Source of the DNA: Vicinamibacterales bacterium
Lineage (GTDB): Bacteria; Acidobacteriota; Vicinamibacteria; Vicinamibacterales; 2-12-FULL-66-21
DNA length: 64,000 bases
Direction: 5' to 3'
NCBI GenBank assembly: GCA_036496585.1
Contig: DASXLB010000033.1
Span: forward strand, 1,014 to 65,013
The position numbers and the translations under genes were made by a program. Of this stretch, positions 1 through 64,000 are shown piece by piece; positions within the stretch are counted from its first letter, which is position 1; the number at the start of each line of letters is the position of its first letter. The notes under the pieces are model-generated. The model saw only the letters and a program-made list of their open reading frames with translations, made no database searches and was not told the origin of the DNA.

Positions 1-317
1 CAGGCGCTGTCGGGAGGCAGGGAATAGGCACGTGCGACGACCGCCGCGGTCGCGCCAAGAGTCATGGCGAGGGCAACCGCCAGCGCTGGAATCCCGATGC
101 GCCATCCACGGAACGCCTCGCGTTGACTCTCGCGCAGAAGAGCCTCCCGCTGGTCAGGACTCCGGGCAAGTAGACTCGGAATCCGACGAGGATCCACGAG
201 TCCCGTCTCGCGGCGGTGACGCCGAAGCGCCTGGGCCAATACCGCGCCCGCCAGGGAACCGCAGAGTACGACGGCGACCTCGACGACAATCGACCCGGTG
301 GTGTCCAGCCGCATCAT
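1..317 (-). CDS. hypothetical membrane protein, N-terminal part only (gene runs off the left edge)
   Basis: Absent from the ORF track because there is no stop in the window. My reverse-strand reading finds GGAGGGAG followed by ATGATG at 317/314. Translation is MMRLDTTGSIVVEVAVVLCGSLAGAVLAQALRRHRRE...GIPALAVALAMTLGATAAVVARAY, with two hydrophobic segments, open to position 1. Confidence 0.45.
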   Translation of the reverse strand, partial: MMRLDTTGSIVVEVAVVLCGSLAGAVLAQALRRHRRETGLVDPRRIPSLLARSPDQREALLRESQREAFRGWRIGIPALAVALAMTLGATAAVVARAYSLPPDSA

Positions 318-431
318 CTCCCTCCACGTGACCGAGAGCAGGCCGGCATGTCGCGCCGACCCTGCGAGGCTCGCAGCATAACGCGAGACGCGCAGAGCCG
401 CGAAGCATCCCCGCAGCGGGGGGTCGCGCCG

Positions 432-670
432 TCAGCGATGTCCGATGCGCGCGAAGAACCGGTCGCGATAGGTGTCGGAGATCGGCACGTCGAGGCCGCC
501 GATGGCGATGCGTCCGCGCTCGATCGTCTCGATGCGAGCGAGCGCGACCATGTAGGACTGTGGACACGGCAGATCGAGTGCGCCGCAAGCTGCCGCTCGA
601 AATCCGCAAGGTCTGCAGTGTCATGAGCCGCCGCGTCGGTGCGTGGATCCAGCGAAAATCGCTCGCGCGG
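432..670 (-). pseudogene. possible truncated and frameshifted LytTR-type DNA-binding domain remnant
   Basis: My reverse-strand reading: the frame ending in TGA at 434-432 gives ...LPCPQSYMVALARIETIERGRIAIGGLDVPISDTYRDRFFARIGHR*. This resembles the C-terminal half of a LytTR domain (HRSyiVN...I..ie......vSR.y). The matching upstream half (...LADFERQLAAHSICRVHS) is in another frame, with the shift near 549-566. That frame is closed by the TAA of the upstream gene at 671-673, and there is no start codon. Confidence 0.35.
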
Positions 671-1195
671 TTACTTGACCTTCATTTTCACCGCCCAGAT
701 CGGACTGGCTTTGTACCCCGCATCCACCGCAATGCCGAAGTATTCGTGCGTGGATTCGGGCCTCCACCGCCCCTGAGCGTCGGCGGCGGTGACGAGCACC
801 TTGAAGATGCCCGGGACGTTCGTCGGCACCTTCTCGATCGGCACGACTTTCCAGTCCTGCGGAGTCGCGGTACTCGGGGTGTCCGGCGAAGCGTTCCCGC
901 CGAGCCGATAGCCGTGCCACTCGAGGCCCTTCAGCGGCGCCGTGGCCAGTTCGGGAAGGTTCAGATAGATCGGACTGACCCTGGCGACGGAGGGAACGCT
1001 GTACTCCGGCAGTTCCGGGTACAGGCGCGGCCCGTAGGTCGTGCCCAGCGTTCCCAGTTTCGGTATTTCCACGAGGTAGCCGTCGGCCTCGATGAAGACG
1101 CCTGGCTGCTTGATTTCCGGCATCCCGCCACCACAGCCGGTTGACCCCAGCAAGATCACGAGCGCGGACAGAAGCCAGCGGGCCTGTGACGACAT
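671..1195 (-). CDS. putative lipoprotein, unknown function
   Basis: 174-aa ORF. The N-terminus MSSQARWLLSALVILLGSTGCGGG looks like a signal peptide with a lipobox-like LGSTGC. No recognisable catalytic motif. Confidence 0.6.
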   Translation of the reverse strand: MSSQARWLLSALVILLGSTGCGGGMPEIKQPGVFIEADGYLVEIPKLGTLGTTYGPRLYPELPEYSVPSVARVSPIYLNLPELATAPLKGLEWHGYRLGGNASPDTPSTATPQDWKVVPIEKVPTNVPGIFKVLVTAADAQGRWRPESTHEYFGIAVDAGYKASPIWAVKMKVK

Positions 1196-1334
1196 GCGCT
1201 CAATCGTATCCTCACACGGGCGTGGCGCTTGCGCATCAGCGGCTGCCCCATGCCATCGTCGAGCCGTGCAACCGTGGCCGGCGATGAGAGATAATCGCGG
1301 CCGGAACTGACGGATTCACACTGAGGAGCACCCC

Positions 1335-1706
1335 ATGCCTGTTCGTCGACTCTCGGTATTGATCGTCGCGATGCTCGCTCTGGCCGGGACCGTGTTCGGG
1401 GCAGACATCAGCGGTAAGTGGACCGCCAGCTTCGACACGCAGATCGGCCAGCAGAACTACACCTATGAGTTCACCACCAAAGGCGACGTGGTGACCGGCA
1501 CGGCCAAATCGGAGAATGGGGAATCGGTCCTGCGCAACGTCAAGGTCGACGGCAACAAGCTGACCTTCGTCGAGATGCTGAAGTTCCAGGACATGGACAT
1601 CGAGATCACGTACACCGGCACGATCGTCTCCGCTGACGAGATCAAGTTCACGCGGCAGGTCGGCGAGTTTGCCACCGAGGAGCTGGTCGCGAAACGCGCG
1701 AAGTGA
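1335..1706 (+). CDS. small secreted protein, unknown function
   Basis: 123-aa ORF. GAGGAG lies 6 nt upstream of the ATG. Signal peptide LSVLIVAMLALAGTVFGADISGKW, followed by a beta-rich mature part. Confidence 0.6.
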   Translation: MPVRRLSVLIVAMLALAGTVFGADISGKWTASFDTQIGQQNYTYEFTTKGDVVTGTAKSENGESVLRNVKVDGNKLTFVEMLKFQDMDIEITYTGTIVSADEIKFTRQVGEFATEELVAKRAK

Positions 1707-1751
1707 TCCCTGGCCCACGGCCAGGGATTCGGCGCCGCGGAGCCTGCCTGC

Positions 1752-3020
1752 GTGTACCAGATCGACAGTTCCGAGGACGCTCTCCGCGGCGCCACCGAGA
1801 TGGTGCGCCGTCCCTCGCGGCTGCAGGTCAGCCGCCGGGTGTGGCTGCTCGGCCTGACCAGCCTGTTCACCGATGTCTCGTCCGAGATGGTGGCCTCGGT
1901 GCTGCCGCTCTATGCCCTCGTCAAGCTCAAGCTCGATCCGTGGGCCGTCGGGCTGATCGGCGGTGTCTATGTGGGCGGCGCGTCGTTCGTCCGGCTCGTC
2001 GGGGGTGGCGTCGCAGACAGCACGGGATCGTACAAGGCTGTCGCGGTCACCGGCTATACCCTGTCGGTGGCATCGCGCATCGGCCTCGTCGTGTTCGGAG
2101 GATCCTGGACGAACCTGCTCTGGGTGGTGGCGATCGACCGGCTCGGGAAGGGACTGCGCAGCGATGCGCGCGATGCCTTGATTTCATTTAGCGCAACGCC
2201 TGAGCGGCTGGCGACGGCATTCGGCGTCCATCGCGCCCTCGACACCGCGGGCGCCATGCTCGGACCGCTGGTCGCATTTGGATTGCTGTGGGCGGCACCC
2301 GATGCCTACGACGCGGTCTTCGTGGTGAGCGCGTGCACGGCGGTGGTCGGCCTCGCCATCCTGGTGCTGTTCGTCGAGGATGTCGGCGCCGACGCTCCCG
2401 CGGCGGGACGCCGGGAGCGTCCGACGCGGCGCCTCGTGATGCAGACGCTTCAACTCGCGGGCATCCGCCCGCTGCTCGCTGCCGGCGTCCTGCTGAACGT
2501 CGCGATCATCAGCGATGCGTTCTTCTTCCTCACGCTGCAGCGCCGTTTTGCCTTGTCGTCGAGCTCCTTTCCCCTGTTGTACGTGGCCACCTCGGCGGTC
2601 TACATGGTGCTGGCTTTGCCAGCCGGCCTGCTTGCCGATCGCGCCGGACGGCTGCGCGTCTTTCTCGGGAGCCACGCGGTGCTCCTGATGGCGTACGCCG
2701 CACTGCTCCTCCCCTCACGAGGCCGTGTCGAGATCGCCGGCTTCGTGGTGCTCTTCGGAGCGTACTATGCCGGAACGGATGGCGTGCTGATGGCGCTGGT
2801 CGGCAGCCGGCTCCCAAGCGCGCTCCGCGGGACCGGCATGGCCTCGATGACCACGCTCACGGGCCTGGCCCGTTTCGGCGCCTCGCTGCTGTTTGGATGG
2901 CTGTGGACGTGGGGAGGGCTCAATCGCGCCGTGGGCATCACCGCAGCGTCATTCCTCGTCGCAGTCGTGCTGAGCACGTTCCTGCTGCAATCGAGGCAAA
3001 CCCGGACCTCCTTCAGTTGA
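1752..3020 (+). CDS. MFS transporter
   Basis: 422-aa ORF with many hydrophobic helices. It has an MFS-like loop DRLGKGLRSDARDA and the motif LFTDVSSEM. The start is uncertain: GTG at 1752 or ATG at 1800. Confidence 0.75.
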   Translation: MYQIDSSEDALRGATEMVRRPSRLQVSRRVWLLGLTSLFTDVSSEMVASVLPLYALVKLKLDPWAVGLIGGVYVGGASFVRLVGGGVADSTGSYKAVAVTGYTLSVASRIGLVVFGGSWTNLLWVVAIDRLGKGLRSDARDALISFSATPERLATAFGVHRALDTAGAMLGPLVAFGLLWAAPDAYDAVFVVSACTAVVGLAILVLFVEDVGADAPAAGRRERPTRRLVMQTLQLAGIRPLLAAGVLLNVAIISDAFFFLTLQRRFALSSSSFPLLYVATSAVYMVLALPAGLLADRAGRLRVFLGSHAVLLMAYAALLLPSRGRVEIAGFVVLFGAYYAGTDGVLMALVGSRLPSALRGTGMASMTTLTGLARFGASLLFGWLWTWGGLNRAVGITAASFLVAVVLSTFLLQSRQTRTSFS

Positions 3021-4582
3021 CGACACGCCACGATCCTGACGCTGCCGCTGGCGAAACGCCTCAGCCGCCCCGGCTCTCGACGCCTGGCGGCCGGAGCGGC
3101 CGTCGTGCGCTGTTCGCCCTCATCGCTCTGGCCTGCGCGCTCGTCAGCGTCCTCTACGTACACAACGTTCTGGATCGACAGCGGGCGAGGCGAATCTCGC
3201 GTGCGGGCAGTCGTGCCGTCGAGGCTCGCACCGGCGACTCCCTCGCAACCGTGCCGGGTTCGCTGGTGCTGTTCAGCAGTCTCGTTCCGGGCGACGGTCT
3301 CCGCTACCGAGTGGCGCTGGCATCGATCGCGGAGCCGACCGGTCCCCGCGCGCTATCGGGCCTGGTGTGCGAGCAGGTGTACTTCGCCGGCGCACACGGC
3401 GTCTGCCTTGGCGAAGGGGGCGGCCGGACGGCGCTCGACTATGGGGTCACCGACACCCACGCTTACGTCTTCGGATCCGATTTCCAGATCCGCTACGACA
3501 TTCCACTGGGCGGCGTCCCGAGCCGTGTGCGTGTTTCGCGCGACGGACGCGTCGGCGCCGCGACGGTCTTCGTGATCGGCCATTCGTATGCGGACGCCGC
3601 CTTTTCGACCGCCACGACGCTGATGGACCTGACGACCGGGCGCACGATAGGCAATCTCGAGACGTTTGCGGTGTGGCGCGACGGACGCCCTTTCCAGTCC
3701 GTCGACTTCAACTTCTGGGGCGTCACCTTCGCGCCCGACGGCGATCGCTTCTATGCATCGCTCCGGAGCGGCGGCCACACCTACCTGGTGGAAGGCTCCA
3801 TTGCCGCGCGCCGGATGCAGACGCTCCGCGAGAACGTCGAGTGTCCCTCGCTGTCTCCGGATGGAACCCGCCTGGCGTTCAAGACACGCATCAGGAGTAC
3901 GGTCACTTCCGACTGGCGCTTCCACGTGCTCGATCTCGCGTCGATGCGGGACACGGTACTGGCCGAACCGCGCAGCATGGACGATCAGATCGAGTGGCTC
4001 GACGACCGCCACGTCCTCTACGGTGACGGGAACACGATCTGGATGTCCAATGCCGACGGCACCGGATCCCCCCGCCGCGTCCTGAGCCAGGCGATGTCAA
4101 TGTCCGTGCTCCGCGATGCAGCGGTCGGCAGGACGCTTGCCGGTTCCGCCACGACCGCCCTGACGCTGCCCGTGGCGGATCTGGCCGTCGCGATTCGGGC
4201 GTCCGGGCCCGAGGGTTCCGTCGGAGCGACGGTGCCTTACACGGTGACGGTGGCCAACAACGGCCCGGCCGATGCCACCGCATTGAAGATCGACCAGATC
4301 CTGACGGCGGGTCTGACGCTCGCTGGTCCGCTGAGAATCACGACCGCCGGCGAGAGCTACGGGTGCTCGCAGTATGACGAGGGGCACACGTCCTGCGACA
4401 CCGCGAAACTGGCGCGAGGCGACGTCTGGACCATCTCGTTCGACGTGCGCGTCAACGCTCCCGGACCTCAGCGCGTGCAGGTGTTCGTCAGCGGCGCCGA
4501 ATCCGACCCCGACGGGACGAACGACAGCGCCGAAGTCAGTACGACGGTCGGGAACGTCCCGCCGACGGCACCGCGGCGGTAG
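3017..4582 (+). CDS. membrane-anchored PD40/TolB-like beta-propeller protein with C-terminal DUF11-type repeat
   Basis: This is the C-terminal two thirds of ORF 2288..4582; the upstream part overlaps the MFS gene and is R/P-rich junk. TTG at 3017 overlaps the MFS stop (TTGA). There is a TM helix (LFALIALACALVSVLYV), a PD40-like motif (SLSPDGTRLAF), and a DUF11-like segment (DLAVAIRASGPEGSVGATVPYTVTVANNGPADATAL). The start is approximate. Confidence 0.6.
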   Translation: MTTRHDPDAAAGETPQPPRLSTPGGRSGRRALFALIALACALVSVLYVHNVLDRQRARRISRAGSRAVEARTGDSLATVPGSLVLFSSLVPGDGLRYRVALASIAEPTGPRALSGLVCEQVYFAGAHGVCLGEGGGRTALDYGVTDTHAYVFGSDFQIRYDIPLGGVPSRVRVSRDGRVGAATVFVIGHSYADAAFSTATTLMDLTTGRTIGNLETFAVWRDGRPFQSVDFNFWGVTFAPDGDRFYASLRSGGHTYLVEGSIAARRMQTLRENVECPSLSPDGTRLAFKTRIRSTVTSDWRFHVLDLASMRDTVLAEPRSMDDQIEWLDDRHVLYGDGNTIWMSNADGTGSPRRVLSQAMSMSVLRDAAVGRTLAGSATTALTLPVADLAVAIRASGPEGSVGATVPYTVTVANNGPADATALKIDQILTAGLTLAGPLRITTAGESYGCSQYDEGHTSCDTAKLARGDVWTISFDVRVNAPGPQRVQVFVSGAESDPDGTNDSAEVSTTVGNVPPTAPRR

Positions 4583-4685
4583 TTGGACCGGCCGCTCCTG
4601 TTCTGTATATTCAGGGCAGGAGGAGACCGTCACAATCCCGCCGACGCTCGCCCTGATCATCAAGCTGGCGGCCAGCAGCGCCGCC

Positions 4686-5327
4686 ATGGCGCTCCTCATC
4701 GGACAGTGCCGCAGACCTCGATGGTGGATCGGCCGCGTCTATCTCGACGTCATGAACCGCACCCACTCTGGCGTCACAGACTGGGGCCTCGGCCGCGTCT
4801 CGATCTCGCCCGGCGCGACGATTCTGGACGTCGGGTGCGGCGGCGGTCGCACGATCCAGAAGCTCGCCGAAGCGAGTGGCGGCCGCGTCTGCGGCGTGGA
4901 CTATTCCGCGGCGAGCGTTGCGGCGGCGCGGCGCACCAATGCCGCCGCCATCGCCGCCGGGCGCGTCGAGATCGTCGAAGGCTCGGTGTCGCGCCTGCCG
5001 TATCCCGACGCCAGCTTCGATGTCGTCACCGCCGTCGAGACGCACTACTACTGGCCGAACCTCGGTGAGGATCTCCGGGAAGTCCGGCGCGTGCTCGAGC
5101 CCGGCGGCCAGGTCGTCGTCATCGCCGAAGTGTACCGGCGGAAAAAGCCGGCCTCGGCGTTGTTCGGCCCGATCATGCGGTTGCTCGGCGGCAGATACGT
5201 CACGGCCGACGAGCATCGCGCCGCCCTGATGCAGGCGGGCTTTGTCGAGGTCGCAGTCCACGAAGACCGCCGGGGCTGGATCTGCGCGACCGGCCGCTCC
5301 CCCATGTCGCCGTCGCCCGCCGCCTGA
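4686..5327 (+). CDS. class I SAM-dependent methyltransferase
   Basis: SAM-binding motif ILDVGCGGGRT and acidic loop VCGVDYS. ATG at 4686 was chosen because the upstream part of ORF 4374..5327 overlaps the preceding gene. Confidence 0.75.
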   Translation: MALLIGQCRRPRWWIGRVYLDVMNRTHSGVTDWGLGRVSISPGATILDVGCGGGRTIQKLAEASGGRVCGVDYSAASVAAARRTNAAAIAAGRVEIVEGSVSRLPYPDASFDVVTAVETHYYWPNLGEDLREVRRVLEPGGQVVVIAEVYRRKKPASALFGPIMRLLGGRYVTADEHRAALMQAGFVEVAVHEDRRGWICATGRSPMSPSPAA

Positions 5328-5347
5328 TCGTCGTCGCGGCCGGACCG

Positions 5348-5815
5348 CTATTCCGACTGCTTGCTCACCGAAAAGACGATGTAGGCGGCGTCGGTCGTCC
5401 CCACGTTGTGCAGGCCGTGGGTGAGGTTCGAGGCGCTGAAGATGATGTCGCCCGGACCGACGGGGATGATGGTGCCGTTGTCGTCGTATTCCAGCGAGCC
5501 CGACTGGATAAAGAGCCATTCGCTGTTGGGATGATGGTGGGGCGGGTGCGGCATCTTGCCGGCAGGCAGCACCGTCTCGTGGATCTCGACGAACTCGCCG
5601 GTGGGCAGCGTTCCCGACATCACGCGCCGCTGGATGCCGCCGTTGTCGAGCTTGACGGCCGGCAAGTCCTTGAAGCGAACGACACGCGATTTCGAGAGCT
5701 CGGCAGTGGTGAGTCTCCCCTGCGGCGGCGTCTGGGCAGAGGCCTCGTTGGCCGCCATCAGTATCGCCAGGGCCGGGAAGAGCGCGAACAGTTGGCGACG
5801 ATCCAGATCGGACAT
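5348..5815 (-). CDS. cupin-domain protein with twin-arginine signal peptide
   Basis: MSDLDRRQLFALFPALAILMAANEASAQ carries a Tat-like RRQLF motif. Cupin motifs are HPPHHHPNSEWLFIQSGSL and PGDIIFSASNLTHGLHNVG. GGAGGAGGA lies just upstream of the ATG at 5815. Confidence 0.7.
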   Translation of the reverse strand: MSDLDRRQLFALFPALAILMAANEASAQTPPQGRLTTAELSKSRVVRFKDLPAVKLDNGGIQRRVMSGTLPTGEFVEIHETVLPAGKMPHPPHHHPNSEWLFIQSGSLEYDDNGTIIPVGPGDIIFSASNLTHGLHNVGTTDAAYIVFSVSKQSE

Positions 5816-5866
5816 CGGCATTCCTCCTCCAAAAAGTGAGCACAACCATACACGTCTTTGACCGTA

Positions 5867-5893
5867 TGTCACATTTCTCCGGCCTGTCGCGTC
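5867..5893 (+). promoter_or_regulatory. ECF41-type promoter TGTCACA-N16-CGTC
   Basis: TGTCACA at 5867-5873, an exactly 16-nt spacer, and CGTC at 5890-5893. GGAG at 5909-5912 and ATG at 5920 follow at appropriate distances. This matches the published ECF41 target promoter signature as I recall it (Wecke et al. 2012). Confidence 0.7.
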
Positions 5894-5919
5894 TCACCAG
5901 GAGAGACTGGAGCACTGAG

Positions 5920-6558
5920 ATGATCAAGTGGACACTGCACAGCGCCATTGCCAGGTTCGAGCGGGCGTGGGGCTACGACGCCAGCTATATGCACGAGATG
6001 ATCGACGCGAGTCCGCGCGCCGCGTGGCTCTTCTCCCGCGTCGCCGCCCTCGGTCGATTCCGGCGTGACGTCCCGATCGACGCGTGGTGCGCGGCCGGCC
6101 TCACGGCGGTGCGCCACGAAGACTGCGGCCCGTGCACGCAGCTGGCCGTCGAGATGGCGGAGCGCGCCGGCGTCAGTTCCGCGGTGCTGCGGGCGGTGCT
6201 CACCGACAACGCCGCCGCGATGCCGCCGGACGTGGCGCTCGCCTGGAGCTTCACGCGCGCCGCGCTCGCGCACGATCCGCGCGCCGACGAATACCGCGAG
6301 GCGATCGTGCGGCTGTGGGGACGCCGGGCCCTCGTCAGCCTCGCCTTCGCGATGACCGCGGCGCGCCTCTACCCGACCGTCAAGTACGCGCTCGGTCACG
6401 GCCACGCGTGTATGCGCGTCGTGGTCGGCGGCGAGCCGCTCGTTTTTGATCAGAAAGGGGCTCAGAAGGGGGATCAGAGCGGGGATCAGACGGGGGATCA
6501 CCGAAGGGATCACGGCCGGGCCGCGGCACGGCGCGGATCGGCGGTCGGCACAGCGTGA
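5920..6558 (+). CDS. carboxymuconolactone decarboxylase (AhpD-like) family protein, the 'COE' partner of the ECF41 sigma
   Basis: CxxC-containing motif VRHEDCGPCTQLAVEMAERAG, typical of CMD/AhpD-like proteins. The position directly upstream of the ECF41 sigma also fits. The start at 5920 was chosen from the promoter and SD geometry; the ORF track start is 5836. The stop overlaps the sigma start (GTGA). Confidence 0.6.
   Translation: MIKWTLHSAIARFERAWGYDASYMHEMIDASPRAAWLFSRVAALGRFRRDVPIDAWCAAGLTAVRHEDCGPCTQLAVEMAERAGVSSAVLRAVLTDNAAAMPPDVALAWSFTRAALAHDPRADEYREAIVRLWGRRALVSLAFAMTAARLYPTVKYALGHGHACMRVVVGGEPLVFDQKGAQKGDQSGDQTGDHRRDHGRAAARRGSAVGTA
6448..6519 (+). repeat. six tandem 12-nt units (GATCAGNNNGGG-like), in frame within the CMD-like gene
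   Basis: GATCAGAAAGGG GCTCAGAAGGGG GATCAGAGCGGG GATCAGACGGGG GATCACCGAAGG GATCACGGCCGG. These encode DQKG AQKG DQSG DQTG DHRR DHGR and contain five GATC sites. Confidence 0.85.
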
Positions 6559-7505
6559 CCGGCGCCAGCGCGACGCCGGATCCCGCCGCGAGTTTCGAGC
6601 CGGACCGGCGCCGGCTGCGCGGCCTCGCCTACCGGATGCTGGGATCGATGGCCGACGCCGAGGACGCCGTGCAGGAGGCGTACCTGCGCTGGCATGCGGC
6701 CGCGCGTGACCGCGTGCTGGATCCGCGAGCGTTTCTCATGACCACCACCACCCGCATCTGTCTCGATATGCTGACGTCGGCGCGCGCGCGGCGCGAGGAG
6801 TACGTCGGCCCGTGGCTGCCCGAGCCGGTGCTCGACACGGCGGCGCTCGCGCCCGACCGCCGCACCGAATTGGCAGAGGACCTGTCGGTCGCGCTGCTGT
6901 TGACGCTCGACCGCCTGTCCCCGCTCGAGCGCGCGGCCTTCCTGCTGCACGACGTCTTCGATTTCTCGTTCGACGAGGTCGCCGGCGCGCTGGAGCGGAA
7001 CCGGGCGGCGTGCCGTCAGCTGGCCGCCCGCGCGCGTGCGCACGTGCGCGCCGTCCGGCCGCGCGGGGCGGTCGCGCCCCCGGTCCGGGCCGGCGAGGTC
7101 GACGCGAAACACGTGCAGCTCATGTCCACGTTCGTCGCTGCGACGCGGTCGGGAGATCTCGACAGTCTGATGCGGCTGCTCACGAGCGACGTGCGGGTCG
7201 TGACCGACGGCGGCGGCAAGGCCGCGGCGCCGCTCAACGTGATCGACGGGGCCGATCGCGCGGCGCGTTTCCTGATTGGCGCCGCGCGCAAGGGGTGGCG
7301 CGACGACTTCCGGATGCGGGTGTCGGCGATCAACGGGCTCCCCGGGGTGATCGTCGACGCGCCCGACGGACCGGTCCAGACGGCGGCGTTCGAGTTCGAC
7401 GGCGATGCCATCCGGGCGCTCTACGTGATCCGCAATCAGGACAAGCTGCGGCATCTGCCGGCGCCGGCGGCACCCGACGGCGGCGACGGCCGATCCGCCG
7501 GCTGA
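6555..7505 (+). CDS. ECF sigma factor, group ECF41 (SigJ-like, fused C-terminal SnoaL-like regulatory domain)
   Basis: 316 aa. Sigma-2/4 regions are LRGLAYRMLGSMADAEDAVQEAYLRW and LSPLERAAFLLHDVFDFSFDEVA. ECF41 signature motifs are WLPEP (GPWLPEPVL), DGGGK (TDGGGKAAAP) and NPDKL-like (RNQDKLRHL). No anti-sigma gene is adjacent. Confidence 0.85.
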   Translation: MTGASATPDPAASFEPDRRRLRGLAYRMLGSMADAEDAVQEAYLRWHAAARDRVLDPRAFLMTTTTRICLDMLTSARARREEYVGPWLPEPVLDTAALAPDRRTELAEDLSVALLLTLDRLSPLERAAFLLHDVFDFSFDEVAGALERNRAACRQLAARARAHVRAVRPRGAVAPPVRAGEVDAKHVQLMSTFVAATRSGDLDSLMRLLTSDVRVVTDGGGKAAAPLNVIDGADRAARFLIGAARKGWRDDFRMRVSAINGLPGVIVDAPDGPVQTAAFEFDGDAIRALYVIRNQDKLRHLPAPAAPDGGDGRSAG

Positions 7506-7529
7506 CGCTCCCGCCGCCTCACGCGTCCC

Positions 7530-7551
7530 CACGCCGTGCGTTCACGGCGTG
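7530..7551. terminator. 9-bp perfect hairpin between convergent genes (possible bidirectional terminator)
   Basis: CACGCCGTG cgtt CACGGCGTG. It overlaps the stop codon of the 2131-aa gene. There is no clear U-tract on either strand. Confidence 0.3.
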
Positions 7552-10500
7552 ATCTTCAGGGTTGCGGCGAGCAGCCCGAGCTGTCCCTTCACGTTCTGGA
7601 AATGCCCCGCCACGATGAGCGCCAGCTCCTTGACCGCCGGTGGCACGTCGACGACCACGCGGATGCGCGTCGACGCGCCAGCGTCGAGATCGCCCACCTT
7701 GAGCGGCAGCGAAGGCTGCAGGAGCCTTACGATGCCGAGCCCCTTCAGCGGGATCGGCAGCGCCAGATCGAGGAATACGTTCCTGGCGTTCCCGTCGCCG
7801 TCATTGACGAGGATCAGATCGATGTACTTGCGCGTGCCGGAGACGGTGCCTTCTCCGGCCACGCGCACGTCCACGTCAGGCCTGCCCACGATCACCGTGA
7901 CGGTGGAAGTGGCGCTGCCGACGTTGCCGGCTGCGTCCCGGAACCGGAAGGTGACCGTTGTCGTGCCGAGCGGAAGAACCGTGGACGCCGCGATCGGATT
8001 GCCGTTCACCAGCGGGGCGAGACGTGTCGGCGCGGCGTCGAGGTTGTCGGTCGCGCTGCCGCCGGCCAGGAAGGCGGCGAGCGCCGGAGAGTCGGCGCCA
8101 CTCGCGCCCGATGCGGTCGTGGCCGGAACGGTGATCGCCGGCGGCGCCGTGACGATCGGCGGCTGCGTATCGCTCCGCTTCGCGACCACGAACGGCGACA
8201 GCGAGAAGACCCGGCCGCACACACCGACGCCGGGCGTCGCACAGGCGATCGTCACCTCCCGCCATCCCGTCCCGTCGTCGTGCAGCATGACGGCATCGGC
8301 GGGGAACGTTCCGCCGATCAGGATGTCGATCGCGGTGCTCGGCGGCATCAGCGCCGTCGTCACCACGTCGTAGACCGGCGAGAGCGCGACGTAGCTGCCG
8401 AGCGGCCGTGACGCCTGGACGATGTCCGCCGTCGCGAGGCCCGCCTGCAGAATCGCGCTGATACTCAGCGCCACCGGCGTCGCATTGCCGGCGCTGTCGA
8501 CCAACGGCAGCAGCACGCCCGGCCGCGTGATGCTGGTGCCGAAGCTGTTGACGACCGTCACGCTCGCCACCTCGGATCCGATGTTGCCCGCCGCGTCGCG
8601 ATAGCGGAACGTGACGAGGGTGAGGCCGACCGGGAAGAGCGTCGTGTCGGTCGCGACGGTGCCGTCGGACAGCGTCGGATCCAGTCGCGCCGGCGCCGGG
8701 TCGGTATCGTCGGTTGCCGAACCGCCGAGCAGGAACACGTGGATCAGGTTCGAAGCGCCCGAGTCAGGCACGTCGCCGCGGGCACCACCCGCTTCGGTCA
8801 GGTGCACCGAGATGTTGGCTGGCAGCGTGACGACCGGGGGAATGGTGTCGGGCACGGTGGCGGCGACCGTATCGGTGACCGTGATCGCTTCCTGGAGATC
8901 GACGTCAGGGTTGGTAATCGTGTCGGTCACGTGGATGGTCTCGGCAATCAACACGTCGGGGTTGATCGTCACCGATGCCGAGTTGTTGCCGGGGCTCGGG
9001 TCCGCGTTCGCGCTCGCCGCCGTGAACACGGCCGTCAGCGGACCGAGCGCGGTCGGCGTCAGTGTGACGGTGAAGTCGCTCGTTCCGCGCACGTGGAAGT
9101 CGGTCACCGCGCAGGTCAGTACGTTCGCGGCGACCGAACACGCGCCCTGCGGGGAGGCCGAGTTGAACTGCAGCCCTGTCGGGACGCTGAGCTGCACCGC
9201 CGCTGTCGCCGCGGCGAACGGCCCGTGATTGGTCAGCTCGACCGCGAAATCGAGCGGCACGCCGGCGTGCGCGCCGGCGTCGGGATTGGCCAGCGCCGCG
9301 GTGAGGACGAGGTCGGTTATCGGCTGCACGATTGCCGTCGCGGTGTCCTGGGTCTGATTGAGCAGATCGCGGACCGTCAACGTCAGAGTGTGCATACCCG
9401 CGGAGAGCAGTATGTCGGCCGCGGCGGAGGTCGCGAGCGTGACCCCGTTTTCGGACCATGTGAACGTCAGCGGATCGTTGTCGGCGTCGGAGCCGATCCC
9501 TGCGACGTGGACGACGCCGCCGTCGGCGCTCGTCGCCAGAGCCGAGTACGGGCCACCGGCGATCGCCACCGGCGGTGTATTGACCTGGAAGCTTCCTTCC
9601 GCGTGATTGTTCGCCATCGCGGGATCGGGGACCGCCGACGAGACGTCGAACCGCGCCCTCGCGGTTGCGCCGGCCGTGAGGCCGCGGAGCGACACGACCA
9701 GCCGCGCGGCGCCTCCCGATGCGAGCGTTCCGGCGTCGCATGAGACCTGGGCTGGATGGAGCGTCGCCGGGAACTGGCAGCTGCCCAGACGATCGTCCAC
9801 GGCGGCGATTTCGAGCGCCGGATCCACCGAGATCGTCACGGTCGTGCCGGCCGCATCGTCTGGTCCGAGATTACGGATGATCAGTGTGGCGTCTGCGGTG
9901 CCGTTCAGCGGGACGCGCGTCGGCGCCGACGCGAACAGCTGTACGTCGGCCGACTGCGGCGCCTGGACGGCCCCCACATGGCGGACCTCATTCAGCAACC
10001 CAGTCACAAAGAAGAACCCGCCGGTGCCGTCGGGCAGCACGTCGATGACCCGCACCGCCGCCGCCGACAGGCCGAAGCCTTCTCCTTGCAGGTAGTAGCC
10101 TTGTCCGGCGTTCTGCCCCGCAACCGTCGCGGTGGGGTTGAAACCGGCGACCGTCGTGATGATCTCGTCGGCGTCGAGCCCGGTGACGACGTGGTCGGCG
10201 CCGGCGGCGATCCGTCTGATGCGCGGATCGGAGTTGTCGCCGACGAGGACATCGCCATTGGCCGCGACGGCGATGCTCTCGATCGTCTGGAACGTCGCGG
10301 CCGCTACCGGGCCGCCGTCGCCGCCATACGGCAGCGGAACGCAGGTCGTCAGCGCGCACGTGTTGATGACCGAGATCTGGCTGCTGTCGTCGAGCGTGCG
10401 GTTGGCGCCGGCCGAGATCCGCAGCAGCTGCGAGCTCTGCGCCGCCACGTAGACGTCGCCATTGGGGGCCACGGCGATTCTCGCCGCGGTGCCGAACCCG

Positions 10501-13500
10501 CTCTGCAACGCCGGCCCTGGAATGATTGTCGAGGTGCCGTTGCCGGCGACAGATGCGATCACGCCGGCGGCGTCGATCCGCCGGATCCGTCCCGTGAACT
10601 CCGACACCAGCAGGCCGCCCGCCGCATCGAATGCGAGGGCGACCGATCCGTTCAGGCTGGCGGCTGTCGCCGGTCCGCCGTCGCCGCGGGTCCGGCAGAA
10701 TCCGTCGCCTGCGATGTTGGTGATGATCCCGTCGGTGCCGATCCTGCGCACCTGACAGAACTCGGCGACGTACAGATTTCCTGTCGCGTCGAGTGCGATC
10801 TGGTGTGGATTGGTGAGATGCACGCTCGTCGCCGGCACGCCGGACGGCGACGGAATGCCGAACGAACCATCGGTATCGACCTGAAACGTGCCGATCACGT
10901 CGTCGCCGGCAACGTGCGCAATCGCTCCGGTCGTGAGATTCACCCGATTCAGGGCCCCGTACGTCGTGATGTAGAGCGACCCGCCTGCCGTGTCGATCGC
11001 GGTGCCGCCAAACAGCCCGAGATCCAGGCCTGTGCCCGGATCATGCGGACCGGCGATGGTCGTCGCCACGTTCCAGGCGGCCGCCTGCGTCATCAGCGCG
11101 AACGTTCCGTCGAGGGTCGCCGTCTGTCCGCAGAACGTCGCGCCGGTCGACGCGCCGCTGATGTCGTGCCACGCCGTGCCGTCGTGGAAGTAGAGACGCA
11201 GCGACGCGCGGTCGCCAAGACTCATGCCGGTCGTGTCGAGGCAGAGCGTGTAGGGTCCGGCGCCCGGAACCGTGGTGTGCAGCTCGTAGTAGTAAGGCGG
11301 ACTCGGCATCTGCAGGCCGTCGGGGACGGCTGGCGTGCCGATGTTCGTCCGGATGTTCATCGTGGTGACGCCGCCGCCTGCGGCGTTCTCGATCGTCAAC
11401 GTCGCCGGCGGAGCGAATTCGGGCAGCGGCTCGCCGAGGTCGAGGAGTACTGCCGGGTGCACGACGACCGTCCCGGTGCCGGCGGTGACGGCGCCCACGA
11501 CCGTGACATTCGCGGACGCCGACGCCGAGCCGCCGCGCCCGTCCGACACGGTCACCGTGACGGTCGACGCGCCGATCGGGAAAGGCACGGGAGCGCTGTA
11601 GAGGCCGCTCGATCCGGGCGTCCCCGAAACCGGTCCAAGCGGGCCCGTAAAGGTGACCGTCAGAGGATCGTTGTCGGGATCGTTGGCCTGGGCGAACAGG
11701 TACACCGTCGCGCCGGCGGGACTGTCGGCGCCGCGTTCGACCGGCGACAGATCCTGCAGCGTCGGCGGATGGTTGACACCTCGAACGCCGTCGATCTTCA
11801 TCAGGAGCAAATCGTCGCCACCGGCCGGCGCGGTTTGAAACGCACCGGCGGTCGCTCGATCGCTGTTGCTCGTGACCTCGACCGCGAGGACGGCGTCCGG
11901 CGTCAGCGAGACGGCGTGCGGATCGCGCGACGCGGTGCCGTCGAGCAGCGTGGAGAACAGAATGGAAGACAGGTCGGGAGCGAAGGTCGTCAGAAATGGC
12001 AGCGGCTGCGATGCGCTGGGCGTCGCGTCGAGGAGTCCTGAGACGCTCGGAAACGGAGCCGACGCCCACATGCCGGCGATCGACACCGACGCGTCGCTCG
12101 CCAGGGCGAGGCGCGGCGGCATCCCCCGGAAGGCCTGCCCGGTCGCGAGGGCCGTGTTCACGAGCAGCTGATCCGAACCCGACTGCGAGAGATCGAACCG
12201 CGCGAGGAAGTACGCGCCGCCGCTGCCGTCGAGCGGTCCCGACGGGCCTGGCAGGTCCGGGCTCGTCGTTTCGCCCACGACGGTGACCCGGCCTTGCGCG
12301 TCCACGGCGATGCCGTCGATTGCGTCGAAACCGCTGCCGCCGAAGTAGCTGCCAGAGGTGAGCGACGCGGGGCCCGAGTTGGTGGTGTCGATCGCCATCA
12401 GGAATGCGTCGTTGCAGCCGACGGCGGTGGCGTCCGTCGTGCAGGCCGCCGAGTAGGCCGAGGAAGTCGTCGGCAGCAGCCGCGAAGTGGTGCGTCCGCC
12501 CACGTATGCGTGCCCGTTGCCGTCTACCGCGAGCGCCATCGCCGCGGGATCGGCGTCGGGCAGATTCGTCAGGAACGTCCCGTACTGCAGGTGTCCGAGG
12601 GAGTCGTATTTCACGAGCACCGACTCGGACTGCCCGAGGCTGAAGAAATTGTCCTGCGTCACGCAGCGGCCGCTGCTCGGCGTCGTTCGGAAGCCGCCCG
12701 GGTAGGGATACGGCGAGGGCGTCTGCACGCGGCCGTTGAAGCACGCGCCGACGACGTAGATGTAGCCGCTGGCGTCGGCCGCCACCGACTGGACCGGACG
12801 AAATCCTTCGAGCGCCGTCAGCAGCACCGACGACGACTTGACGGGCGCGACGCTGTCGTCGAGGGTGCGCAGCGTCTTGACGAACGTGCCGTCGACGCTC
12901 TGAAAGACCGTGTGGACGAGTCCCGTCGGGGCGAGCGCCATCGCGTCGCAGAGCACCGGACTGCCGGTCACGCTCGCCGAATCGAGATAGACGACTGAGT
13001 ACAGGAGATTGCTGCCGGTGGCATCGAACTTCGACACGAAACAGTACTCGGGCACGCCGGTCAGGCGCCCCACGGCCGACGTGGTCGGAAAGTCGAGCCT
13101 GTCGGTCGTCGCGCCGAACACGTAGGCGTCGCCTGCGGCGTCGGCGGCAATCGACACGATGCGTTCGTTACCCGGGGATCCGAGATAGGTCGCGTACTCG
13201 ATGGTCGGATCGATGACGAGCGGCCGCGATCGGTCGTAGCCGCCGACGTGGAACCCGACCTGCCCGTCGCGCAGCACGAAGCCGCCGCGCACCGGCCGGC
13301 GGGCGCCGCCGGCATCCTGATAGATGAACGGGCGCTTCAGCCGCACGGTCGCTCCGTCGATGGCTATGACGAGCTCTCCGCTGCGAGCCACACTGACGGT
13401 GTCGGCGCCGCCGAATGACAGCGCGATGGCGGCCGGATCGCCGCCCGGCGCGACCTCGAAGTCGAACTGGATGCGGTCGCGGTCACCATGAAAGACCGCG

Positions 13501-13937
13501 GCGATACCGGGATACAGCCCGTCGTACCTGGCGCGCTCGAAGTGCGCCGCCGACAGCAGTTCGCCGGTGCCTCGCTGCGCGAAGTAGGTCGTCGCCGTCC
13601 TCGGCTGGTCGCCCCGGACGGTGGCCGAGCCGCTCGCCCCGGCGAAGGCGAGCGTCAGCGGATGCGAGACGCCGTTCAGCGCGAGCGTCGCCGAATGCTC
13701 GCCGAGAAACATCGTGTACCCCGGAGCTCTCGCCAACAGTCGGACCTGCGGGTCCGTCTCGCCGGCGTTGGCCTCGAACGCCACGGCCGGGCGCGGCCTC
13801 CCGATCCGCTCGTTGGCTCGCGACTGGACGCGGGATCCGGCGGCCAGCGGCGCGATGAACGTGACTGCGCCGGCCAGCGCGGTCACCGCCGCCCCGCGGA
13901 TACGCCTGCGACTCCGCTCCGATGATGCCGGCACCAT
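7542..13937 (-). CDS. giant secreted multi-domain surface protein (SBBP-type beta-propeller repeats, PKD/cadherin-like, NHL repeats, DUF11, 2x HYR, CARDB-like C-terminus)
   Basis: 2131-aa ORF with an N-terminal signal-like segment (RRRIRGAAVTALAGAVTFIAPLAAG). SBBP-like repeats include AYVFGATTDRLDFPTT, HAYVGGRTTSRLLPTTSSAY and RVTVVGETTSPDLPG. NHL-like repeats include LYVAEFCQVRRIGTDGIITNIAGDG. DUF11-like segments include LIIRNLGPDDAAGTTV and VELTNHGPFAAATAAV. There are two HYR-like modules (...VTFRYRDAAGNIGSEVASVTV and ...VTFRFRDAAGNVGSATSTVTV). Confidence 0.85.
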   Translation of the reverse strand: MVPASSERSRRRIRGAAVTALAGAVTFIAPLAAGSRVQSRANERIGRPRPAVAFEANAGETDPQVRLLARAPGYTMFLGEHSATLALNGVSHPLTLAFAGASGSATVRGDQPRTATTYFAQRGTGELLSAAHFERARYDGLYPGIAAVFHGDRDRIQFDFEVAPGGDPAAIALSFGGADTVSVARSGELVIAIDGATVRLKRPFIYQDAGGARRPVRGGFVLRDGQVGFHVGGYDRSRPLVIDPTIEYATYLGSPGNERIVSIAADAAGDAYVFGATTDRLDFPTTSAVGRLTGVPEYCFVSKFDATGSNLLYSVVYLDSASVTGSPVLCDAMALAPTGLVHTVFQSVDGTFVKTLRTLDDSVAPVKSSSVLLTALEGFRPVQSVAADASGYIYVVGACFNGRVQTPSPYPYPGGFRTTPSSGRCVTQDNFFSLGQSESVLVKYDSLGHLQYGTFLTNLPDADPAAMALAVDGNGHAYVGGRTTSRLLPTTSSAYSAACTTDATAVGCNDAFLMAIDTTNSGPASLTSGSYFGGSGFDAIDGIAVDAQGRVTVVGETTSPDLPGPSGPLDGSGGAYFLARFDLSQSGSDQLLVNTALATGQAFRGMPPRLALASDASVSIAGMWASAPFPSVSGLLDATPSASQPLPFLTTFAPDLSSILFSTLLDGTASRDPHAVSLTPDAVLAVEVTSNSDRATAGAFQTAPAGGDDLLLMKIDGVRGVNHPPTLQDLSPVERGADSPAGATVYLFAQANDPDNDPLTVTFTGPLGPVSGTPGSSGLYSAPVPFPIGASTVTVTVSDGRGGSASASANVTVVGAVTAGTGTVVVHPAVLLDLGEPLPEFAPPATLTIENAAGGGVTTMNIRTNIGTPAVPDGLQMPSPPYYYELHTTVPGAGPYTLCLDTTGMSLGDRASLRLYFHDGTAWHDISGASTGATFCGQTATLDGTFALMTQAAAWNVATTIAGPHDPGTGLDLGLFGGTAIDTAGGSLYITTYGALNRVNLTTGAIAHVAGDDVIGTFQVDTDGSFGIPSPSGVPATSVHLTNPHQIALDATGNLYVAEFCQVRRIGTDGIITNIAGDGFCRTRGDGGPATAASLNGSVALAFDAAGGLLVSEFTGRIRRIDAAGVIASVAGNGTSTIIPGPALQSGFGTAARIAVAPNGDVYVAAQSSQLLRISAGANRTLDDSSQISVINTCALTTCVPLPYGGDGGPVAAATFQTIESIAVAANGDVLVGDNSDPRIRRIAAGADHVVTGLDADEIITTVAGFNPTATVAGQNAGQGYYLQGEGFGLSAAAVRVIDVLPDGTGGFFFVTGLLNEVRHVGAVQAPQSADVQLFASAPTRVPLNGTADATLIIRNLGPDDAAGTTVTISVDPALEIAAVDDRLGSCQFPATLHPAQVSCDAGTLASGGAARLVVSLRGLTAGATARARFDVSSAVPDPAMANNHAEGSFQVNTPPVAIAGGPYSALATSADGGVVHVAGIGSDADNDPLTFTWSENGVTLATSAAADILLSAGMHTLTLTVRDLLNQTQDTATAIVQPITDLVLTAALANPDAGAHAGVPLDFAVELTNHGPFAAATAAVQLSVPTGLQFNSASPQGACSVAANVLTCAVTDFHVRGTSDFTVTLTPTALGPLTAVFTAASANADPSPGNNSASVTINPDVLIAETIHVTDTITNPDVDLQEAITVTDTVAATVPDTIPPVVTLPANISVHLTEAGGARGDVPDSGASNLIHVFLLGGSATDDTDPAPARLDPTLSDGTVATDTTLFPVGLTLVTFRYRDAAGNIGSEVASVTVVNSFGTSITRPGVLLPLVDSAGNATPVALSISAILQAGLATADIVQASRPLGSYVALSPVYDVVTTALMPPSTAIDILIGGTFPADAVMLHDDGTGWREVTIACATPGVGVCGRVFSLSPFVVAKRSDTQPPIVTAPPAITVPATTASGASGADSPALAAFLAGGSATDNLDAAPTRLAPLVNGNPIAASTVLPLGTTTVTFRFRDAAGNVGSATSTVTVIVGRPDVDVRVAGEGTVSGTRKYIDLILVNDGDGNARNVFLDLALPIPLKGLGIVRLLQPSLPLKVGDLDAGASTRIRVVVDVPPAVKELALIVAGHFQNVKGQLGLLAATLKITP

Positions 13938-13949
13938 GGATTCCTCGCG

Positions 13950-14567
13950 CTAGGAAAAGCTGAACGTGACGATCACGTTGATGATCTGGTTGGGCGTCAC
14001 CGCGACGCGCGCGATTGCGTGCGACGTGAACAGGGTGCTGAAGAGCGTCTGCGGTGTCTTGCCCGGCAGCAGGACGTCTATGCCCGTCCCGACGAGGCTG
14101 AAATACGAGACCGCCGCCGGATTGCTGACGACCGCGTATCCGCTGAGCTGCAGCGTACCGGTCGGGGTGCCTGTCGCCGCATCGAGCGGCAGCGTCAACT
14201 GCAGGTTCGGATAGGCATCCTTGCCCGATCCGCGTTCCGGCGTGTTGATCGCGCAGCCGTTCACGCCGAAGTCGTTGACGCAGGGAGACTGTCCGCCGAC
14301 GGTATCGACGAGATAAATGTACCAGTTGGAAACGGTCGCCTTGGCGAGGATCGCAGCGAGCAGCTCCTGCCCATGGGCCGCGAGGCTGTTCTCGAATTCC
14401 TGGCGCGACGCGAGCGAGCCGTCACCGTTGTGGACCTCGATCACCCAGTGGCCATGAACCTTGATGTCCTCGCTGGGGCCCTTCGCCGGCGAAGTTTGCG
14501 CGAGCACCGGCAGGCTGCAGAGAAGCACCGCCGGCACCGCGCCGATCAGCGCGCGCGTGATGGTCAC
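13950..14567 (-). CDS. secreted protein of unknown family (paralog 1)
   Basis: 205 aa with signal peptide ALIGAVPAVLLCSLPVLAQ. It shares long identical blocks with the next gene (DIKVHGHWVIE, GTLQLSG, VTFSFS C-terminus). It ends 12 nt upstream of the giant gene. Confidence 0.75.
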   Translation of the reverse strand: MTITRALIGAVPAVLLCSLPVLAQTSPAKGPSEDIKVHGHWVIEVHNGDGSLASRQEFENSLAAHGQELLAAILAKATVSNWYIYLVDTVGGQSPCVNDFGVNGCAINTPERGSGKDAYPNLQLTLPLDAATGTPTGTLQLSGYAVVSNPAAVSYFSLVGTGIDVLLPGKTPQTLFSTLFTSHAIARVAVTPNQIINVIVTFSFS

Positions 14568-14595
14568 GAGATACTCCTGACGCCAATCGTCCTGC

Positions 14596-15198
14596 TCAGG
14601 ACGAGAAGCTGAAGGTCACGACGACGTTGATGGTTTGATTCAGTTTCACGGTCACCTGGGGCAGCGTGTGCGAGGTGAAGGACGCAAAGTACGTGGTGTT
14701 GTCGGGGCGGCGCAGCGTGGCGCGCGTCGAGACAAAATTTATGGAGGTCGCGGCAGGATTGGTGACGAGCACGTGCCCGGTCAGCTGCAGGGTCCCGGCC
14801 GGCTCCTGCGATGCCGCGTCGATCGGGACGTAGGTCTGAAGGCTCAAGCTGGATTGACTGTTCTCCGGGTTCCCGGAGTTTGGTTCTTCGATGAAGCACG
14901 GCACGACCGCGGCGACACTGTCCACGCACGGTGCGGGTGAACCGGAGATCTGGATGTCCCAGAACTGCACGGTCGCCTTCCCCAGAATCAGCGACAGGAT
15001 GCCTGGGCCGCGGCTGGTGAGCGCATTGTTGAACTCGTGCCGCGATTCGAGCGACCCGTCCGGATTGCGGATCTCGATCACCCAGTGGCCGTGAACCTTG
15101 ATGTCCTGGTGGGCGCCGCCGCTGTTCTGGGCCCACACGGGGCTGGCGGTCATGAGTACGGCCGCGACCACGGCCTGCCACGGTGTGACTTTCCACAT
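14596..15198 (-). CDS. secreted protein of unknown family (paralog 2)
   Basis: ATG at 15198 is preceded by GGAGGG. Signal peptide MWKVTPWQAVVAAVLMTASPVWAQ. It has the same blocks as paralog 1 (DIKVHGHWVIE, GTLQLTG, VTFSFSS) and a conserved Cys pair. The longer ORF-track start (15324) would run into the divergent sigma gene. Confidence 0.75.
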   Translation of the reverse strand: MWKVTPWQAVVAAVLMTASPVWAQNSGGAHQDIKVHGHWVIEIRNPDGSLESRHEFNNALTSRGPGILSLILGKATVQFWDIQISGSPAPCVDSVAAVVPCFIEEPNSGNPENSQSSLSLQTYVPIDAASQEPAGTLQLTGHVLVTNPAATSINFVSTRATLRRPDNTTYFASFTSHTLPQVTVKLNQTINVVVTFSFSS

Positions 15199-15271
15199 CA
15201 CTGCGTCCCTCCGTCTTCCGGGTGAAGCTCGCGTAGTTACGCGCGTTTGCCGGAAAAGCGGCTCAGCGGGT

Positions 15272-15886
15272 ATGCTCGACCCCGTACCAGGCATGCCCGA
15301 GGGCCAGGACGGAACTGACGTCACGCGGCTGCTCCAGGAATGGCGGGACGGCCGTCAGGATGCCCTGGACCGTCTAATGCCGCTCGTCTACAACGAGCTC
15401 CACCTGATCGCCTCGCGGCACATGGCCCGCGAATGGCGGGGAGGGGCGCTGCAGACCACCGCGCTGGTCAGCGAGGCCTTCCTCAAACTGGTGGGCCAGC
15501 GCGATGTCGACTGGCAGAACCGGGCGCATTTCTTTGCCATCGCCGCCACGGTGATGCGGCGGGTCCTCGTCGACAACGCCCGCCGCGAACTGCGTCCCAA
15601 GCACGGCGGCGGCGCCGTCGCGGTGTCGGTCGACGATGCGCCCCCCCTGGCCCAGGCGGTGAGCCTGGACGCTGTCGACGCACTGGCGCTGGATACGGCG
15701 CTGAAGAAGCTGGAAGTGTTGGACCCCCCCCAGGCTCGCATCGTCGAGCTGCGTTTCTTCGGCGGCCTCACGGTCGAGGAGACGGCGGAAGTGGTCGGCG
15801 CTTCGCCCGCGACCGTGAAACGCGAGTGGGCGCTCGCCAAAGGCTGGCTGTACCGCGAGCTGACCGGCGCGTCGGGAGCGCGCTGA
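15272..15886 (+). CDS. ECF sigma factor, Sigma70_ECF / TIGR02999-like (ECF43-like, kinase-associated type)
   Basis: DVTRLLQEWRDGRQDALDRLMPLVYNELHLIA, VDWQNRAHFFAIAATVMRRVLVD, and IVELRFFGGLTVEETAEVVGASPATVKREW. The start is ATG at 15272 or 15293. Confidence 0.85.
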   Translation: MLDPVPGMPEGQDGTDVTRLLQEWRDGRQDALDRLMPLVYNELHLIASRHMAREWRGGALQTTALVSEAFLKLVGQRDVDWQNRAHFFAIAATVMRRVLVDNARRELRPKHGGGAVAVSVDDAPPLAQAVSLDAVDALALDTALKKLEVLDPPQARIVELRFFGGLTVEETAEVVGASPATVKREWALAKGWLYRELTGASGAR

Positions 15887-15932
15887 GCCGGATCGGTGCG
15901 ATTCCGCGCGTAAGGGACGAAGGCGCCGCGCG

Positions 15933-18431
15933 ATGCAGAACGTCACCCCGGAACTCTGGCTGCGCGTCAAGGACGTGGCCGCCACGGCCCTCGAACTGAG
16001 CGGCGCCGACCGCGGTGCCTTCGTCGAGCAGGCGTGCGCCGGCGACGAAGCGCTCCGCGCAGAAGTCGTGTCGCTGCTCGCCTCGACCGACGCCGCCGCC
16101 CCGTACTTCGAAACGGTCGCGATCGGCGGCGTCGCAAGTCTCTACGACGCCGGCAGCCGGATCGGCGCCTACCGCATCGTCCGCGAGCTGGGCAGCGGCG
16201 GCATGGGAACGGTGTACCTCGCCGAACGCGACGACGGGGAGTTCACGCAGCGGGCGGCGATCAAGATCGTGCGCGGCGGATTTGCGAACAGCTTTCTGCT
16301 GGAGCGATTCCGGGAGGAACGTCGGATCCTCGCTTCGCTCGATCATCCCAATATCGCCCACCTGCTCGACGGCGGCACTACCGAACGCGGCCTGCCGTAC
16401 GTGGTGATGGAGTTCGTCGAAGGGCAACCGATCGACGAGTACTGCGTCACCCGGCAGCTGCCTCTCAGGGAGCGGCTCGCGCTCTTTCAGCACGTGTGCG
16501 ACGCCGTGCAGTACGCCCACCACCATCTGGTCGTCCACCGCGACATCAAGGCCGCCAACGTCCTGGTGTCGAGCGGCGGCGTGCCGAAGCTGCTCGATTT
16601 CGGCATCGCGAAACTGCTCGACGCCGACCCCGCCCTGCCGCACTACACGGTGATTCGCGTGATGACGCCGGAGAGCGCAAGTCCCGAGCAGTTGAGCGGC
16701 CGTCCGGTGACGGTGGCGGCGGACGTCTACGCGCTCGGCGTGCTGCTCTATCGCCTGATGGCCGGCGTGGGGCCGTACGGCGACTCCACGAAGTCGGACG
16801 TACAGCTGATCCGCTCGGTGTGCGAGGTCATGCCGGACCGCCCGAGCGCGCGGTCGTCGCAGACGCCCCGCATCCCCTCCGACGTCGACATGATCGTGCT
16901 CAAGGCGCTGCGGAAGGAGCCGGAGCGCCGTTACGCCTCGCCGTTGCACTTCGCCGAGGACATCCAGCGGTTTCTCGATGGCCGGCCGGTGCTGGCGTCT
17001 CCCGATTCGGTCAGCTACCGCGTCCGCAAGTTCGTCGGGCGTCACCGGGTGGCGGTGGTGGCGGCCTGCGCCGCGGCGATCGCCATCGGGACCGGCGTCA
17101 CCGCGGCGATCTGGGAAGCGCGCGTCGCGGAGCGCCAGCGCGTCAAGGCCGAACAGGAGTTCAACGCGGTGCGCGGCTTCGCGCAGGCGATGCTCGGCGA
17201 GATGCACGACGCGGTCGTGAAGCTGCCCGGCTCGACGGCCGCCGATGAGATTCTGCTGCGGCATGCGACGACATACCTCGACGCGCTGTGGCCGCAGGCG
17301 CAGAGCGACGAAGGGCTACGCCGCGAAGTCGCGCGCGGTTACGGCATGCTGGCCGGGGTGCAAGGCACCTACGGTCTGGCCAACATCGGTGACCAGGCCG
17401 GCGCGCGCGCGAGCCTCCTGAAGGTCATCACCCTGCTCGATCCGCTCGTGGCCGGCCCGCGAGCGACGCTCGCCGACCGCCTATATCTGGCCAAATCGTT
17501 CGCCGTGCTGGTACAGACCGATACGACGCCAGCGATGGCAACCGCACATCTGGCGCGCGCCCGCGCCATCGTCGAGGCGCTGACGCCGGCGGAGCGGGTG
17601 GAGCCCGAGGCGATCCAGATTCGCGAATCGGTGTGGTCCGTGATCGCGAACGCGCAGATCGAGGCCCATGACTACGCCGCGGCGCTCGAATCGCAGCAGC
17701 GCGGTCTCGAAGCGGCCACCGAACACCTGCGCGCCAGCCCCGACAACCTCGCCGCGAGCAGAAACCTGTCGCTCTCATACAAGCAGGTCGGGGCGCTCCT
17801 GGAGGTGCTCGACCGCGCCCCTGAGGCCGTCGCGCTCTACGAAAAAGCGGTGACGCTCGACGAGGATCGCGTGCGCAAGGACCCGGCGACGCCGCTGTGG
17901 CGGCTCGATCTGTCGTTTGCCAAGGGTTCGATCGGCTCTCTGGTGGGAAACGCCGGCGATCTGGTCCGCTCCCAGTCGCTGTACGAGGAAGCGGTGGCTC
18001 TGCGCGAAGACGTGGTCAAGCAGGATCCGGCCAACGACTTCGCGCTCACCTCGCTGGCGCGCGGCTACGATCGTCTCGCCCGCCTGCACGGCCAGCGCGC
18101 CCAGATCGCCGAAGCCTTCGACTACGCCCATCGACGGCTGGACATCTTCCGGCGGCGCCTGCAGGCGCACCCCGAACGCGAGCGGGTCTGGCGGGACTAC
18201 ACGGCGGCGCTGGCGAGCAGCGCGGAGGCGTGCCAGAACGCCCTGGCGGTGCCGGCGATCGGCCGCGATCTCCGCCGCACGTTCGTCCCGCAGGCGACCG
18301 CCATGCTCGATGCGATCGACGCAACCCAGCAGCGCTGGATCCGCGAGCACCACGCCGGTCCGCTCCCGCCGGCCGCCGACGCGGTCCAGCAGCAGCGCGC
18401 AGACCTGCTCCATCTGCTCGACGGGCGCTGA
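15933..18431 (+). CDS. membrane serine/threonine protein kinase with TPR-like C-terminal half
   Basis: Hanks kinase motifs: GSGGMGTVY, AAIKIV, HRDIKAANVLV, DFGIAK and SPEQ. One TM helix (VAVVAACAAAIAIGTGVTAAIW). This is followed by about 430 aa of helical, repeat-like sequence. Confidence 0.9.
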   Translation: MQNVTPELWLRVKDVAATALELSGADRGAFVEQACAGDEALRAEVVSLLASTDAAAPYFETVAIGGVASLYDAGSRIGAYRIVRELGSGGMGTVYLAERDDGEFTQRAAIKIVRGGFANSFLLERFREERRILASLDHPNIAHLLDGGTTERGLPYVVMEFVEGQPIDEYCVTRQLPLRERLALFQHVCDAVQYAHHHLVVHRDIKAANVLVSSGGVPKLLDFGIAKLLDADPALPHYTVIRVMTPESASPEQLSGRPVTVAADVYALGVLLYRLMAGVGPYGDSTKSDVQLIRSVCEVMPDRPSARSSQTPRIPSDVDMIVLKALRKEPERRYASPLHFAEDIQRFLDGRPVLASPDSVSYRVRKFVGRHRVAVVAACAAAIAIGTGVTAAIWEARVAERQRVKAEQEFNAVRGFAQAMLGEMHDAVVKLPGSTAADEILLRHATTYLDALWPQAQSDEGLRREVARGYGMLAGVQGTYGLANIGDQAGARASLLKVITLLDPLVAGPRATLADRLYLAKSFAVLVQTDTTPAMATAHLARARAIVEALTPAERVEPEAIQIRESVWSVIANAQIEAHDYAAALESQQRGLEAATEHLRASPDNLAASRNLSLSYKQVGALLEVLDRAPEAVALYEKAVTLDEDRVRKDPATPLWRLDLSFAKGSIGSLVGNAGDLVRSQSLYEEAVALREDVVKQDPANDFALTSLARGYDRLARLHGQRAQIAEAFDYAHRRLDIFRRRLQAHPERERVWRDYTAALASSAEACQNALAVPAIGRDLRRTFVPQATAMLDAIDATQQRWIREHHAGPLPPAADAVQQQRADLLHLLDGR

Positions 18432-18521
18432 CCGGCCGCCCGCCGTCACCGGCCGCTCGAGGTGCTGCATTCGCCTCCGGTGCCGCGCGCCGCGCAACTC
18501 TCGCTGTACAATTGACGCGCC

Positions 18522-20021
18522 TTGAAACCCGTCGTCGCGGTGGTCGCAGCCGCGCTGTGTCTCATCTCCGCCGCGCTTCCGGCTCAGCAGTCCGCCGCCC
18601 TTCCCTACACTGTCGTCACGCACGAGGGTAAGCGGCCGCTCGCCGTACGCACGATCAGCGGCCAGGAGATGTTCGCGCTCGACGACCTTGCGCGGCTGTT
18701 CAACCTGAACGTGCGGGAAGACCCGGCAGCCGCAAGCCTGACGATCGCCGCCGGCCCGCAGACGATCCTGCTCTCGACGCAGCAGCCGCTGGCCTCGATC
18801 GGCGGGCGGATGACCTCGCTGCCGTCGGCGCCCGTGCGCGACGGCAAGATCTGGTACGTCCCCGTCGACTTCGTCGGGCGGGTGCTCGCGACGGTCTCGG
18901 CGGTGAAGATGGACCTGCGCAAGCCGTCGCGGCTGCTGCTGGTCGGCGACGTACGGATGCCGCGGGTGGCGGCGCGGGTCGAGCCGCTCGGCTCCGAGAC
19001 GCGCGTCACGATCGATGTCGCGCCGGCGACGCCGCACACTGTCGCGCAGGAGGGCAGCCGGCTCGTCGTCCGCTTCGACGCTGACGCCCTCGACGCGCCG
19101 GATCTGCACGCCAGCACCACCACCGACATGGTGCAGGGGGTGCGGCTTGGCGACACGGCGCAGACGATTGCGATCGATCTCGGGCCCCGCTTCGCCAGTT
19201 TCCGCGCCGCCGATCAACCGGGCGCCAGCGGCGCAGGCAGAATCGCCATCGATCTGCTGCCGCAGGTCGAGGCGGCTCCGACCGTCACGCCCGGTCAGGC
19301 TCCGCCGCCGCCGGAGACGCCGCCGCTCCTCGACCTGCCGCCCCCGGGGGGCCTGCGGACGATCGTCATCGACCCCGGCCATGGCGGCGACGACCTCGGC
19401 GCCCGCGGCGTCCAGGGCACGCTCGAGAAGACCGTGACCCTGGCGATCGCGCGACGAGTCAAGGCGGCGCTCGAAGCGCGTCTCGGCACGCGCGTGCTGC
19501 TCACGCGCGACAGCGATCAAGCGGTCGGCCTCGACCAGCGCGCCGCGGTCGCCAACAACAACAAGGCGGATCTTTTCGTCAGCCTGCACGCCAACGCCTC
19601 GCTGCGGCCAGGCCAGATCGGGGCGGAGGTGTTCTACCTGGCGATCGAAGGCTACGGGGAAGCGGCGCAGCGCGCTGCACAGGCGCCCCGCGAGGCGCTG
19701 CCGCTGCTCGGCGGGGGCACGCGCGATATCGAGATCATTCCCTGGGAGCTTGCGCAGGCGCGCTACATCGACCAGGCGGCTGCGTTCGCGCGGGCGATCG
19801 AGGGTGCCCTGCAGGAGCGCGTCAAGATGACTCCGCAGGCGCTGCAACAGGGGCCGTTCCGGGTGCTGGTCGGCGCCAACATGCCGGCGGTGCTGATCGA
19901 GCTCGGGTTCCTGAGCAACTCGCAGGAGGAGCAGCAACTGCTCGCCGACGATCACCAGGCGGCGCTGGCGCAGGCCGTCGTCGAGGGAATCGTACGCTAT
20001 CGCGCGGGTGCCAGCCGGTGA
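18522..20021 (+). CDS. N-acetylmuramoyl-L-alanine amidase (AmiC-like, AMIN + amidase_3 domains)
   Basis: Signal peptide, then IVIDPGHGGDDLGARG, ADLFVSLHANA and LIELGFLSNSQEE. Confidence 0.85.
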   Translation: MKPVVAVVAAALCLISAALPAQQSAALPYTVVTHEGKRPLAVRTISGQEMFALDDLARLFNLNVREDPAAASLTIAAGPQTILLSTQQPLASIGGRMTSLPSAPVRDGKIWYVPVDFVGRVLATVSAVKMDLRKPSRLLLVGDVRMPRVAARVEPLGSETRVTIDVAPATPHTVAQEGSRLVVRFDADALDAPDLHASTTTDMVQGVRLGDTAQTIAIDLGPRFASFRAADQPGASGAGRIAIDLLPQVEAAPTVTPGQAPPPPETPPLLDLPPPGGLRTIVIDPGHGGDDLGARGVQGTLEKTVTLAIARRVKAALEARLGTRVLLTRDSDQAVGLDQRAAVANNNKADLFVSLHANASLRPGQIGAEVFYLAIEGYGEAAQRAAQAPREALPLLGGGTRDIEIIPWELAQARYIDQAAAFARAIEGALQERVKMTPQALQQGPFRVLVGANMPAVLIELGFLSNSQEEQQLLADDHQAALAQAVVEGIVRYRAGASR

Positions 20022-20623
20022 ACCGGCCCCTGGCGCTGCGCGCGGCGCTCGTCGTCTTCGCTGGGGTGGCGGCGTGGCTGTTGTTCTTCGGTCTGCCGCG
20101 CTGGTACGCGGCGCGCCGGACCGCAACCGTCGCCGCCGTGACTGCCGGCGCGGCGCCAGCCCCCGCCGCCGCCGTCCGCAAGATCACCGCGACGCTCTAC
20201 TACGTGAGCGACGACGGCCTGATGCTCGGTCCGACCCAGCGCGAGGTGCCGTTCGCCGCCAACGTCGCCGACCAGGCGCGCGCCATCGTCGAAGCCCAGC
20301 TCGCTCCGTCGCCGCCGCTCGTGTCGGCGGTTCCACCCGAGACGAGGCTGCGCGACGTGTTCGTCACCGAGCGGGGAGACGCGTTCGTCGATCTGAGCGG
20401 CGAGGTCGCCTCGAAGCACAGCGGCGGCTCGCTGGACGAGCTGTTGACCGTCTACACGATCATCGACGTGCTGACCGTGAACCTGCCGGCGATCAAGCGC
20501 GTGCAGATCCTGATCGACGGACGCGAGGTCGACACGCTGGCTGGCCACGTCGACCTCCGCCATCCGCTCGCGAAAAGCCTCGAACGCGTCCTGCAGCCTG
20601 ACGCATCCGACAAGCCGCGCTGA
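20018..20623 (+). CDS. GerMN domain-containing protein
   Basis: 4-nt overlap with the amidase gene. N-terminal TM helix. The pattern LYYVSDDGLMLGPTQREVP...VFVTERGDAFVDLSGE...LTVYTIIDVLTVNLPAIKRVQILIDG is typical of GerM-like domains. Confidence 0.65.
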   Translation: MNRPLALRAALVVFAGVAAWLLFFGLPRWYAARRTATVAAVTAGAAPAPAAAVRKITATLYYVSDDGLMLGPTQREVPFAANVADQARAIVEAQLAPSPPLVSAVPPETRLRDVFVTERGDAFVDLSGEVASKHSGGSLDELLTVYTIIDVLTVNLPAIKRVQILIDGREVDTLAGHVDLRHPLAKSLERVLQPDASDKPR

Positions 20624-20667
20624 CGCAGCTGTCAGCGGGCCGCCGTTGCGGCTAGACTGGACAGTGC

Positions 20668-21399
20668 ATGACACGCATTGACGGACGTTCTCCCTCGGAT
20701 CCCCGCCCGACCACGATCACGCCCGGGTTCCTCGCACACGCCGAAGGCTCGGTGCTCATCGAGGTCGGCCGGACCCGGGTGATCTGCACCGCCAGCATCG
20801 AGGACCGCGTCCCGCCGTTCCTCCGCAACTCCGGCAAGGGCTGGGTCACGGCGGAGTACGGCATGCTGCCGCGCGCCACCTCGACGCGTACCCAGCGCGA
20901 GGCGAGCGCCGGCAAGGTCGGCGGACGGACGCAGGAAATCCAGCGCCTGATCGGACGCTCGCTGCGGTCGATCGTCCGGCTGAACGAGATCGGCGAGCGC
21001 ACCATCTGGATCGACTGCGACGTCATCCAGGCGGACGGCGGCACGCGGACGGCATCGATCACCGGCGGGTTCGTCGCGCTCGTGCTGGCGCTGCAGCGCA
21101 TGCGCGAGCTGGCGATGATCAAGGCCCTCCCGATCGTCGACTACGTCGCCGCCACGAGCGTCGGTATCGTCGACGGCACGGCGCTCCTCGACCTGGCCTA
21201 CGAGGAGGATTCCAAAGCGGACGTCGACATGAACTTCGTCAAGACCGGCGAGGGCAAGTTCATCGAGCTGCAGGGAACCGCCGAAGGGCAGCCGTTCGAT
21301 CGCCGCGCGCTCGATGCCCTGATGGGGCTCGCCGACGACGGGATTCGACAGCTGATCGACAAGCAGCGGGAGATCATCGGAAAGTTTCTGGGCAAGTGA
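20668..21399 (+). CDS. rph: ribonuclease PH
   Basis: Full-length match to the RNase PH pattern: [43 protein letters not shown] and [18 protein letters not shown]. Confidence 0.95.
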
Positions 21400-22001
21400 C
21401 CGGCGCGCCAGCGCGCACGCTGCTCATCGCCACGACGAATCCGGGCAAGCTGCGGGAGATTCGCGGCATGCTCGCCGGCGCGCCGGTGGAGCTCGTCTCG
21501 CTGGAGCGCTTCCCCGACCTGCCGGCGCCCGACGAGCCCGGAGAGACCTTCGCCGAGAACGCGCGCATCAAGGCGCTGTACTACGCCGACAGGACGGGGC
21601 TGACCGCGGTCGCAGACGACTCAGGAATCGAGATCGACGCGCTCGGCGGCGCGCCGGGTGTCCACTCCGCCTACTGGCACGGGCACCACTACCCGACCAA
21701 GTTCGCCGTCATCTACCAGGCGCTGGAGGCAAAGCACCTCGAGACCAGCCCCGCACGGTTCGTCGCGCATGTGACGGTCGCCGAACCAGGGCGGGTCCTG
21801 TTCGAGGCGACCGGGACCGTCGAGGGAGAGATCGCCCGCGAACCGCGCGGAACCGACGGCTTCGGTTACGACCCGATCTTCTTCTATCCCCCCTACGGCT
21901 GCACGCTGGCCGAGGTCGACGGCGAGAAGAAAGCCGCCGTCAGTCACCGCGGCCGCGCGTTCCGGCAGCTCTCGACCTGGCTGACGCACCTCGGCGATTG
22001 A
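21396..22001 (+). CDS. rdgB: dITP/XTP pyrophosphatase (RdgB/HAM1 family)
   Basis: [18 protein letters not shown]-like [39 protein letters not shown] and [10 protein letters not shown]. 4-nt overlap with rph. Confidence 0.9.
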
Positions 22002-22056
22002 CGCGGCCGCCCGACCGTTTCCAACCTTCTGACGCGCCGCCCGCATCTAAGCGGGC

Positions 22057-23010
22057 ATGAAGTCACTTCTTCTTGCCTTGTGCGTCACGGGCAGCCTGCA
22101 GTCCGCCGCCATTCCGGCGGGGATCCAGGGCACCTGGACCTCTGATGCCGACAACTCATGGACGCGCGACTCGAGCGAGCGATGGATCGCCGTACAGCTC
22201 GACCGCGGCAGCCGCTCGACGAACGGCCTCAGCCTGCCGGAGCGGGACGTGCCGATGCTCGCCGACCAGGCCGGCGACGGGCCGATCCACTTCACGGTGC
22301 GGCGCGACGCCGGAACGTTCGACTTCACCGGCCGGGTGAACCGCGGACGCGGCGCCGGCGACTTCCGCTTTTCCGTCAGCAGCGACTACGTGTCGGGCAT
22401 GGCGGCCCTCGGCTACAGGGGTCTGAACGACGAAGACGCCTGGAAGTCGGCGATTCACGACGTCTCGCGCGGTTTCGCGCAGGACGTCAGGCAACAGGGG
22501 GCGGCCGCGCCCGACATCGACACGCTGGTGAAGATGAAGATTCACGGCGTCACGCCGGAGTACATCAAGGCCATGCGCGATCTCGGGTTCAAGGACCTGT
22601 CGGTCGACCGCCTGGTCGAGCTCCGCATTCACGGCGTCACCCCGGAGTTCGTGAAGCAATGGGCGGATCTCGGCTACAAGAACCTCGACGCGCAGGACTA
22701 CGTCACCATGCGGATCCACGGAGTGACGCCGGCGATGGTCAAGGAGCTGGGCGACCTCGGCTACAAGAACCTCGCGGTCTCCGATCTCGTCAAGCTGCGG
22801 ATCCACGGCGTGACCCCGGACTACATCCGGCAGATGCGGGACGCCGGCTATGGCGGACTGGCGGTCGAAAAGCTCGTCGCGTTCCGCATCCACGGCGTCG
22901 ACGAGGGTCTCGTCCGCGCCGCCCGGGACCACAACTTCACGAACCTGTCGGCGGACGACTTGATCGATCTCGCGATTCACGGGCGGCGCTGGCTGCGCAG
23001 CGGGCACTAG
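22057..23010 (+). CDS. secreted repeat protein (about five well-conserved ~29-aa IHGVTP-type repeats), unknown function
   Basis: Signal peptide [18 protein letters not shown]. Repeats are [116 protein letters not shown] and [29 protein letters not shown]. Confidence 0.75.
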
Positions 23011-23016
23011 CCTCGT

Positions 23017-23490
23017 TCATTTGATCTGCTGCAACTGCTTCAAGTGATGGATGTCGTGGCCCGCCAGCTGTGCGGCCACCCAGAACGGCGTCAGCTCGCC
23101 GTACTCGGGGTGCGAGAACGTCCGCTTCCGCTGCGCGGGCGTGAGTCCGGTGAAGAGCGCCAGGTTCAGGCGCCTCAACGCGAGATACGCCGCTAACGCC
23201 GTCGGGCCGTCGACGTGGTCGTCGAGCGGCATCCAGGCGTCCTGATTGAACGGCTGCGCGACGTAGCCGTCCTGGCTTGCCGCGAACCGGACCCTGGTCG
23301 TCAGGGCCAGTTCCGTCTGAGCCAGATGGATCAGCACCCGCCGCGCGCTCCACTTCCCCGGCGCGTAGGTCCTCTCCCAGCGGGTTTTCGTCCACTTCGA
23401 GGTCAGCCGTTCGATCTTCTTCGGTGTGGCGGCGAGCGATGCCAGGAGATCGGCTTTTCCGAGATCGTCAGCGTAGGGATTCTTGTGCAT
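23017..23490 (-). CDS. DinB family protein
   Basis: ATG at 23490 (MHKNPYADDL...). DinB-like helices with His-containing motifs (VLIHLAQTELAL, AAQLAGHDIHHLKQLQ). The ORF-track N-terminal extension is a translation of the octamer repeat. Confidence 0.7.
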   Translation of the reverse strand: MHKNPYADDLGKADLLASLAATPKKIERLTSKWTKTRWERTYAPGKWSARRVLIHLAQTELALTTRVRFAASQDGYVAQPFNQDAWMPLDDHVDGPTALAAYLALRRLNLALFTGLTPAQRKRTFSHPEYGELTPFWVAAQLAGHDIHHLKQLQQIK

Positions 23491-23588
23491 GTGGAAATGT
23501 GGAAATGTGGAAATGTGAGAATGTAAATCAGCGTCCCTCGATTTCCAAATCTCCACATTTCCACATCTCCACATTTCCACATTCCCCC
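23491..23588. repeat. inverted arrays of an 8-nt repeat filling the whole divergent intergenic region
   Basis: Left arm 23491-23528: GTGGAAAT x3, GTGAGAAT, GTAAAT. Spacer: cagcgtccctcg. Right arm 23541-23588: ATTTCCAA, ATCTCCAC, ATTTCCAC, ATCTCCAC, ATTTCCAC, ATTCCCCC. The arms are reverse complements of each other. Start codons abut both ends (23490 and 23589). Confidence 0.9.
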
Positions 23589-24542
23589 ATGTCTTTCCTG
23601 TTCGCCTTCCTGCTCCAGGCCTCGCCGCCTGTCCTGACCGATCTTGATCGCTTCATGGCCCAAGCGCTGCAGCGGCGCGATGTCGATCGCCAGGCGCTCG
23701 GCGACTACGTCCTCGACGAAGTCGAGGTGTTCGACATCCTCGGCCCGGGGCGGGTCCCGCTCGTCCGCATGCGCCGTGAATACACGTGGTTCGTCCAGGA
23801 CGGCATCCACGTGCGGAGTCCGCTCAAGTTCGACGGCGTGCCGATTTCCGAGGCGGATCGCCGCGCCTACGAGCAGCGATGGATCCATAGCGAACAGAAC
23901 CGCCGCGACTTCCGCACCAAACGCGACGAGCAGCGCGCGCAGGAGGGCAAGGGACCGGCGCTCGGCGTCCCGCCCGTTGACGAGCCGCGCTTCATCTCAG
24001 AGTCGTACTTCATGGACTTCCACTTCGAGCCCGGCAACTACTACCTGGCCGGCAAGGAGGCACTCGACGGCCACGAGGTGTTGAAGATCGACTACCTGCC
24101 GCGCACGCTGTTCGACGAAGGGCCGTCCGAACTCGACAAGGAGCAACAGGCTGAGCGCAACGCCGGCAAGAGCGCCGGCCAGCAGGAGCGCGAGCGCCGG
24201 CAGCGCGAGCGCGAAAAGAAGCTCGACGCGCAGATCGGCTACAAGCTGGACAAGACGTCGCAGGTCACGCTGTGGGTCGATCCCGTGACGCATCAGATCG
24301 TCAAGTACACGTTCGACAACGTCTGGATGGACTTCCTGCCGGCCGGCTGGCTGGTCAAGATCGACGATCTCAAGGCGCAGATGGAAATGGGCCAGCCGTT
24401 CGACGGCGTCTGGCTGCCGAAGACCATCCGCATCCACGCCGGCTTGACCGCCGCGGTGGGCTCGCTCGAGTTCGAGTACCGCCGCGAGTTCTCCAACTAT
24501 CGCAAGGCCGACGTCACGTCGAAGGTCCGGGTGCCGAAGTGA
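23589..24542 (+). CDS. hypothetical protein, possibly LolA-like (outer-membrane lipoprotein-sorting fold)
   Basis: 317 aa from the ATG at 23589. FHFEPGNYYLAGKEALDGHEVLKIDYLP and LWVDPVTHQIVKYTF resemble LolA-like or DUF-type sorting proteins. There is a central charged E/R/Q-rich insert. The stop overlaps the next start (GTGA). Confidence 0.45.
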   Translation: MSFLFAFLLQASPPVLTDLDRFMAQALQRRDVDRQALGDYVLDEVEVFDILGPGRVPLVRMRREYTWFVQDGIHVRSPLKFDGVPISEADRRAYEQRWIHSEQNRRDFRTKRDEQRAQEGKGPALGVPPVDEPRFISESYFMDFHFEPGNYYLAGKEALDGHEVLKIDYLPRTLFDEGPSELDKEQQAERNAGKSAGQQERERRQREREKKLDAQIGYKLDKTSQVTLWVDPVTHQIVKYTFDNVWMDFLPAGWLVKIDDLKAQMEMGQPFDGVWLPKTIRIHAGLTAAVGSLEFEYRREFSNYRKADVTSKVRVPK

Positions 24543-25825
24543 TCGGCGGCGTGCTGCTGCTGGCGCTGCTGGCGGCCGTGCCTGCCGCAGCCGGCCAGGA
24601 GGGGGGGAAGCAGGAGACCGCGGCACCGGCCGCGGCCGACCGGATCGGCGAGATCCGCGTGCACGGCAACGCGACGCTGAGCGACGCGGCCGTCATCGCG
24701 CTTGCCGCGGTCTCGTTGGGCGACAGCCTCGACCAGGCGGGGCTCGACGCGATCGAGGCGCGGCTCCGCGCGAGCGGCCGCTTCGATGCGGTGCAGGCAC
24801 GCAAACGCTATCGCACGCTCGAGATGACCGACGTCGCCCTCCTGCTGGTCGTGCACGAAAAGCCGGGACTGTCGCCGACCGGCCAGCCGCCGAGCGCGAT
24901 GCGGCGGATGCGCTCGAAGCTGATGTTCTTCCCGATCCTCGACTACGAGGATGGCTATGGCTGGACCTACGGTGGCCGGACCGGGCTGGTCAACGTACTC
25001 GGCAAGGGGACGCACGTGACCGTGCCGCTCTCGTGGGGCGGCAGCCGCAACGCCCAGGTCGACGTCGATCGCGCGTTCGACGCCGGTCCACTGACGCGAG
25101 TCACCGGCTCCTACGGCATCCTGCAGCGCGAGAACCCTCACTACCTCGCCGACGATCGCCGAACGTTCCTGCGCGGCCGCGTCGAGCGCCGGCTGTTCGA
25201 CGCCCTCACGCTCGGCGGCGGCCTGGCGCGGTCGGACATCACCTTCGCCGTTGCGACCGACCGCGTCTGGACGGCGGCGGCGGACGTCACCGTCGACACG
25301 CGCCGCGACCCCGCGTACCCGATCGACGCCGTGTTCGCCAGCGCGTCGTGGAACCGGCTGAACCCGATCGGCACCGCGAGCTTCGGCGCCCGCGGCATCG
25401 ACCGTTACTCCTACGAGGCGCGCGGCTACAAACGGCTGTTCCGGCAGAACGTGATCGCCGTCCGCGCCCATCTCGACACGGCTTCGGCATCGCTGCCGCC
25501 GTACGACCAGTGGCTGCTCGGCGGCACGGCGCTGCGCGGCCTGGACGCCGGTGCCTTGGCCGGCGACGCGCGCGTCTTCTGGGCGGCCGAGCTGCGGATG
25601 CCGTTCACCGCTCCGTTCGACGCCGGTCGGTTCGGCGCCAACCTGTTCTTCGAAGGGGGCGCCGCCGTGCCGTACGGCACCGACCTGACGCAGCAGCGGC
25701 AGCTGACGGATGCCGGCGGCGGCGTCTGGCTCACGATCGCGATCGTGCACCTGAACTTCGACGTCGCGCACTCGCTCGACGGCGACGGCACGCGCTTTCA
25801 TTTCGGCACCGGGTTCACCTTCTAG
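24539..25825 (+). CDS. Omp85/BamA-family outer-membrane protein (one POTRA + surface antigen beta-barrel)
   Basis: GTG at 24539 and signal peptide VIGGVLLLALLAAVPAAAGQ. POTRA-like segment IGEIRVHGNATLSDAAVIALAAVSLGDSLDQAGLDAIEARLRASGRF. The C-terminal barrel ends in ...RFHFGTGFTF. Confidence 0.75.
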   Translation: MIGGVLLLALLAAVPAAAGQEGGKQETAAPAAADRIGEIRVHGNATLSDAAVIALAAVSLGDSLDQAGLDAIEARLRASGRFDAVQARKRYRTLEMTDVALLLVVHEKPGLSPTGQPPSAMRRMRSKLMFFPILDYEDGYGWTYGGRTGLVNVLGKGTHVTVPLSWGGSRNAQVDVDRAFDAGPLTRVTGSYGILQRENPHYLADDRRTFLRGRVERRLFDALTLGGGLARSDITFAVATDRVWTAAADVTVDTRRDPAYPIDAVFASASWNRLNPIGTASFGARGIDRYSYEARGYKRLFRQNVIAVRAHLDTASASLPPYDQWLLGGTALRGLDAGALAGDARVFWAAELRMPFTAPFDAGRFGANLFFEGGAAVPYGTDLTQQRQLTDAGGGVWLTIAIVHLNFDVAHSLDGDGTRFHFGTGFTF

Positions 25826-25880
25826 GACCCGCCGCGGCACGCCCGGATGCGGCGATCAGTTCGAGTATGCTGCTCGGCGG

Positions 25881-27110
25881 ATGTCCGACGCCGCCAGCCA
25901 GCGCAACGCCGTCCTCGCCGGATTCCTCGGATGGACGCTCGACGCATTCGACTTCTTCATCCTGACGCTCGTCCTCGAAGACCTGGCGCGGGCATTCTTT
26001 CCGGGCGTCCCGCTGATCGACGCGCGCCCGCGCATCGCGCTCGCCATCACCATGACCCTGGCGATGCGGCCGATTGGCGCCATCGTGTTCGGCCTGATGG
26101 CTGACCGCTACGGCCGCCGGCTGCCGCTGATGCTGAACGTGGTGTTCTACGCCGTCATCTCCGTCCTCTGCGGCTTCGCGCAGTCCTACTGGCAGTTCAT
26201 CGCGCTGCGCATGCTGTTCGGGATCGGCATGGGCGGTGAATGGGGTGTCGGGGCCTCGCTCGCGCTCGAACACGCCTCGCCGCGGCTGCGCGGACTGCTC
26301 TCGGGGCTGCTGCAGGAGGGCTACGCGATCGGCAATCTGCTCGCGGCGCTGGCGTTCCGCACGATCTATCCGTGGGCCGCGATCCACTATCCGGGCAACG
26401 CCTGGCGGGTGATGTTCTTTCTGGGGGGACTGCCGGCGCTGCTCTCGCTCTTCATCCGGCTCCGCGTGAAGGAGTCCGACGCGTGGCGCGAGCACCGCAC
26501 CGACTGGGCGGAGTACTGGCAGATCGTGTTCCGCAACGGCCGCCGCTTCCTCTACCTCGTGCTGCTGATGACCGTCATGAACTTCATGTCACACGGCACG
26601 CAGGACATGTACCCGACGCTGCTCGGCACCTTCGGCTACGACAAGGCGCGGATCGCCGACATCACGATCCTGTCGATGATCGGCGCGGTGCTGGGCGGCC
26701 TGGCGTTCGGGTTCTATTCCGATCGCGCCGGCCGGCGGCGGGCGATGATCACGGCGTCCGTCTGCGCGCTGGCGGTGCTGCCGATGTGGCTCGCCGGCTT
26801 CACGCCGCTGGCGATGATCGCCGGTGTCTTCCTCATGCAGTTCTTCGTGCAGGGAGCGTGGGGCGTGATTCCGGCGCACATCAACGAGCTGTCGCCGTCG
26901 GCGGCGCGCGGCTTCTTCCCGGGGTTTGCCTACCAGCTCGGCGTGATGTTCGCCTCGTCGATTCCCTTCATCGAGTCGTGGCTCGGCGAAGCGTTCAGCT
27001 ACACGCACGCGATGGGCGGCCTGATGGTGGCGGTATTCATCGCCGCCATCATCGTAGTCGCCGCCGGGCCAGAAGCGAGGGGCATCAGCTTCCGCAGGCC
27101 CACCGCCTGA
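25881..27110 (+). CDS. MFS transporter (metabolite:H+ symporter-like)
   Basis: 409 aa with about 12 hydrophobic helices. MFS motif-A-like GLMADRYGRRLPLM and second-half GFYSDRAGRRRAM. Confidence 0.8.
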   Translation: MSDAASQRNAVLAGFLGWTLDAFDFFILTLVLEDLARAFFPGVPLIDARPRIALAITMTLAMRPIGAIVFGLMADRYGRRLPLMLNVVFYAVISVLCGFAQSYWQFIALRMLFGIGMGGEWGVGASLALEHASPRLRGLLSGLLQEGYAIGNLLAALAFRTIYPWAAIHYPGNAWRVMFFLGGLPALLSLFIRLRVKESDAWREHRTDWAEYWQIVFRNGRRFLYLVLLMTVMNFMSHGTQDMYPTLLGTFGYDKARIADITILSMIGAVLGGLAFGFYSDRAGRRRAMITASVCALAVLPMWLAGFTPLAMIAGVFLMQFFVQGAWGVIPAHINELSPSAARGFFPGFAYQLGVMFASSIPFIESWLGEAFSYTHAMGGLMVAVFIAAIIVVAAGPEARGISFRRPTA

Positions 27111-27138
27111 TCGCCCTGCGGGCGGAGTCAGAATCCGG

Positions 27139-28452
27139 TCATCTGGCCGGCGGGCCGGCGACCTCCAGCACGATGATCGTATCAAGAGGGTCGAGCGTGG
27201 CCGGCAGCGTCAGCACCGTGCCGAACTCGCCGCTCTTGAACGGAACGGCCTGACCGCCGTTCAGCAGCCGCGCCGTCTGGATCGCCGACGCCATCGGCGG
27301 CAGCAGCAGCGACGTGTCCGACGCGTCGAGCACGTGCACATAGACCCGATTCCCCTTGCGCGTCGTCACCCCCCACGGGTGCGGCGCGATCGGACCGCCG
27401 CGCGTGCCGAAAATCGACTCGCCGTTGCGGCTGGTCCACTCGCCCATCTCCCGCAGCCGGCTGACGAACTCCGGCTGGATGCGGCCGTTGGCCATCGGAC
27501 CGACGTTCAGCAGGAAGTTGGCGTTGGCGCCCGCGGCGCGCACCAGATACCGCACCAGATCTTTCGTCGACTTGTAGCGGCGATCGGTGATGTTGAACCC
27601 CCATGCCCCGTTCATCGTCTCGCACGTCTCGAGCGGAAGCTGCCCGATTTCCGAGTCGGCGTTGAAGCCCTGGCTGCGCCCTCCGGGCAGATCCTTCTCG
27701 AACATCTGGAAGTCTTCGCCAGGATTCGGACGCTTGTGGTGATTCGATCCGATTAGCGCCGCCGGCTGGAGCTGGTGGATGAGCGAATACGTCTTCTGGA
27801 GCTGCCAGTCGGCGTCCGGCTTGTCCCACCAGCCGTCGAACCAGATGCCCGCCACGTCGCCATAGTTGGTCAGCAGCTCGCGCAGTTGCGCGTTCATGTA
27901 GTCGAGGTAGGCGGGCCAGTTTCCCGATTCCGGCCGGCCGGCGTCGTGTCCGGTGTTGCCGCGAGGGAAGTAGTCGGGATTGTGCCAGTCGAGCTGCGAA
28001 TAGTAGAAAAAGAGCTTCAGTCCCTGCCGCCGGCACTCCTCGGCGAGCGCCTTCAGCGGATCGTTCTTGTACGGGGTGCGCGCCACGATGGTGTAGTCGG
28101 ACACTTTCGAGTCGAACATCGCAAAGCCGTCATGGTGCTTGCTGGTGATCGTGATGTACTTCATCCCGGCGCGCTTGGCGAGCGACACCCATTCGGTCGC
28201 GTCGAAGTCGATCGGGTTGAACTCGCCGGGCAGCTTCTCGTAGTCGGCCACCGGAATCTTCTTGTTCTGCATCACCCACTCGCCGTCGCCGAGCACGCTG
28301 TAGACGCCCCAGTGGACGAACATGCCGAACCGCGCGTCCTGAAACCACACGCGCGCGGCGAGGTTCGACGCGGATGGCGTGTAGCCGTTCTGCGCCGAGA
28401 GCGGTGCAAGACAGGCCACGGCGACCAGACAGGCGAGGAAGCGCGTCTTCAT
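27139..28452 (-). CDS. alpha-L-fucosidase (GH29)
   Basis: ATG at 28452 with signal peptide MKTRFLACLVAVACLAPLSAQ. GH29-like motifs are FGMFVHWGVYS, KHHDGFAMFDS and YYSQLDWHNPDY. Confidence 0.85.
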   Translation of the reverse strand: MKTRFLACLVAVACLAPLSAQNGYTPSASNLAARVWFQDARFGMFVHWGVYSVLGDGEWVMQNKKIPVADYEKLPGEFNPIDFDATEWVSLAKRAGMKYITITSKHHDGFAMFDSKVSDYTIVARTPYKNDPLKALAEECRRQGLKLFFYYSQLDWHNPDYFPRGNTGHDAGRPESGNWPAYLDYMNAQLRELLTNYGDVAGIWFDGWWDKPDADWQLQKTYSLIHQLQPAALIGSNHHKRPNPGEDFQMFEKDLPGGRSQGFNADSEIGQLPLETCETMNGAWGFNITDRRYKSTKDLVRYLVRAAGANANFLLNVGPMANGRIQPEFVSRLREMGEWTSRNGESIFGTRGGPIAPHPWGVTTRKGNRVYVHVLDASDTSLLLPPMASAIQTARLLNGGQAVPFKSGEFGTVLTLPATLDPLDTIIVLEVAGPPAR

Positions 28453-28526
28453 GGAGCCGGAGCCTATCAAATGCTGCGTCCGGTCGGGCGGCTTCTCTTC
28501 AAAGAGCAGTACAATGAGAGGCGAGT

Positions 28527-28603
<77 letters not shown>

Positions 28604-28661
28604 ATCTTTTCCGCCTGACACCCACGGTGTGCCCTGTGCGGCTGTCAAGAACCTGGCGTCA

Positions 28662-29342
28662 TCAGGTCCAGCGCTCGTCCCAGGACGGCGGGATCAGCCG
28701 CGCGTGCCTTACGGCGTGGATCGCCGCGTCGGCGGCGGCGGCGAGGACGGCGCGGGCGTGGGCGTCGAGCCCGGGCAGCGCCGACACCGGCGGCGGACGG
28801 CCGATGAGCGTCTCGACGATCACGAGTGCCGCGAGCGCTGAACCGGACGCCGATGGGTGGAATCCGTCGGGGCCGTACAAGGCGAGCGACGGATCGCGGC
28901 GCCAGGCCTCCTGCCAGGCCTCGCCGACCGGGAAGAGTATCGCGCCGACCGCGGCGGCGGCTCCAGCGTACGACGCTTCCACAGCGGGAAAATCGGTGGC
29001 GCGCGCGCGCGACGGCCACACCATGTAGACGGCCGTCTTCGCGCCGGCGGCACGGATCTCCGCATCGAACCGGCGGACGTACTCGTCGAGCAGCACGCGC
29101 GACTCCGGCAGCGCCGAAGGCCCCTGCTGCAGGACCACGAATGTCCAGCCGCGGCGCGCGATCGTCCGCCGCGCCTCCCCGTCCCGCCAGTGATCCTCGA
29201 GGCTGAAGTCCGGCTTCGCCACCGCCGAGCACTCGATGCGAACGCCGGCGGCCCGGCCGAGCGCCGCCACGGTGGACGGCAGATCGTTGGCCGCGGTCAG
29301 GCTGTTGCCGATGAAGAGCACGCGGATCGCCACATCGAGCAT
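28662..29342 (-). CDS. SGNH/GDSL-family hydrolase
   Basis: Block I VLFIGNSLT and block V DGFHPSASGS. 226 aa. Confidence 0.7.
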   Translation of the reverse strand: MLDVAIRVLFIGNSLTAANDLPSTVAALGRAAGVRIECSAVAKPDFSLEDHWRDGEARRTIARRGWTFVVLQQGPSALPESRVLLDEYVRRFDAEIRAAGAKTAVYMVWPSRARATDFPAVEASYAGAAAAVGAILFPVGEAWQEAWRRDPSLALYGPDGFHPSASGSALAALVIVETLIGRPPPVSALPGLDAHARAVLAAAADAAIHAVRHARLIPPSWDERWT

Positions 29343-29482
29343 GTCTTACCCCCGGAGCACGCGCGGCGTCAGCGTCAACAGTGCCTCAGCGACGATCATC
29401 ACGGCGAGCTTCTGAAGTATCATGGATGTGTCTTATATCGATACGTATCGAGCACCTGCGGCGCGGGCGCGAGGAGGTTCTG

Positions 29483-29695
29483 ATGGCACACCGATCACGA
29501 CCGACGACCAACAAACGGCAGCGCGAGCAGGCGCGCATTGCCAAACGCAACGACAAGGCGGCACGCCTCGCAGAACGCAAGCGTGACGGCGACCGCCCCG
29601 ACTCACCGGCCGGCGTCGATCCCGATATCGCCGATATCCAACCCGGTCCTCAGCCGCTCGCCGACTGGCAGGTCGGCATCGACGAAGAGAGCTAG
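29483..29695 (+). CDS. small basic hypothetical protein (70 aa)
   Basis: GAGGAGG lies 5 nt upstream of the ATG at 29483. Sequence MAHRSRPTTNKRQREQARIAKRNDKAARLAERKRDGDRP... has a basic N-terminus and an acidic C-terminus. The upstream part of ORF 29381..29695 has no support. Confidence 0.45.
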   Translation: MAHRSRPTTNKRQREQARIAKRNDKAARLAERKRDGDRPDSPAGVDPDIADIQPGPQPLADWQVGIDEES

Positions 29696-30741
29696 TCGAC
29701 CCAGTCCGCGATGAACACGTTGGTCTCCCCTTCCACCTTGCCGTTGCGGTCCGACGCGAACACGAGGTGACGGCCGTCCGGTGAGAACATCGGAAAACCG
29801 TCGAAAGTGTCGTTGAAGGTCACCTGCTCGAGACCCGTCCCGTCGACATTCATCAGAAAGACATCGAAATCGCGCTGCTTCGGATCCTTGACGTTCGAGG
29901 CAAAGACCAGCCGCCGTCCATCGGGATGCCAGGAAGGCGCAAAGCTCGCCGCCCCCAGCCGCGTCAGCTGACGATCGTTGCGGCCGTCGCGGTCCATCAC
30001 GTAGATTTCCAGTTTCGTCGGACGCCACAGGTATTGCTTGAGGAGCGCGAGATAGTCGTCGAGCTCGGCACCCGCTGCCAGCGGCCGCCCGCGATACGCG
30101 ATGCGTGAGCCGTCCCACGAGAAAAAGGGACCGCCGTCGGGGCCCGGCCGGCGCGTGAGCCGTGTCGTGCCGGTGCCGTCGGCGTTCATCGTATAGATCT
30201 CCATGTCGCCGTCGCGCACACTGGTGAACGCGATGAGGCCGTCGGGCGCGATCGTCGCCTCGGCGTCGTAGCCGGCCGTCGTGGTCAGTGGCCGCAGATT
30301 CGTGCCGTCGGCGTTGGCCCGATAGATGTCATACCCCTCGTAGACTGGCCACACGTAGCCCTTGTCGTAGCTCGGTTTTGGCGGGCAGGCGGCGCCCGCG
30401 CGGTGGGTCGACGCGAACAGGATTTCCTTCCCCCCCGGATAGAAATAGCCGCAAGTCGTCCGTCCCTGTCCCGTGCTGACGCGGTGCACATCGGTGCCGT
30501 CGATGCGCATCGTGTAGATCTGGTCGCACTCCGCGCCATCGCGCGTCGACTGGAAGATGAGATGTGTGCCGTCCGGCGAGAAATAGGCCTCCGCGTTCTC
30601 TCCCCCGAACGTCAGCTGCCGGATGTTGCGCAGATGGCGCTCGGCGGGCAGTTGCGAAGCGCGATCCCCGCCGGCTCCGGCGTGCACGGTCACCAGAAGG
30701 CCGGCGACTAGTCCGAACGGTAGAAGGCTGAGCTGGCGCAT
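29692..30741 (-). CDS. periplasmic PD40/TolB-like beta-propeller protein
   Basis: ATG at 30741 and signal MRQLSLLPFGLVAGLLVTVHAGAGG. Repeated PD40 motifs include YFSPDGTHLIF, FSWDGSRIAY, PSWHPDGRRLVF and MFSPDGRHLVF. Confidence 0.8.
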   Translation of the reverse strand: MRQLSLLPFGLVAGLLVTVHAGAGGDRASQLPAERHLRNIRQLTFGGENAEAYFSPDGTHLIFQSTRDGAECDQIYTMRIDGTDVHRVSTGQGRTTCGYFYPGGKEILFASTHRAGAACPPKPSYDKGYVWPVYEGYDIYRANADGTNLRPLTTTAGYDAEATIAPDGLIAFTSVRDGDMEIYTMNADGTGTTRLTRRPGPDGGPFFSWDGSRIAYRGRPLAAGAELDDYLALLKQYLWRPTKLEIYVMDRDGRNDRQLTRLGAASFAPSWHPDGRRLVFASNVKDPKQRDFDVFLMNVDGTGLEQVTFNDTFDGFPMFSPDGRHLVFASDRNGKVEGETNVFIADWVD

Positions 30742-30762
30742 GCGTGCTAGATTACCCGAAAG

Positions 30763-31098
30763 ATGCGCGTCCTTTTCGTGTGCCGGCTGAACCGGCGGCG
30801 GAGCGCTACTGCGGAACGCCTGTTCGCCAAGGATCCCGGCCTCGAGGTGCGGTCCGCCGGCACCAGGGAAGACGCCCTCGTCCGCGTCAACGAGCGGATG
30901 CTCGAGTGGGCCGAGGTCATTTTCACGATGGACGACGGCCAGCGCGCCGCGCTCGAGCTTATGTTCCCGGCCCATCCCGCTCTCGGCAAGATCGTCTGCC
31001 TCGACATCGCCGACATTTACGCCTTTCTCGATCCCGAACTGGTCGCGTTGTTGCGCGAGCGCACCGCCGCTCACCTGGTCGGACGGGCTGGCGGGTAG
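30763..31098 (+). CDS. small low-molecular-weight phosphotyrosine phosphatase-like protein
   Basis: N-terminal CX5R(S) P-loop (VLFVCRLNRRRSATAE). 111 aa. Confidence 0.6.
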   Translation: MRVLFVCRLNRRRSATAERLFAKDPGLEVRSAGTREDALVRVNERMLEWAEVIFTMDDGQRAALELMFPAHPALGKIVCLDIADIYAFLDPELVALLRERTAAHLVGRAGG

Positions 31099-31122
31099 TC
31101 GAACATCGCTCCGGCGCGCCGC

Positions 31123-33396
31123 TCAACGCCGTTTGAGACGCAGCGCATTCCCGATCACCGACACCGAACTCAACGTCATGGCGGCGCTCGCCCAGATCGG
31201 ACTGACCAGCAGGCCGACGAACGGATACAGCGCGCCCGCCGCCACCGGCACCCCGATCGCGTTGTAGGCAAACGCCAGGAACAGGTTCTGTCGGATGTTG
31301 CGCATCGTGTCGCGGCTCAGCCGGCGCGCCCGCACCAGTGCGCGGACGTCGCCGGAGACGAGCGTGATGCCGGCACTCTCGATCGCCACGTCGGTCCCGG
31401 TGCCCATCGCGATGCCGACAGCCGCCTCGGCGAGCGCAGGCGCGTCGTTGACGCCGTCCCCCGCCATCGCGACGACCGCGCCGCCCGACTGCAGGTCACG
31501 GATGATGTCGCGCTTGTGCGCCGGCAGCACGCCGGCGAACACATCCGGTTCGGCAATGCCGAGCACGCGGCCGACCGCGACGGCCGTCTCGCGCGAGTCG
31601 CCGGTGAGCATGACGATGCGAAGGCCGTCGGCGCGCAGCGCGTCGAGCGCCTCGCGCGCCGACGACTTGATCGGATCGGCGATCGCGATCGCGCCGGCGA
31701 ACCGTCCGTCCGCCGCGACGTGCACGAGCGTCGGGGCCGCGGCCTGCGGCGCGTCCATCGGCGCCGATGCGGGCAGGTCGACACCGTGCTCCGCCAGAAA
31801 CCCGCGGCTGCCCACCAGCACGTCCCGGCCGCCGGCGCGGCCGCGCACGCCCTGGCCGGGTGTCGACTCGAACGCCTCCGCCGCCGTCCAGCTCAGCGCC
31901 CTCTCGCGCGCGGCAGCGAGAATCGACGCCGCCAGCGGATGCTCGCTGGCCTGCTCGACCGCGGCGGCGAGCGCCAGGATCTCCTCGGGTGACGAGGGGC
32001 CGCTGAACCCGACCACGCGCGGCCGCCCTTCGGTGAGCGTGCCGGTCTTGTCGAGCACGATCGTGTCGACCCGCTCGAGGCGCTCCAGCGCTTCCGCGTG
32101 ACGGACGAGCACCCCTTCGGAGGCGCCGCGGCCGGTGCCGACCATGATCGCCATCGGCGTCGCCAGCCCGAGCGCGCACGGACACGCGATGATGACGACC
32201 GAGACCGCGCTGACGAGCGCATGCGCGAGCCTCGGTTCGGGTCCCCATACGCTCCATGCGACGAACGCCGCCATCGCCACCGCGAACACCGCCGGCACGA
32301 ACCAGGCCGCCAGACGATCGGCCAGGCGCTGGACCGGCGCCCTCGTCCGCTGCGCCTCGGCCACCATCTGGACGATCTGGGCCAGCAGGGTGTCGCGCCC
32401 GACCCGTTCGGCCCGCATGACGATGCTGCCGGTGCCGTTGATCGTCCCGCCCGTGACGCGGCCGCCCGGCTCCTTCTCGACCGGCGTCGGTTCGCCGGTC
32501 AGCATCGATTCGTCGATCGTCGTCCTGCCCTTCGCGACGATCCCGTCGACCGGCACCCGTTCGCCGGGCCGCACCCGCAGCGTGTCTCCGACCTGCACGT
32601 CGGCGATCGCGATGTCGTTCTCCATCAGACCGATCACCTTGCGCGCCGTTTTCGGCGCGAGGCCGAGGAGTCCCTTGAGCGCCAGCGACGTCCGGCTGCG
32701 CGCGCGGATCTCGAGCACCTGGCCGAGCAGCACCAGCGCCGTCACCACCACGGCGGTGTCGAAGTACGGCGCCACGACCCCGTGCATGCGGAAGCCGTCC
32801 GGGAACAGCCGCGGCACGATCGTCGCGGCCGCGCTGTAGGCGTACGCCGCGCCGACGCCGGCCCCGATCAGCGTGAACATGTTCGGACTGCGATTGACGA
32901 ACGACTCGCGGGCGCGGACGAAGAACGGCCAGCCGGCCCAGAGCACGACCGGTGTGGCCAGGGCTAGCTGGATCCAGTTCGCCAGCCGCGGGTCGATGCG
33001 CGCATGCACGGCCGCGGGCGCGATCATCTCGGCCATCGCGAAGAGCATCACCGGCGCACCGAATCCGACGGCGATCCACAGCCGCCGCGTCATGTCGACG
33101 AGCTCGGGATTGGGCCCGTCCTCCAGCGTCACCATCGCGGGCTCGAGCGCCATGCCGCAGAGCGGACACGCGCCCGGTCCCTGCTGGCGAACTTCCGGGT
33201 GCATCGGGCACGTATAGATGGCATCGGGATCGCCCATCGTCTCGGGCGGGCGCGACCGATCGACGTACTGCGCTGGATCGGCGACGAACTTGGCCCGGCA
33301 GCCGGGATTGCAGAAGAAATAGGTCGTGCCCGAGTGATCGGCGCGCAGCGGCGACGATTCGGCGACCGTCATTCCGCAAACGGGGTCGATGGCCAT
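31123..33396 (-). CDS. copA: copper-translocating P1B-type ATPase
   Basis: CPC motif ([13 protein letters not shown]), DKTGTLT, TGEP (MLTGEPTPV), [10 protein letters not shown] and HP (SEHPLA). The N-terminus has a TRASH/YHS-like segment (DPVCGMTV...[10 protein letters not shown]) plus a YTCPMHPEV...CPLCGMAL metal-binding module. Confidence 0.9.
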
Positions 33397-33481
33397 TCCG
33401 GTGATTATGACGCCAGGGGCGAGCTGCGAGGTGCGACCGGCCGTTAACCTTTCGACGCTCGACTACGTAGTAACCGGAGTG

Positions 33482-35932
33482 ATGCTCGAACAACTCTCGC
33501 AGGACGTCCGCTATGGCTTGCGGCTGCTCGGCCGCAGCCCGCTTTTCACGATGACCGCTGTCGTCTCGCTGGCGATCGGCATCGGTGCCAACACGACAAT
33601 CTTTTCGATCGCCAGCGCGCTGCTGCTGCGGCCGCTGCCCGGCCTCGTCGAGCCGTCGCGGCTCGTCGACATCGGCCGTACCCAGGACGGGAACGGCTTC
33701 GACACCGTGTCCCACCCGAACTACCGGGACGTGCGGCAGCGCGTCACGACCGTGGCCGACGTCTACGCCTACCGGATCGAGCCGCAGCCCCTGAGCCTCG
33801 GCGGCGAGCATGAAGCGGAGCGCATCTTCGGCTTCATGGTCAGCGGCACCTATTTTCAGGCGCTGGGCACCGTCGCACTCCGCGGCCGCTTGTTGAACGA
33901 CAACGACGATCGGCCGGGCGGACCGCACGTCGTCGTGATCAGCGACGAGCTGTGGCGGCGGCGCTTCGGCGGCGCCGCCGACGCCGTTGGGCGCGTCGTG
34001 TCGATCAATGGCTTCCCCGTCACGATCGTCGGCGTGGCGCCGCCGCAGTTTCAGGGGACGACGGTGCTGCGCGCCGATGCCTGGCTGCCGCTCGCGATGT
34101 CGAGCCTCGCGGCGCCGCGCATGCCGGCGTCGCTCTTCACCTGCCGGGAGTGCGTCTGGCTCGTCATGGGCGGACGGCTGAAGCCTGGCGTGACAGTGGG
34201 CCAGGCCGACGCCGAGCTGCGCGCGATCGGCGCGGCGCTCGCCAAGGACTATCCCGACGCCAACCACGGCAAGAATCTCCGCGTCCTGAAGACGTCGGTC
34301 TTTCCGGGGGAGATCGATCTCATCTCCGGATTTCTCGCGCTGCTGCTCGGCATCGTCGGACTGGTGCTGCTCGCGGCGTGCGTCAACATCGCCGGCATGC
34401 TGCTGGCGCGGGCCGCGACGCGCCGCCGCGAAATCGCCGTCCGCCTCGCGATCGGCGCGGGCCGCGCGCGGCTGGTGCGTCAGCTCATCACCGAGACGCT
34501 CGTGCTCTTTGTCGCCGGCGGGGCGGCCGGTCTGCTGCTGACGCGGTGGCTGACGCGGCTGCTTCTGGCGGTGCTGCCGTCGCTGCCGGTGCCGATCGGC
34601 ATCGACTTCGTCGTCGACTGGCGCGTCATGGCGTTTGCGGCAGCGCTGTCGCTGACGGCGGCGATCCTGTGCGGACTCGCGCCGGCCCTGCAGACGTCGA
34701 AGGCCGAGCTGGTGTCTGCGCTCAAGGCCGATGCGGAGCACCGAGCCGAACGGCTGCGCCTGCGCAGCGTGTTCATCGTCGCGCAGGTGACGGTGTCGCT
34801 GGTTCTCGTCATTGCCGGCGCGCTGTTCGTGCGCGCGCTCGGGCATGCCGCCAGCATCGATCCGGGATTCGACACGCGGCGCGTGGACGTGGTGACGCTG
34901 GATCTGTCGCTGAGCGGCTATCAGGAGACCGAGGCGCTCGCCTTTGCGGATCGACTGCGCGAGCGCGTGCGCGCGATGCCCGGCGTCGAGCAGGCGGCGT
35001 TCGCCGCCAACCTGCCACTGAGCGGTAATCGCATGGGCCTCGGGACGCTGCGCGTGCCCGGGCTGCAGCCGCCCGGCGGCCAGCCATCGTTTCCCGCCGA
35101 CTGGAACGCCGTCTCGCCGGACTACTTCAGGACGCTGCACATGCGGCTCACGAGCGGTCGCGACTTCACGCCACTGGATCGCGCTGGCGCCCCCGGCGTC
35201 ATCATCGTCAACGAAACGATGGCGCGCAGCGTCTGGCACACGACCGACGTCCTCGGCCGGCAGTTCGAAAGCGACCTTGGCCCCAACGACACGTCGAGGA
35301 TGCTGACGGTCGTCGGTGTGGCGCCCGACGCGCAGGTCGACACGCTCGGACAGACGGCGCGGCCATTCGTCTACGTGCCCGTCGCGCAGCGCTACGTGAC
35401 CCGCCTGTCGCTGCTGGTAAAATCGTCCAACGACGGGATGATTGCGCAGGTCAGGACGATCGTTCGCGAGTTGAACGCGAATCTGCCGGTCACCAACGCG
35501 ATGCCGCTCGACCAGGTTACCGCCATCCTTCTCGTGCCACAGCGGATCGCCGGGGCGCTGGCCGCGAGCCTGGGCCTCGTGGTCCTGCTGCTGGCGGCGA
35601 TCGGCATCTACGGCGTGACCTCGTACGCCGTGAGCCGGCGGACGCGCGAGATCGGTATCCGGATGGCGCTCGGCGCCGACGGCGCCCACGTGCTGCGGAT
35701 GATCATCCGCCAGGGACTGGTGTTGACCGCGACCGGCGTCGGATTCGGGCTGGCCGCCGGGGCGGCAGCGGCACAGGTCCTGCGCAGCCTGCTGTTCGGC
35801 GTCAGCGCCCTAGACCCGATCGCGTTTGGTGGCGCGGCGCTGCTGTTCGTCGCCGTCGCGCTCGGCGCCAGCTACGTCCCCGCCCGACGCGCCTTGCGTG
35901 TCGACCCGGTCCGGGCGCTCCGCGCCGAATAA
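33482..35932 (+). CDS. ADOP-family duplicated MacB/FtsX-type permease (no adjacent PadR)
   Basis: ATG at 33482 after GGAG. The N-terminus QDVRYGLRLLGRSPLFTMTAVVSLAIGIGANT is typical. There are two periplasmic-domain plus FtsX 4-TM halves, and the C-terminus is ...PARRALRVDPVRALRAE. Confidence 0.85.
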   Translation: MLEQLSQDVRYGLRLLGRSPLFTMTAVVSLAIGIGANTTIFSIASALLLRPLPGLVEPSRLVDIGRTQDGNGFDTVSHPNYRDVRQRVTTVADVYAYRIEPQPLSLGGEHEAERIFGFMVSGTYFQALGTVALRGRLLNDNDDRPGGPHVVVISDELWRRRFGGAADAVGRVVSINGFPVTIVGVAPPQFQGTTVLRADAWLPLAMSSLAAPRMPASLFTCRECVWLVMGGRLKPGVTVGQADAELRAIGAALAKDYPDANHGKNLRVLKTSVFPGEIDLISGFLALLLGIVGLVLLAACVNIAGMLLARAATRRREIAVRLAIGAGRARLVRQLITETLVLFVAGGAAGLLLTRWLTRLLLAVLPSLPVPIGIDFVVDWRVMAFAAALSLTAAILCGLAPALQTSKAELVSALKADAEHRAERLRLRSVFIVAQVTVSLVLVIAGALFVRALGHAASIDPGFDTRRVDVVTLDLSLSGYQETEALAFADRLRERVRAMPGVEQAAFAANLPLSGNRMGLGTLRVPGLQPPGGQPSFPADWNAVSPDYFRTLHMRLTSGRDFTPLDRAGAPGVIIVNETMARSVWHTTDVLGRQFESDLGPNDTSRMLTVVGVAPDAQVDTLGQTARPFVYVPVAQRYVTRLSLLVKSSNDGMIAQVRTIVRELNANLPVTNAMPLDQVTAILLVPQRIAGALAASLGLVVLLLAAIGIYGVTSYAVSRRTREIGIRMALGADGAHVLRMIIRQGLVLTATGVGFGLAAGAAAAQVLRSLLFGVSALDPIAFGGAALLFVAVALGASYVPARRALRVDPVRALRAE

Positions 35933-35973
35933 CATCCCCACATCCCCACATTTCCACATTTCCACATTTCCAA
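35933..35973. repeat. second copy of the 8-nt repeat array (single arm)
   Basis: Immediately after the permease stop: CATCCCCA CATCCCCA CATTTCCA CATTTCCA CATTTCCA A. It has the same orientation as the right arm at 23541-23588. Confidence 0.85.
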
Positions 35974-36059
35974 ATAAACTCGGTGTATGTCAGCAATCAA
36001 CGGTGATAAGTCCAGATCGTCGATCAGCCGCAAGCGTGGCGTGGCGCGCCGCGCCAAGA

Positions 36060-36998
36060 TCAAGGCGCTGCTCGCTGGACGGAAGAGCCCGTCCAGCGCC
36101 AGTCCTGCCCCGGCGACAGCCGCGTCCCCCCGATCCCGCGCGAAGGCGCGTTGAGCGCCACGTGATCGGCGCGGCCGGCGAGCACTTGCCGGCCCGCGCC
36201 GGTGATCGTCACGGTACCGGACGCCAGTCGGGTCGGCTCGTCGCGGACGACCGTCAGCAGTGGATGCGGTCCGGCGGCCAGGCGCGTGACGATCGTCCAG
36301 AACGTCGAATCGCCCATCCAGATATCCTCTTCGAGACGCGAGGCGGCGACGAACGCCTGCTCGGGTGGACGCGGACCTTCCGACAGCACTTCGAGCAGCT
36401 GGCGCTCGCTGCGCGCGAGACCATTCGAGGCGGCGGGCAGCTCCTCCAGCAGGCGATGCATGGCGCGGGGCAGGAAGACGAGCGGACCGGCATCACGCGC
36501 GAACGGCACCCACAGCCGCGGATCGTCGCCGCAAAACGTCGTCCAGGCGGCCGCACCCGCCGCGAGGTCCTCGGGCGTGATCGGACGCCGGGACGCGAAC
36601 TTCGCCGGAAACTGCGGCGGCCTGAGCAGGCCCAGGTAGTCGGTGCCGATCACGATCGAGTAGCGCGTGCGCGGCGCCTCCGGCCGCGAGAGCCACCAGA
36701 GATGGTGGATGAGCAGCAGCTGATCGTGCAGATCGTGCTCGAACCAGAACACGACCTCGTCGTGCGAGGCGGCGGCGGCGAGCCGATCGCCTTGCTCGCG
36801 GAAATCGCGCAGCAGCTGATCTTCGCTGATGCCTCTGTCCGACGCGAGATAGGCCGCCCGGACGCGATACCAGTTCTCGCCTGCCGCCAGCACGATCGGG
36901 CCTTCGTGCAGCACGTCGTCCCACGACATGGCCGTGCCTGGGAGGCCCGATTGCTCGAGTGGCCCGCGGGTCGCTTCGCCGTTGGTGACGTGCAGCAT
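36060..36998 (-). CDS. DUF1835 domain-containing protein
   Basis: ATG at 36998. MLHVTNGEATRGPLEQSGLPG...WDDVLHEGPI and VVFWFEHDLHDQLLLIHHLWWL are typical DUF1835 patterns. Confidence 0.65.
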   Translation of the reverse strand: MLHVTNGEATRGPLEQSGLPGTAMSWDDVLHEGPIVLAAGENWYRVRAAYLASDRGISEDQLLRDFREQGDRLAAAASHDEVVFWFEHDLHDQLLLIHHLWWLSRPEAPRTRYSIVIGTDYLGLLRPPQFPAKFASRRPITPEDLAAGAAAWTTFCGDDPRLWVPFARDAGPLVFLPRAMHRLLEELPAASNGLARSERQLLEVLSEGPRPPEQAFVAASRLEEDIWMGDSTFWTIVTRLAAGPHPLLTVVRDEPTRLASGTVTITGAGRQVLAGRADHVALNAPSRGIGGTRLSPGQDWRWTGSSVQRAAP

Positions 36999-37200
36999 TG
37001 GTAGGACGTTCTCCTGGGACGCGCAGCGCCCGGAACATCGCGTCGGCCAGATCGGCTTCCGCTTCTCGTTCTCACGCCGGCCGCCGCCGGCCGCCGGTTT
37101 CGGGCCGCCGGCTCTCACACGGGCCGACTCGCATCCGCGAGCCGGCCCTTCTTGCTTGACCACGGACGCCCCGCGGTGTGCCTCTCACCGCCACGGCCCA

Positions 37201-39282
37201 CTAGCGCGTCAGCGCCGCGAGCAGCTGCGTCGCGGCGCCGCGCTCACGCGAACCTGGCACCGCGTCGCCGACCACGCGCTGGTATGCCTCGATTGCCTTA
37301 TCGCGATTGCCGCTTTCCTGATACGCAATACCCAGATTCAGCCGCGCCTCGACGAAGCGCGGCGAGCCCGCCAGGGCGCGCTCGAACCAGGCGATCGCCT
37401 GCGCCGTCTGGTGTGCCTGCACCAGCAGGACGCCCATGCCGTTGGCCGCGTCCGCGGATCGCGGGTCGAGCTCGAGCGCGTGCGTGTAGGCCTGGGTCGC
37501 GCGCGTCGCGTCGTCGGCGTCGCGGCGCGCGTTTCCGAGATTGGTCCAGAACACCGTGTTCGACGGATCCTCTTCGGTCGCCCGTTCGAAGGAGCGGACC
37601 GCCTCGTCCTTCTCCCCTTCCTGCACGAGCAGCAGGCCGAGCCCGTTCGAGGCATCGGCATTGGCCGGCTGCAGCGCCAGCGCGGCGCGCTCGGCCCGCA
37701 TCGCCTCTTGCCGCAATCCGGCGGCCTGCGCCGCAAGGGCGAGATCGTGATACATCGTGGCGTCGCCTGGCCAGCGCGACACCAGCCGCCGGTAGAGATC
37801 GACCGCCTGCGAGGCGCGGCCCGTTTCCTTCAACGCGCGGGCGTAGGTCGCCTGCAGGACCGGTGAGTCCGGATAGCCGCGCGCCAGCATCGTGAGCTCC
37901 GGCAGCGCGCCGCGCGCGTCGCCCGACGAGAGACGCCCCAGCGCCCGCTCGAACGTGTTCCACGCGGCAATGGCGTGCGCCGGGTTTGGCGCCGATTCGT
38001 CGATCGGCGCGGTGGTCCCCGATACGTATCCGAGCGCCCGCAGCCGATCGGCGGAGTCGGACGGCACCGGCGCGGCGTTCGATCGTGTCGCCCCGAGCTG
38101 CGCCAGACGCCGGCGTGCAGCGTCGGCGACGGCGAACCTGCCGCTGGCGACGTTGTGCGCTTCGCCGGGATCGGCGCTGACGTCGTAGAGCTCGGTCTCT
38201 GACGACGCGATCAGCTTCCACTGATCGAACGCCAGCGAGGTGAGCGCGTGCCATCCGGCGCTGCGCGGATAGATCGTCTCTGCGTAGGCCTCTCCGCCGT
38301 TGCCGAGGGGTCCTCTGCGCATTCCGGCCGGGACCGCCACGCCGGTGGCCTGCAGCAGGGTGCCGGCAAGGTCGGCGAGCGAGGCATTGGTGTCGATGAC
38401 GCCTCCGACCGCCAGATGGAGGGTCGCGGCGATCGGCGGCGGAGCGGCTAGCGTCAGTGGGACCCTGATCGTCGAGTCATAGGCCAGCATCCCGTGGGTG
38501 AGCTCGCCGTGATCGCCGAGCCCTTCGCCATGGTCGCCGGCCACCGCGACGACCGTCGAGGATGCCCGCCCGCTCGTGCGCAGCCAGTCGAGCAGCCGCC
38601 CGACCTGGGCGTCGGCGAACGCGACCTCGCCGTCGTAGGCGTTGCCGTGCGCCCGCGCCAGGTACTCCGGCGGCGGATCGTACGGCGCGTGCGGGTCGTA
38701 GAAATGGACCCACGCAAAGAATGGCGCCGTCGACGACTGCGCCAGCCAGGCGAGCGCCGCGTCGGCCACCCGATCGCCGCGCCGCTCCGCCTCGAGCCGC
38801 GCTTCGCCGCTCGAGCCGCGCGGAACGCGATCGTCGTAGGTGTCGAAGCCGCCCGACAGGCCGAAGCGGCGATCGAGGACGTAGGCGCCGACGAACGCGC
38901 CGGTCCGGTAGCCGGCGGCGTGGAACGCGTGCGCGAGCGTCGGCCGCAGCTTCAGGACGTCGCCGTTTAACCTGACGCCGTTCTCGGACGGCAGCGTTCC
39001 GGTCATGATGGCGGTGTGCGACGGCAGCGTCAACGGAACCGTCGTGCGCGCGTGGGTATAGCGAGTGCCGCGGGCCGCCAGTGCATCGAGATTCGCGGTC
39101 AGCCCGCGCCCAACCCGATCGGCGCGCAGCGTGTCGATGGTGATGAGCAGAACGTTTGGCTTCTCAGCTGGCGGCTGCCGCGAACCGCCGCCGCACGCAG
39201 CCAACAGGGAGAACACGACCGACAGGGGACGCTGCACCTGCCGATTATGGTCGAGACGCGCCTCCCCCGCCGAAGCCGGCAC
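37201..39282 (-). CDS. sulfatase-family enzyme fused to C-terminal TPR repeats (lipoprotein)
   Basis: Lipobox-like SLLAACGGG. Sulfatase N-terminal motif NVLLITIDTLRADRVG, plus GDHGEGLGDHGELTHG. The C-terminal half is made of TPR units (AIEAYQRVV..., NLGNARRDADDATRATQAY...). Confidence 0.8.
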   Translation of the reverse strand: MPASAGEARLDHNRQVQRPLSVVFSLLAACGGGSRQPPAEKPNVLLITIDTLRADRVGRGLTANLDALAARGTRYTHARTTVPLTLPSHTAIMTGTLPSENGVRLNGDVLKLRPTLAHAFHAAGYRTGAFVGAYVLDRRFGLSGGFDTYDDRVPRGSSGEARLEAERRGDRVADAALAWLAQSSTAPFFAWVHFYDPHAPYDPPPEYLARAHGNAYDGEVAFADAQVGRLLDWLRTSGRASSTVVAVAGDHGEGLGDHGELTHGMLAYDSTIRVPLTLAAPPPIAATLHLAVGGVIDTNASLADLAGTLLQATGVAVPAGMRRGPLGNGGEAYAETIYPRSAGWHALTSLAFDQWKLIASSETELYDVSADPGEAHNVASGRFAVADAARRRLAQLGATRSNAAPVPSDSADRLRALGYVSGTTAPIDESAPNPAHAIAAWNTFERALGRLSSGDARGALPELTMLARGYPDSPVLQATYARALKETGRASQAVDLYRRLVSRWPGDATMYHDLALAAQAAGLRQEAMRAERAALALQPANADASNGLGLLLVQEGEKDEAVRSFERATEEDPSNTVFWTNLGNARRDADDATRATQAYTHALELDPRSADAANGMGVLLVQAHQTAQAIAWFERALAGSPRFVEARLNLGIAYQESGNRDKAIEAYQRVVGDAVPGSRERGAATQLLAALTR

Positions 39283-39294
39283 CCGATACGACCG

Positions 39295-41865
39295 CTACTC
39301 CACGCGAATCGCCCTCAGCGGATCGACACGGGCAGCGCGGCGCGCCGGGACGTAGCTCGCCAGCATCGCCACGGCAAGCACGACGCCGAGGACCGTCGCG
39401 TACGAGAACGGATCCGCCGGCGATACTCCGAACAGCGCGCTGCGCGCCAGGCGCGCGACCACGATCGCGATGGCGGTGCCGGCGGCCAGCCCGGGCAGCG
39501 CCAGGCGCAGCCCGTCGCGTAAGACCATCCGCAGAATCTCGCCCGGCGCTGCGCCGAGGGCGATGCGCACGCCGATCTCGGGCACGCGCTGCGTGACGGC
39601 ATAGCTGACGACCCCGTAGATGCCAAGGAGCGCGAGCGCCAGCGCCACTCCGGCGAAGCCTTCGACGAGCGCCATCGCCAGTCGGCGCGGCGCAAGATGG
39701 TCGTCCATCAATGTGTCGAGCCACTGGACATGGTCCACCGCGACAGTCGGATCGACGGCGGTCACCGCCGCGCGGATCGCCGACACCAGGGCGCCGCGAT
39801 CGAGATCGCCGCGGACGAGGAACGACGACTCCGTCGTGTCCTGCGCCAAGGCGTTGTAGGCCTCCGGCAGCGCTTCCTGTTCGGGTCCACTGTGGCGGAC
39901 GTTGCCGATGATCCCGACGATCGTCCGCCACGCCGCCTTCGGGTTCGGCCCGAGCCGGATCCGCGCGCCGACGGCGTTTCCGTCCGCGAAGAACCTATCT
40001 GCCAGCGCTTTGTTGACGACGACAATCGGCTGCGCCGTGCTGCTGTCGGTCGCTGAAATCCAGCGTCCCTTGAGGAGCGGAATGCGCATGACCGACAGAT
40101 AGCCGGGAGTCGCCTGCCGGTAGCCGACCTCGGGCGGCTCGCCGGCGACCGGTCGATTCTCGATCGTGAGCCACGACGTCCATCCGTCGCCCGTCAGGGG
40201 TACGTTGTTGATCGCACCAGCCGCCTCCACGCCGGGCAGCGCCGTCACGCGCGTCGTGAGGTCCGCGTAGAACTGCGCCAGCGACGCGGCGGTCTGGTAG
40301 CGCGCCTGCGGCAGCCTGGGATCGATGCTTACGACATGGCCGACCGCGAAGCCCGGGTCGACCTGCAGCACGCGGCGGAAGCTTTCGAAGAGCAGCATGC
40401 CGCCGGCCACGAGCACGACGGCTGCCGTCAGCTCGGCGACGACCAGGGCGCTCCGCAGGCGGCGTCCGTGCGCCGTCGCGCCGCGGGCGCCGGCGCGGAG
40501 GTCCTGCTGCACGTCGGTGTGCGACGCCCGAAGTGCCGGCAGCAGCGTGAAGAGCAGTCCGGTGACGATCGACAGGGCCCCCGCAAATACGAGCACGGGC
40601 AGATCGACGCCGACGCGCGAGATGCGAGGCACGTAGTCGACGGCCAGCCTGGCGATCGCGCCCGTGCCCAGCCACGCGATCGACAGCCCGAGAGTGCCGC
40701 CGGCCATCGCCAGCAGGAGGCCTTCCGCCAGCAGCTGCCGCACGATGTGCGCGCGGCCGGCGCCGAGCGCCGCACGCACGGCGATCTCGCGCCGCCGCGC
40801 CGCGGCTTGCGCCAGCATCAGGTTCGCGGTGTTGACGCAGCAGATGAGCAGCACGAGCACGACCGCCGCGCCCAGATAGACGAGCGGCGGCCGGACGTCC
40901 CCGACGATCGCGTCCTGCAGGCCGACCATCGTCGTGCCCCTCTGGTCGTTGGTGGCGGGATACGCTCGTTGCGCGCCGGCGGCGACCGTCTCGAGATTCT
41001 GGCGCGCCCGCTCGAACGTCGTCGCGCCGTCGAGGCGGGCCACGACCGACAGCATGTGCAGCGAGCGATTGCTCATCAGCTCCGGTCGCTCGGCCAACGG
41101 CCGCCACACGTCGACAGAGCGGTCCGGGAACGCGAAGTCCGGAGGCATGACGCCGACGATGCGGTACGGGCTGTCGCCGACATGCACGACGCGATCGATC
41201 ACGTTGCGATCGCCGCCGAAGTGCGTCATCCAGGCCGCATGGCTGATCACGAGCACCCGTTGGGCTGGCGGCTCGTCGCCGCGCGCAAACCCGCGTCCCA
41301 GCATCGGCGGCGTGCCGAGCGTGTCGAAGAAATTCGTCGTCACCACGGCTGTCGTCGTATAGAACGACTCGCCGCCCACGTCCACCGGCCCTTGCGACGC
41401 GCGCCAGGCTGCCATCCGTTCGAAGCCGTGCGCCTGGGTCCGCCAGTCGTCGAAGTTGGCCGGGGCAACCGGGTAACGCGGCCGTCGATTGAGGCGATCG
41501 TTTTCCCAGACCATCACCAGCCGCGACGGATCGCGAAACGGCAGCGGCCGCAGCAGCACGGTCTGGATGACGCTGAACATCGCCGTGGTCGCACCAATGC
41601 CGATGGCGAGCGTCAGCACGATGGTGATGGCGTAGACCGGGCGGCGAACCAACAGCCGCAGCGCGTAGCGGAGATCCTGGCTGATCATGGCGAGACTCCA
41701 CTGTTGACGGAAGAGAAACCAGGCGTCGGGGACGGCGCCAAAGGCGCGGCGGGCAGACGGGTCGATCGCCAGTTCGGCCTCCCACTCGGCGCGGAACTCG
41801 CGGCGACGGGTGTGAGGGACGAGGCGCGACGCGAGCGCGACGAGCTGGCGCGGCAGATCACGCAT
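39295..41865 (-). CDS. ADOP-family duplicated MacB/FtsX-type permease
   Basis: 856 aa. QDLRYALRLLVRRPVYAITIVLTLAIGIGATT, a duplicated FtsX module, and C-terminus PARRAARVDPLRAIRVE. The start overlaps the PadR stop by 8 nt. Confidence 0.85.
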   Translation of the reverse strand: MRDLPRQLVALASRLVPHTRRREFRAEWEAELAIDPSARRAFGAVPDAWFLFRQQWSLAMISQDLRYALRLLVRRPVYAITIVLTLAIGIGATTAMFSVIQTVLLRPLPFRDPSRLVMVWENDRLNRRPRYPVAPANFDDWRTQAHGFERMAAWRASQGPVDVGGESFYTTTAVVTTNFFDTLGTPPMLGRGFARGDEPPAQRVLVISHAAWMTHFGGDRNVIDRVVHVGDSPYRIVGVMPPDFAFPDRSVDVWRPLAERPELMSNRSLHMLSVVARLDGATTFERARQNLETVAAGAQRAYPATNDQRGTTMVGLQDAIVGDVRPPLVYLGAAVVLVLLICCVNTANLMLAQAAARRREIAVRAALGAGRAHIVRQLLAEGLLLAMAGGTLGLSIAWLGTGAIARLAVDYVPRISRVGVDLPVLVFAGALSIVTGLLFTLLPALRASHTDVQQDLRAGARGATAHGRRLRSALVVAELTAAVVLVAGGMLLFESFRRVLQVDPGFAVGHVVSIDPRLPQARYQTAASLAQFYADLTTRVTALPGVEAAGAINNVPLTGDGWTSWLTIENRPVAGEPPEVGYRQATPGYLSVMRIPLLKGRWISATDSSTAQPIVVVNKALADRFFADGNAVGARIRLGPNPKAAWRTIVGIIGNVRHSGPEQEALPEAYNALAQDTTESSFLVRGDLDRGALVSAIRAAVTAVDPTVAVDHVQWLDTLMDDHLAPRRLAMALVEGFAGVALALALLGIYGVVSYAVTQRVPEIGVRIALGAAPGEILRMVLRDGLRLALPGLAAGTAIAIVVARLARSALFGVSPADPFSYATVLGVVLAVAMLASYVPARRAARVDPLRAIRVE

Positions 41866-42160
41866 GGCGGGTCCGGGAGTTGAGACGACCGAGGTTTTCG
41901 AAGCGTTTGAGAGCGGTGCTCAGCCCCTCGCTGCCAGCCCTGGTGATCTCGTAGTAACGGCGCGCCGGCCGCTGCTCGCGGCGGGCGATCTTCTCGCTCT
42001 CCCAGCTCGATCGGACGAACCCGAGCAGCTCGAGGCGTCGGAGCGCCGGGTAAACCGTGCCGGTCTGGAGGCCCGTGCGATCGGCGATGTCGAAGCCGTA
42101 GCGGCCGCCGTCGGCGATGGCCTGGAGGACGAGCGTGGTCGGGAACGTGATGTAGCGCAT
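41858..42160 (-). CDS. PadR-family transcriptional regulator
   Basis: 100 aa. VLQAIADGGRYGFDIADRTGLQTGTVYPALRRLELLGFV...RRYYEITRAGSE. Confidence 0.9.
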   Translation of the reverse strand: MRYITFPTTLVLQAIADGGRYGFDIADRTGLQTGTVYPALRRLELLGFVRSSWESEKIARREQRPARRYYEITRAGSEGLSTALKRFENLGRLNSRTRHA

Positions 42161-42288
42161 CAGGCAGGAATCTATATATCGTAAATTCTACATAGGTGCA
42201 ACCGGATCGCCGGCGCGCGTCACAGCATCCGTCCCAGGACAGTGGAACGTGCCGTCGGAGCGAACCCGAAAACGCGTAGCATGAGCGC

Positions 42289-43131
42289 ATGCGACACGCA
42301 TACGTGCTGGCGGCAGCCGCGGCGCTGCTGCAGGCCACGACGGTCGGCGGCCAGGCGCCGGCGGCGACCCGCCTGGAGCCGGCGAGCGTCAGCGTCCGCC
42401 AGCTCACTTATGCCCAGCCTGACGGCTCGCGCAATAGCGCCACGCTCGTGACGCCCGCCGCTGCGCCAGCCGGCGTGCGCCCGGCGATCCTGTTCCTGCA
42501 CTGGTACGAGCCGCCACGGCCGACATCCAACCGAACGGAGTTCTTGGCGGAAGCTGTCGACCTCGCCGGGTCTGGCGTCGTCTCGCTGCTCATCGATACA
42601 CCATGGGCCCGGGAAGGCTGGTTCCAGACGCGTGACGCGGCCCGCGACTACGACTTCACCCTGGCGATGGCAGCCAACGTCCGCCGCGCCCTCGACGTGC
42701 TGCTCGCTCAGCCGAAGATCGACCCCGCCCGCGTGGCCATCGTCGGACACGACTTCGGCGCGATGTGGGGCTCGCTGGCGGCTGCCGACGACGCGCGCGT
42801 CACGCATCTGGTCTTCATGGCCGGCTCCCCCTCGTTCTCGACGTGGTATCTGTTCACGCCGAAGCGCGAGGGTGCGGAGAAAGACGCGTTCGTCGCCAGG
42901 CTGGCGCCCCTCGACCCGGCCAGGTCGATCGCCAGGTTCGCGCCGCGGCCGGTGCTCCTCCAGTTCGGTACCAACGACAAGTTCATCAAGAACGAGGATG
43001 CACGAGCGATGGCCGATGCGCTTTCCGGACCGAAGACGTTCAAGACCTACGACTTCGAACACGAACTCACCTTCCAGGCCCGCGTCGACCGCCTCGCGTG
43101 GCTCCGCGAACAGTTCAGCCTGGCGCGCTGA
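42289..43131 (+). CDS. secreted alpha/beta-fold hydrolase
   Basis: Signal peptide MRHAYVLAAAAALLQATTVGGQ. The nucleophile elbow reads VAIVGHDFGAMWG, which is Asp-type as in epoxide hydrolase and dehalogenase folds. Confidence 0.6.
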   Translation: MRHAYVLAAAAALLQATTVGGQAPAATRLEPASVSVRQLTYAQPDGSRNSATLVTPAAAPAGVRPAILFLHWYEPPRPTSNRTEFLAEAVDLAGSGVVSLLIDTPWAREGWFQTRDAARDYDFTLAMAANVRRALDVLLAQPKIDPARVAIVGHDFGAMWGSLAAADDARVTHLVFMAGSPSFSTWYLFTPKREGAEKDAFVARLAPLDPARSIARFAPRPVLLQFGTNDKFIKNEDARAMADALSGPKTFKTYDFEHELTFQARVDRLAWLREQFSLAR

Positions 43132-43172
43132 CACGCGCCCGGGGCCGGCGCGAGCCGGACTAGAATTCCTAC

Positions 43173-43925
43173 GTGCGCGGTGACAGCAGCAGCCCGTTTA
43201 CCAGCAAGACGCTCAGTTTCCTGCGTTCGCTGAAGCGCAACAACCGGCGCGAGTGGTTCCACGCCCGCAAGGACCAGTATCAGGAACACGTCCACCAGCC
43301 GATGGTCGCCGTCATCGAACGCCTGGCGAACGATTTCCGGACGGTCGCTCCCGAGCTGATCGCCTCGCCCCGGCACTCGCTCTTCCGCGTCTATCGCGAC
43401 ACGCGGTTCAGCCACGACAAGCGGCCGCTGAAGACGCATGCGGCGGCGGTGTTTCGACCGAAAGACCTTCCCAAGCCGCAAGGGGCGGGCCTCTATTTCG
43501 AAGTCGCGCCGGACTGGGTGTGGATCGGCGGCGGCATGTGGCGTCCCGAGCCGCCCGAGCTCGTCCGGCTGCGCGCGCACATGGCCCGGACGTGGCCGCG
43601 GATCCGGACGATTACCCGCGCCGCCGCGTTCCGCACGCGCTTCGGCGAGCTGCAGGGTAACGCCACGACCCGCGTGCCCCGCGGGTATGCCGCCGATCAC
43701 CCTGCGGCGGACTTCCTGAAGTTTCGCCAGTTCCACGGCGGCGCGGAGTTCCCCGCCGCGTTCGCGCACAGCCGCGAGTTCTATCCGACACTGCTCGCCA
43801 CGTTCAAGGCGTTGATGCCGCTTGTCCGGTTCCTGAACGCGCCGCTCGTCGCCGGACACAGAGAGAATCAGCTGACCCTGGCCGCTGGAATGGAGACAGA
43901 AATCCGCCGACGTCGCGCTCGCTAG
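43173..43925 (+). CDS. DUF2461 (TIGR02453) family protein
   Basis: FLRSLKRNNRREWFHARKDQYQEHV, FRVYRDTRFSHDKRPLKTH and GLYFEVAPDWVWIGGGMW. Confidence 0.75.
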   Translation: MRGDSSSPFTSKTLSFLRSLKRNNRREWFHARKDQYQEHVHQPMVAVIERLANDFRTVAPELIASPRHSLFRVYRDTRFSHDKRPLKTHAAAVFRPKDLPKPQGAGLYFEVAPDWVWIGGGMWRPEPPELVRLRAHMARTWPRIRTITRAAAFRTRFGELQGNATTRVPRGYAADHPAADFLKFRQFHGGAEFPAAFAHSREFYPTLLATFKALMPLVRFLNAPLVAGHRENQLTLAAGMETEIRRRRAR

Positions 43926-44007
43926 ACGACGCCGGCACGTGCCGCACGCGATCGGCGCGCAGCCCAGGCGCTGGCCGCCGCAGCGCAGATTCTGCGCACC
44001 CCTACGA

Positions 44008-46350
44008 TCATCTGGTGGTCTGACCCCCGTCTGACCCCGGTCGGACCCCGGTCTGACCCCGGCCGCCGGGCCCCCGGCCGCCGGGCGGCAGATTCGTGAC
44101 GAAATAGCGCGCGATCAGTTGATAGATGTGCGGGGTCGTGCCAGGGCCTTCCGAGATGGCGTGCGTGCGATTGGGGTAGACCATCAGGTCGAACCGCTTG
44201 CCGAGCTCGACGAGGCGGTTGACCAGCCGCTCCGTGCCCTGGTAATGCACGTTGTCGTCGCCGGATCCGTGGACGATGAGCAGGCGACCTCGCAGGCCGG
44301 CCGCGAAGTTGATGGACGAGCCGCGGCCGTAGCCGTCTTCGTTCCTGTCGGGCACGCCCATGTAGCGTTCCTGATAAATCGTGTCGTACAGCTTCTGATC
44401 GGGGACAGGCGCCACCGACACGCCGACCTTGAACACGTCAGGATCGCGGAACATGCAGTTGAGCGTGTCCGAGCCGCCGCCGCTCCAGCCCCAGATCCCG
44501 ATGCGATCCGGATCGACGTAAGCGCGCGAGGCCGCGAAGGCCTTCACGGCCGCCGCCTGCTCCGCCGCGGCGAGTTCGCCGACCGCTCCGTAAATCACCT
44601 TCCGCCAGGCGGCCCCCTTCGGCGCCGGCGTGCCGCGGTTGTCGAAGCTGACGACGAGATAGCCCGCGTCGGCGAGCGCGCGGTGGAACAGCGTGCCGTC
44701 GCCGCCCCATCGATCGGTCACCGTCTGCGCGGCCGGCTCGCCGTAGACCTGGACGATGACCGGATACTTCCTGGACGGATCGAACGCGCGCGGCTTGATC
44801 ATCCAGCCGTCGAGCGTCACCCCGCCGCCCACCGCCACGCGCAGGGACTCGACCGGCGGCTGCAGAAGGCCGGCGAGCGCCGCCTGCAGCGCCGAGGGAT
44901 CGGTCAGCGTTCGCAGCAGCCGGTGGTCCGGCAGCGAGATCACGTCCATCGCGGCGACGCGGTCGAACGACGAATAGGTGTGAAACGCGAGCCGCGCGCC
45001 GGGGGCGGGCGTGTAGGTGTGCCATCCGGGCCGATCCGACGGCGTGACGCGCACCGGCGCCGAGGAGCCGTCGAGCGGCGCGCGATAGAGGTAACGCTCG
45101 GTGGCGGCGTCCGGCGACGCCAAAAAGTAGACAGTGCCGGCGTCCTCGCTGACGCCGACCATGTCCGTGACCTCGGCGTCGAAGTTCGTGATCAGCGCCG
45201 CCGGGCCACCCGAGCGCGGCACCCTGTAGATGTGCCGCCAGCCGTCACGCTCGCTCAGCCACAGAAACGCCCGGGCGTGATCGATCCATTCGATCTCGCT
45301 CTGCACGTCGACCCAGGTGGGATGACCGTCCATCTCGTAGGCGCGATCCTGGAACACGCGCGTGACGCCGCCCGTCGCCGCGTCGGCGAGGAACAGGCTG
45401 TTCTCGTTCTGTTCGCGGTTCAGTTGCTGCATCGCGACCGTCGAGGCGTCGATCCAATCCAGGCTGGCGACATACGTGTTGCGGGGATCGCCCGGGAGGC
45501 GCACCCAGCTCGTGGCGCCGCCAGTCGCCGGAACGAGGCCGACGCGGACGGCGGAGTTGGCCGTGCCGGGTTTGGGATAGGCGTAGGTGGTCGTCGTTGG
45601 ATAGAGGGCTGAGGTGTCGTTGACGAGCGTCATGTTGCCGACGCCGCTCGTGTCGAACTGCCAGTAGGCGATGCGGGCGCCATCAGGACTCCACTGGAAG
45701 CCGTCGCGGATGTCGAGCTCTTCCTCGTTGACCCAGTCGGAGGTGCCGTTGACGATGGTGCCGGCGGTGGCCGGCGCCCAGGCGGCACCGCCGGGCGGCG
45801 CGGTGCCGTCGGTGGTGAGCGGCGTGATCGCCCCGGTCGCGATCTGCTCGACGTAGATGTTGTTCTGGCGCACGTAGGCGACCCGCGCGGCGTCGGGCGA
45901 GAACTTCGCGAACATCAGCGAGGATTCCGGCGCGTCGCCGCCCAGCTTCTTCTGCGAGCCGTTCGCGACGTCGATCACGTAGTAGTCGCCGCGCGTCTCC
46001 TGGCGCCACACCTTTCTGGTGTTGGTGAAGACCAGCAGCCGGGTGCCGTCGGCCGACCATGCGTAGTCGTCGACGTCGAGCGGCGTCCGGGCCTGCACCG
46101 ACCGTGCGCCGCTGGCCGCGTCGTAACGCGCGATCTCGCTCCCTTGCCCGCGGCGTTCGACGATCGCGTAGGCGCTGCCGTCGGGCAGCCAGCGCGCCGG
46201 CCCGAACCGCGGCGCCTCGTAGGCGTGGTCCTTGTAGATTCGGTCGATCTGGGTCTCGAGCGCCGTGCGGACATCGGCCTGCTGAGCCCCAGCGACCGCC
46301 AGCAACGCGACCGCGATCGCCGCCGTCGCGAACGAGCGAGAAGAAGACAT
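44008..46350 (-). CDS. dipeptidyl-peptidase IV family serine peptidase (S9B)
   Basis: ATG at 46350 with signal MSSSRSFATAAIAVALLAVAGAQQ. DPP-IV N-terminal propeller pattern (WSADGTRLLVFTNTRKVWRQETRGDYYV). Nucleophile GIWGWSGGGS, plus GSGDDNVH and a His region. Confidence 0.85.
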   Translation of the reverse strand: MSSSRSFATAAIAVALLAVAGAQQADVRTALETQIDRIYKDHAYEAPRFGPARWLPDGSAYAIVERRGQGSEIARYDAASGARSVQARTPLDVDDYAWSADGTRLLVFTNTRKVWRQETRGDYYVIDVANGSQKKLGGDAPESSLMFAKFSPDAARVAYVRQNNIYVEQIATGAITPLTTDGTAPPGGAAWAPATAGTIVNGTSDWVNEEELDIRDGFQWSPDGARIAYWQFDTSGVGNMTLVNDTSALYPTTTTYAYPKPGTANSAVRVGLVPATGGATSWVRLPGDPRNTYVASLDWIDASTVAMQQLNREQNENSLFLADAATGGVTRVFQDRAYEMDGHPTWVDVQSEIEWIDHARAFLWLSERDGWRHIYRVPRSGGPAALITNFDAEVTDMVGVSEDAGTVYFLASPDAATERYLYRAPLDGSSAPVRVTPSDRPGWHTYTPAPGARLAFHTYSSFDRVAAMDVISLPDHRLLRTLTDPSALQAALAGLLQPPVESLRVAVGGGVTLDGWMIKPRAFDPSRKYPVIVQVYGEPAAQTVTDRWGGDGTLFHRALADAGYLVVSFDNRGTPAPKGAAWRKVIYGAVGELAAAEQAAAVKAFAASRAYVDPDRIGIWGWSGGGSDTLNCMFRDPDVFKVGVSVAPVPDQKLYDTIYQERYMGVPDRNEDGYGRGSSINFAAGLRGRLLIVHGSGDDNVHYQGTERLVNRLVELGKRFDLMVYPNRTHAISEGPGTTPHIYQLIARYFVTNLPPGGRGPGGRGQTGVRPGSDGGQTTR

Positions 46351-46408
46351 GGCGCACAGATTACTGCAGCGTCGGCCTCGGCAGCCGCCGGTTCGCAACC
46401 AGCGGCCG

Positions 46409-46440
46409 CAAAAAAGAAAAGCCGACGCCAAAGCGTCGGC
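46409..46440 (-). terminator. Rho-independent terminator of ahcY
   Basis: On the minus strand: GCCGACGC tttg GCGTCGGC followed by TTTTCTTTTTT. It lies 28 nt downstream of the ahcY stop. Confidence 0.7.
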
Positions 46441-46467
46441 CTTTCAGTCTGCCGTCTTCTCTCAGCG

Positions 46468-47961
46468 TCAGTACCGATAGTGCTCGGCCTTGTACGGCCC
46501 CTCGACCGGGACGCCGATGTAGGCGGCCTGTTCAGGGGTCAGCGTGGTCAGCTTCACGCCGAGGTGATCGAGGTGCAGCCGCGCGACCTCTTCGTCGAGG
46601 TGCTTCGGCAGGATGTAGACCTTCTTCTCGTACTTCGCGTTGTGCTGGTGCAGCTCGAGCTGCGCAATCACCTGATTGGTGAACGACGCCGACATCACGA
46701 AGCTGGGGTGACCGGTCGCGCAGCCGAGATTCAGCAGGCGCCCCTCTGCGAGGATCAGCACGCTCCTGCCGCTCGGGAAGCGGAACTCGTCGTACTGCGG
46801 CTTGATCTCGATCCGCTCGATGCCGCGCTTCTTCAGCCCGGCCATGTCGATCTCGTTGTCGAAGTGACCGATGTTGCCGATGATCGCGTTGTGCTTCATC
46901 TTCGCCATCATGTCGACGGTGATGATGTTCAGGTTGCCGGTCGCCGTGACAAAGATGTCGGCGGTCTCGACGACGTCGCCGACCGGCTTGACTTCGTAGC
47001 CTTCCATCGCCGCCTGCAGCGCACAGATCGGGTCGATCTCGGCGACGATCACGCGGCAGCCCTGCCCGCGCAGCGCCTGCGCACAGCCCTTGCCGACCTC
47101 ACCGAAGCCGACGACGACGGCGACCTTGCCGCCCATCATGACGTCGGTGGCGCGGTTGAGACCGTCGATGAGCGAGTGGCGGCAGCCGTAAATGTTGTCG
47201 AACTTGCTCTTGGTCACCGAGTCGTTGACGTTGATCGCCGGGAACAGCAGCGTGCCGGCCTTCATCATCTCGTAGAGGCGATGCACGCCGGTGGTCGTCT
47301 CTTCCGAGACGCCCTTCATGTCAGCCGCGACCTTGGTCCATCGCTGTGGGCTCGCCTTCAGCTCCTGGCGCAGCAGCTCCAGGATGACGCCCCATTCTTC
47401 GGGCTCCTTGTCGGCGTCGAACGCCGGCACCTTGCCGGCCTTCTCGTACTCGACCCCCTTGTGCAGGAGCAGCGTCGCGTCGCCGCCGTCGTCGACGATC
47501 TGGGTCGGGCCGGATCCGTCGGGCCACATCAGCGACTCGCTCGTGCACCACCAGTATTCCTCGAGCGTCTCCCCCTTCCAGGCGAAGACCGGGGTGCCCT
47601 TGGGATTCGCCGGCGTGCCGCCGGTCTCCGGGCGGCCGACCACGACAGCCGCGGCGGCGTGATCCTGGGTCGAAAAGATGTTGCACGACACCCAACGCAC
47701 GTCCGCGCCAAGCTCGGTGAGCGTCTCGATCAGCACGGCGGTCTGAACAGTCATGTGCAGCGAGCCCATGACCCTCGCGCCGGCGAGCGGCTTCGCCGCG
47801 GCGTAACGCCGGCGGAGCGCCATCAGGCCGGGCATTTCGTGCTCGGCAAGACGGATCTCCTTGCGACCGAAGTCGGCAAGGCCGAGATCCTTGACCTTGT
47901 GCGGCTCGCGGCCAACCTTCACCGCGGCGTCGAACGGATGCGTTTCAACAACTGTCGCCAT
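46468..47961 (-). CDS. ahcY: adenosylhomocysteinase
   Basis: ATG at 47961 ([10 protein letters not shown]...). [47 protein letters not shown]-like [10 protein letters not shown], and C-terminal [10 protein letters not shown]. Confidence 0.95.
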
Positions 47962-47995
47962 GCTCACTCCTTGTTGCGAACTGTCAACTACCAAA

Positions 47996-48964
47996 CTATT
48001 TCTTCAGCGCCGACGCGACGAAAAGCGCCGGCCCTTTTGCCTGCGGATCGACCGGCATCGGCACGATCCGGACGTCATCGAATCCCGCGCCGCCGAGCAG
48101 CCGTCCGAACTGGTCGCCGCCGAACCCGAGCCAGACGTGCCCCATCTGCTGCTTGTAGTCCTCGCGATCGTGCGGCAGCATGTCGCACACGACGAGACGG
48201 CCGCCGGGTTTCAGTGTTCGCGCCGCCTCGCTCAGCGCCGCGGCCGGATCCGGCACGTGGTGCAGCACCAGAATCATCACGGCGGCATCCAGCTCGGCAT
48301 CGCCAATCGGCAGCGCCTCGAGATCGCCGCGGCGGACGTCGACGTTCGGCAGATCGCGAAGCCGCCGCCGCGCCGCCTGCAGCATGTCGCCGCTGCGATC
48401 GACCGCCAGCGCGCGCGCGACGAACGGGGCCAGCGCCGCGCTCGTTTCGCCGGTGCCGCACCCGAGATCGCCGACCGTCCATGTTCGATCGAGCAGCGCT
48501 GGCAGCGCCTGCAACGCCGAGGCGCTCCCAAACAGCTCGCGCCGCAGCCGATCCCACTGGCCGGCTGCCGACGCGAAGAACTCCTCCGACTTCGTCTGCC
48601 GGCGCGCCAGCACCCCCTTCAGCCGGCGGCCATCCTGATCGGCACCAGGCGTGGTCGCAATCTGGTCGCGAAGCAGCGCCCAGAGCCGACGCGTGGACGC
48701 GGCCCGCTCGTTGGCGCCAGAGCCGTGGCGCAGACGACCGTCGAGCGCCAGTGTGTAGTAGCGGCTGGTGCCGTCGCGCCGCGACGAAACCCAGGCCGCA
48801 TCGGACAACGTCTTCAGATGGCGGCTGACGGTCGACTGCGGCAACTGCAGGATCGTGCAGAGCTCAGACACCGTCAACTCCTGGCGCTCGAGCACCAGCA
48901 GCATGCGCCCCCGCGTCGCATCGGCCAGCGTCGTCAAATCGTCGAAGATGGCGGGGGTATTCAT
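47996..48964 (-). CDS. ArsR/SmtB-family HTH fused to class I SAM-dependent methyltransferase
   Basis: N-terminal wHTH ([40 protein letters not shown]). C-terminal MTase ([35 protein letters not shown]). It ends 34 nt upstream of ahcY. Confidence 0.8.
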
Positions 48965-49166
48965 CCGTATATCCGGATTAACAGCTTAATCGTTACGGCC
49001 GAGTCATGTCAAGCGACATGCGAGCCACGTCTGGGGCGCGCCCCGCAGGGACGCGGAGGGCGGAAGACGGTTACTGGGCTGGCCGCAACCTGCAGCAATT
49101 CAAGACTCAGCCGTGGCACTTCCTCCCCGCTATCGCGGGCATGTGTTGTGCACCTCGAGGCGTGCT

Positions 49167-49535
49167 ATGGCTGACGTTTCCAAGAACCTCACGATTGCCC
49201 GCGCGCCGGTGAATGTCTGGGATCGCCAGACCTCCGCGCTGCAGGCGTATGACCACGAGCGATGGATCACCGCCGCCTGGGGCAGCACGGTCGCGGTGAT
49301 CGGGGCCCGCCGCGGCGGCTTCGCCGGCGGCCTCCTCGCCACACTCGGCGCCACGCTCGCCGTGCGCGCCGCGATGGGGCGTCACGACTACCGCCTGGCG
49401 CGCCATTGGATCGATTCCGCGCTGCGCGACCGCGGCTGGGTGGGCAAGGACATCGTCAACGACGCCGCGGAGGAATCGTTCCCCGCCAGCGACACGCCGT
49501 CATGGACGGCAGACATCGGTACGGCGCGACGCTAA
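49167..49535 (+). CDS. hypothetical membrane protein
   Basis: ATG at 49167. Two Gly/Ala-rich hydrophobic segments (WITAAWGSTVAVIGARRGGFAGGLLATLGATLAV). 13 nt upstream of the next gene. Confidence 0.5.
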   Translation: MADVSKNLTIARAPVNVWDRQTSALQAYDHERWITAAWGSTVAVIGARRGGFAGGLLATLGATLAVRAAMGRHDYRLARHWIDSALRDRGWVGKDIVNDAAEESFPASDTPSWTADIGTARR

Positions 49536-49548
49536 GGGGGGCACCACG

Positions 49549-50271
49549 ATGAACATGGACCTGGTCTTTCCCGAGGACGACGCGGACGTCGTGGCCCGCT
49601 CCGGCCGCAACATCAGCGGTCTCGAGAAGTGGGTGTCGATCGCCGCCGGAACCGGACTCGCGCTGTACGGCCTGTCGCGTCTCAGGGGCAACGGCTGGCT
49701 CCTGGCGGGGGCCGGCGGCCTGCTGCTCCGCCGCGGCATCACCGCGCACTGCGACGTCTACGAGGCCTTCGGCGTCAACACCGCCGTCAGCCCGCAGAAC
49801 ACGCGCGCCTCCCTCGGCGGGCCGCGTGGCATCAACGTGCTCGAGAGCGTCACCATCCACCGCTCGCTGGAGGAGTTGTACCGGTTCTGGCGCAACCTCG
49901 AGAACCTGCCGCAGTTCATGCGCCATCTCGCCTCGGTCGACAAGATCACCGACACGATTTCGCACTGGCGCGCCCGCGGCCCGGCCAGCATGGTCGTCGA
50001 GTGGGACGCCGAGATCTACAACGAAGTCGCCAACAAGCTGATCGCGTGGCGCTCGCTCGAAGGCGCCGACGTCGTCAGCGCGGGATCGGTCAACTTTGCC
50101 CGCACGGCCAATGGAATGGGGACGCGTGTCACCGTCCACCTGCAGTACAGCCCGCCGCTCGGCAAGCTGGGGGCGGCCGTCGCGAAGATCTTCGGGGCCG
50201 ACGCCGCGAGCGAAATCCGCGAGGATCTCCAGCGCTTCAAGCAGATGGTCGAGAGCGGACAGAAGGCCTGA
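49549..50271 (+). CDS. YgaP-like (DUF2892) transmembrane segment fused to SRPBCC/cyclase-dehydrase domain
   Basis: WVSIAAGTGLALYGLSRLRGNGWLLAGAGGLLLRRGITAHCDVYEAFGV, then an SRPBCC-like part (ITIHRSLEELYRFWRNLENLPQFMRHL...WDAEIYNEVANKLIAWRS). Confidence 0.65.
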   Translation: MNMDLVFPEDDADVVARSGRNISGLEKWVSIAAGTGLALYGLSRLRGNGWLLAGAGGLLLRRGITAHCDVYEAFGVNTAVSPQNTRASLGGPRGINVLESVTIHRSLEELYRFWRNLENLPQFMRHLASVDKITDTISHWRARGPASMVVEWDAEIYNEVANKLIAWRSLEGADVVSAGSVNFARTANGMGTRVTVHLQYSPPLGKLGAAVAKIFGADAASEIREDLQRFKQMVESGQKA

Positions 50272-50289
50272 ACGGATCCCGGGCGCGCC

Positions 50290-51318
50290 TCACGCCTCGT
50301 TGTTGGCGGCCGCGGCGCGATCGGTGAGCGCCGCCGCGATGGACGGCGTCGAGCGGGCAGCCAGCGTGTCGCGACCGCAGCGGACGCGGTTGCCCTCGGG
50401 ATCGGACGTGGCTTCCGGCAGCAGCCTCGACACCACCATCATCGCGCGCGCGACGGAGGCGGGCGCCACCGTATTGCCGACCGCGAGCAGCGCCGCCGGC
50501 GCCGTGAGCGTCAGCGCCGGGTCGCCGTGCCGGCACGCCTCGACGATGCGCGCGGCCGCACGCGCGGCGCCGATCGTCAGTCCCGGCACCGAGCTCGCCG
50601 CCCTGAACCAGGTGAACTCGGCGTCGTGCCGACCCTTGAACTGTGCGTTGATCGGGGAGCCGGTGCGCATCAGGCCCGGCGCTACCGTCGTCACGCGGAT
50701 GCCATAGCGGGCGACTTCGGCGCGCACCGCATCCGACAGACCGGTCAGCGCGAACTTGCTCGCGGAGTACGGCGCCAGGTGCGGCACCGCCACCTTCCCG
50801 CCGATCGACGCGATGTTGACGATGCGGCCGAAGCACTGGTGGCGCATCGAGGGCAGCAGCTCCAGCATCATGTGCAGCGGACCCCAGAAATGCGTCGCCA
50901 TCGCGTTCTCGAAATCCTCCTCGGTCATGTGCTCGAGGGGACCGACCTGGATGATGCCGGCGTCGTTGATCAGCGCATCGACGCGTCGGAATCGATCGAG
51001 GATCGCGTCGACGGCGGCGCGAACGTCGCTGCGACGGCGCACATCGCATTGGAAGGTCGCGACCGAACCGCGGCCGCGCCCCGTCAATTCGTCGCGCGCG
51101 CGATCGAGTTCTCCGGCGTCGCGCGCCAGCAGCGCCAGATGCGCTCCTTCGTCGGCCAGCCGGCGGGCGATTTCGAGCCCGAGCCCCCGCGATCCGCCGG
51201 TGATCACCACCACGCGGTCGTCGAACGAGATGGCGAGGCGCGCGCGCGCCAGGCGCATCGCCAGCCATGCGGCGCCGAGCCCTGCGGCGCTGGCGATCAG
51301 GGATGTCCGTCTCTTCAC
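50290..51318 (-). CDS. short-chain dehydrogenase/reductase (SDR)
   Basis: VVVITGGSRGLGLEIARRLADEG (TGxxxGxG), NDAG, and catalytic YSASKFAL. The start was set to GTG near 51318 so that it follows the upstream gene, and it is approximate. Confidence 0.8.
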   Translation of the reverse strand: MKRRTSLIASAAGLGAAWLAMRLARARLAISFDDRVVVITGGSRGLGLEIARRLADEGAHLALLARDAGELDRARDELTGRGRGSVATFQCDVRRRSDVRAAVDAILDRFRRVDALINDAGIIQVGPLEHMTEEDFENAMATHFWGPLHMMLELLPSMRHQCFGRIVNIASIGGKVAVPHLAPYSASKFALTGLSDAVRAEVARYGIRVTTVAPGLMRTGSPINAQFKGRHDAEFTWFRAASSVPGLTIGAARAAARIVEACRHGDPALTLTAPAALLAVGNTVAPASVARAMMVVSRLLPEATSDPEGNRVRCGRDTLAARSTPSIAAALTDRAAAANNEA

Positions 51319-51338
51319 GTCACGTCTCCAGATTCTCT

Positions 51339-51944
51339 CTAGCAGGGGCGCTTGAACGCACCGTGCGGGGTGCGGGCCAGGAAGCCCTCCGTCACCAGCG
51401 CGATCAGGATGCTGTCGCACGCGTCGCGGTCAAGGTCGAACACCAGCCGCGCCTGCTCGGCCGTGAGTGACAGACCTGGCAGCGCGGCGAACTCCTCGCG
51501 CACCCGCACGGAGGCGGACGCATCGATGGACCTCAGCGGCCCGATCGTCGCGCGGCTCCCCGCCCGTGCCATCGCGCGCGACACTTCCCGAAGCACCGCC
51601 ACCGGTAGGCACGGCTTGAGCAGCACGCGGTCGACCCCGGCCTGAATCGCCTCGCGCTCGACGTGGGGAGTGGCGTAGCCGCTGACCATGACGATGCTGA
51701 TGCCAGCGGTGCGCGGATCGGCCTTGAGCCGGCGGGCGACCGTGATGCCATCGACATCGGGAAGCACGTAGTCAGTCAGGAGGACGTCGGGAACGATCTC
51801 GACGGCGGAGACGATCGCCTGCGAGCCGGTCCCGGCTTCGGCGGTCCGATAGCCGCTCGTGTCGAAACACGCGCGATACAGCTCGCGCGTGTCGCGGTCG
51901 TCGTCGGCGATAAGGAGGAACGGGTATTGACGCGCCCCGCTCAC
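51339..51944 (-). CDS. response regulator (CheY-like receiver) with uncharacterised ~80-aa C-terminal domain
   Basis: FLLIADDDRDTRELY...VLLTDYVLPDVDGITVARRLK...IVMVSGY...LLKPC. The C-terminal LTAEQARLVFDLDRDACDSILIALVTEGFLART looks winged-helix-like. Confidence 0.8.
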   Translation of the reverse strand: MSGARQYPFLLIADDDRDTRELYRACFDTSGYRTAEAGTGSQAIVSAVEIVPDVLLTDYVLPDVDGITVARRLKADPRTAGISIVMVSGYATPHVEREAIQAGVDRVLLKPCLPVAVLREVSRAMARAGSRATIGPLRSIDASASVRVREEFAALPGLSLTAEQARLVFDLDRDACDSILIALVTEGFLARTPHGAFKRPC

Positions 51945-52270
51945 TTCCCTGCGTCCCCCCTCGACCCGAGCCCGGCGCCACCCGTGAGCTCGCGCTCGGC
52001 GGCCAGCCAGTCGTCGAAGTCTCTCCCGTCGGCGCCGCCGCGCGCCAGGAACAGCTCATAGGCCCGCATCGCGATCCGCCCGCGATGGTCGACGCTGCTA
52101 CAGTTGTCGTATTCGCGGACGGTCGCGGGCGCACCCCTGGAAGGCATCGCATCGGTCTGTGCCGAAATCGCATCCGAGGCGGAGGGCATCCGCCTTCTTT
52201 CTCTGGCCATGCGATCGCTGACATCAACCCCCGTGCCAGCCTGGTGCGGGCAAAGCCCGGCCGAGGCCAA
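51941..52270 (-). CDS. DUF2934 domain protein
   Basis: C-terminal IAMRAYELFLARGGADGRDFDDWLAAEREL is the DUF2934 pattern. The stop overlaps the response-regulator start by 4 nt. The start codon is uncertain, with several in-frame ATGs. Confidence 0.55.
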   Translation of the reverse strand: MASAGLCPHQAGTGVDVSDRMARERRRMPSASDAISAQTDAMPSRGAPATVREYDNCSSVDHRGRIAMRAYELFLARGGADGRDFDDWLAAERELTGGAGLGSRGDAGK

Positions 52271-52404
52271 GGGCGGGGCCGCGCAAGGCGATGTAAATCA
52301 ATACGCACCGCATCGAATGGATTACAGGTGGCCGACCCGGCTGAGCCGGAGTTCGGGCGGCTGTGTGGCCCGTCGTTCTCGATCGGATAACATCACGTCA
52401 CTTC

Positions 52405-53436
52405 ATGGAACAGCGATTTCTCGGCAATTCCGGGCTGAGTGTTTCGGCCCTGACGTTCGGCACCATGACCCTCGGCGGGCGGGACCGCTTCGCGAAGATG
52501 GGGAACCTCGGTGTCGACGACACGGTCCGCATCCTCGGCATCCTGCGCGACGCCGGGGTCTCGACGCTCGACACCGCCGACATCTACTCGGTCGGGGGCG
52601 CCGAGGAAGTGCTCGGGCAGGCGCTCAAGGGGCAGCGCGACGACTTCGTGCTGGTGACCAAGGCGTATCAGCGGATGCATGCCGGCCCGTTCGGCACCGG
52701 CCTGTCGCGCCGCTACCTCGTCGCCGCGTGCGAGGCCAGCCTGCGCCGCCTGCAGACCGACTACCTCGATCTCTATCTCTGCCACGAGCCGGACACGTTC
52801 GTGCCGGTGGAGGAGACGCTGCGGGCTTACGACGATCTCGTGTCGGCCGGCAAGGTTCGCTACATCGGCTGCTCGAACCACGCCGCGTGGCAGGTGATGA
52901 AGGCGCTCGCCGCGTCCGATCGGATCCTGGCGCCGCGCTACGTCACGCAGCAGGTGAACTATTCGCTGGTCGCCCGCGACGTCGAGCACGACATCGTGCC
53001 GCTGGCCCTCGACCAGCGCTGCGGACTGATGGTGTGGAGCCCGCTCCAGGCGGGTCTGCTCACTGGAAAGTTCCGGCGCGACTCGCCGAAACCGGAGGTC
53101 GCCCGGATCAATGATCTGGGCGTTCCCGGCACGGTCGACTTCGATCGTCTCTATCGCATCGTCGACGTGCTCGACGCCATTGCCCGCGAGCGCGCCGCGA
53201 CGATCGCCCAGGTGGCGATCAACTGGGTGCTGCACAAACCCGGCGTCGACACGGTGATCCTCGGCGCCCGCAACGAGACGCAGCTTCGCGACATCCTCAA
53301 GTCGGCAGACTTCCGCCTGACGCCGGAGGAATCCGCCCGGCTCGATGAAGTCAGCGCCCTGCCGGAACCGTATCCGCAGTGGCACCAGCACAAGTTCGGC
53401 ATCGAGCGGAACCCGCGGCTGCCAGCGCAGCGATAG
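52405..53436 (+). CDS. aldo/keto reductase
   Basis: ATG at 52405 (MEQRFLGNSGLSVSALTFGTMTLGG). DTADIYS, LVTKA, YLDLYLCHEPD and IGCSNH. Confidence 0.9.
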   Translation: MEQRFLGNSGLSVSALTFGTMTLGGRDRFAKMGNLGVDDTVRILGILRDAGVSTLDTADIYSVGGAEEVLGQALKGQRDDFVLVTKAYQRMHAGPFGTGLSRRYLVAACEASLRRLQTDYLDLYLCHEPDTFVPVEETLRAYDDLVSAGKVRYIGCSNHAAWQVMKALAASDRILAPRYVTQQVNYSLVARDVEHDIVPLALDQRCGLMVWSPLQAGLLTGKFRRDSPKPEVARINDLGVPGTVDFDRLYRIVDVLDAIARERAATIAQVAINWVLHKPGVDTVILGARNETQLRDILKSADFRLTPEESARLDEVSALPEPYPQWHQHKFGIERNPRLPAQR

Positions 53437-53495
53437 TCACCGTTCGCAATTGCCGGCGCTGGCTCGAGCCGCAGGCGGCAACCCGCAACCGGCAA

Positions 53496-55754
53496 CTATT
53501 TCTCCGGCAGCTCTCCGTAGAACCTCCAGTTGACGTCCATGTCGCGCGTCAGCTTCTGCCTGGTCATGCGCAAGCGGAGCAGCGCCATCGGCATGTTCCC
53601 CTGACGCATGATCTCGTCGTGGAAGGCCCTGTTGGTCATCGCCTTCGAATCGACGAGCTCCCTGCGCAGGCCGCGCAGCTGCAGACCGCCGAGCAGATAC
53701 GCCGCCTGGTAGAGGGGCTGGTTCTGGTACTGCGCCGACTCGAATGATCGTCGCACTTCCGCGGCGGCGTTGTCGCGCTCGTGGCCGACCTTGTCGACCA
53801 GGAAGTCGACCGCCTGACCCGGCGTCCAGTTGCCCATGTGGAAGTTGAGCGAGAAGATGATCCGGGCGCAGCGGTGCATCCGCCAGAAGAGCGCGCCGAC
53901 CTTCTGCTCCGGCGTCCTGTCGAATCCGAGGTCGTACATGGTCAGCTCCCAGTAGAGCGGCCAGCCCTCGCCGTAGAACGGGCCGCCGCTCGTCAGGAAC
54001 GGCCGGTAGTCGCGGTAGCGCGAGTTGAGATAACCGACGAGATTGTGCCCAGGAATCATCTCGTGGAACGCGGTCGCGTGCGAGAAGGCCGGATTGTTGC
54101 CGCGCATGCTCTGCATCCGCGCGTCGAAGTCCATCGTGTCGGTCGGATACGAGACGAGGATGTGATCGCCGCCGAGGAAGAACGGCGACGTCAGCTGCAT
54201 CTCCGGCGACATCATCGTCATGTGCAGCGATTCGGCGGCGACGCCAGGGACGGTGATGAGGTCGTTGGCCCGCAGGTAGACGACGGCCTCGTCGAGCAGG
54301 TCCATGATCATCCGCGGCTGGCCGCCCGGCGGCACCGCCGACTGCTTGACTTTCTCGAGCGCCCGCTTCCAGTCGTCGCCGAACCCCATCTGGCGCGACG
54401 CCTTCTTCATCTCAGCCTCGCACCAGGCGAACTCACGGTTGGCTAGCGCGATCAATTGCTCGGGCGTGTACGGGATCAGGTTGTCGCGGAGATCCGATAT
54501 CAGGCCGTCGCGCCCGCGCGGCTTGCCGAGGATCTTCGAGTCGTCGGGACGAAACGGCGGCCCTGGCGGAATCGACTCGTGCTCGTGCGCGATGTCGGTC
54601 TCGGCGCGCCACTTGATATAGAGGTAGTCGACCTGGGCGTTGCGCGACAGCGCGTCGAAATCGAGGGAATTCAGGGCCTCGAGCCAGGCTCGGTTGTCGC
54701 GGGTCGTGGACGAAGCGGCCGACAGCGGCTCGGACGGCGCGGCGCCACGTCCGGGAGCGTCCGCTGCGGCGTCCTGCCCGCGTCCGCCGCGGCCGCCGTC
54801 ACGCCCGGCCTGCCGGGTGTTCTCGGCGTTGAAGCGGGCGACGATATCGCGCAGCTCGTCCTGCGGGAGCGCCAGGATCTCGGGCAGATCGGGGACCGAT
54901 CCGATCTTCGGCGCCGCCGCCGCGGCGATCGGCGCCACCGTGGCCGGCGACGGCGGCAGGCCGGGATCCCCAGCCTGCTCGCGCAGGAACGCGGCATAGT
55001 CCTGCAGCGTCGTGTCCGCCTGCTTGTAGGGAACGCCCATCCACCAGGAGAAGACCGGGTCGTAGCCGTTGTAGAAAGAGAACCACTCGGTGATCGAGGC
55101 CCGCATCGACTCGGTCGCTTGGGCTGCCCGCGCCGCGGTGGCGGCGTTGGTCTTCTCGGCGGGCGCGGCCATGCGCGCCTGCAGATCGCGCCGCACGTCG
55201 GTCAGCACGCGCGCGGCCTGTTGTGCGTCGACGTCGGCGACGCGGATGCGCGCTTCGACCATCGGCACCAGCGCCGGGAGGAACGGCAGCGACGGCGCCA
55301 TCTGCGCCAGTTCCAGATTGTCGGCCTCGAGCTGCGCCAGGTTGGCGGCGAGGGTCGCTTTCAGCGCGGCCAGATCGGCGGTAGCGGCCGGCGTCAACTT
55401 ACTCGCGGGTAGCTTGTCCAGCGCGGCCTGCCAGTCGAGATCGAAGCGCTTGAGGCGGGCGAGCCGGGCCGTCGACACTGGCACCGGCCGACCGGCGGGG
55501 GCGTCGGCGGCGCCGCCGCGGCCGCGTCCGCCGCGCGCGCCCGGCATGTCGAATCCGCCCGGCCCGGCGTAGTCGAGATTGAGCGCCTGGCGGTCGAGCG
55601 TATAGCGCGTCGTCACCAGCCGCATTTCACTCGCCGGCGCGACGAGCAGCGGCTTCAGATCCGACGGCACCGCCTGGCGCTGCGCGTCGACATGCGCGCG
55701 CAGCCCGCCGGCGACAAGCCCGACGGCCAGCAGGCCTCCTACGATCTGTCTCAC
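53496..55754 (-). CDS. DUF885 family protein (metallopeptidase-like HExxxGH motif), secreted
   Basis: GTG at 55754 is preceded by AAGGAG at a 6-nt spacing. Signal VRQIVGGLLAVGLVAGGL. DUF885-like FHEMIPGHNLVGY and GEGWPLYWE. There are two G/R-rich low-complexity inserts. Confidence 0.7.
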   Translation of the reverse strand: MRQIVGGLLAVGLVAGGLRAHVDAQRQAVPSDLKPLLVAPASEMRLVTTRYTLDRQALNLDYAGPGGFDMPGARGGRGRGGAADAPAGRPVPVSTARLARLKRFDLDWQAALDKLPASKLTPAATADLAALKATLAANLAQLEADNLELAQMAPSLPFLPALVPMVEARIRVADVDAQQAARVLTDVRRDLQARMAAPAEKTNAATAARAAQATESMRASITEWFSFYNGYDPVFSWWMGVPYKQADTTLQDYAAFLREQAGDPGLPPSPATVAPIAAAAAPKIGSVPDLPEILALPQDELRDIVARFNAENTRQAGRDGGRGGRGQDAAADAPGRGAAPSEPLSAASSTTRDNRAWLEALNSLDFDALSRNAQVDYLYIKWRAETDIAHEHESIPPGPPFRPDDSKILGKPRGRDGLISDLRDNLIPYTPEQLIALANREFAWCEAEMKKASRQMGFGDDWKRALEKVKQSAVPPGGQPRMIMDLLDEAVVYLRANDLITVPGVAAESLHMTMMSPEMQLTSPFFLGGDHILVSYPTDTMDFDARMQSMRGNNPAFSHATAFHEMIPGHNLVGYLNSRYRDYRPFLTSGGPFYGEGWPLYWELTMYDLGFDRTPEQKVGALFWRMHRCARIIFSLNFHMGNWTPGQAVDFLVDKVGHERDNAAAEVRRSFESAQYQNQPLYQAAYLLGGLQLRGLRRELVDSKAMTNRAFHDEIMRQGNMPMALLRLRMTRQKLTRDMDVNWRFYGELPEK

Positions 55755-55884
55755 GGGATCTCCTTCGAGAATCGAGCCGACGACGTGTGCACGCCCGGCG
55801 TCCGGGTCTGTCGCCCGGTGACGGCGCGACGGTAACATCTTCTGCCAGTTGCGGGGCGGCGTAGCGTCAGCTACGGTCCCGATC

Positions 55885-57225
55885 ATGGTCATCTGTCAGC
55901 GTCTCGCGTGTGTGCTTGCCGCAACCCTGATGGCCTCCGGAGCGGCGGCGCAGACGCCGTCGTCTCCCCCGACGTCGCCGCTGGCGGTCCATCTAGGTGA
56001 TACCGACCTGCGCCTGGGCGGCTTCATCGATGCCGTGGCCCTCTTCCGATCGACCAACGTCGGCAGCGGTCCGGCGACCACCTTCGGGACGATTCCCTTC
56101 GAGAACACTCCGGCGGGCGCGCTCAGCGAGACCCGGTTCTCGGCGCAAAGCTCGCGGGCCAACCTGCTGGTCACGACCGCCCTCGGCGGCGCCGCCGTCA
56201 AGGCTTTCCTCGAGGTCGACTTCCTCGGCTCGGGTCCAGGCAACGCCTTCGTCTATTCGAATTCGCACACGCTGCGGCTGCGTCATGCGTGGGCGCAGTA
56301 CGTGCGCGGGCGCTTCGACTTCACCGGCGGACAGACCTGGACGCTGCTGACGCTCAACCGCAACGGCCTCTCGCCGGTCTCGGCCGACGTCATCACCTCG
56401 CAGAACCTCGATCCCAATCTGCAGCTCGGGATGGCGTGGGCCCGCCAGATGCAGTTCCGCTTCGTGGCGCACGCATCGAAGACGGTCGCCGCCGGCATCT
56501 CACTCGAGAATCCGCAGCCGTTTGTCGGATCGGCGGTGGTCCTGCCCTCGTCCTTTCCGGCCGGCGAAGTCGACGCCGGCTCGACGCCCGGTGCGCCGAG
56601 CCCCTACCCCGACATCGTCGGCAAGATCGCCTTCGACCCGCAGGTCGGGGGGCGGCATGAGCACGTGGAGGCCGGATTCATCGTGCGCGGTTTTCGAACG
56701 TATGCGCCGGCAAGCCAGCAGACGTTTTCCGCCACCGGCACCGGCTTCACCGCGGGCGCGGTGCTCGAACCGGCGAAGAACGTGCGGGTCATCGCGAGCA
56801 CGCTCATCTCGTCCGGCGGCGGCCGCTACATGATCGGCCAGGCCCCCGATTTCATGGTCAACGCCGACGCCAGTCTCACCACGATCGGCGCCACGTCGGG
56901 ACTGCTGGGCGTCGAAGCGCAGGTTGTCCCGTCGACGCTGGTGTTCGGCTACTACGGAACGGTGCATGTCGATCGGGTGACGTCGCTCGATGGCACCACG
57001 CCGATCGGCTATGGCATCGACGGCTCGACCGCCGCCAACCACACCATCGACGAGACCACGGTGGGCGTCAACCACGCCATCGTTCGCGATGCGACCCGCG
57101 GCGCGCTGCAGGCGATCGTGCAGTATTCCTACCTGACGCGCAGCCCGTGGTCCGTGCCGGCGGCAACGCCCGACTCGGCGCACGTCAACATGGTGTACGT
57201 GTCGGTGCGGTACGTGCTGCCGTAA
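55885..57225 (+). CDS. putative outer-membrane beta-barrel (porin-like) protein
   Basis: ATG at 55885 with signal MVICQRLACVLAATLMASGAAAQ. The sequence is long, beta-rich and has alternating hydrophobic residues. No named family recognised. Confidence 0.45.
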   Translation: MVICQRLACVLAATLMASGAAAQTPSSPPTSPLAVHLGDTDLRLGGFIDAVALFRSTNVGSGPATTFGTIPFENTPAGALSETRFSAQSSRANLLVTTALGGAAVKAFLEVDFLGSGPGNAFVYSNSHTLRLRHAWAQYVRGRFDFTGGQTWTLLTLNRNGLSPVSADVITSQNLDPNLQLGMAWARQMQFRFVAHASKTVAAGISLENPQPFVGSAVVLPSSFPAGEVDAGSTPGAPSPYPDIVGKIAFDPQVGGRHEHVEAGFIVRGFRTYAPASQQTFSATGTGFTAGAVLEPAKNVRVIASTLISSGGGRYMIGQAPDFMVNADASLTTIGATSGLLGVEAQVVPSTLVFGYYGTVHVDRVTSLDGTTPIGYGIDGSTAANHTIDETTVGVNHAIVRDATRGALQAIVQYSYLTRSPWSVPAATPDSAHVNMVYVSVRYVLP

Positions 57226-57244
57226 GCGACGTTGGCCGCTGGCC

Positions 57245-58639
57245 TCAGTGCATCGACGTGCCGTCGCCGGCGACCGCCTTGACCACCTCGCCGAGCACCG
57301 CCTTCGCGTCGCCGAAGGCCATCAGCGTCTTCTCATCGTAGTACAGCTCATTTTCGATGCCGGCGAAGCCGGGGTTCATCGATCGCTTGATCGCGATGAT
57401 CGCCCGGGCCTTGTCGGCATCGATGATCGGCATGCCGAAGATCGGGCTGCCCTTGTCATGGCGCGCCGCCGGGTTGACCACGTCGTTGGCGCCGACCACG
57501 AGACAGACGTCGGTCTGCGGCATCTCGGGGTTGATGTCGTCCATCTCGACCAGCGACTCGTAGGGAATCTCGGCTTCCGCGAGCAGCACGTTCATGTGAC
57601 CGGGCATGCGGCCGGCGACCGGATGGATCGCGAACTTCACGTCGACGCCGCGCTTGGTCAGTTGCTCGTAGAGCTCGTGGACGCGGTGCTGCGCCTGCGC
57701 GACCGCCATCCCGTAACCGGGAATGATCACGACACGGTCGGCGTGGGTCAGGATGTCGGCGACGTCCTGGGCCGTCGCGCTCTTGACGGTCTTCGCCTCG
57801 CCGGCCGCGACCACGGTCTGCACCTGTCCGAACGCGCCGAACAGCACGTTGGTGAACGAGCGGTTCATCGCCTTGCACATGATGACCGAGAGGATCAGCC
57901 CCGACGAGCCGTCCAGCGCGCCGGCAATGATCAGCAGCTTGTTGTCGAGCACGAACCCCATCGCCACGGCCGACAGACCCGCGTAGGAATTGAGCAGCGA
58001 GATCACGGTCGGCATGTCGGCGCCGCCGATCGGAATGATCAGCAGTACGCCGAATGTCAGCGACAGCGCGACGAGCGCCGCGTAGGCCGGCCAGTAGCCG
58101 TGGTCGGCGAACGCCAGGTAGCCGCCGGCGCCGATCGCCGCCGCGAGCAGCAGCAGGTTGACGACGTTCTGGTTGCGATAGGTGATCGGGCGCGTCGGCA
58201 GGATTTCCTGCAGCTTGCCGGCCGCCATCAGGCTGCCGGTGAAGGTCAGGAACCCAAGGATCACTTCGAGCGCGATCGCCGACACGCGGAACGTGGTCAG
58301 CTGCGCCTGCTGCCGCCACATGATGTATTTCGCGGTGCCGACCAGACCCGCCGCCAGGCCGCCGAACGCGTGTGACAGCGCGGTCCGCTGCGGCACGGCG
58401 GTGAGCGCGACACGCGACAGCGGAATGCCGAAGAGCGTCCCCGCGACGAGTCCGATCACGATCCACTGGTAGTCGACGATCTCGGGCGCCATCAGGGTGC
58501 CGACGATGGCGGCGCCCATGCCGGCCGCGCCGGCCAACACCCCCTGCCGCGCCGTCTTCGGCGAGTTCAGCCAGCGCAGCGAGAGGATGAAGAGAACCGC
58601 GGCGACGAAATAACTGAGCTGGATCAGGTGCGCGTTCAT
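57245..58639 (-). CDS. pntB: NAD(P) transhydrogenase subunit beta
   Basis: 464 aa. N-terminal TM bundle and C-terminal dIII domain (VIIPGYGMAVAQAQH, FAIHPVAGRMPGHMNVLLAEA, GANDVVNPAA). Confidence 0.95.
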   Translation of the reverse strand: MNAHLIQLSYFVAAVLFILSLRWLNSPKTARQGVLAGAAGMGAAIVGTLMAPEIVDYQWIVIGLVAGTLFGIPLSRVALTAVPQRTALSHAFGGLAAGLVGTAKYIMWRQQAQLTTFRVSAIALEVILGFLTFTGSLMAAGKLQEILPTRPITYRNQNVVNLLLLAAAIGAGGYLAFADHGYWPAYAALVALSLTFGVLLIIPIGGADMPTVISLLNSYAGLSAVAMGFVLDNKLLIIAGALDGSSGLILSVIMCKAMNRSFTNVLFGAFGQVQTVVAAGEAKTVKSATAQDVADILTHADRVVIIPGYGMAVAQAQHRVHELYEQLTKRGVDVKFAIHPVAGRMPGHMNVLLAEAEIPYESLVEMDDINPEMPQTDVCLVVGANDVVNPAARHDKGSPIFGMPIIDADKARAIIAIKRSMNPGFAGIENELYYDEKTLMAFGDAKAVLGEVVKAVAGDGTSMH

Positions 58640-58926
58640 TTCGCGTTCTTCTCGCGGAACATCTTCAGCATCCGATCGGTGATGAGAAATCCCGACACGA
58701 TGTTGGTCATCGACGCGGCCACCGCGACCGTGCCGAGCACCGTGATCAGAACTCCCTCGCGCTCGCCGGCGATCAGGATCGACCCGACGACCGCGATCGC
58801 CGAAATAGCGTTGGTCAGCGACATCAGTGGCGTGTGCAGCAGGCGCGACACGTTCTGAATGACCTGGAAGCCGACGAAGGTCGCCAGCATGAATACGAAG
58901 AGCATCGACCAGAGATCGAGTTGCAT
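58636..58926 (-). CDS. pntA: NAD(P) transhydrogenase subunit alpha, part 2 (membrane dII fragment)
   Basis: MQLDLWSMLFVFMLATFVGFQVI...HTPLMSLTNAISAIAVVGS. 4-nt overlap with pntB. ATG at 58926 is preferred over 58944. Confidence 0.85.
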   Translation of the reverse strand: MQLDLWSMLFVFMLATFVGFQVIQNVSRLLHTPLMSLTNAISAIAVVGSILIAGEREGVLITVLGTVAVAASMTNIVSGFLITDRMLKMFREKNAK

Positions 58927-58988
58927 GCGCGGATTATAGGGCACCCGCTACCCCAGAACTTCGCGCGTTTGCCGGCGTATCTTCCTCC

Positions 58989-59765
58989 ATGCCTGCGCCC
59001 CGCAAGATGAAGATCAAGCGCTACGGATGGATCCCCGATTTGCCGGATCAGCGCGATCGGCTGTTCGCCGCGCCGCCGGCCACGCTCGGCGCGCTGCCGC
59101 CGCGCGTCGATCTGCGCGAGGGCTGCCCGGCGGTCTACGATCAGGGCGCGCTCGGCAGCTGTACGGCCAACGCCATCGCCGGCGCGCTGCAGTTCGACGA
59201 GATCAAGCAGCGCGAGAGCGACGGGTTCACGCCGTCGCGGCTGTTCATCTATTACAACGAGCGCGTCATCGAAGGCACCATCGACCAGGACGCCGGCGCG
59301 ATGCTGCGCGACGGCATCAAGAGCGTCGCCAGCCAGGGCGCGCCGCACGAGTCGCTCTGGCCCTATCTGGTCTCTACCTTCCGCAGCAAGCCGAGCGCCG
59401 CCGCCTACAAGGACGCGGCCGGGCATCGGGCCCTGCTCTACCAGCGCGTGTCGCGCACCCTCGACCAGATCAGGGGCTGCCTCGCCGGCGGCTATCCGTT
59501 CGTCTTCGGCTTCTCGGTCTACGAGAGCTTCGAAAGCGCGGCGGTGGCGCGCACGGGGGTGGTGCCGATGCCGCGGCCGGCCGAGACGCTGCTCGGCGGC
59601 CACGCCGTGCTGGCGGTGGGCTACGACGACCCCACCCAGCGCGTGCTCGTCCGCAACTCCTGGGGCGGCGGCTGGGGGCGGGCCGGCTACGGCACGCTGC
59701 CCTACGCCTACCTGCTCGACGCCGGCCTCAGCGACGACTTCTGGACGGTGCGGCTGGTCGCGTGA
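58989..59765 (+). CDS. papain-like cysteine peptidase (C1 family)
   Basis: Catalytic Cys in QGALGSCTANA, His in GGHAVLAVGYDD, and Asn/Trp in VRNSWGGGWG. Confidence 0.85.
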   Translation: MPAPRKMKIKRYGWIPDLPDQRDRLFAAPPATLGALPPRVDLREGCPAVYDQGALGSCTANAIAGALQFDEIKQRESDGFTPSRLFIYYNERVIEGTIDQDAGAMLRDGIKSVASQGAPHESLWPYLVSTFRSKPSAAAYKDAAGHRALLYQRVSRTLDQIRGCLAGGYPFVFGFSVYESFESAAVARTGVVPMPRPAETLLGGHAVLAVGYDDPTQRVLVRNSWGGGWGRAGYGTLPYAYLLDAGLSDDFWTVRLVA

Positions 59766-59773
59766 TATTGTGT

Positions 59774-59791
59774 GACGCCATATATGGCGTC
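59774..59791. promoter_or_regulatory. perfect 18-bp palindrome overlapping the PadR start codon (candidate operator)
   Basis: GACGCCATATATGGCGTC. The central ATATAT contains the ATG at 59784. Confidence 0.35.
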
Positions 59792-60200
59792 TAAGAGTGA
59801 GGCGGCCGGAAAACCGGCGCCCCGGCCGCGCGGGTCCGACACACCCGGCGTCCCGCCGCCGCGATCCGGCCTGCACAACGAGTTGAAACGCGGCAGCGCC
59901 GAGCTCCTCATTCTGGCGCTGCTCGAAGAGCGGCGGCGGCACGGCTACGAGATCGGCCAGCTGATCGCGCGCCGCTCCGACGGCGCCATCAACTTCCACA
60001 TCACCTCGCTCTATCCCACCCTCTACCGCCTCGAGGACCGCGGCCTCATCGACGGCCGCTGGGTCGAGCGCGCCGGCCAGCGCCGCCGCCGCTACTACAG
60101 GCTGACACCGGCCGGGCGCCGGACGCTGGCGAGCCAGCGCAACGTGTGGGAGAGCTTCTTCGCGGCCCTCAATCGGGTCGCCCGGATTACCGAAACCTGA
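59784..60200 (+). CDS. PadR-family transcriptional regulator
   Basis: ELLILALLEERRRHGYEIGQLIARRSDGAINFHITSLYPTLYRLEDRGLIDGRWVE...RRRYYRLTPAGRRTL. The start is ATG at 59784 or GTG at 59772. Confidence 0.88.
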   Translation: MASKSEAAGKPAPRPRGSDTPGVPPPRSGLHNELKRGSAELLILALLEERRRHGYEIGQLIARRSDGAINFHITSLYPTLYRLEDRGLIDGRWVERAGQRRRRYYRLTPAGRRTLASQRNVWESFFAALNRVARITET

Positions 60201-60211
60201 TCGCGCCCGCC

Positions 60212-62929
60212 ATGAACTGGACACCACGCCTCGAAGCGGCCTTCGCCCCGGAGGCGATCGACCCGGACGTCCTCGAAGAACTGGCGCAGCATGCGGCCGC
60301 GGTCTATGCCAGCGCGCGCGCCGAGGGCTGTGGCGCAGACGAAGCGCAACGGCGCGTCGAGGCGCAGATCGCCGCGTGGGCGGCCGACCCTGCCGTGCGC
60401 CGCCGGCGGCCCCGTCTCGCCCGCGCGCTCGAACCGCCGCCCGGGACGGCGCCGCTGGTCGCGTCGATCGCGCAGGACGCACGCTACGCCTGGCGCCTGC
60501 TCCGCCGTCAGCCCGCCCACACCGCGCTCGTCGTCGCCACGATGGCGCTCGGCATCGCGGCCGCGACAGTGCTCGGCAGCATCACCTACGGCGTCCTCCT
60601 GAAGCCGCTCCCCTGGGCCGATGCGCCGCGGCTCGTGCGGCTGTACGAAACCCGTCAGGGCAGTACGAAGCGGTTCGGGCCGGTCTTCACGAACGGCACC
60701 TACCGCGCCTGGCGCGACTCGGCACGCACCCTCGACGCGATCGGCGCGTGGAACAGCGAACTGGTGGCGCCCACGGATCAGCCCGGCGCGCCACGCCTGG
60801 CCATCTGCCGCGTCACGCCGTCGCTCTTTACGATGCTCCAGGCGGCACCCGCGCTCGGCCGCGGCTTCGCACGCGGCGAGGACGATCCCGGACGGCCGCC
60901 GATCGTCGTGCTCTCCTACGGCTACTGGCAGCAGCAGTTCGGCGGACGCGCCGACGCGATTGGTTCGCGCATCCGCTTCGACACTACGGCCTATACCGTC
61001 GTTGGCGTGATGCCGGCTTGGTTCGCATTCCCCAATCGCGAGACCCGCGCCTGGATGCCGTTCTATGTCGAGCCGCCGACCGCACCCGGCAGGCAAGGTA
61101 TGAGTGTGTCGATGTTCCAGGCGATTGGCCGTCTGAAGCCAGGCAGCACGCCGGCGCAGGCCGCCGCCGAAGGGACGTCTCTCGGCCGCGCCGCGGTGCC
61201 GGCGACCCCGATCGCGAAGGTGGTCGCGATGGCGGTGTTTGGCACCGATGGACAAGTCGACGTGACGACCGTGCCGATGCTGCAGGCGCTGACGGCCGAG
61301 GTCCGCCCCGCGATCCTGATCCTGCTCGCGGCGGTCGTCCTGCTGCTCGCCACCGCCACCGCCAACGTCGCGAGTCTGCAGCTGGCGCGGGCCACCGCGC
61401 GGCGGCGCGAGTTGGCCGTACGCGCGGCGCTCGGCGCCGGTCGTGGTCGGCTGGTTCGCCAGACGCTCGTCGAGCACGTCCTGCTCGGCCTGCTGGGCGG
61501 GATTGCCGGCCTGGCGCTCGCCGCGGTGCTCCATCGGGCGCTGCCGTCGATCCTCCCGGCCGATTTTCCGCGGGTGCACGACATCGCGCTCGGCTGGCGC
61601 ATTCAGGCCTTCGCGGTGGCGATCTCGCTGTTGGCCGGCATCGGCTGCGGCATCCTCCCGGCATGGCACGTGGCCCGCACCGAACTCGTGCCGTCGCTCG
61701 CAGAGGACGCGCTCGCGCCTGCCGGCGGCGGGCTCAGGACGCGCACCGCTCGGGCGCGCGCGATCATCATGGCCGCGCAGATCGCGACGGCCTGTGTGCT
61801 GCTGGTCGGCGCGCTCCTGCTGACGCGCAGTTTCGTCGGTCTCATGCACGCCAGTCTCGGCTACGACACGTCGAACGTCTTGACGGCCCGCCTCATCCTG
61901 ACCGACGGCGAGTTCACGCCCGAACGCCGCTTCGAAATCCTCGAACAGCTGCGGCAGCGGCTCACGGCGGTGCCCGGGGTCACGCATGCGGCGTACGCCA
62001 ACACGCTCGCCTTGACCAGCGGCGAGGCGCTCTCGTCGTTTCCACTCGTGCGGCGTGACGGGAGCACGGTGCAGATCCAGACGGGAGTCCAGGGCGTCAG
62101 TCCCGACTACTTCGCCAGCATCGGACAGCGCGTCGTCGAAGGACGCGGCTTCGCCGCCGACGACGCGTCGGGCGGGCAGCCGGTGGTGATCGTCAATCGC
62201 GAATTCTCGCGGAGGTATCTCGACGGCGCGGCGCTCGGCTGGACGCTGCCGGGCGCAACGAAGCCGGGCGCGCCGCCGGCGCGGCGCCCGATCGTCGGCG
62301 TCGTCGAAGACACGGTGCGCCGCAGCGTGACGGATGCGCCGCAGCCGGAGATCTACGGGCTCTACTCGCGCCAGCAGGGGCGGGTCGCCGACAGCGACAT
62401 CTACCTCGTCGTGCGGACGGCGGCCGATCCGCAGGCGCTCGCTCCGACGCTTCGCGACCTGGCCAGGAACCTCGCGCCGTCAGCGCCGCTCGAGTCGCTG
62501 TTGACGATGCGCGAGCGGGTCGCCGACAGCCTGGCGAATCCCCGCCTCTACGCCTCTCTGCTCGCCGCCTTCGCGCTCTTCGCCCTGCTGATTGCGGGCG
62601 TCGGCCTGTTCGGCGTGCTGTCGTATTCGGTGACCCTGCGGGCGCGGGAAATCGGTGTCCGCACGGCGCTCGGCGCGCAGCTCCGCGACATCGTCGTGCT
62701 CGTGGTCCGGCAGTCGATGGCCATCGCGGTGACGGGGCTCGCGGTCGGCATCGCCGTCTCGTACTGGGTGAGCCGGCTGCTGCAGACGGTGCTCCACGGC
62801 GTCTCGCCGCACGACGCGATCAGCTACGCGGCCGTGGCGTTCGTGCTGCTGGCGGTGGCCGCGCTCGCTAGCGTCATACCGGCGCGGCGCGCGGCCCAGG
62901 TCGATCCGGTGCGCGTGCTGCGCAGTTGA
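60212..62929 (+). CDS. ADOP-family duplicated MacB/FtsX-type permease
   Basis: ATG at 60212, 11 nt after the PadR stop. It has a cytoplasmic N-terminal extension, then QDARYAWRLLRRQPAHTALVVATMALGIAAATV, a duplicated FtsX module, and C-terminus PARRAAQVDPVRVLRS. Confidence 0.85.
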   Translation: MNWTPRLEAAFAPEAIDPDVLEELAQHAAAVYASARAEGCGADEAQRRVEAQIAAWAADPAVRRRRPRLARALEPPPGTAPLVASIAQDARYAWRLLRRQPAHTALVVATMALGIAAATVLGSITYGVLLKPLPWADAPRLVRLYETRQGSTKRFGPVFTNGTYRAWRDSARTLDAIGAWNSELVAPTDQPGAPRLAICRVTPSLFTMLQAAPALGRGFARGEDDPGRPPIVVLSYGYWQQQFGGRADAIGSRIRFDTTAYTVVGVMPAWFAFPNRETRAWMPFYVEPPTAPGRQGMSVSMFQAIGRLKPGSTPAQAAAEGTSLGRAAVPATPIAKVVAMAVFGTDGQVDVTTVPMLQALTAEVRPAILILLAAVVLLLATATANVASLQLARATARRRELAVRAALGAGRGRLVRQTLVEHVLLGLLGGIAGLALAAVLHRALPSILPADFPRVHDIALGWRIQAFAVAISLLAGIGCGILPAWHVARTELVPSLAEDALAPAGGGLRTRTARARAIIMAAQIATACVLLVGALLLTRSFVGLMHASLGYDTSNVLTARLILTDGEFTPERRFEILEQLRQRLTAVPGVTHAAYANTLALTSGEALSSFPLVRRDGSTVQIQTGVQGVSPDYFASIGQRVVEGRGFAADDASGGQPVVIVNREFSRRYLDGAALGWTLPGATKPGAPPARRPIVGVVEDTVRRSVTDAPQPEIYGLYSRQQGRVADSDIYLVVRTAADPQALAPTLRDLARNLAPSAPLESLLTMRERVADSLANPRLYASLLAAFALFALLIAGVGLFGVLSYSVTLRAREIGVRTALGAQLRDIVVLVVRQSMAIAVTGLAVGIAVSYWVSRLLQTVLHGVSPHDAISYAAVAFVLLAVAALASVIPARRAAQVDPVRVLRS

Positions 62930-62953
62930 CCCGAATCGCGGCTCAGCCGCCGT

Positions 62954-63727
62954 TCACCGCAGCGCCTTCTGAATCGCCGCCTCGACGAGCGGCGCCATGA
63001 TCGCGTAGCCCCCGGCATTGGGGTGCAGATCGTCGCCCGTCAGCTCGGCCTTCATCATCCCGGTCGCGTCGAGCATCGGCGTGAAGTAGTCGAGATAGAC
63101 GTGGCCGTTCTCGGCGGCGTATTTCTGCATCCATTCGTTGATCGCGCGGATGCGCGCCATCGGACGCTGCGTCGTCTGCGGCGCGCCGCCGTTGGCGGGG
63201 GGATGGTACGCGCTGGTCGGCGTGATGCTGGCGAGCACGACCTTGATGCCGTGCACCTTAGCGAGCTCGGCCATCGACGCCAGGTTCCGCTCGATGTCGT
63301 CGTCGGTCATCGGGCCGGTGTTGCCGGCGATGTCGTTGGTGCCGGCGAGGATGACGACGGCCTTCGGCTTCAGCTCGATCACGTCGGGACGGAAGCGCAC
63401 GAGCATCTGCGGCGTGGTCTGTCCGCTGATGCCGCGATCGACGTACGGCTTCGACGAGACGAAGAAGGCGAAGCGCTCCTGCTGCCAGATGTCGGTGATC
63501 GAATCGCCCATGAAGACAACGCGCGGCTGGGCAGTGGCGGGCGCCGGCAGATTGGCGTTCGCGTCACGATAGCGCGCGAGCTGCGGCCAGTCGCGCAGGC
63601 GTGCGTCGTTCGCGAGGACACGCTGGATCGCCGCGGCGGTGTCCTGGCAATCGGTCGCCGGCGGCGGCGCGGGATTCTGCGACGAAAGCGAGGTCAGGAC
63701 GAGCGCGGTCACGAACATACGGGTCAT
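62954..63727 (-). CDS. SGNH/GDSL-family hydrolase (PAF-acetylhydrolase-like), secreted
   Basis: Signal MTRMFVTALVLTSLSSQ. Blocks are VVFMGDSITDIW, ISGQTT, ILAGTNDI and DDLHPNAGGY. Confidence 0.8.
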   Translation of the reverse strand: MTRMFVTALVLTSLSSQNPAPPPATDCQDTAAAIQRVLANDARLRDWPQLARYRDANANLPAPATAQPRVVFMGDSITDIWQQERFAFFVSSKPYVDRGISGQTTPQMLVRFRPDVIELKPKAVVILAGTNDIAGNTGPMTDDDIERNLASMAELAKVHGIKVVLASITPTSAYHPPANGGAPQTTQRPMARIRAINEWMQKYAAENGHVYLDYFTPMLDATGMMKAELTGDDLHPNAGGYAIMAPLVEAAIQKALR

Positions 63728-63844
63728 CGAAACGTCCTCCGGGCCATCGGCCCGCCAGTCTGTGAAGAAATGGTGTCAGGCGGCGAGGAATTATAGGGCA
63801 GCTTAAACCGAACGCATGCCGGCGGCGTATTCTCCTCCGAACGC

Positions 63845-64000
63845 ATGGTTACCTTCTACGTGTCGCGGGGAACGGCAGGGTTGGCGGCGGGCCTGATGGG
63901 CGCCGTTGCGCTGGTGGCTCCCATCGGCCTCGACGCGCGACAGCAGCAGACCGGCGCGTGCCGGATCACCGGACATGCGAAGAGCGCCGGCGCGCCGCTG
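63845..64000 (+). CDS. N-terminal part of a secreted protein (possibly a carboxypeptidase-regulatory-like domain or TonB-dependent receptor type), runs off the right edge
   Basis: Not in the ORF track because there is no stop. ATG at 63845 gives MVTFYVSRGTAGLAAGLMGAVALVAPIGLDARQQQTGACRITGHAKSAGAPL. This is a signal peptide followed by a G-x-I-x-G-x-x-x-x-x-G-x-P-L pattern. Confidence 0.35.
   Translation, partial: MVTFYVSRGTAGLAAGLMGAVALVAPIGLDARQQQTGACRITGHAKSAGAPL

Follow-up and report, generated by a model that had tools for sequence, protein, structure and literature searches.

Among the pairs of an ECF43 sigma factor and a Ser/Thr kinase, regulons are described in the literature examined here for only two, those of Vibrio and Xanthomonas, both Proteobacteria; a third pair, from Hyphomonas, is activated in the same way. 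The hallmark of ECF43 is the replacement of the acidic DAED/DxxD motif of region 2.2 by an uncharged motif with the consensus QTTA, with a threonine at the acceptor position (PMC13147305, PMC8999054). In the EcfP/PknT pair of Vibrio parahaemolyticus, the sigma factor is activated by threonine phosphorylation (Iyer et al. 2020, as summarised in PMC8999054). The EcfK/PknS pair of Xanthomonas citri, also ECF43, induces a type VI secretion system (T6SS) against amoeba predation (PMC13147305). Our literature search found no regulon description for any acidobacterial ECF43-kinase pair. Here we analyze a locus within a 64,000-nt stretch of contig DASXLB010000033.1 (assembly GCA_036496585.1) from a Vicinamibacterales bacterium of the phylum Acidobacteriota; "the window" denotes this entire 64-kb stretch.

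The locus (Table 1) consists of a tight minus-strand operon, in which the genes for two small proteins (A, then B) are followed by that for a giant protein, and of divergently oriented genes for a sigma factor and a kinase. The open reading frames bear out the operon-like arrangement of three co-oriented genes that was noted in the preliminary description of this DNA, with intergenic gaps of 28 nt and 12 nt; judging from the sequence, small B and the giant gene each have a Shine-Dalgarno element of their own. The divergent orientation of the sigma gene likewise stands, and its distance from the operon, previously given as 73 bp, is probably 94 bp because the orthologues begin at the position of the second methionine (15293) of the open reading frame 15272-15886. 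Among the genes scanned, which extend from 4374 to 25825, none showed an anti-sigma-type domain, in agreement with the earlier statement that an anti-sigma gene is absent. A separate open reading frame at 5836-6558, without a Pfam match, belongs to another sigma gene. The locus probably represents a signalling module of the ECF43 family together with its target operon.

Table 1. Genes and candidate promoter elements of the locus (window coordinates)
Feature	Position	Strand	Details
Giant protein, predicted secreted	7542..13937	-	2131 aa (13937->7542)
Small paralogue B, predicted secreted	13950..14567	-	205 aa; GTG start, AGGAG 8 nt upstream; family HMM E 2.6e-54
Small paralogue A, predicted secreted	14596..15198	-	200 aa; ATG start; first gene of the operon; family HMM E 3.8e-56
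Candidate sigma-dependent operon promoter	15238..15265	-	TGAGCCGCTTTTCCGGCAAACGCGCGTA; recurs in relatives
ECF43-type sigma factor	15293..15886	+	197 aa from ATG 15293, or 204 aa from ATG 15272; PF07638/TIGR02999
Motif copy 2, candidate kinase promoter	15884..15912	+	TGAGCCGGATCGGTGCGATTCCGCGCGTA; recurs at the same junction in relatives
Membrane Hanks-type Ser/Thr kinase	15933..18431	+	832 aa; starts 46 nt after the sigma gene

The sigma factor matches PF07638 (E 2.9e-52, profile positions 2-184 of 185) and TIGR02999 (206.9 bits; cut-off, 126.15), both above the cut-offs. Its region 2.2 reads LQTTALV (in the window, GGALQTTALVSEAF), with QTTA in place of the acidic DAED of other sigma factors; nucleotides 15452-15463 encode this motif and 15458-15460 its predicted phospho-acceptor threonine, which is T56 of the 197-aa form and T63 of the form that starts at ATG 15272. 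The ECF43 identity proposed in the preliminary description is supported by four features: the profile match, the QTTA motif, the adjacent kinase and the lack of a co-encoded anti-sigma. The acidic motif is missing in all 18 sigma factors associated with such loci; six of the 18 carry QSAA, without a threonine at the acceptor position, which counts against the phosphorylation model.

The kinase also conforms to its earlier description as a membrane Hanks kinase. The Pkinase domain occupies residues 80-335 (Pfam Pkinase, E 3.6e-41, profile positions 1-253 of 263), with the complete Hanks-type set of motifs (GSGGMGTV, AAIK, HRDIKAAN, DFG and SPE) intact. It is preceded by a helical extension (residues 1-75) and followed by a single hydrophobic, transmembrane segment at about 368-392, beyond which lies a TPR-like domain of approximately 437 aa that is predicted to be extracytoplasmic. 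The TPR-like nature of this C-terminal half is supported at the level of profile-profile comparison, and no Pfam TPR model passes on the window protein; the only Pfam match there is a weak one to BTAD (E 0.0089). A profile built from 13 orthologous kinase C-terminal halves matched the TPR region of regulators that combine a winged helix-turn-helix (wHTH), a transmembrane (TM) segment and TPR with 97% probability (E 2e-11). Specific homology between the two sensors was rejected, the similarity being of the generic TPR level only. Among the kinase orthologues, faint TPR_1/TPR_2 matches were observed.

The likeness to EcfP/PknT, as far as the summary of that system in PMC8999054 goes, comprises a PF07638-type sigma factor without the acidic DAED in region 2.2, an adjacent transmembrane Hanks kinase, the lack of an anti-sigma, and a threonine at the acceptor position, within STTA in EcfP and QTTA in the window sigma. 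According to the same source, EcfP controls polymyxin resistance, whereas the window sigma apparently controls the operon of small and giant exoproteins. Further differences from the system summarised there are the phylum, the large TPR-like outer domain of the kinase, and a promoter-like motif that in the window precedes the kinase gene rather than the sigma gene. With EcfK/PknS, the locus shares an ECF43 sigma factor and a membrane Hanks kinase encoded beside structural genes that are switched on (in the window, the putative targets) and the conserved acceptor threonine of region 2.2. However, the motif of EcfK is QATE, and its linker contains a second phosphosite, T106, that is essential (PMC13147305). 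In the window sigma, the motif is QTTA and the linker has an acidic stretch, VDDA, so that a second site is not evident; nor are the window targets a T6SS.

The switch appears to be linked to its likely targets by a promoter-like motif that precedes the operon as well as the kinase gene. In the whole 64 kb, there are exactly two copies of the ECF-like motif TGAGCC-N16/17-CGCGTA, one in front of the operon and one between the stop codon of the sigma gene and the start of the kinase gene; the exact pattern TGAGCC-N17-19-CGTA has 2 matches in the 64 kb compared to 0.26 expected, both at the predicted places. In the operon copy, the -35-like block is TGAGCC (15265-15260) and the -10-like block CGCGTA (15243-15238), with the ATG following after 39 nt; the other copy begins on the stop codon of the sigma gene and is separated by 20 nt from the kinase ATG. 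The two copies agree in their flanks as well (CGCTGAGCCG...GCGCGTAA). It had been suggested that a motif might be shared by the regions upstream of 15198 and 15272. This is not the case, there being no plus-strand copy that faces the sigma gene, and the motif is actually common to the regions upstream of the operon and of the kinase gene. Transcription of the sigma gene itself is accordingly left unexplained by the model.

Both placements recur in relatives. The operon-type block precedes the small genes in L084, L085/L086 and L168, whereas in L170 and L173 it precedes other target genes; at the sigma-kinase junction, the motif is present in L085, L168, L169, L170, L171 and L172. A total of 14 sites at equivalent positions were found in 9 loci; in background sequence, a relaxed version of the pattern is met once per 6.3 kb on each strand. 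When the intergenic DNA of the window is compared to that of L085, the similarity is limited to the motif block. The motif was not found in more distant acidobacterial ECF-kinase loci. A search for an element common to all 16 ECF-kinase loci, or shared within a locus by the DNA in front of the operon and the junction of the sigma and kinase genes, scored only in the clade of the window. A universal motif in front of all small-family genes was rejected as well: dyad enumeration over 72 non-redundant upstream regions yielded nothing above shuffled controls except clade-specific blocks. Loci of the Terracidiphilus type have a different shared footprint.

Could the five genes simply be inherited together, with the operon under a housekeeping sigma factor or another regulator and the motif serving as the operator of a different DNA-binding protein? 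The classical ECF -35 element is GGAAC, from which TGAGCC differs; a palindrome that could be a dimer binding site, CGCGTAgtTACGCG (15230-15243), includes the -10 element; and close paralogues of the sigma factor occur in unrelated contexts. The palindrome, however, is not conserved in L084, L085, L168 and L170 and was rejected as a shared element. The architecture of the motif is that of ECF promoters, namely, two blocks at a fixed spacing with a variable spacer and a CGT-containing -10, and the motif travels with the sigma subfamily in 9 loci, the sigma-kinase junction included. Furthermore, no sigma-70-like promoter was found between 7300 and 18700 by a scan that is weak for Acidobacteriota, and loci with wHTH regulators carry a different, wHTH-type repeat element. 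We therefore give synteny without direct control a slim chance. The proposal of the preliminary description, that the divergent operon is the candidate regulon of a kinase-gated sigma factor, is supported computationally by the QTTA motif, the conserved layout and the motif copies.

The five-gene layout recurs in metagenomic relatives, so that the adjacency noted earlier is conserved: L085/L086 together show the kinase and sigma genes divergent from two small genes and a large gene, and the layout is also seen in L083/L084, with two small genes in L083 followed by a gene for a 2138-aa orthologue of the giant (DUF7948, Big_9, HYR, NHL and DUF11). To place this arrangement among the loci that encode the small-protein family, we used 80 genome loci and the window (81 in total, of which 74 were assessable, from species-representative genomes) and assigned regulator types with domain-specific profiles. 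A divergent PF07638-type ECF sigma factor is present in 16 of the 74 assessable loci, with a kinase visible in 15 of the 16, and a giant propeller/Ig protein is encoded directly downstream of the small gene(s) in about 70 of the 81. Members of the small family do co-occur with ECF-kinase pairs and giants, the association that the preliminary description proposed to check. In 36 of the 74 assessable loci, the place of the sigma factor is taken by a divergent wHTH-TM-TPR regulator; no gene of this type was found in the window. These Trans_reg_C-TM-TPR proteins resemble one-component regulators of the ToxR/CadC type and share the membrane topology and TPR-like sensor of the kinase, but differ in output, which is direct DNA binding as opposed to a kinase-to-sigma route. 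Direct repeats of 11 bp resembling a Pho box lie upstream of the small gene in 11 of 35 wHTH loci compared to none of the 16 ECF loci.

With the kinase sensor domain as query, more than 600 metagenome stretches were matched, and ECF43-kinase pairs are thus clearly abundant in Acidobacteriota; in these kinase-anchored loci, the pairs often face large NHL/SBBP/FG-GAP and Ig-domain proteins. The sensor was rejected as a marker of the cassette: none of the 80 metagenome loci fetched with it contains a small-family gene. Sigma factors 77-85% identical to that of the window occur with other neighbours or without a divergent gene (L169, L171, L172 and L173), and the subfamily is therefore not dedicated to the small/giant cargo. 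Cross-talk between sigma-kinase modules is possible.

The giant protein has an Arg-rich, signal-like N-terminus, the one feature that points to its export, followed by DUF7948 (residues 54-245), SBBP repeats, a Big_9/cadherin-like domain (722-813), NHL/TEN_NHL, DUF11 in two stretches (the best at 1542-1658) and HYR (1930-2015). It is 47% identical over the full length to the orthologue in L083. Across the loci, the downstream giants are heterogeneous; DUF7948/SBBP is found in only about 27 of them, and a C- or N-terminal docking domain common to all was rejected because the termini fall into several unrelated clusters. The surface location earlier ascribed to the giant and the adhesion role proposed for the module are guesses.

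Small A and small B are 47% identical, have N-termini resembling Sec-type signal peptides, and match no Pfam or NCBIfam model, which agrees with their earlier description as unknown secreted paralogues. The family to which they belong comprises at least 3,500 clusters at 50% identity, has no Pfam or NCBIfam model, and has no match in the PDB by structure or sequence. Sub-threshold similarity to DUF2914 is seen in 28 of 84 family members (best E 0.0017) and to MG2 in 9 of 84; the window proteins match neither at E <= 0.01, and the gathering threshold is not reached. Small A carries a VHGHW motif and is predicted to consist entirely of beta-strands and one helix (model pLDDT 87, pTM 0.78). A cupin-like reading of the G-x3-HxH-x3-E residues was rejected, given that the prediction puts them all on a single uninterrupted strand and that no match to a cupin structure was obtained. 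In a Foldseek comparison with BFVD, the model of small A matched predicted, uncharacterised proteins of phages and archaeal filamentous viruses, two of which are annotated as tail fibre (E 2.8e-8 to 1e-4, TM 0.4-0.73, with predictions on both sides of the comparison). The likeness is one of predicted fold, with no similarity in sequence in PHROGs, and the small proteins differ from the viral ones in being chromosomally encoded and carrying signal peptides.

This resemblance, with E values down to 2.8e-8, TM up to 0.73 and two tail-fibre annotations, raises the question of whether the small and giant genes are a tail-fibre-like remnant of a prophage or tailocin rather than a cellular envelope module. 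An integrase is encoded 6 kb from one related locus, L081, and a paralogous sigma factor faces a protein with the Peptidase_S74 tail-spike chaperone domain; both would fit such an origin. Nevertheless, no other phage genes were found in or around the window locus, the GC content is uniform, both small proteins have predicted Sec-type signal peptides, a PHROGs sequence search with them gave no match, and in dozens of species the cassette has a stable chromosomal setting that includes cellular regulators, so that we consider a phage remnant highly improbable.

Most likely, the small proteins are partners of the giant (for example, co-assembling, fibre-like or binding subunits) and not regulators, as suggested by gene linkage and by the likeness between predicted models. 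A different role would have them act as periplasmic signalling partners that feed back on signalling by binding to the TPR-like sensor, be it that of the kinase or that of the wHTH regulator, comparable to ToxS with ToxR or to a co-transcribed anti-sigma. Protein binding is an established property of TPR domains, 52 of the 74 assessable loci have a divergently encoded membrane regulator whose TPR domain is extracytoplasmic, irrespective of the output domain, and the small genes come first in the putative sigma-dependent operon. Yet the linkage to the giant exceeds that to any regulator and persists in most loci that have neither regulator type (for example, L005, L007, L013, L014 and L028), and none of the 80 kinase-anchored loci has a small gene. 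Identity between the window and its relatives falls from 81% for the sigma factor and 66% for the kinase (the cytoplasmic part, compared to the L085 orthologue) to 47% for the giant and 36-44% for the small proteins; such fast divergence of the small proteins relative to the sigma factor and kinase is more typical of exposed proteins. In addition, the predicted fold of small A is like that of predicted phage proteins and not like ToxS or any solved structure. A signalling role of the small proteins thus appears unlikely.

With the small proteins as partners of the giant, the locus would operate as follows. The sigma factor would be made inactive, having QTTA in region 2.2 instead of the acidic patch that touches the beta' subunit of RNA polymerase. 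The membrane kinase would sense an extracytoplasmic signal via its TPR-like domain and phosphorylate the second threonine of QTTA, enabling the sigma factor to bind core polymerase. The holoenzyme would then initiate at TGAGCC-N16/17-CGCGTA: one promoter would drive the operon of small A, small B and the giant, and the second, overlapping the sigma stop codon, would drive the kinase gene, creating positive feedback. The operon products would be exported, and the small proteins would join the giant.

A broader reading, which we regard as speculative and less probable than not by a wide measure, is that the locus exemplifies a widespread, undescribed acidobacterial circuit. An extracytoplasmic TPR sensor would monitor and control a dedicated cargo cassette, made up of a fast-evolving, tail-fibre-like small secreted protein, which would represent a new fold family, and a giant propeller/Ig exoprotein, and would be wired interchangeably to a Hanks kinase and ECF43 sigma factor or to a ToxR-like DNA-binding domain, the homology of the sensors being of the generic TPR level only. 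As a subunit of an extracellular fibre, the small protein might serve for assembly, anchoring or receptor binding, and what the sensor reads might be the state of export or engagement of the cassette itself.

For the ECF43 family, the locus offers a candidate promoter, a candidate regulon and a predicted feedback loop on the kinase gene. It also draws attention to a large family of predicted secreted proteins, without a Pfam or NCBIfam model or a solved structure, whose genes are linked to those of the giant propeller/Ig proteins that are common in such genomes. The presence of one cassette under two signalling architectures amounts to a natural experiment in regulator replacement.

All open reading frames named in the preliminary description were recovered at the same positions in the window, which has a GC content of about 69% throughout: two paralogous genes for small secreted proteins (small A and small B, 47% identical to each other) and the gene for the giant protein on the minus strand, and a sigma factor gene followed by a kinase gene on the plus strand. 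The three co-oriented minus-strand genes are indeed separated by gaps of only 28 and 12 nt, each downstream gene with a ribosome-binding site, and the sigma gene is divergent from them, but probably not at the reported distance of 73 bp. Orthologous sigmas open with MG(D/G)PGE..., in alignment with the second Met of the window ORF, so that translation of the sigma probably starts at 15293 and the divergent intergenic region would span 94 bp. The flanking genes are ordinary, and a domain scan of these detected no anti-sigma domain, in line with the noted absence of an anti-sigma gene. The coordinates, including those of several additional features, are collected in the table; the long MacB_PCD/FtsX permeases (~850-930 aa), three of which are encoded in the window, are typical of Acidobacteriota.

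Features of the window and, where a locus is named, of loci fetched for comparison
Feature	Position	Strand	Remarks
Small A	15198->14596	-	200 aa
Small B	14567->13950	-	205 aa; GTG start with AGGAG in front; 28-nt gap after small A
Giant	13937->7542	-	2131 aa; GAGGA in front; 12-nt gap after small B
Sigma ORF	15272-15886	+	sigma factor
Kinase	15933-18431	+	832 aa; begins 46 nt past sigma
Flanking genes			methyltransferase, cupin protein, second sigma-like gene, amidase, GerM-domain protein, RNase PH, Ham1
Motif copy 1	15238-15265	-	39 nt upstream of small A start
Motif copy 2	15884-15912	+	begins on sigma stop codon; ends 20 nt short of kinase start
Inverted repeat CGCGTAgtTACGCG	15230-15243		perfect; between the divergent genes; the -10-like element of motif copy 1 forms one arm
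ORF	5836-6558	+	240 aa; 4-nt overlap with second sigma-70-family gene; no Pfam match
Second sigma-70-family gene	6555-7505	+	316 aa; regions 2 and 4 plus ~150-aa C-terminal extension; convergent with giant gene 3' end, 37 nt apart
Amidase_3 protein and overlapping GerM-domain (Germane) protein	18522-20623	+	Amidase_3 protein 499 aa; same strand as kinase, 90 nt past it
tRNA gene	28527-28600	+	sole Rfam match at gathering threshold within the window
MacB_PCD/FtsX permease	33389-35932	+	
MacB_PCD/FtsX permease	39295-41865	-	
MacB_PCD/FtsX permease	60146-62929	+	
L081, divergent cassette neighbour	2966-6502	-	1178 aa; weak N-terminal HTH_23 match, TPR repeats, PD40 propeller
L169/L171, ORF	7452-7976	-	171-173 aa, then luciferase-like gene
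L170, large protein	2310-7898	-	1862 aa; C-terminal Peptidase_S74 (tail-spike chaperone) domain
L172, target-type motif copy	7912-7939	-	no called gene there
L173, T-tract motif copy	11457-11484	-	upstream of 117-aa ORF without Pfam match

The sigma matches PF07638 (2.9e-52) and TIGR02999 (207 bits; cut-off 126). Sigmas of the ECF43 group have no acidic DAED/DxxD patch in region 2.2 and show the consensus QTTA instead, the second Thr of which is phosphorylated by the adjoining Hanks kinase, providing the negative charge for beta' binding (PMC8999054; PMC13147305); this acceptor Thr is conserved in 88% (PMC13147305). Region 2.2 of the window sigma reads ...GGALQTTALVSEAF..., the exact ECF43 consensus with a Thr at the acceptor position, and a Hanks kinase is its neighbour. 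With all four defining features of the group recognizable in the sequence, the earlier assignment to ECF43, a known class of regulator, appears sound. In other genomes, 17 sigmas adjoining genes of the small family carry QTTA, QATA, QSTA, QSAA, SATA and similar variants at region 2.2, and none of the 17 has the acidic motif. The kinase contains a complete Pkinase domain (residues 80-335, with AAIK, HRDIKAAN and DFG), a single hydrophobic segment (~368-392) and a C-terminal half of 437 aa for which Pfam yields a weak BTAD match only.

Neither small A nor small B has a match in Pfam or NCBIfam. A profile built from the two paralogues retrieved 332 proteins in a word-indexed search, and a profile of 84 family members retrieved 3,526 representative clusters (50% identity) at E <= 0.001, 1,973 of them at E <= 1e-30. 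The proteins (187-345 aa among the matches listed) share signal peptides, an N-terminal GIKVHGHWVIEVRNPDGSL..R.EFEN motif, two Cys and a C-terminal ...VTVT.SFS; some members show sub-threshold matches to DUF2914 and MG2 (Pfam). An AlphaFold2 model from the family alignment predicts, with confidence (pLDDT 87, pTM 0.78), an all-beta fold of long strands plus one helix. No structural match to the model was found in the PDB (Foldseek; best TM < 0.25), and profile searches of PDB sequences and PHROGs with the family gave no match. Among predicted viral structures (BFVD), 29 match the model at E <= 0.001, the highest TM being 0.73; these are uncharacterised proteins of Caudovirales and lipothrixviruses, and two carry a tail-fibre annotation. 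We take this resemblance between models as a lead and make no assignment. The giant combines DUF7948, SBBP, Big_9, NHL/TEN_NHL, two DUF11 stretches and HYR.

The small-protein profile was used to fetch 80 loci from species-representative genomes, mostly of Acidobacteriota (among them Granulicella rosea DSM 18704), plus a few from Chloroflexota and one from Gemmatimonadaceae. These loci contain one to four tandem small genes, directly followed by a gene for a 1,000-3,200-aa protein in about 70 of 81 loci (window counted). The N-terminal propeller of these downstream giants is SBBP/DUF7948 in about 27 loci and otherwise NHL, FG-GAP, RCC1, PD40 or lactonase-like, and is combined with Ig-like repeats. 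At the 74 loci with enough sequence to class the divergent upstream neighbour, a sigma of the window type was found in 16, with the kinase visible in 15 (L070 stops at a contig edge). A Trans_reg_C (winged-helix)-TM-TPR protein occupies the divergent position in 36 loci, 16 have neither regulator, and six show other arrangements (among them L002 and L008, with sigma and kinase nearby). A third kind of divergent neighbour is encoded in L081. The kinases at the small-protein-anchored loci have the C-terminal domain of the window kinase (E 1e-14 to 1e-29), and a profile of this domain aligns, with a probability of 97%, to the TPR portion of the winged-helix regulators. This supports the original designation of this half as 'TPR-like', but not a specific orthology to the winged-helix sensors.

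The winged-helix class has a cis element of its own. In 11 of the 35 loci with such a regulator (L009, L016, L018, L022, L026, L046, L053, L054, L059, L067 and L069), direct repeats spaced by 11 bp, GTACAGA-N4-GTACAGA-N4-TTTCAGG, lie ~120-165 nt upstream of the small gene and ~16 nt ahead of TCTATT. These Pho-box-like repeats have the layout of PhoB/OmpR-type sites; the element is absent from all 16 ECF loci and all 29 other loci, and its background frequency is one per 119 kb per strand. The same cassette is thus preceded by a different, matching cis element for each class of regulator, a further argument for control of the operon by its divergent neighbour.

Metagenomic contigs with the closest small-protein homologues show the same layout as the window: kinase <- Sigma70_ECF <-> 218-aa and 209-aa small genes -> large gene in L085/L086, and a sigma N-terminus, two small genes and a 2138-aa DUF7948/Big_9/HYR/NHL/DUF11 protein in L083/L084. 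Divergence within this one orthologous module is strongly uneven: identity to the window (L085/L083) is 81% for the sigma and 66% for the cytoplasmic part of the kinase, compared to 47% for the giant and 36% and 44% for the small proteins. The exported proteins have therefore changed at a much higher rate than the regulators, a pattern suggestive of rapid or diversifying evolution on their side.

The sensor domain of the kinase is very common, with more than 600 metagenome stretches matched. In the best 80 of these loci, a sigma lies directly upstream of the kinase in 50 and a small-family gene is found in none; upstream sequence suffices at 28 loci, 12 of which have, no more than ~350 bp from the sigma, a divergent gene of 850 aa or longer. 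Seven of 10 large divergent genes scanned encode an NHL, SBBP, FG-GAP or PD40 propeller, mostly along with Ig-like, PKD or Calx-beta domains, and a sigma 85% identical to that of the window faces a 1457-aa RCC1/Big_2/PKD protein. Given these counts, the broader rule seems to be that the gene facing an ECF43-kinase pair encodes a giant propeller/Ig exoprotein; small proteins would be an optional, albeit frequent, leading element of this cargo. Paralogous modules in L169, L170 and L171, with sigmas 82-83% identical to the window sigma, face the genes entered in the table.

The intergenic DNA of the window and L085 can be aligned in one block only, GCTGAGCCGCTTTTC.GG.AAACGCGCGTA, which is also present in L084. 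The pattern TGAGCC-N17-19-CGTA has two matches in the 64-kb window against 0.26 expected, and at least two were obtained in just 4 of 100 shuffles; the two copies share the flanks CGCTGAGCCG ... GCGCGTAA. A motif common to the upstream regions of the operon and the sigma gene had been envisaged: the operon side holds, but no copy precedes the sigma gene itself, and the second copy precedes the kinase gene instead, as it does at the same sigma-kinase junction in L085. Two of the source names listed for sigmas 77-85% identical to the window sigma belong to Vicinamibacterales, probably also the order of the window, and the long permeases would agree with this. Among the loci of these sigmas, junction copies are present in L168, L169, L170, L171 and L172, and copies with a T-tract (TGAGCCG[CT]TTTTCC...AAAC..CGCGTA) upstream of a small-family gene in L168, of the Peptidase_S74 protein in L170 and of a short ORF in L173. 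The L173 copy and a target-type copy in L172 may point to additional members of the regulon or to small genes that escaped annotation. Altogether, there are 14 sites in 9 loci; the background of the relaxed pattern is one per 6.3 kb per strand. The motif consists of two blocks whose spacing is fixed and whose spacer varies, its -10 contains CGT, and a T-tract follows the -35; these features fit an ECF-type promoter that would be recognised by the window sigma subfamily. It was not found at more distant acidobacterial ECF-kinase loci, which is expected if promoter specificity diverged but also makes the claim less general. The inverted repeat that overlaps the operon copy is probably incidental, as its conservation does not extend to L084, L085, L168 or L170.

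Thus, the proposal that the divergent small/giant operon is the regulon of the sigma-kinase pair is supported by conserved synteny, regulator replacement and a shared conserved motif, all comparative evidence. What is new is the cargo, with its large, previously undescribed family of secreted proteins, and the candidate promoter, both of which are testable. Equally new and testable are the feedback through the kinase gene that the motif copy ahead of it would imply, and the interchange with ToxR-like regulators.
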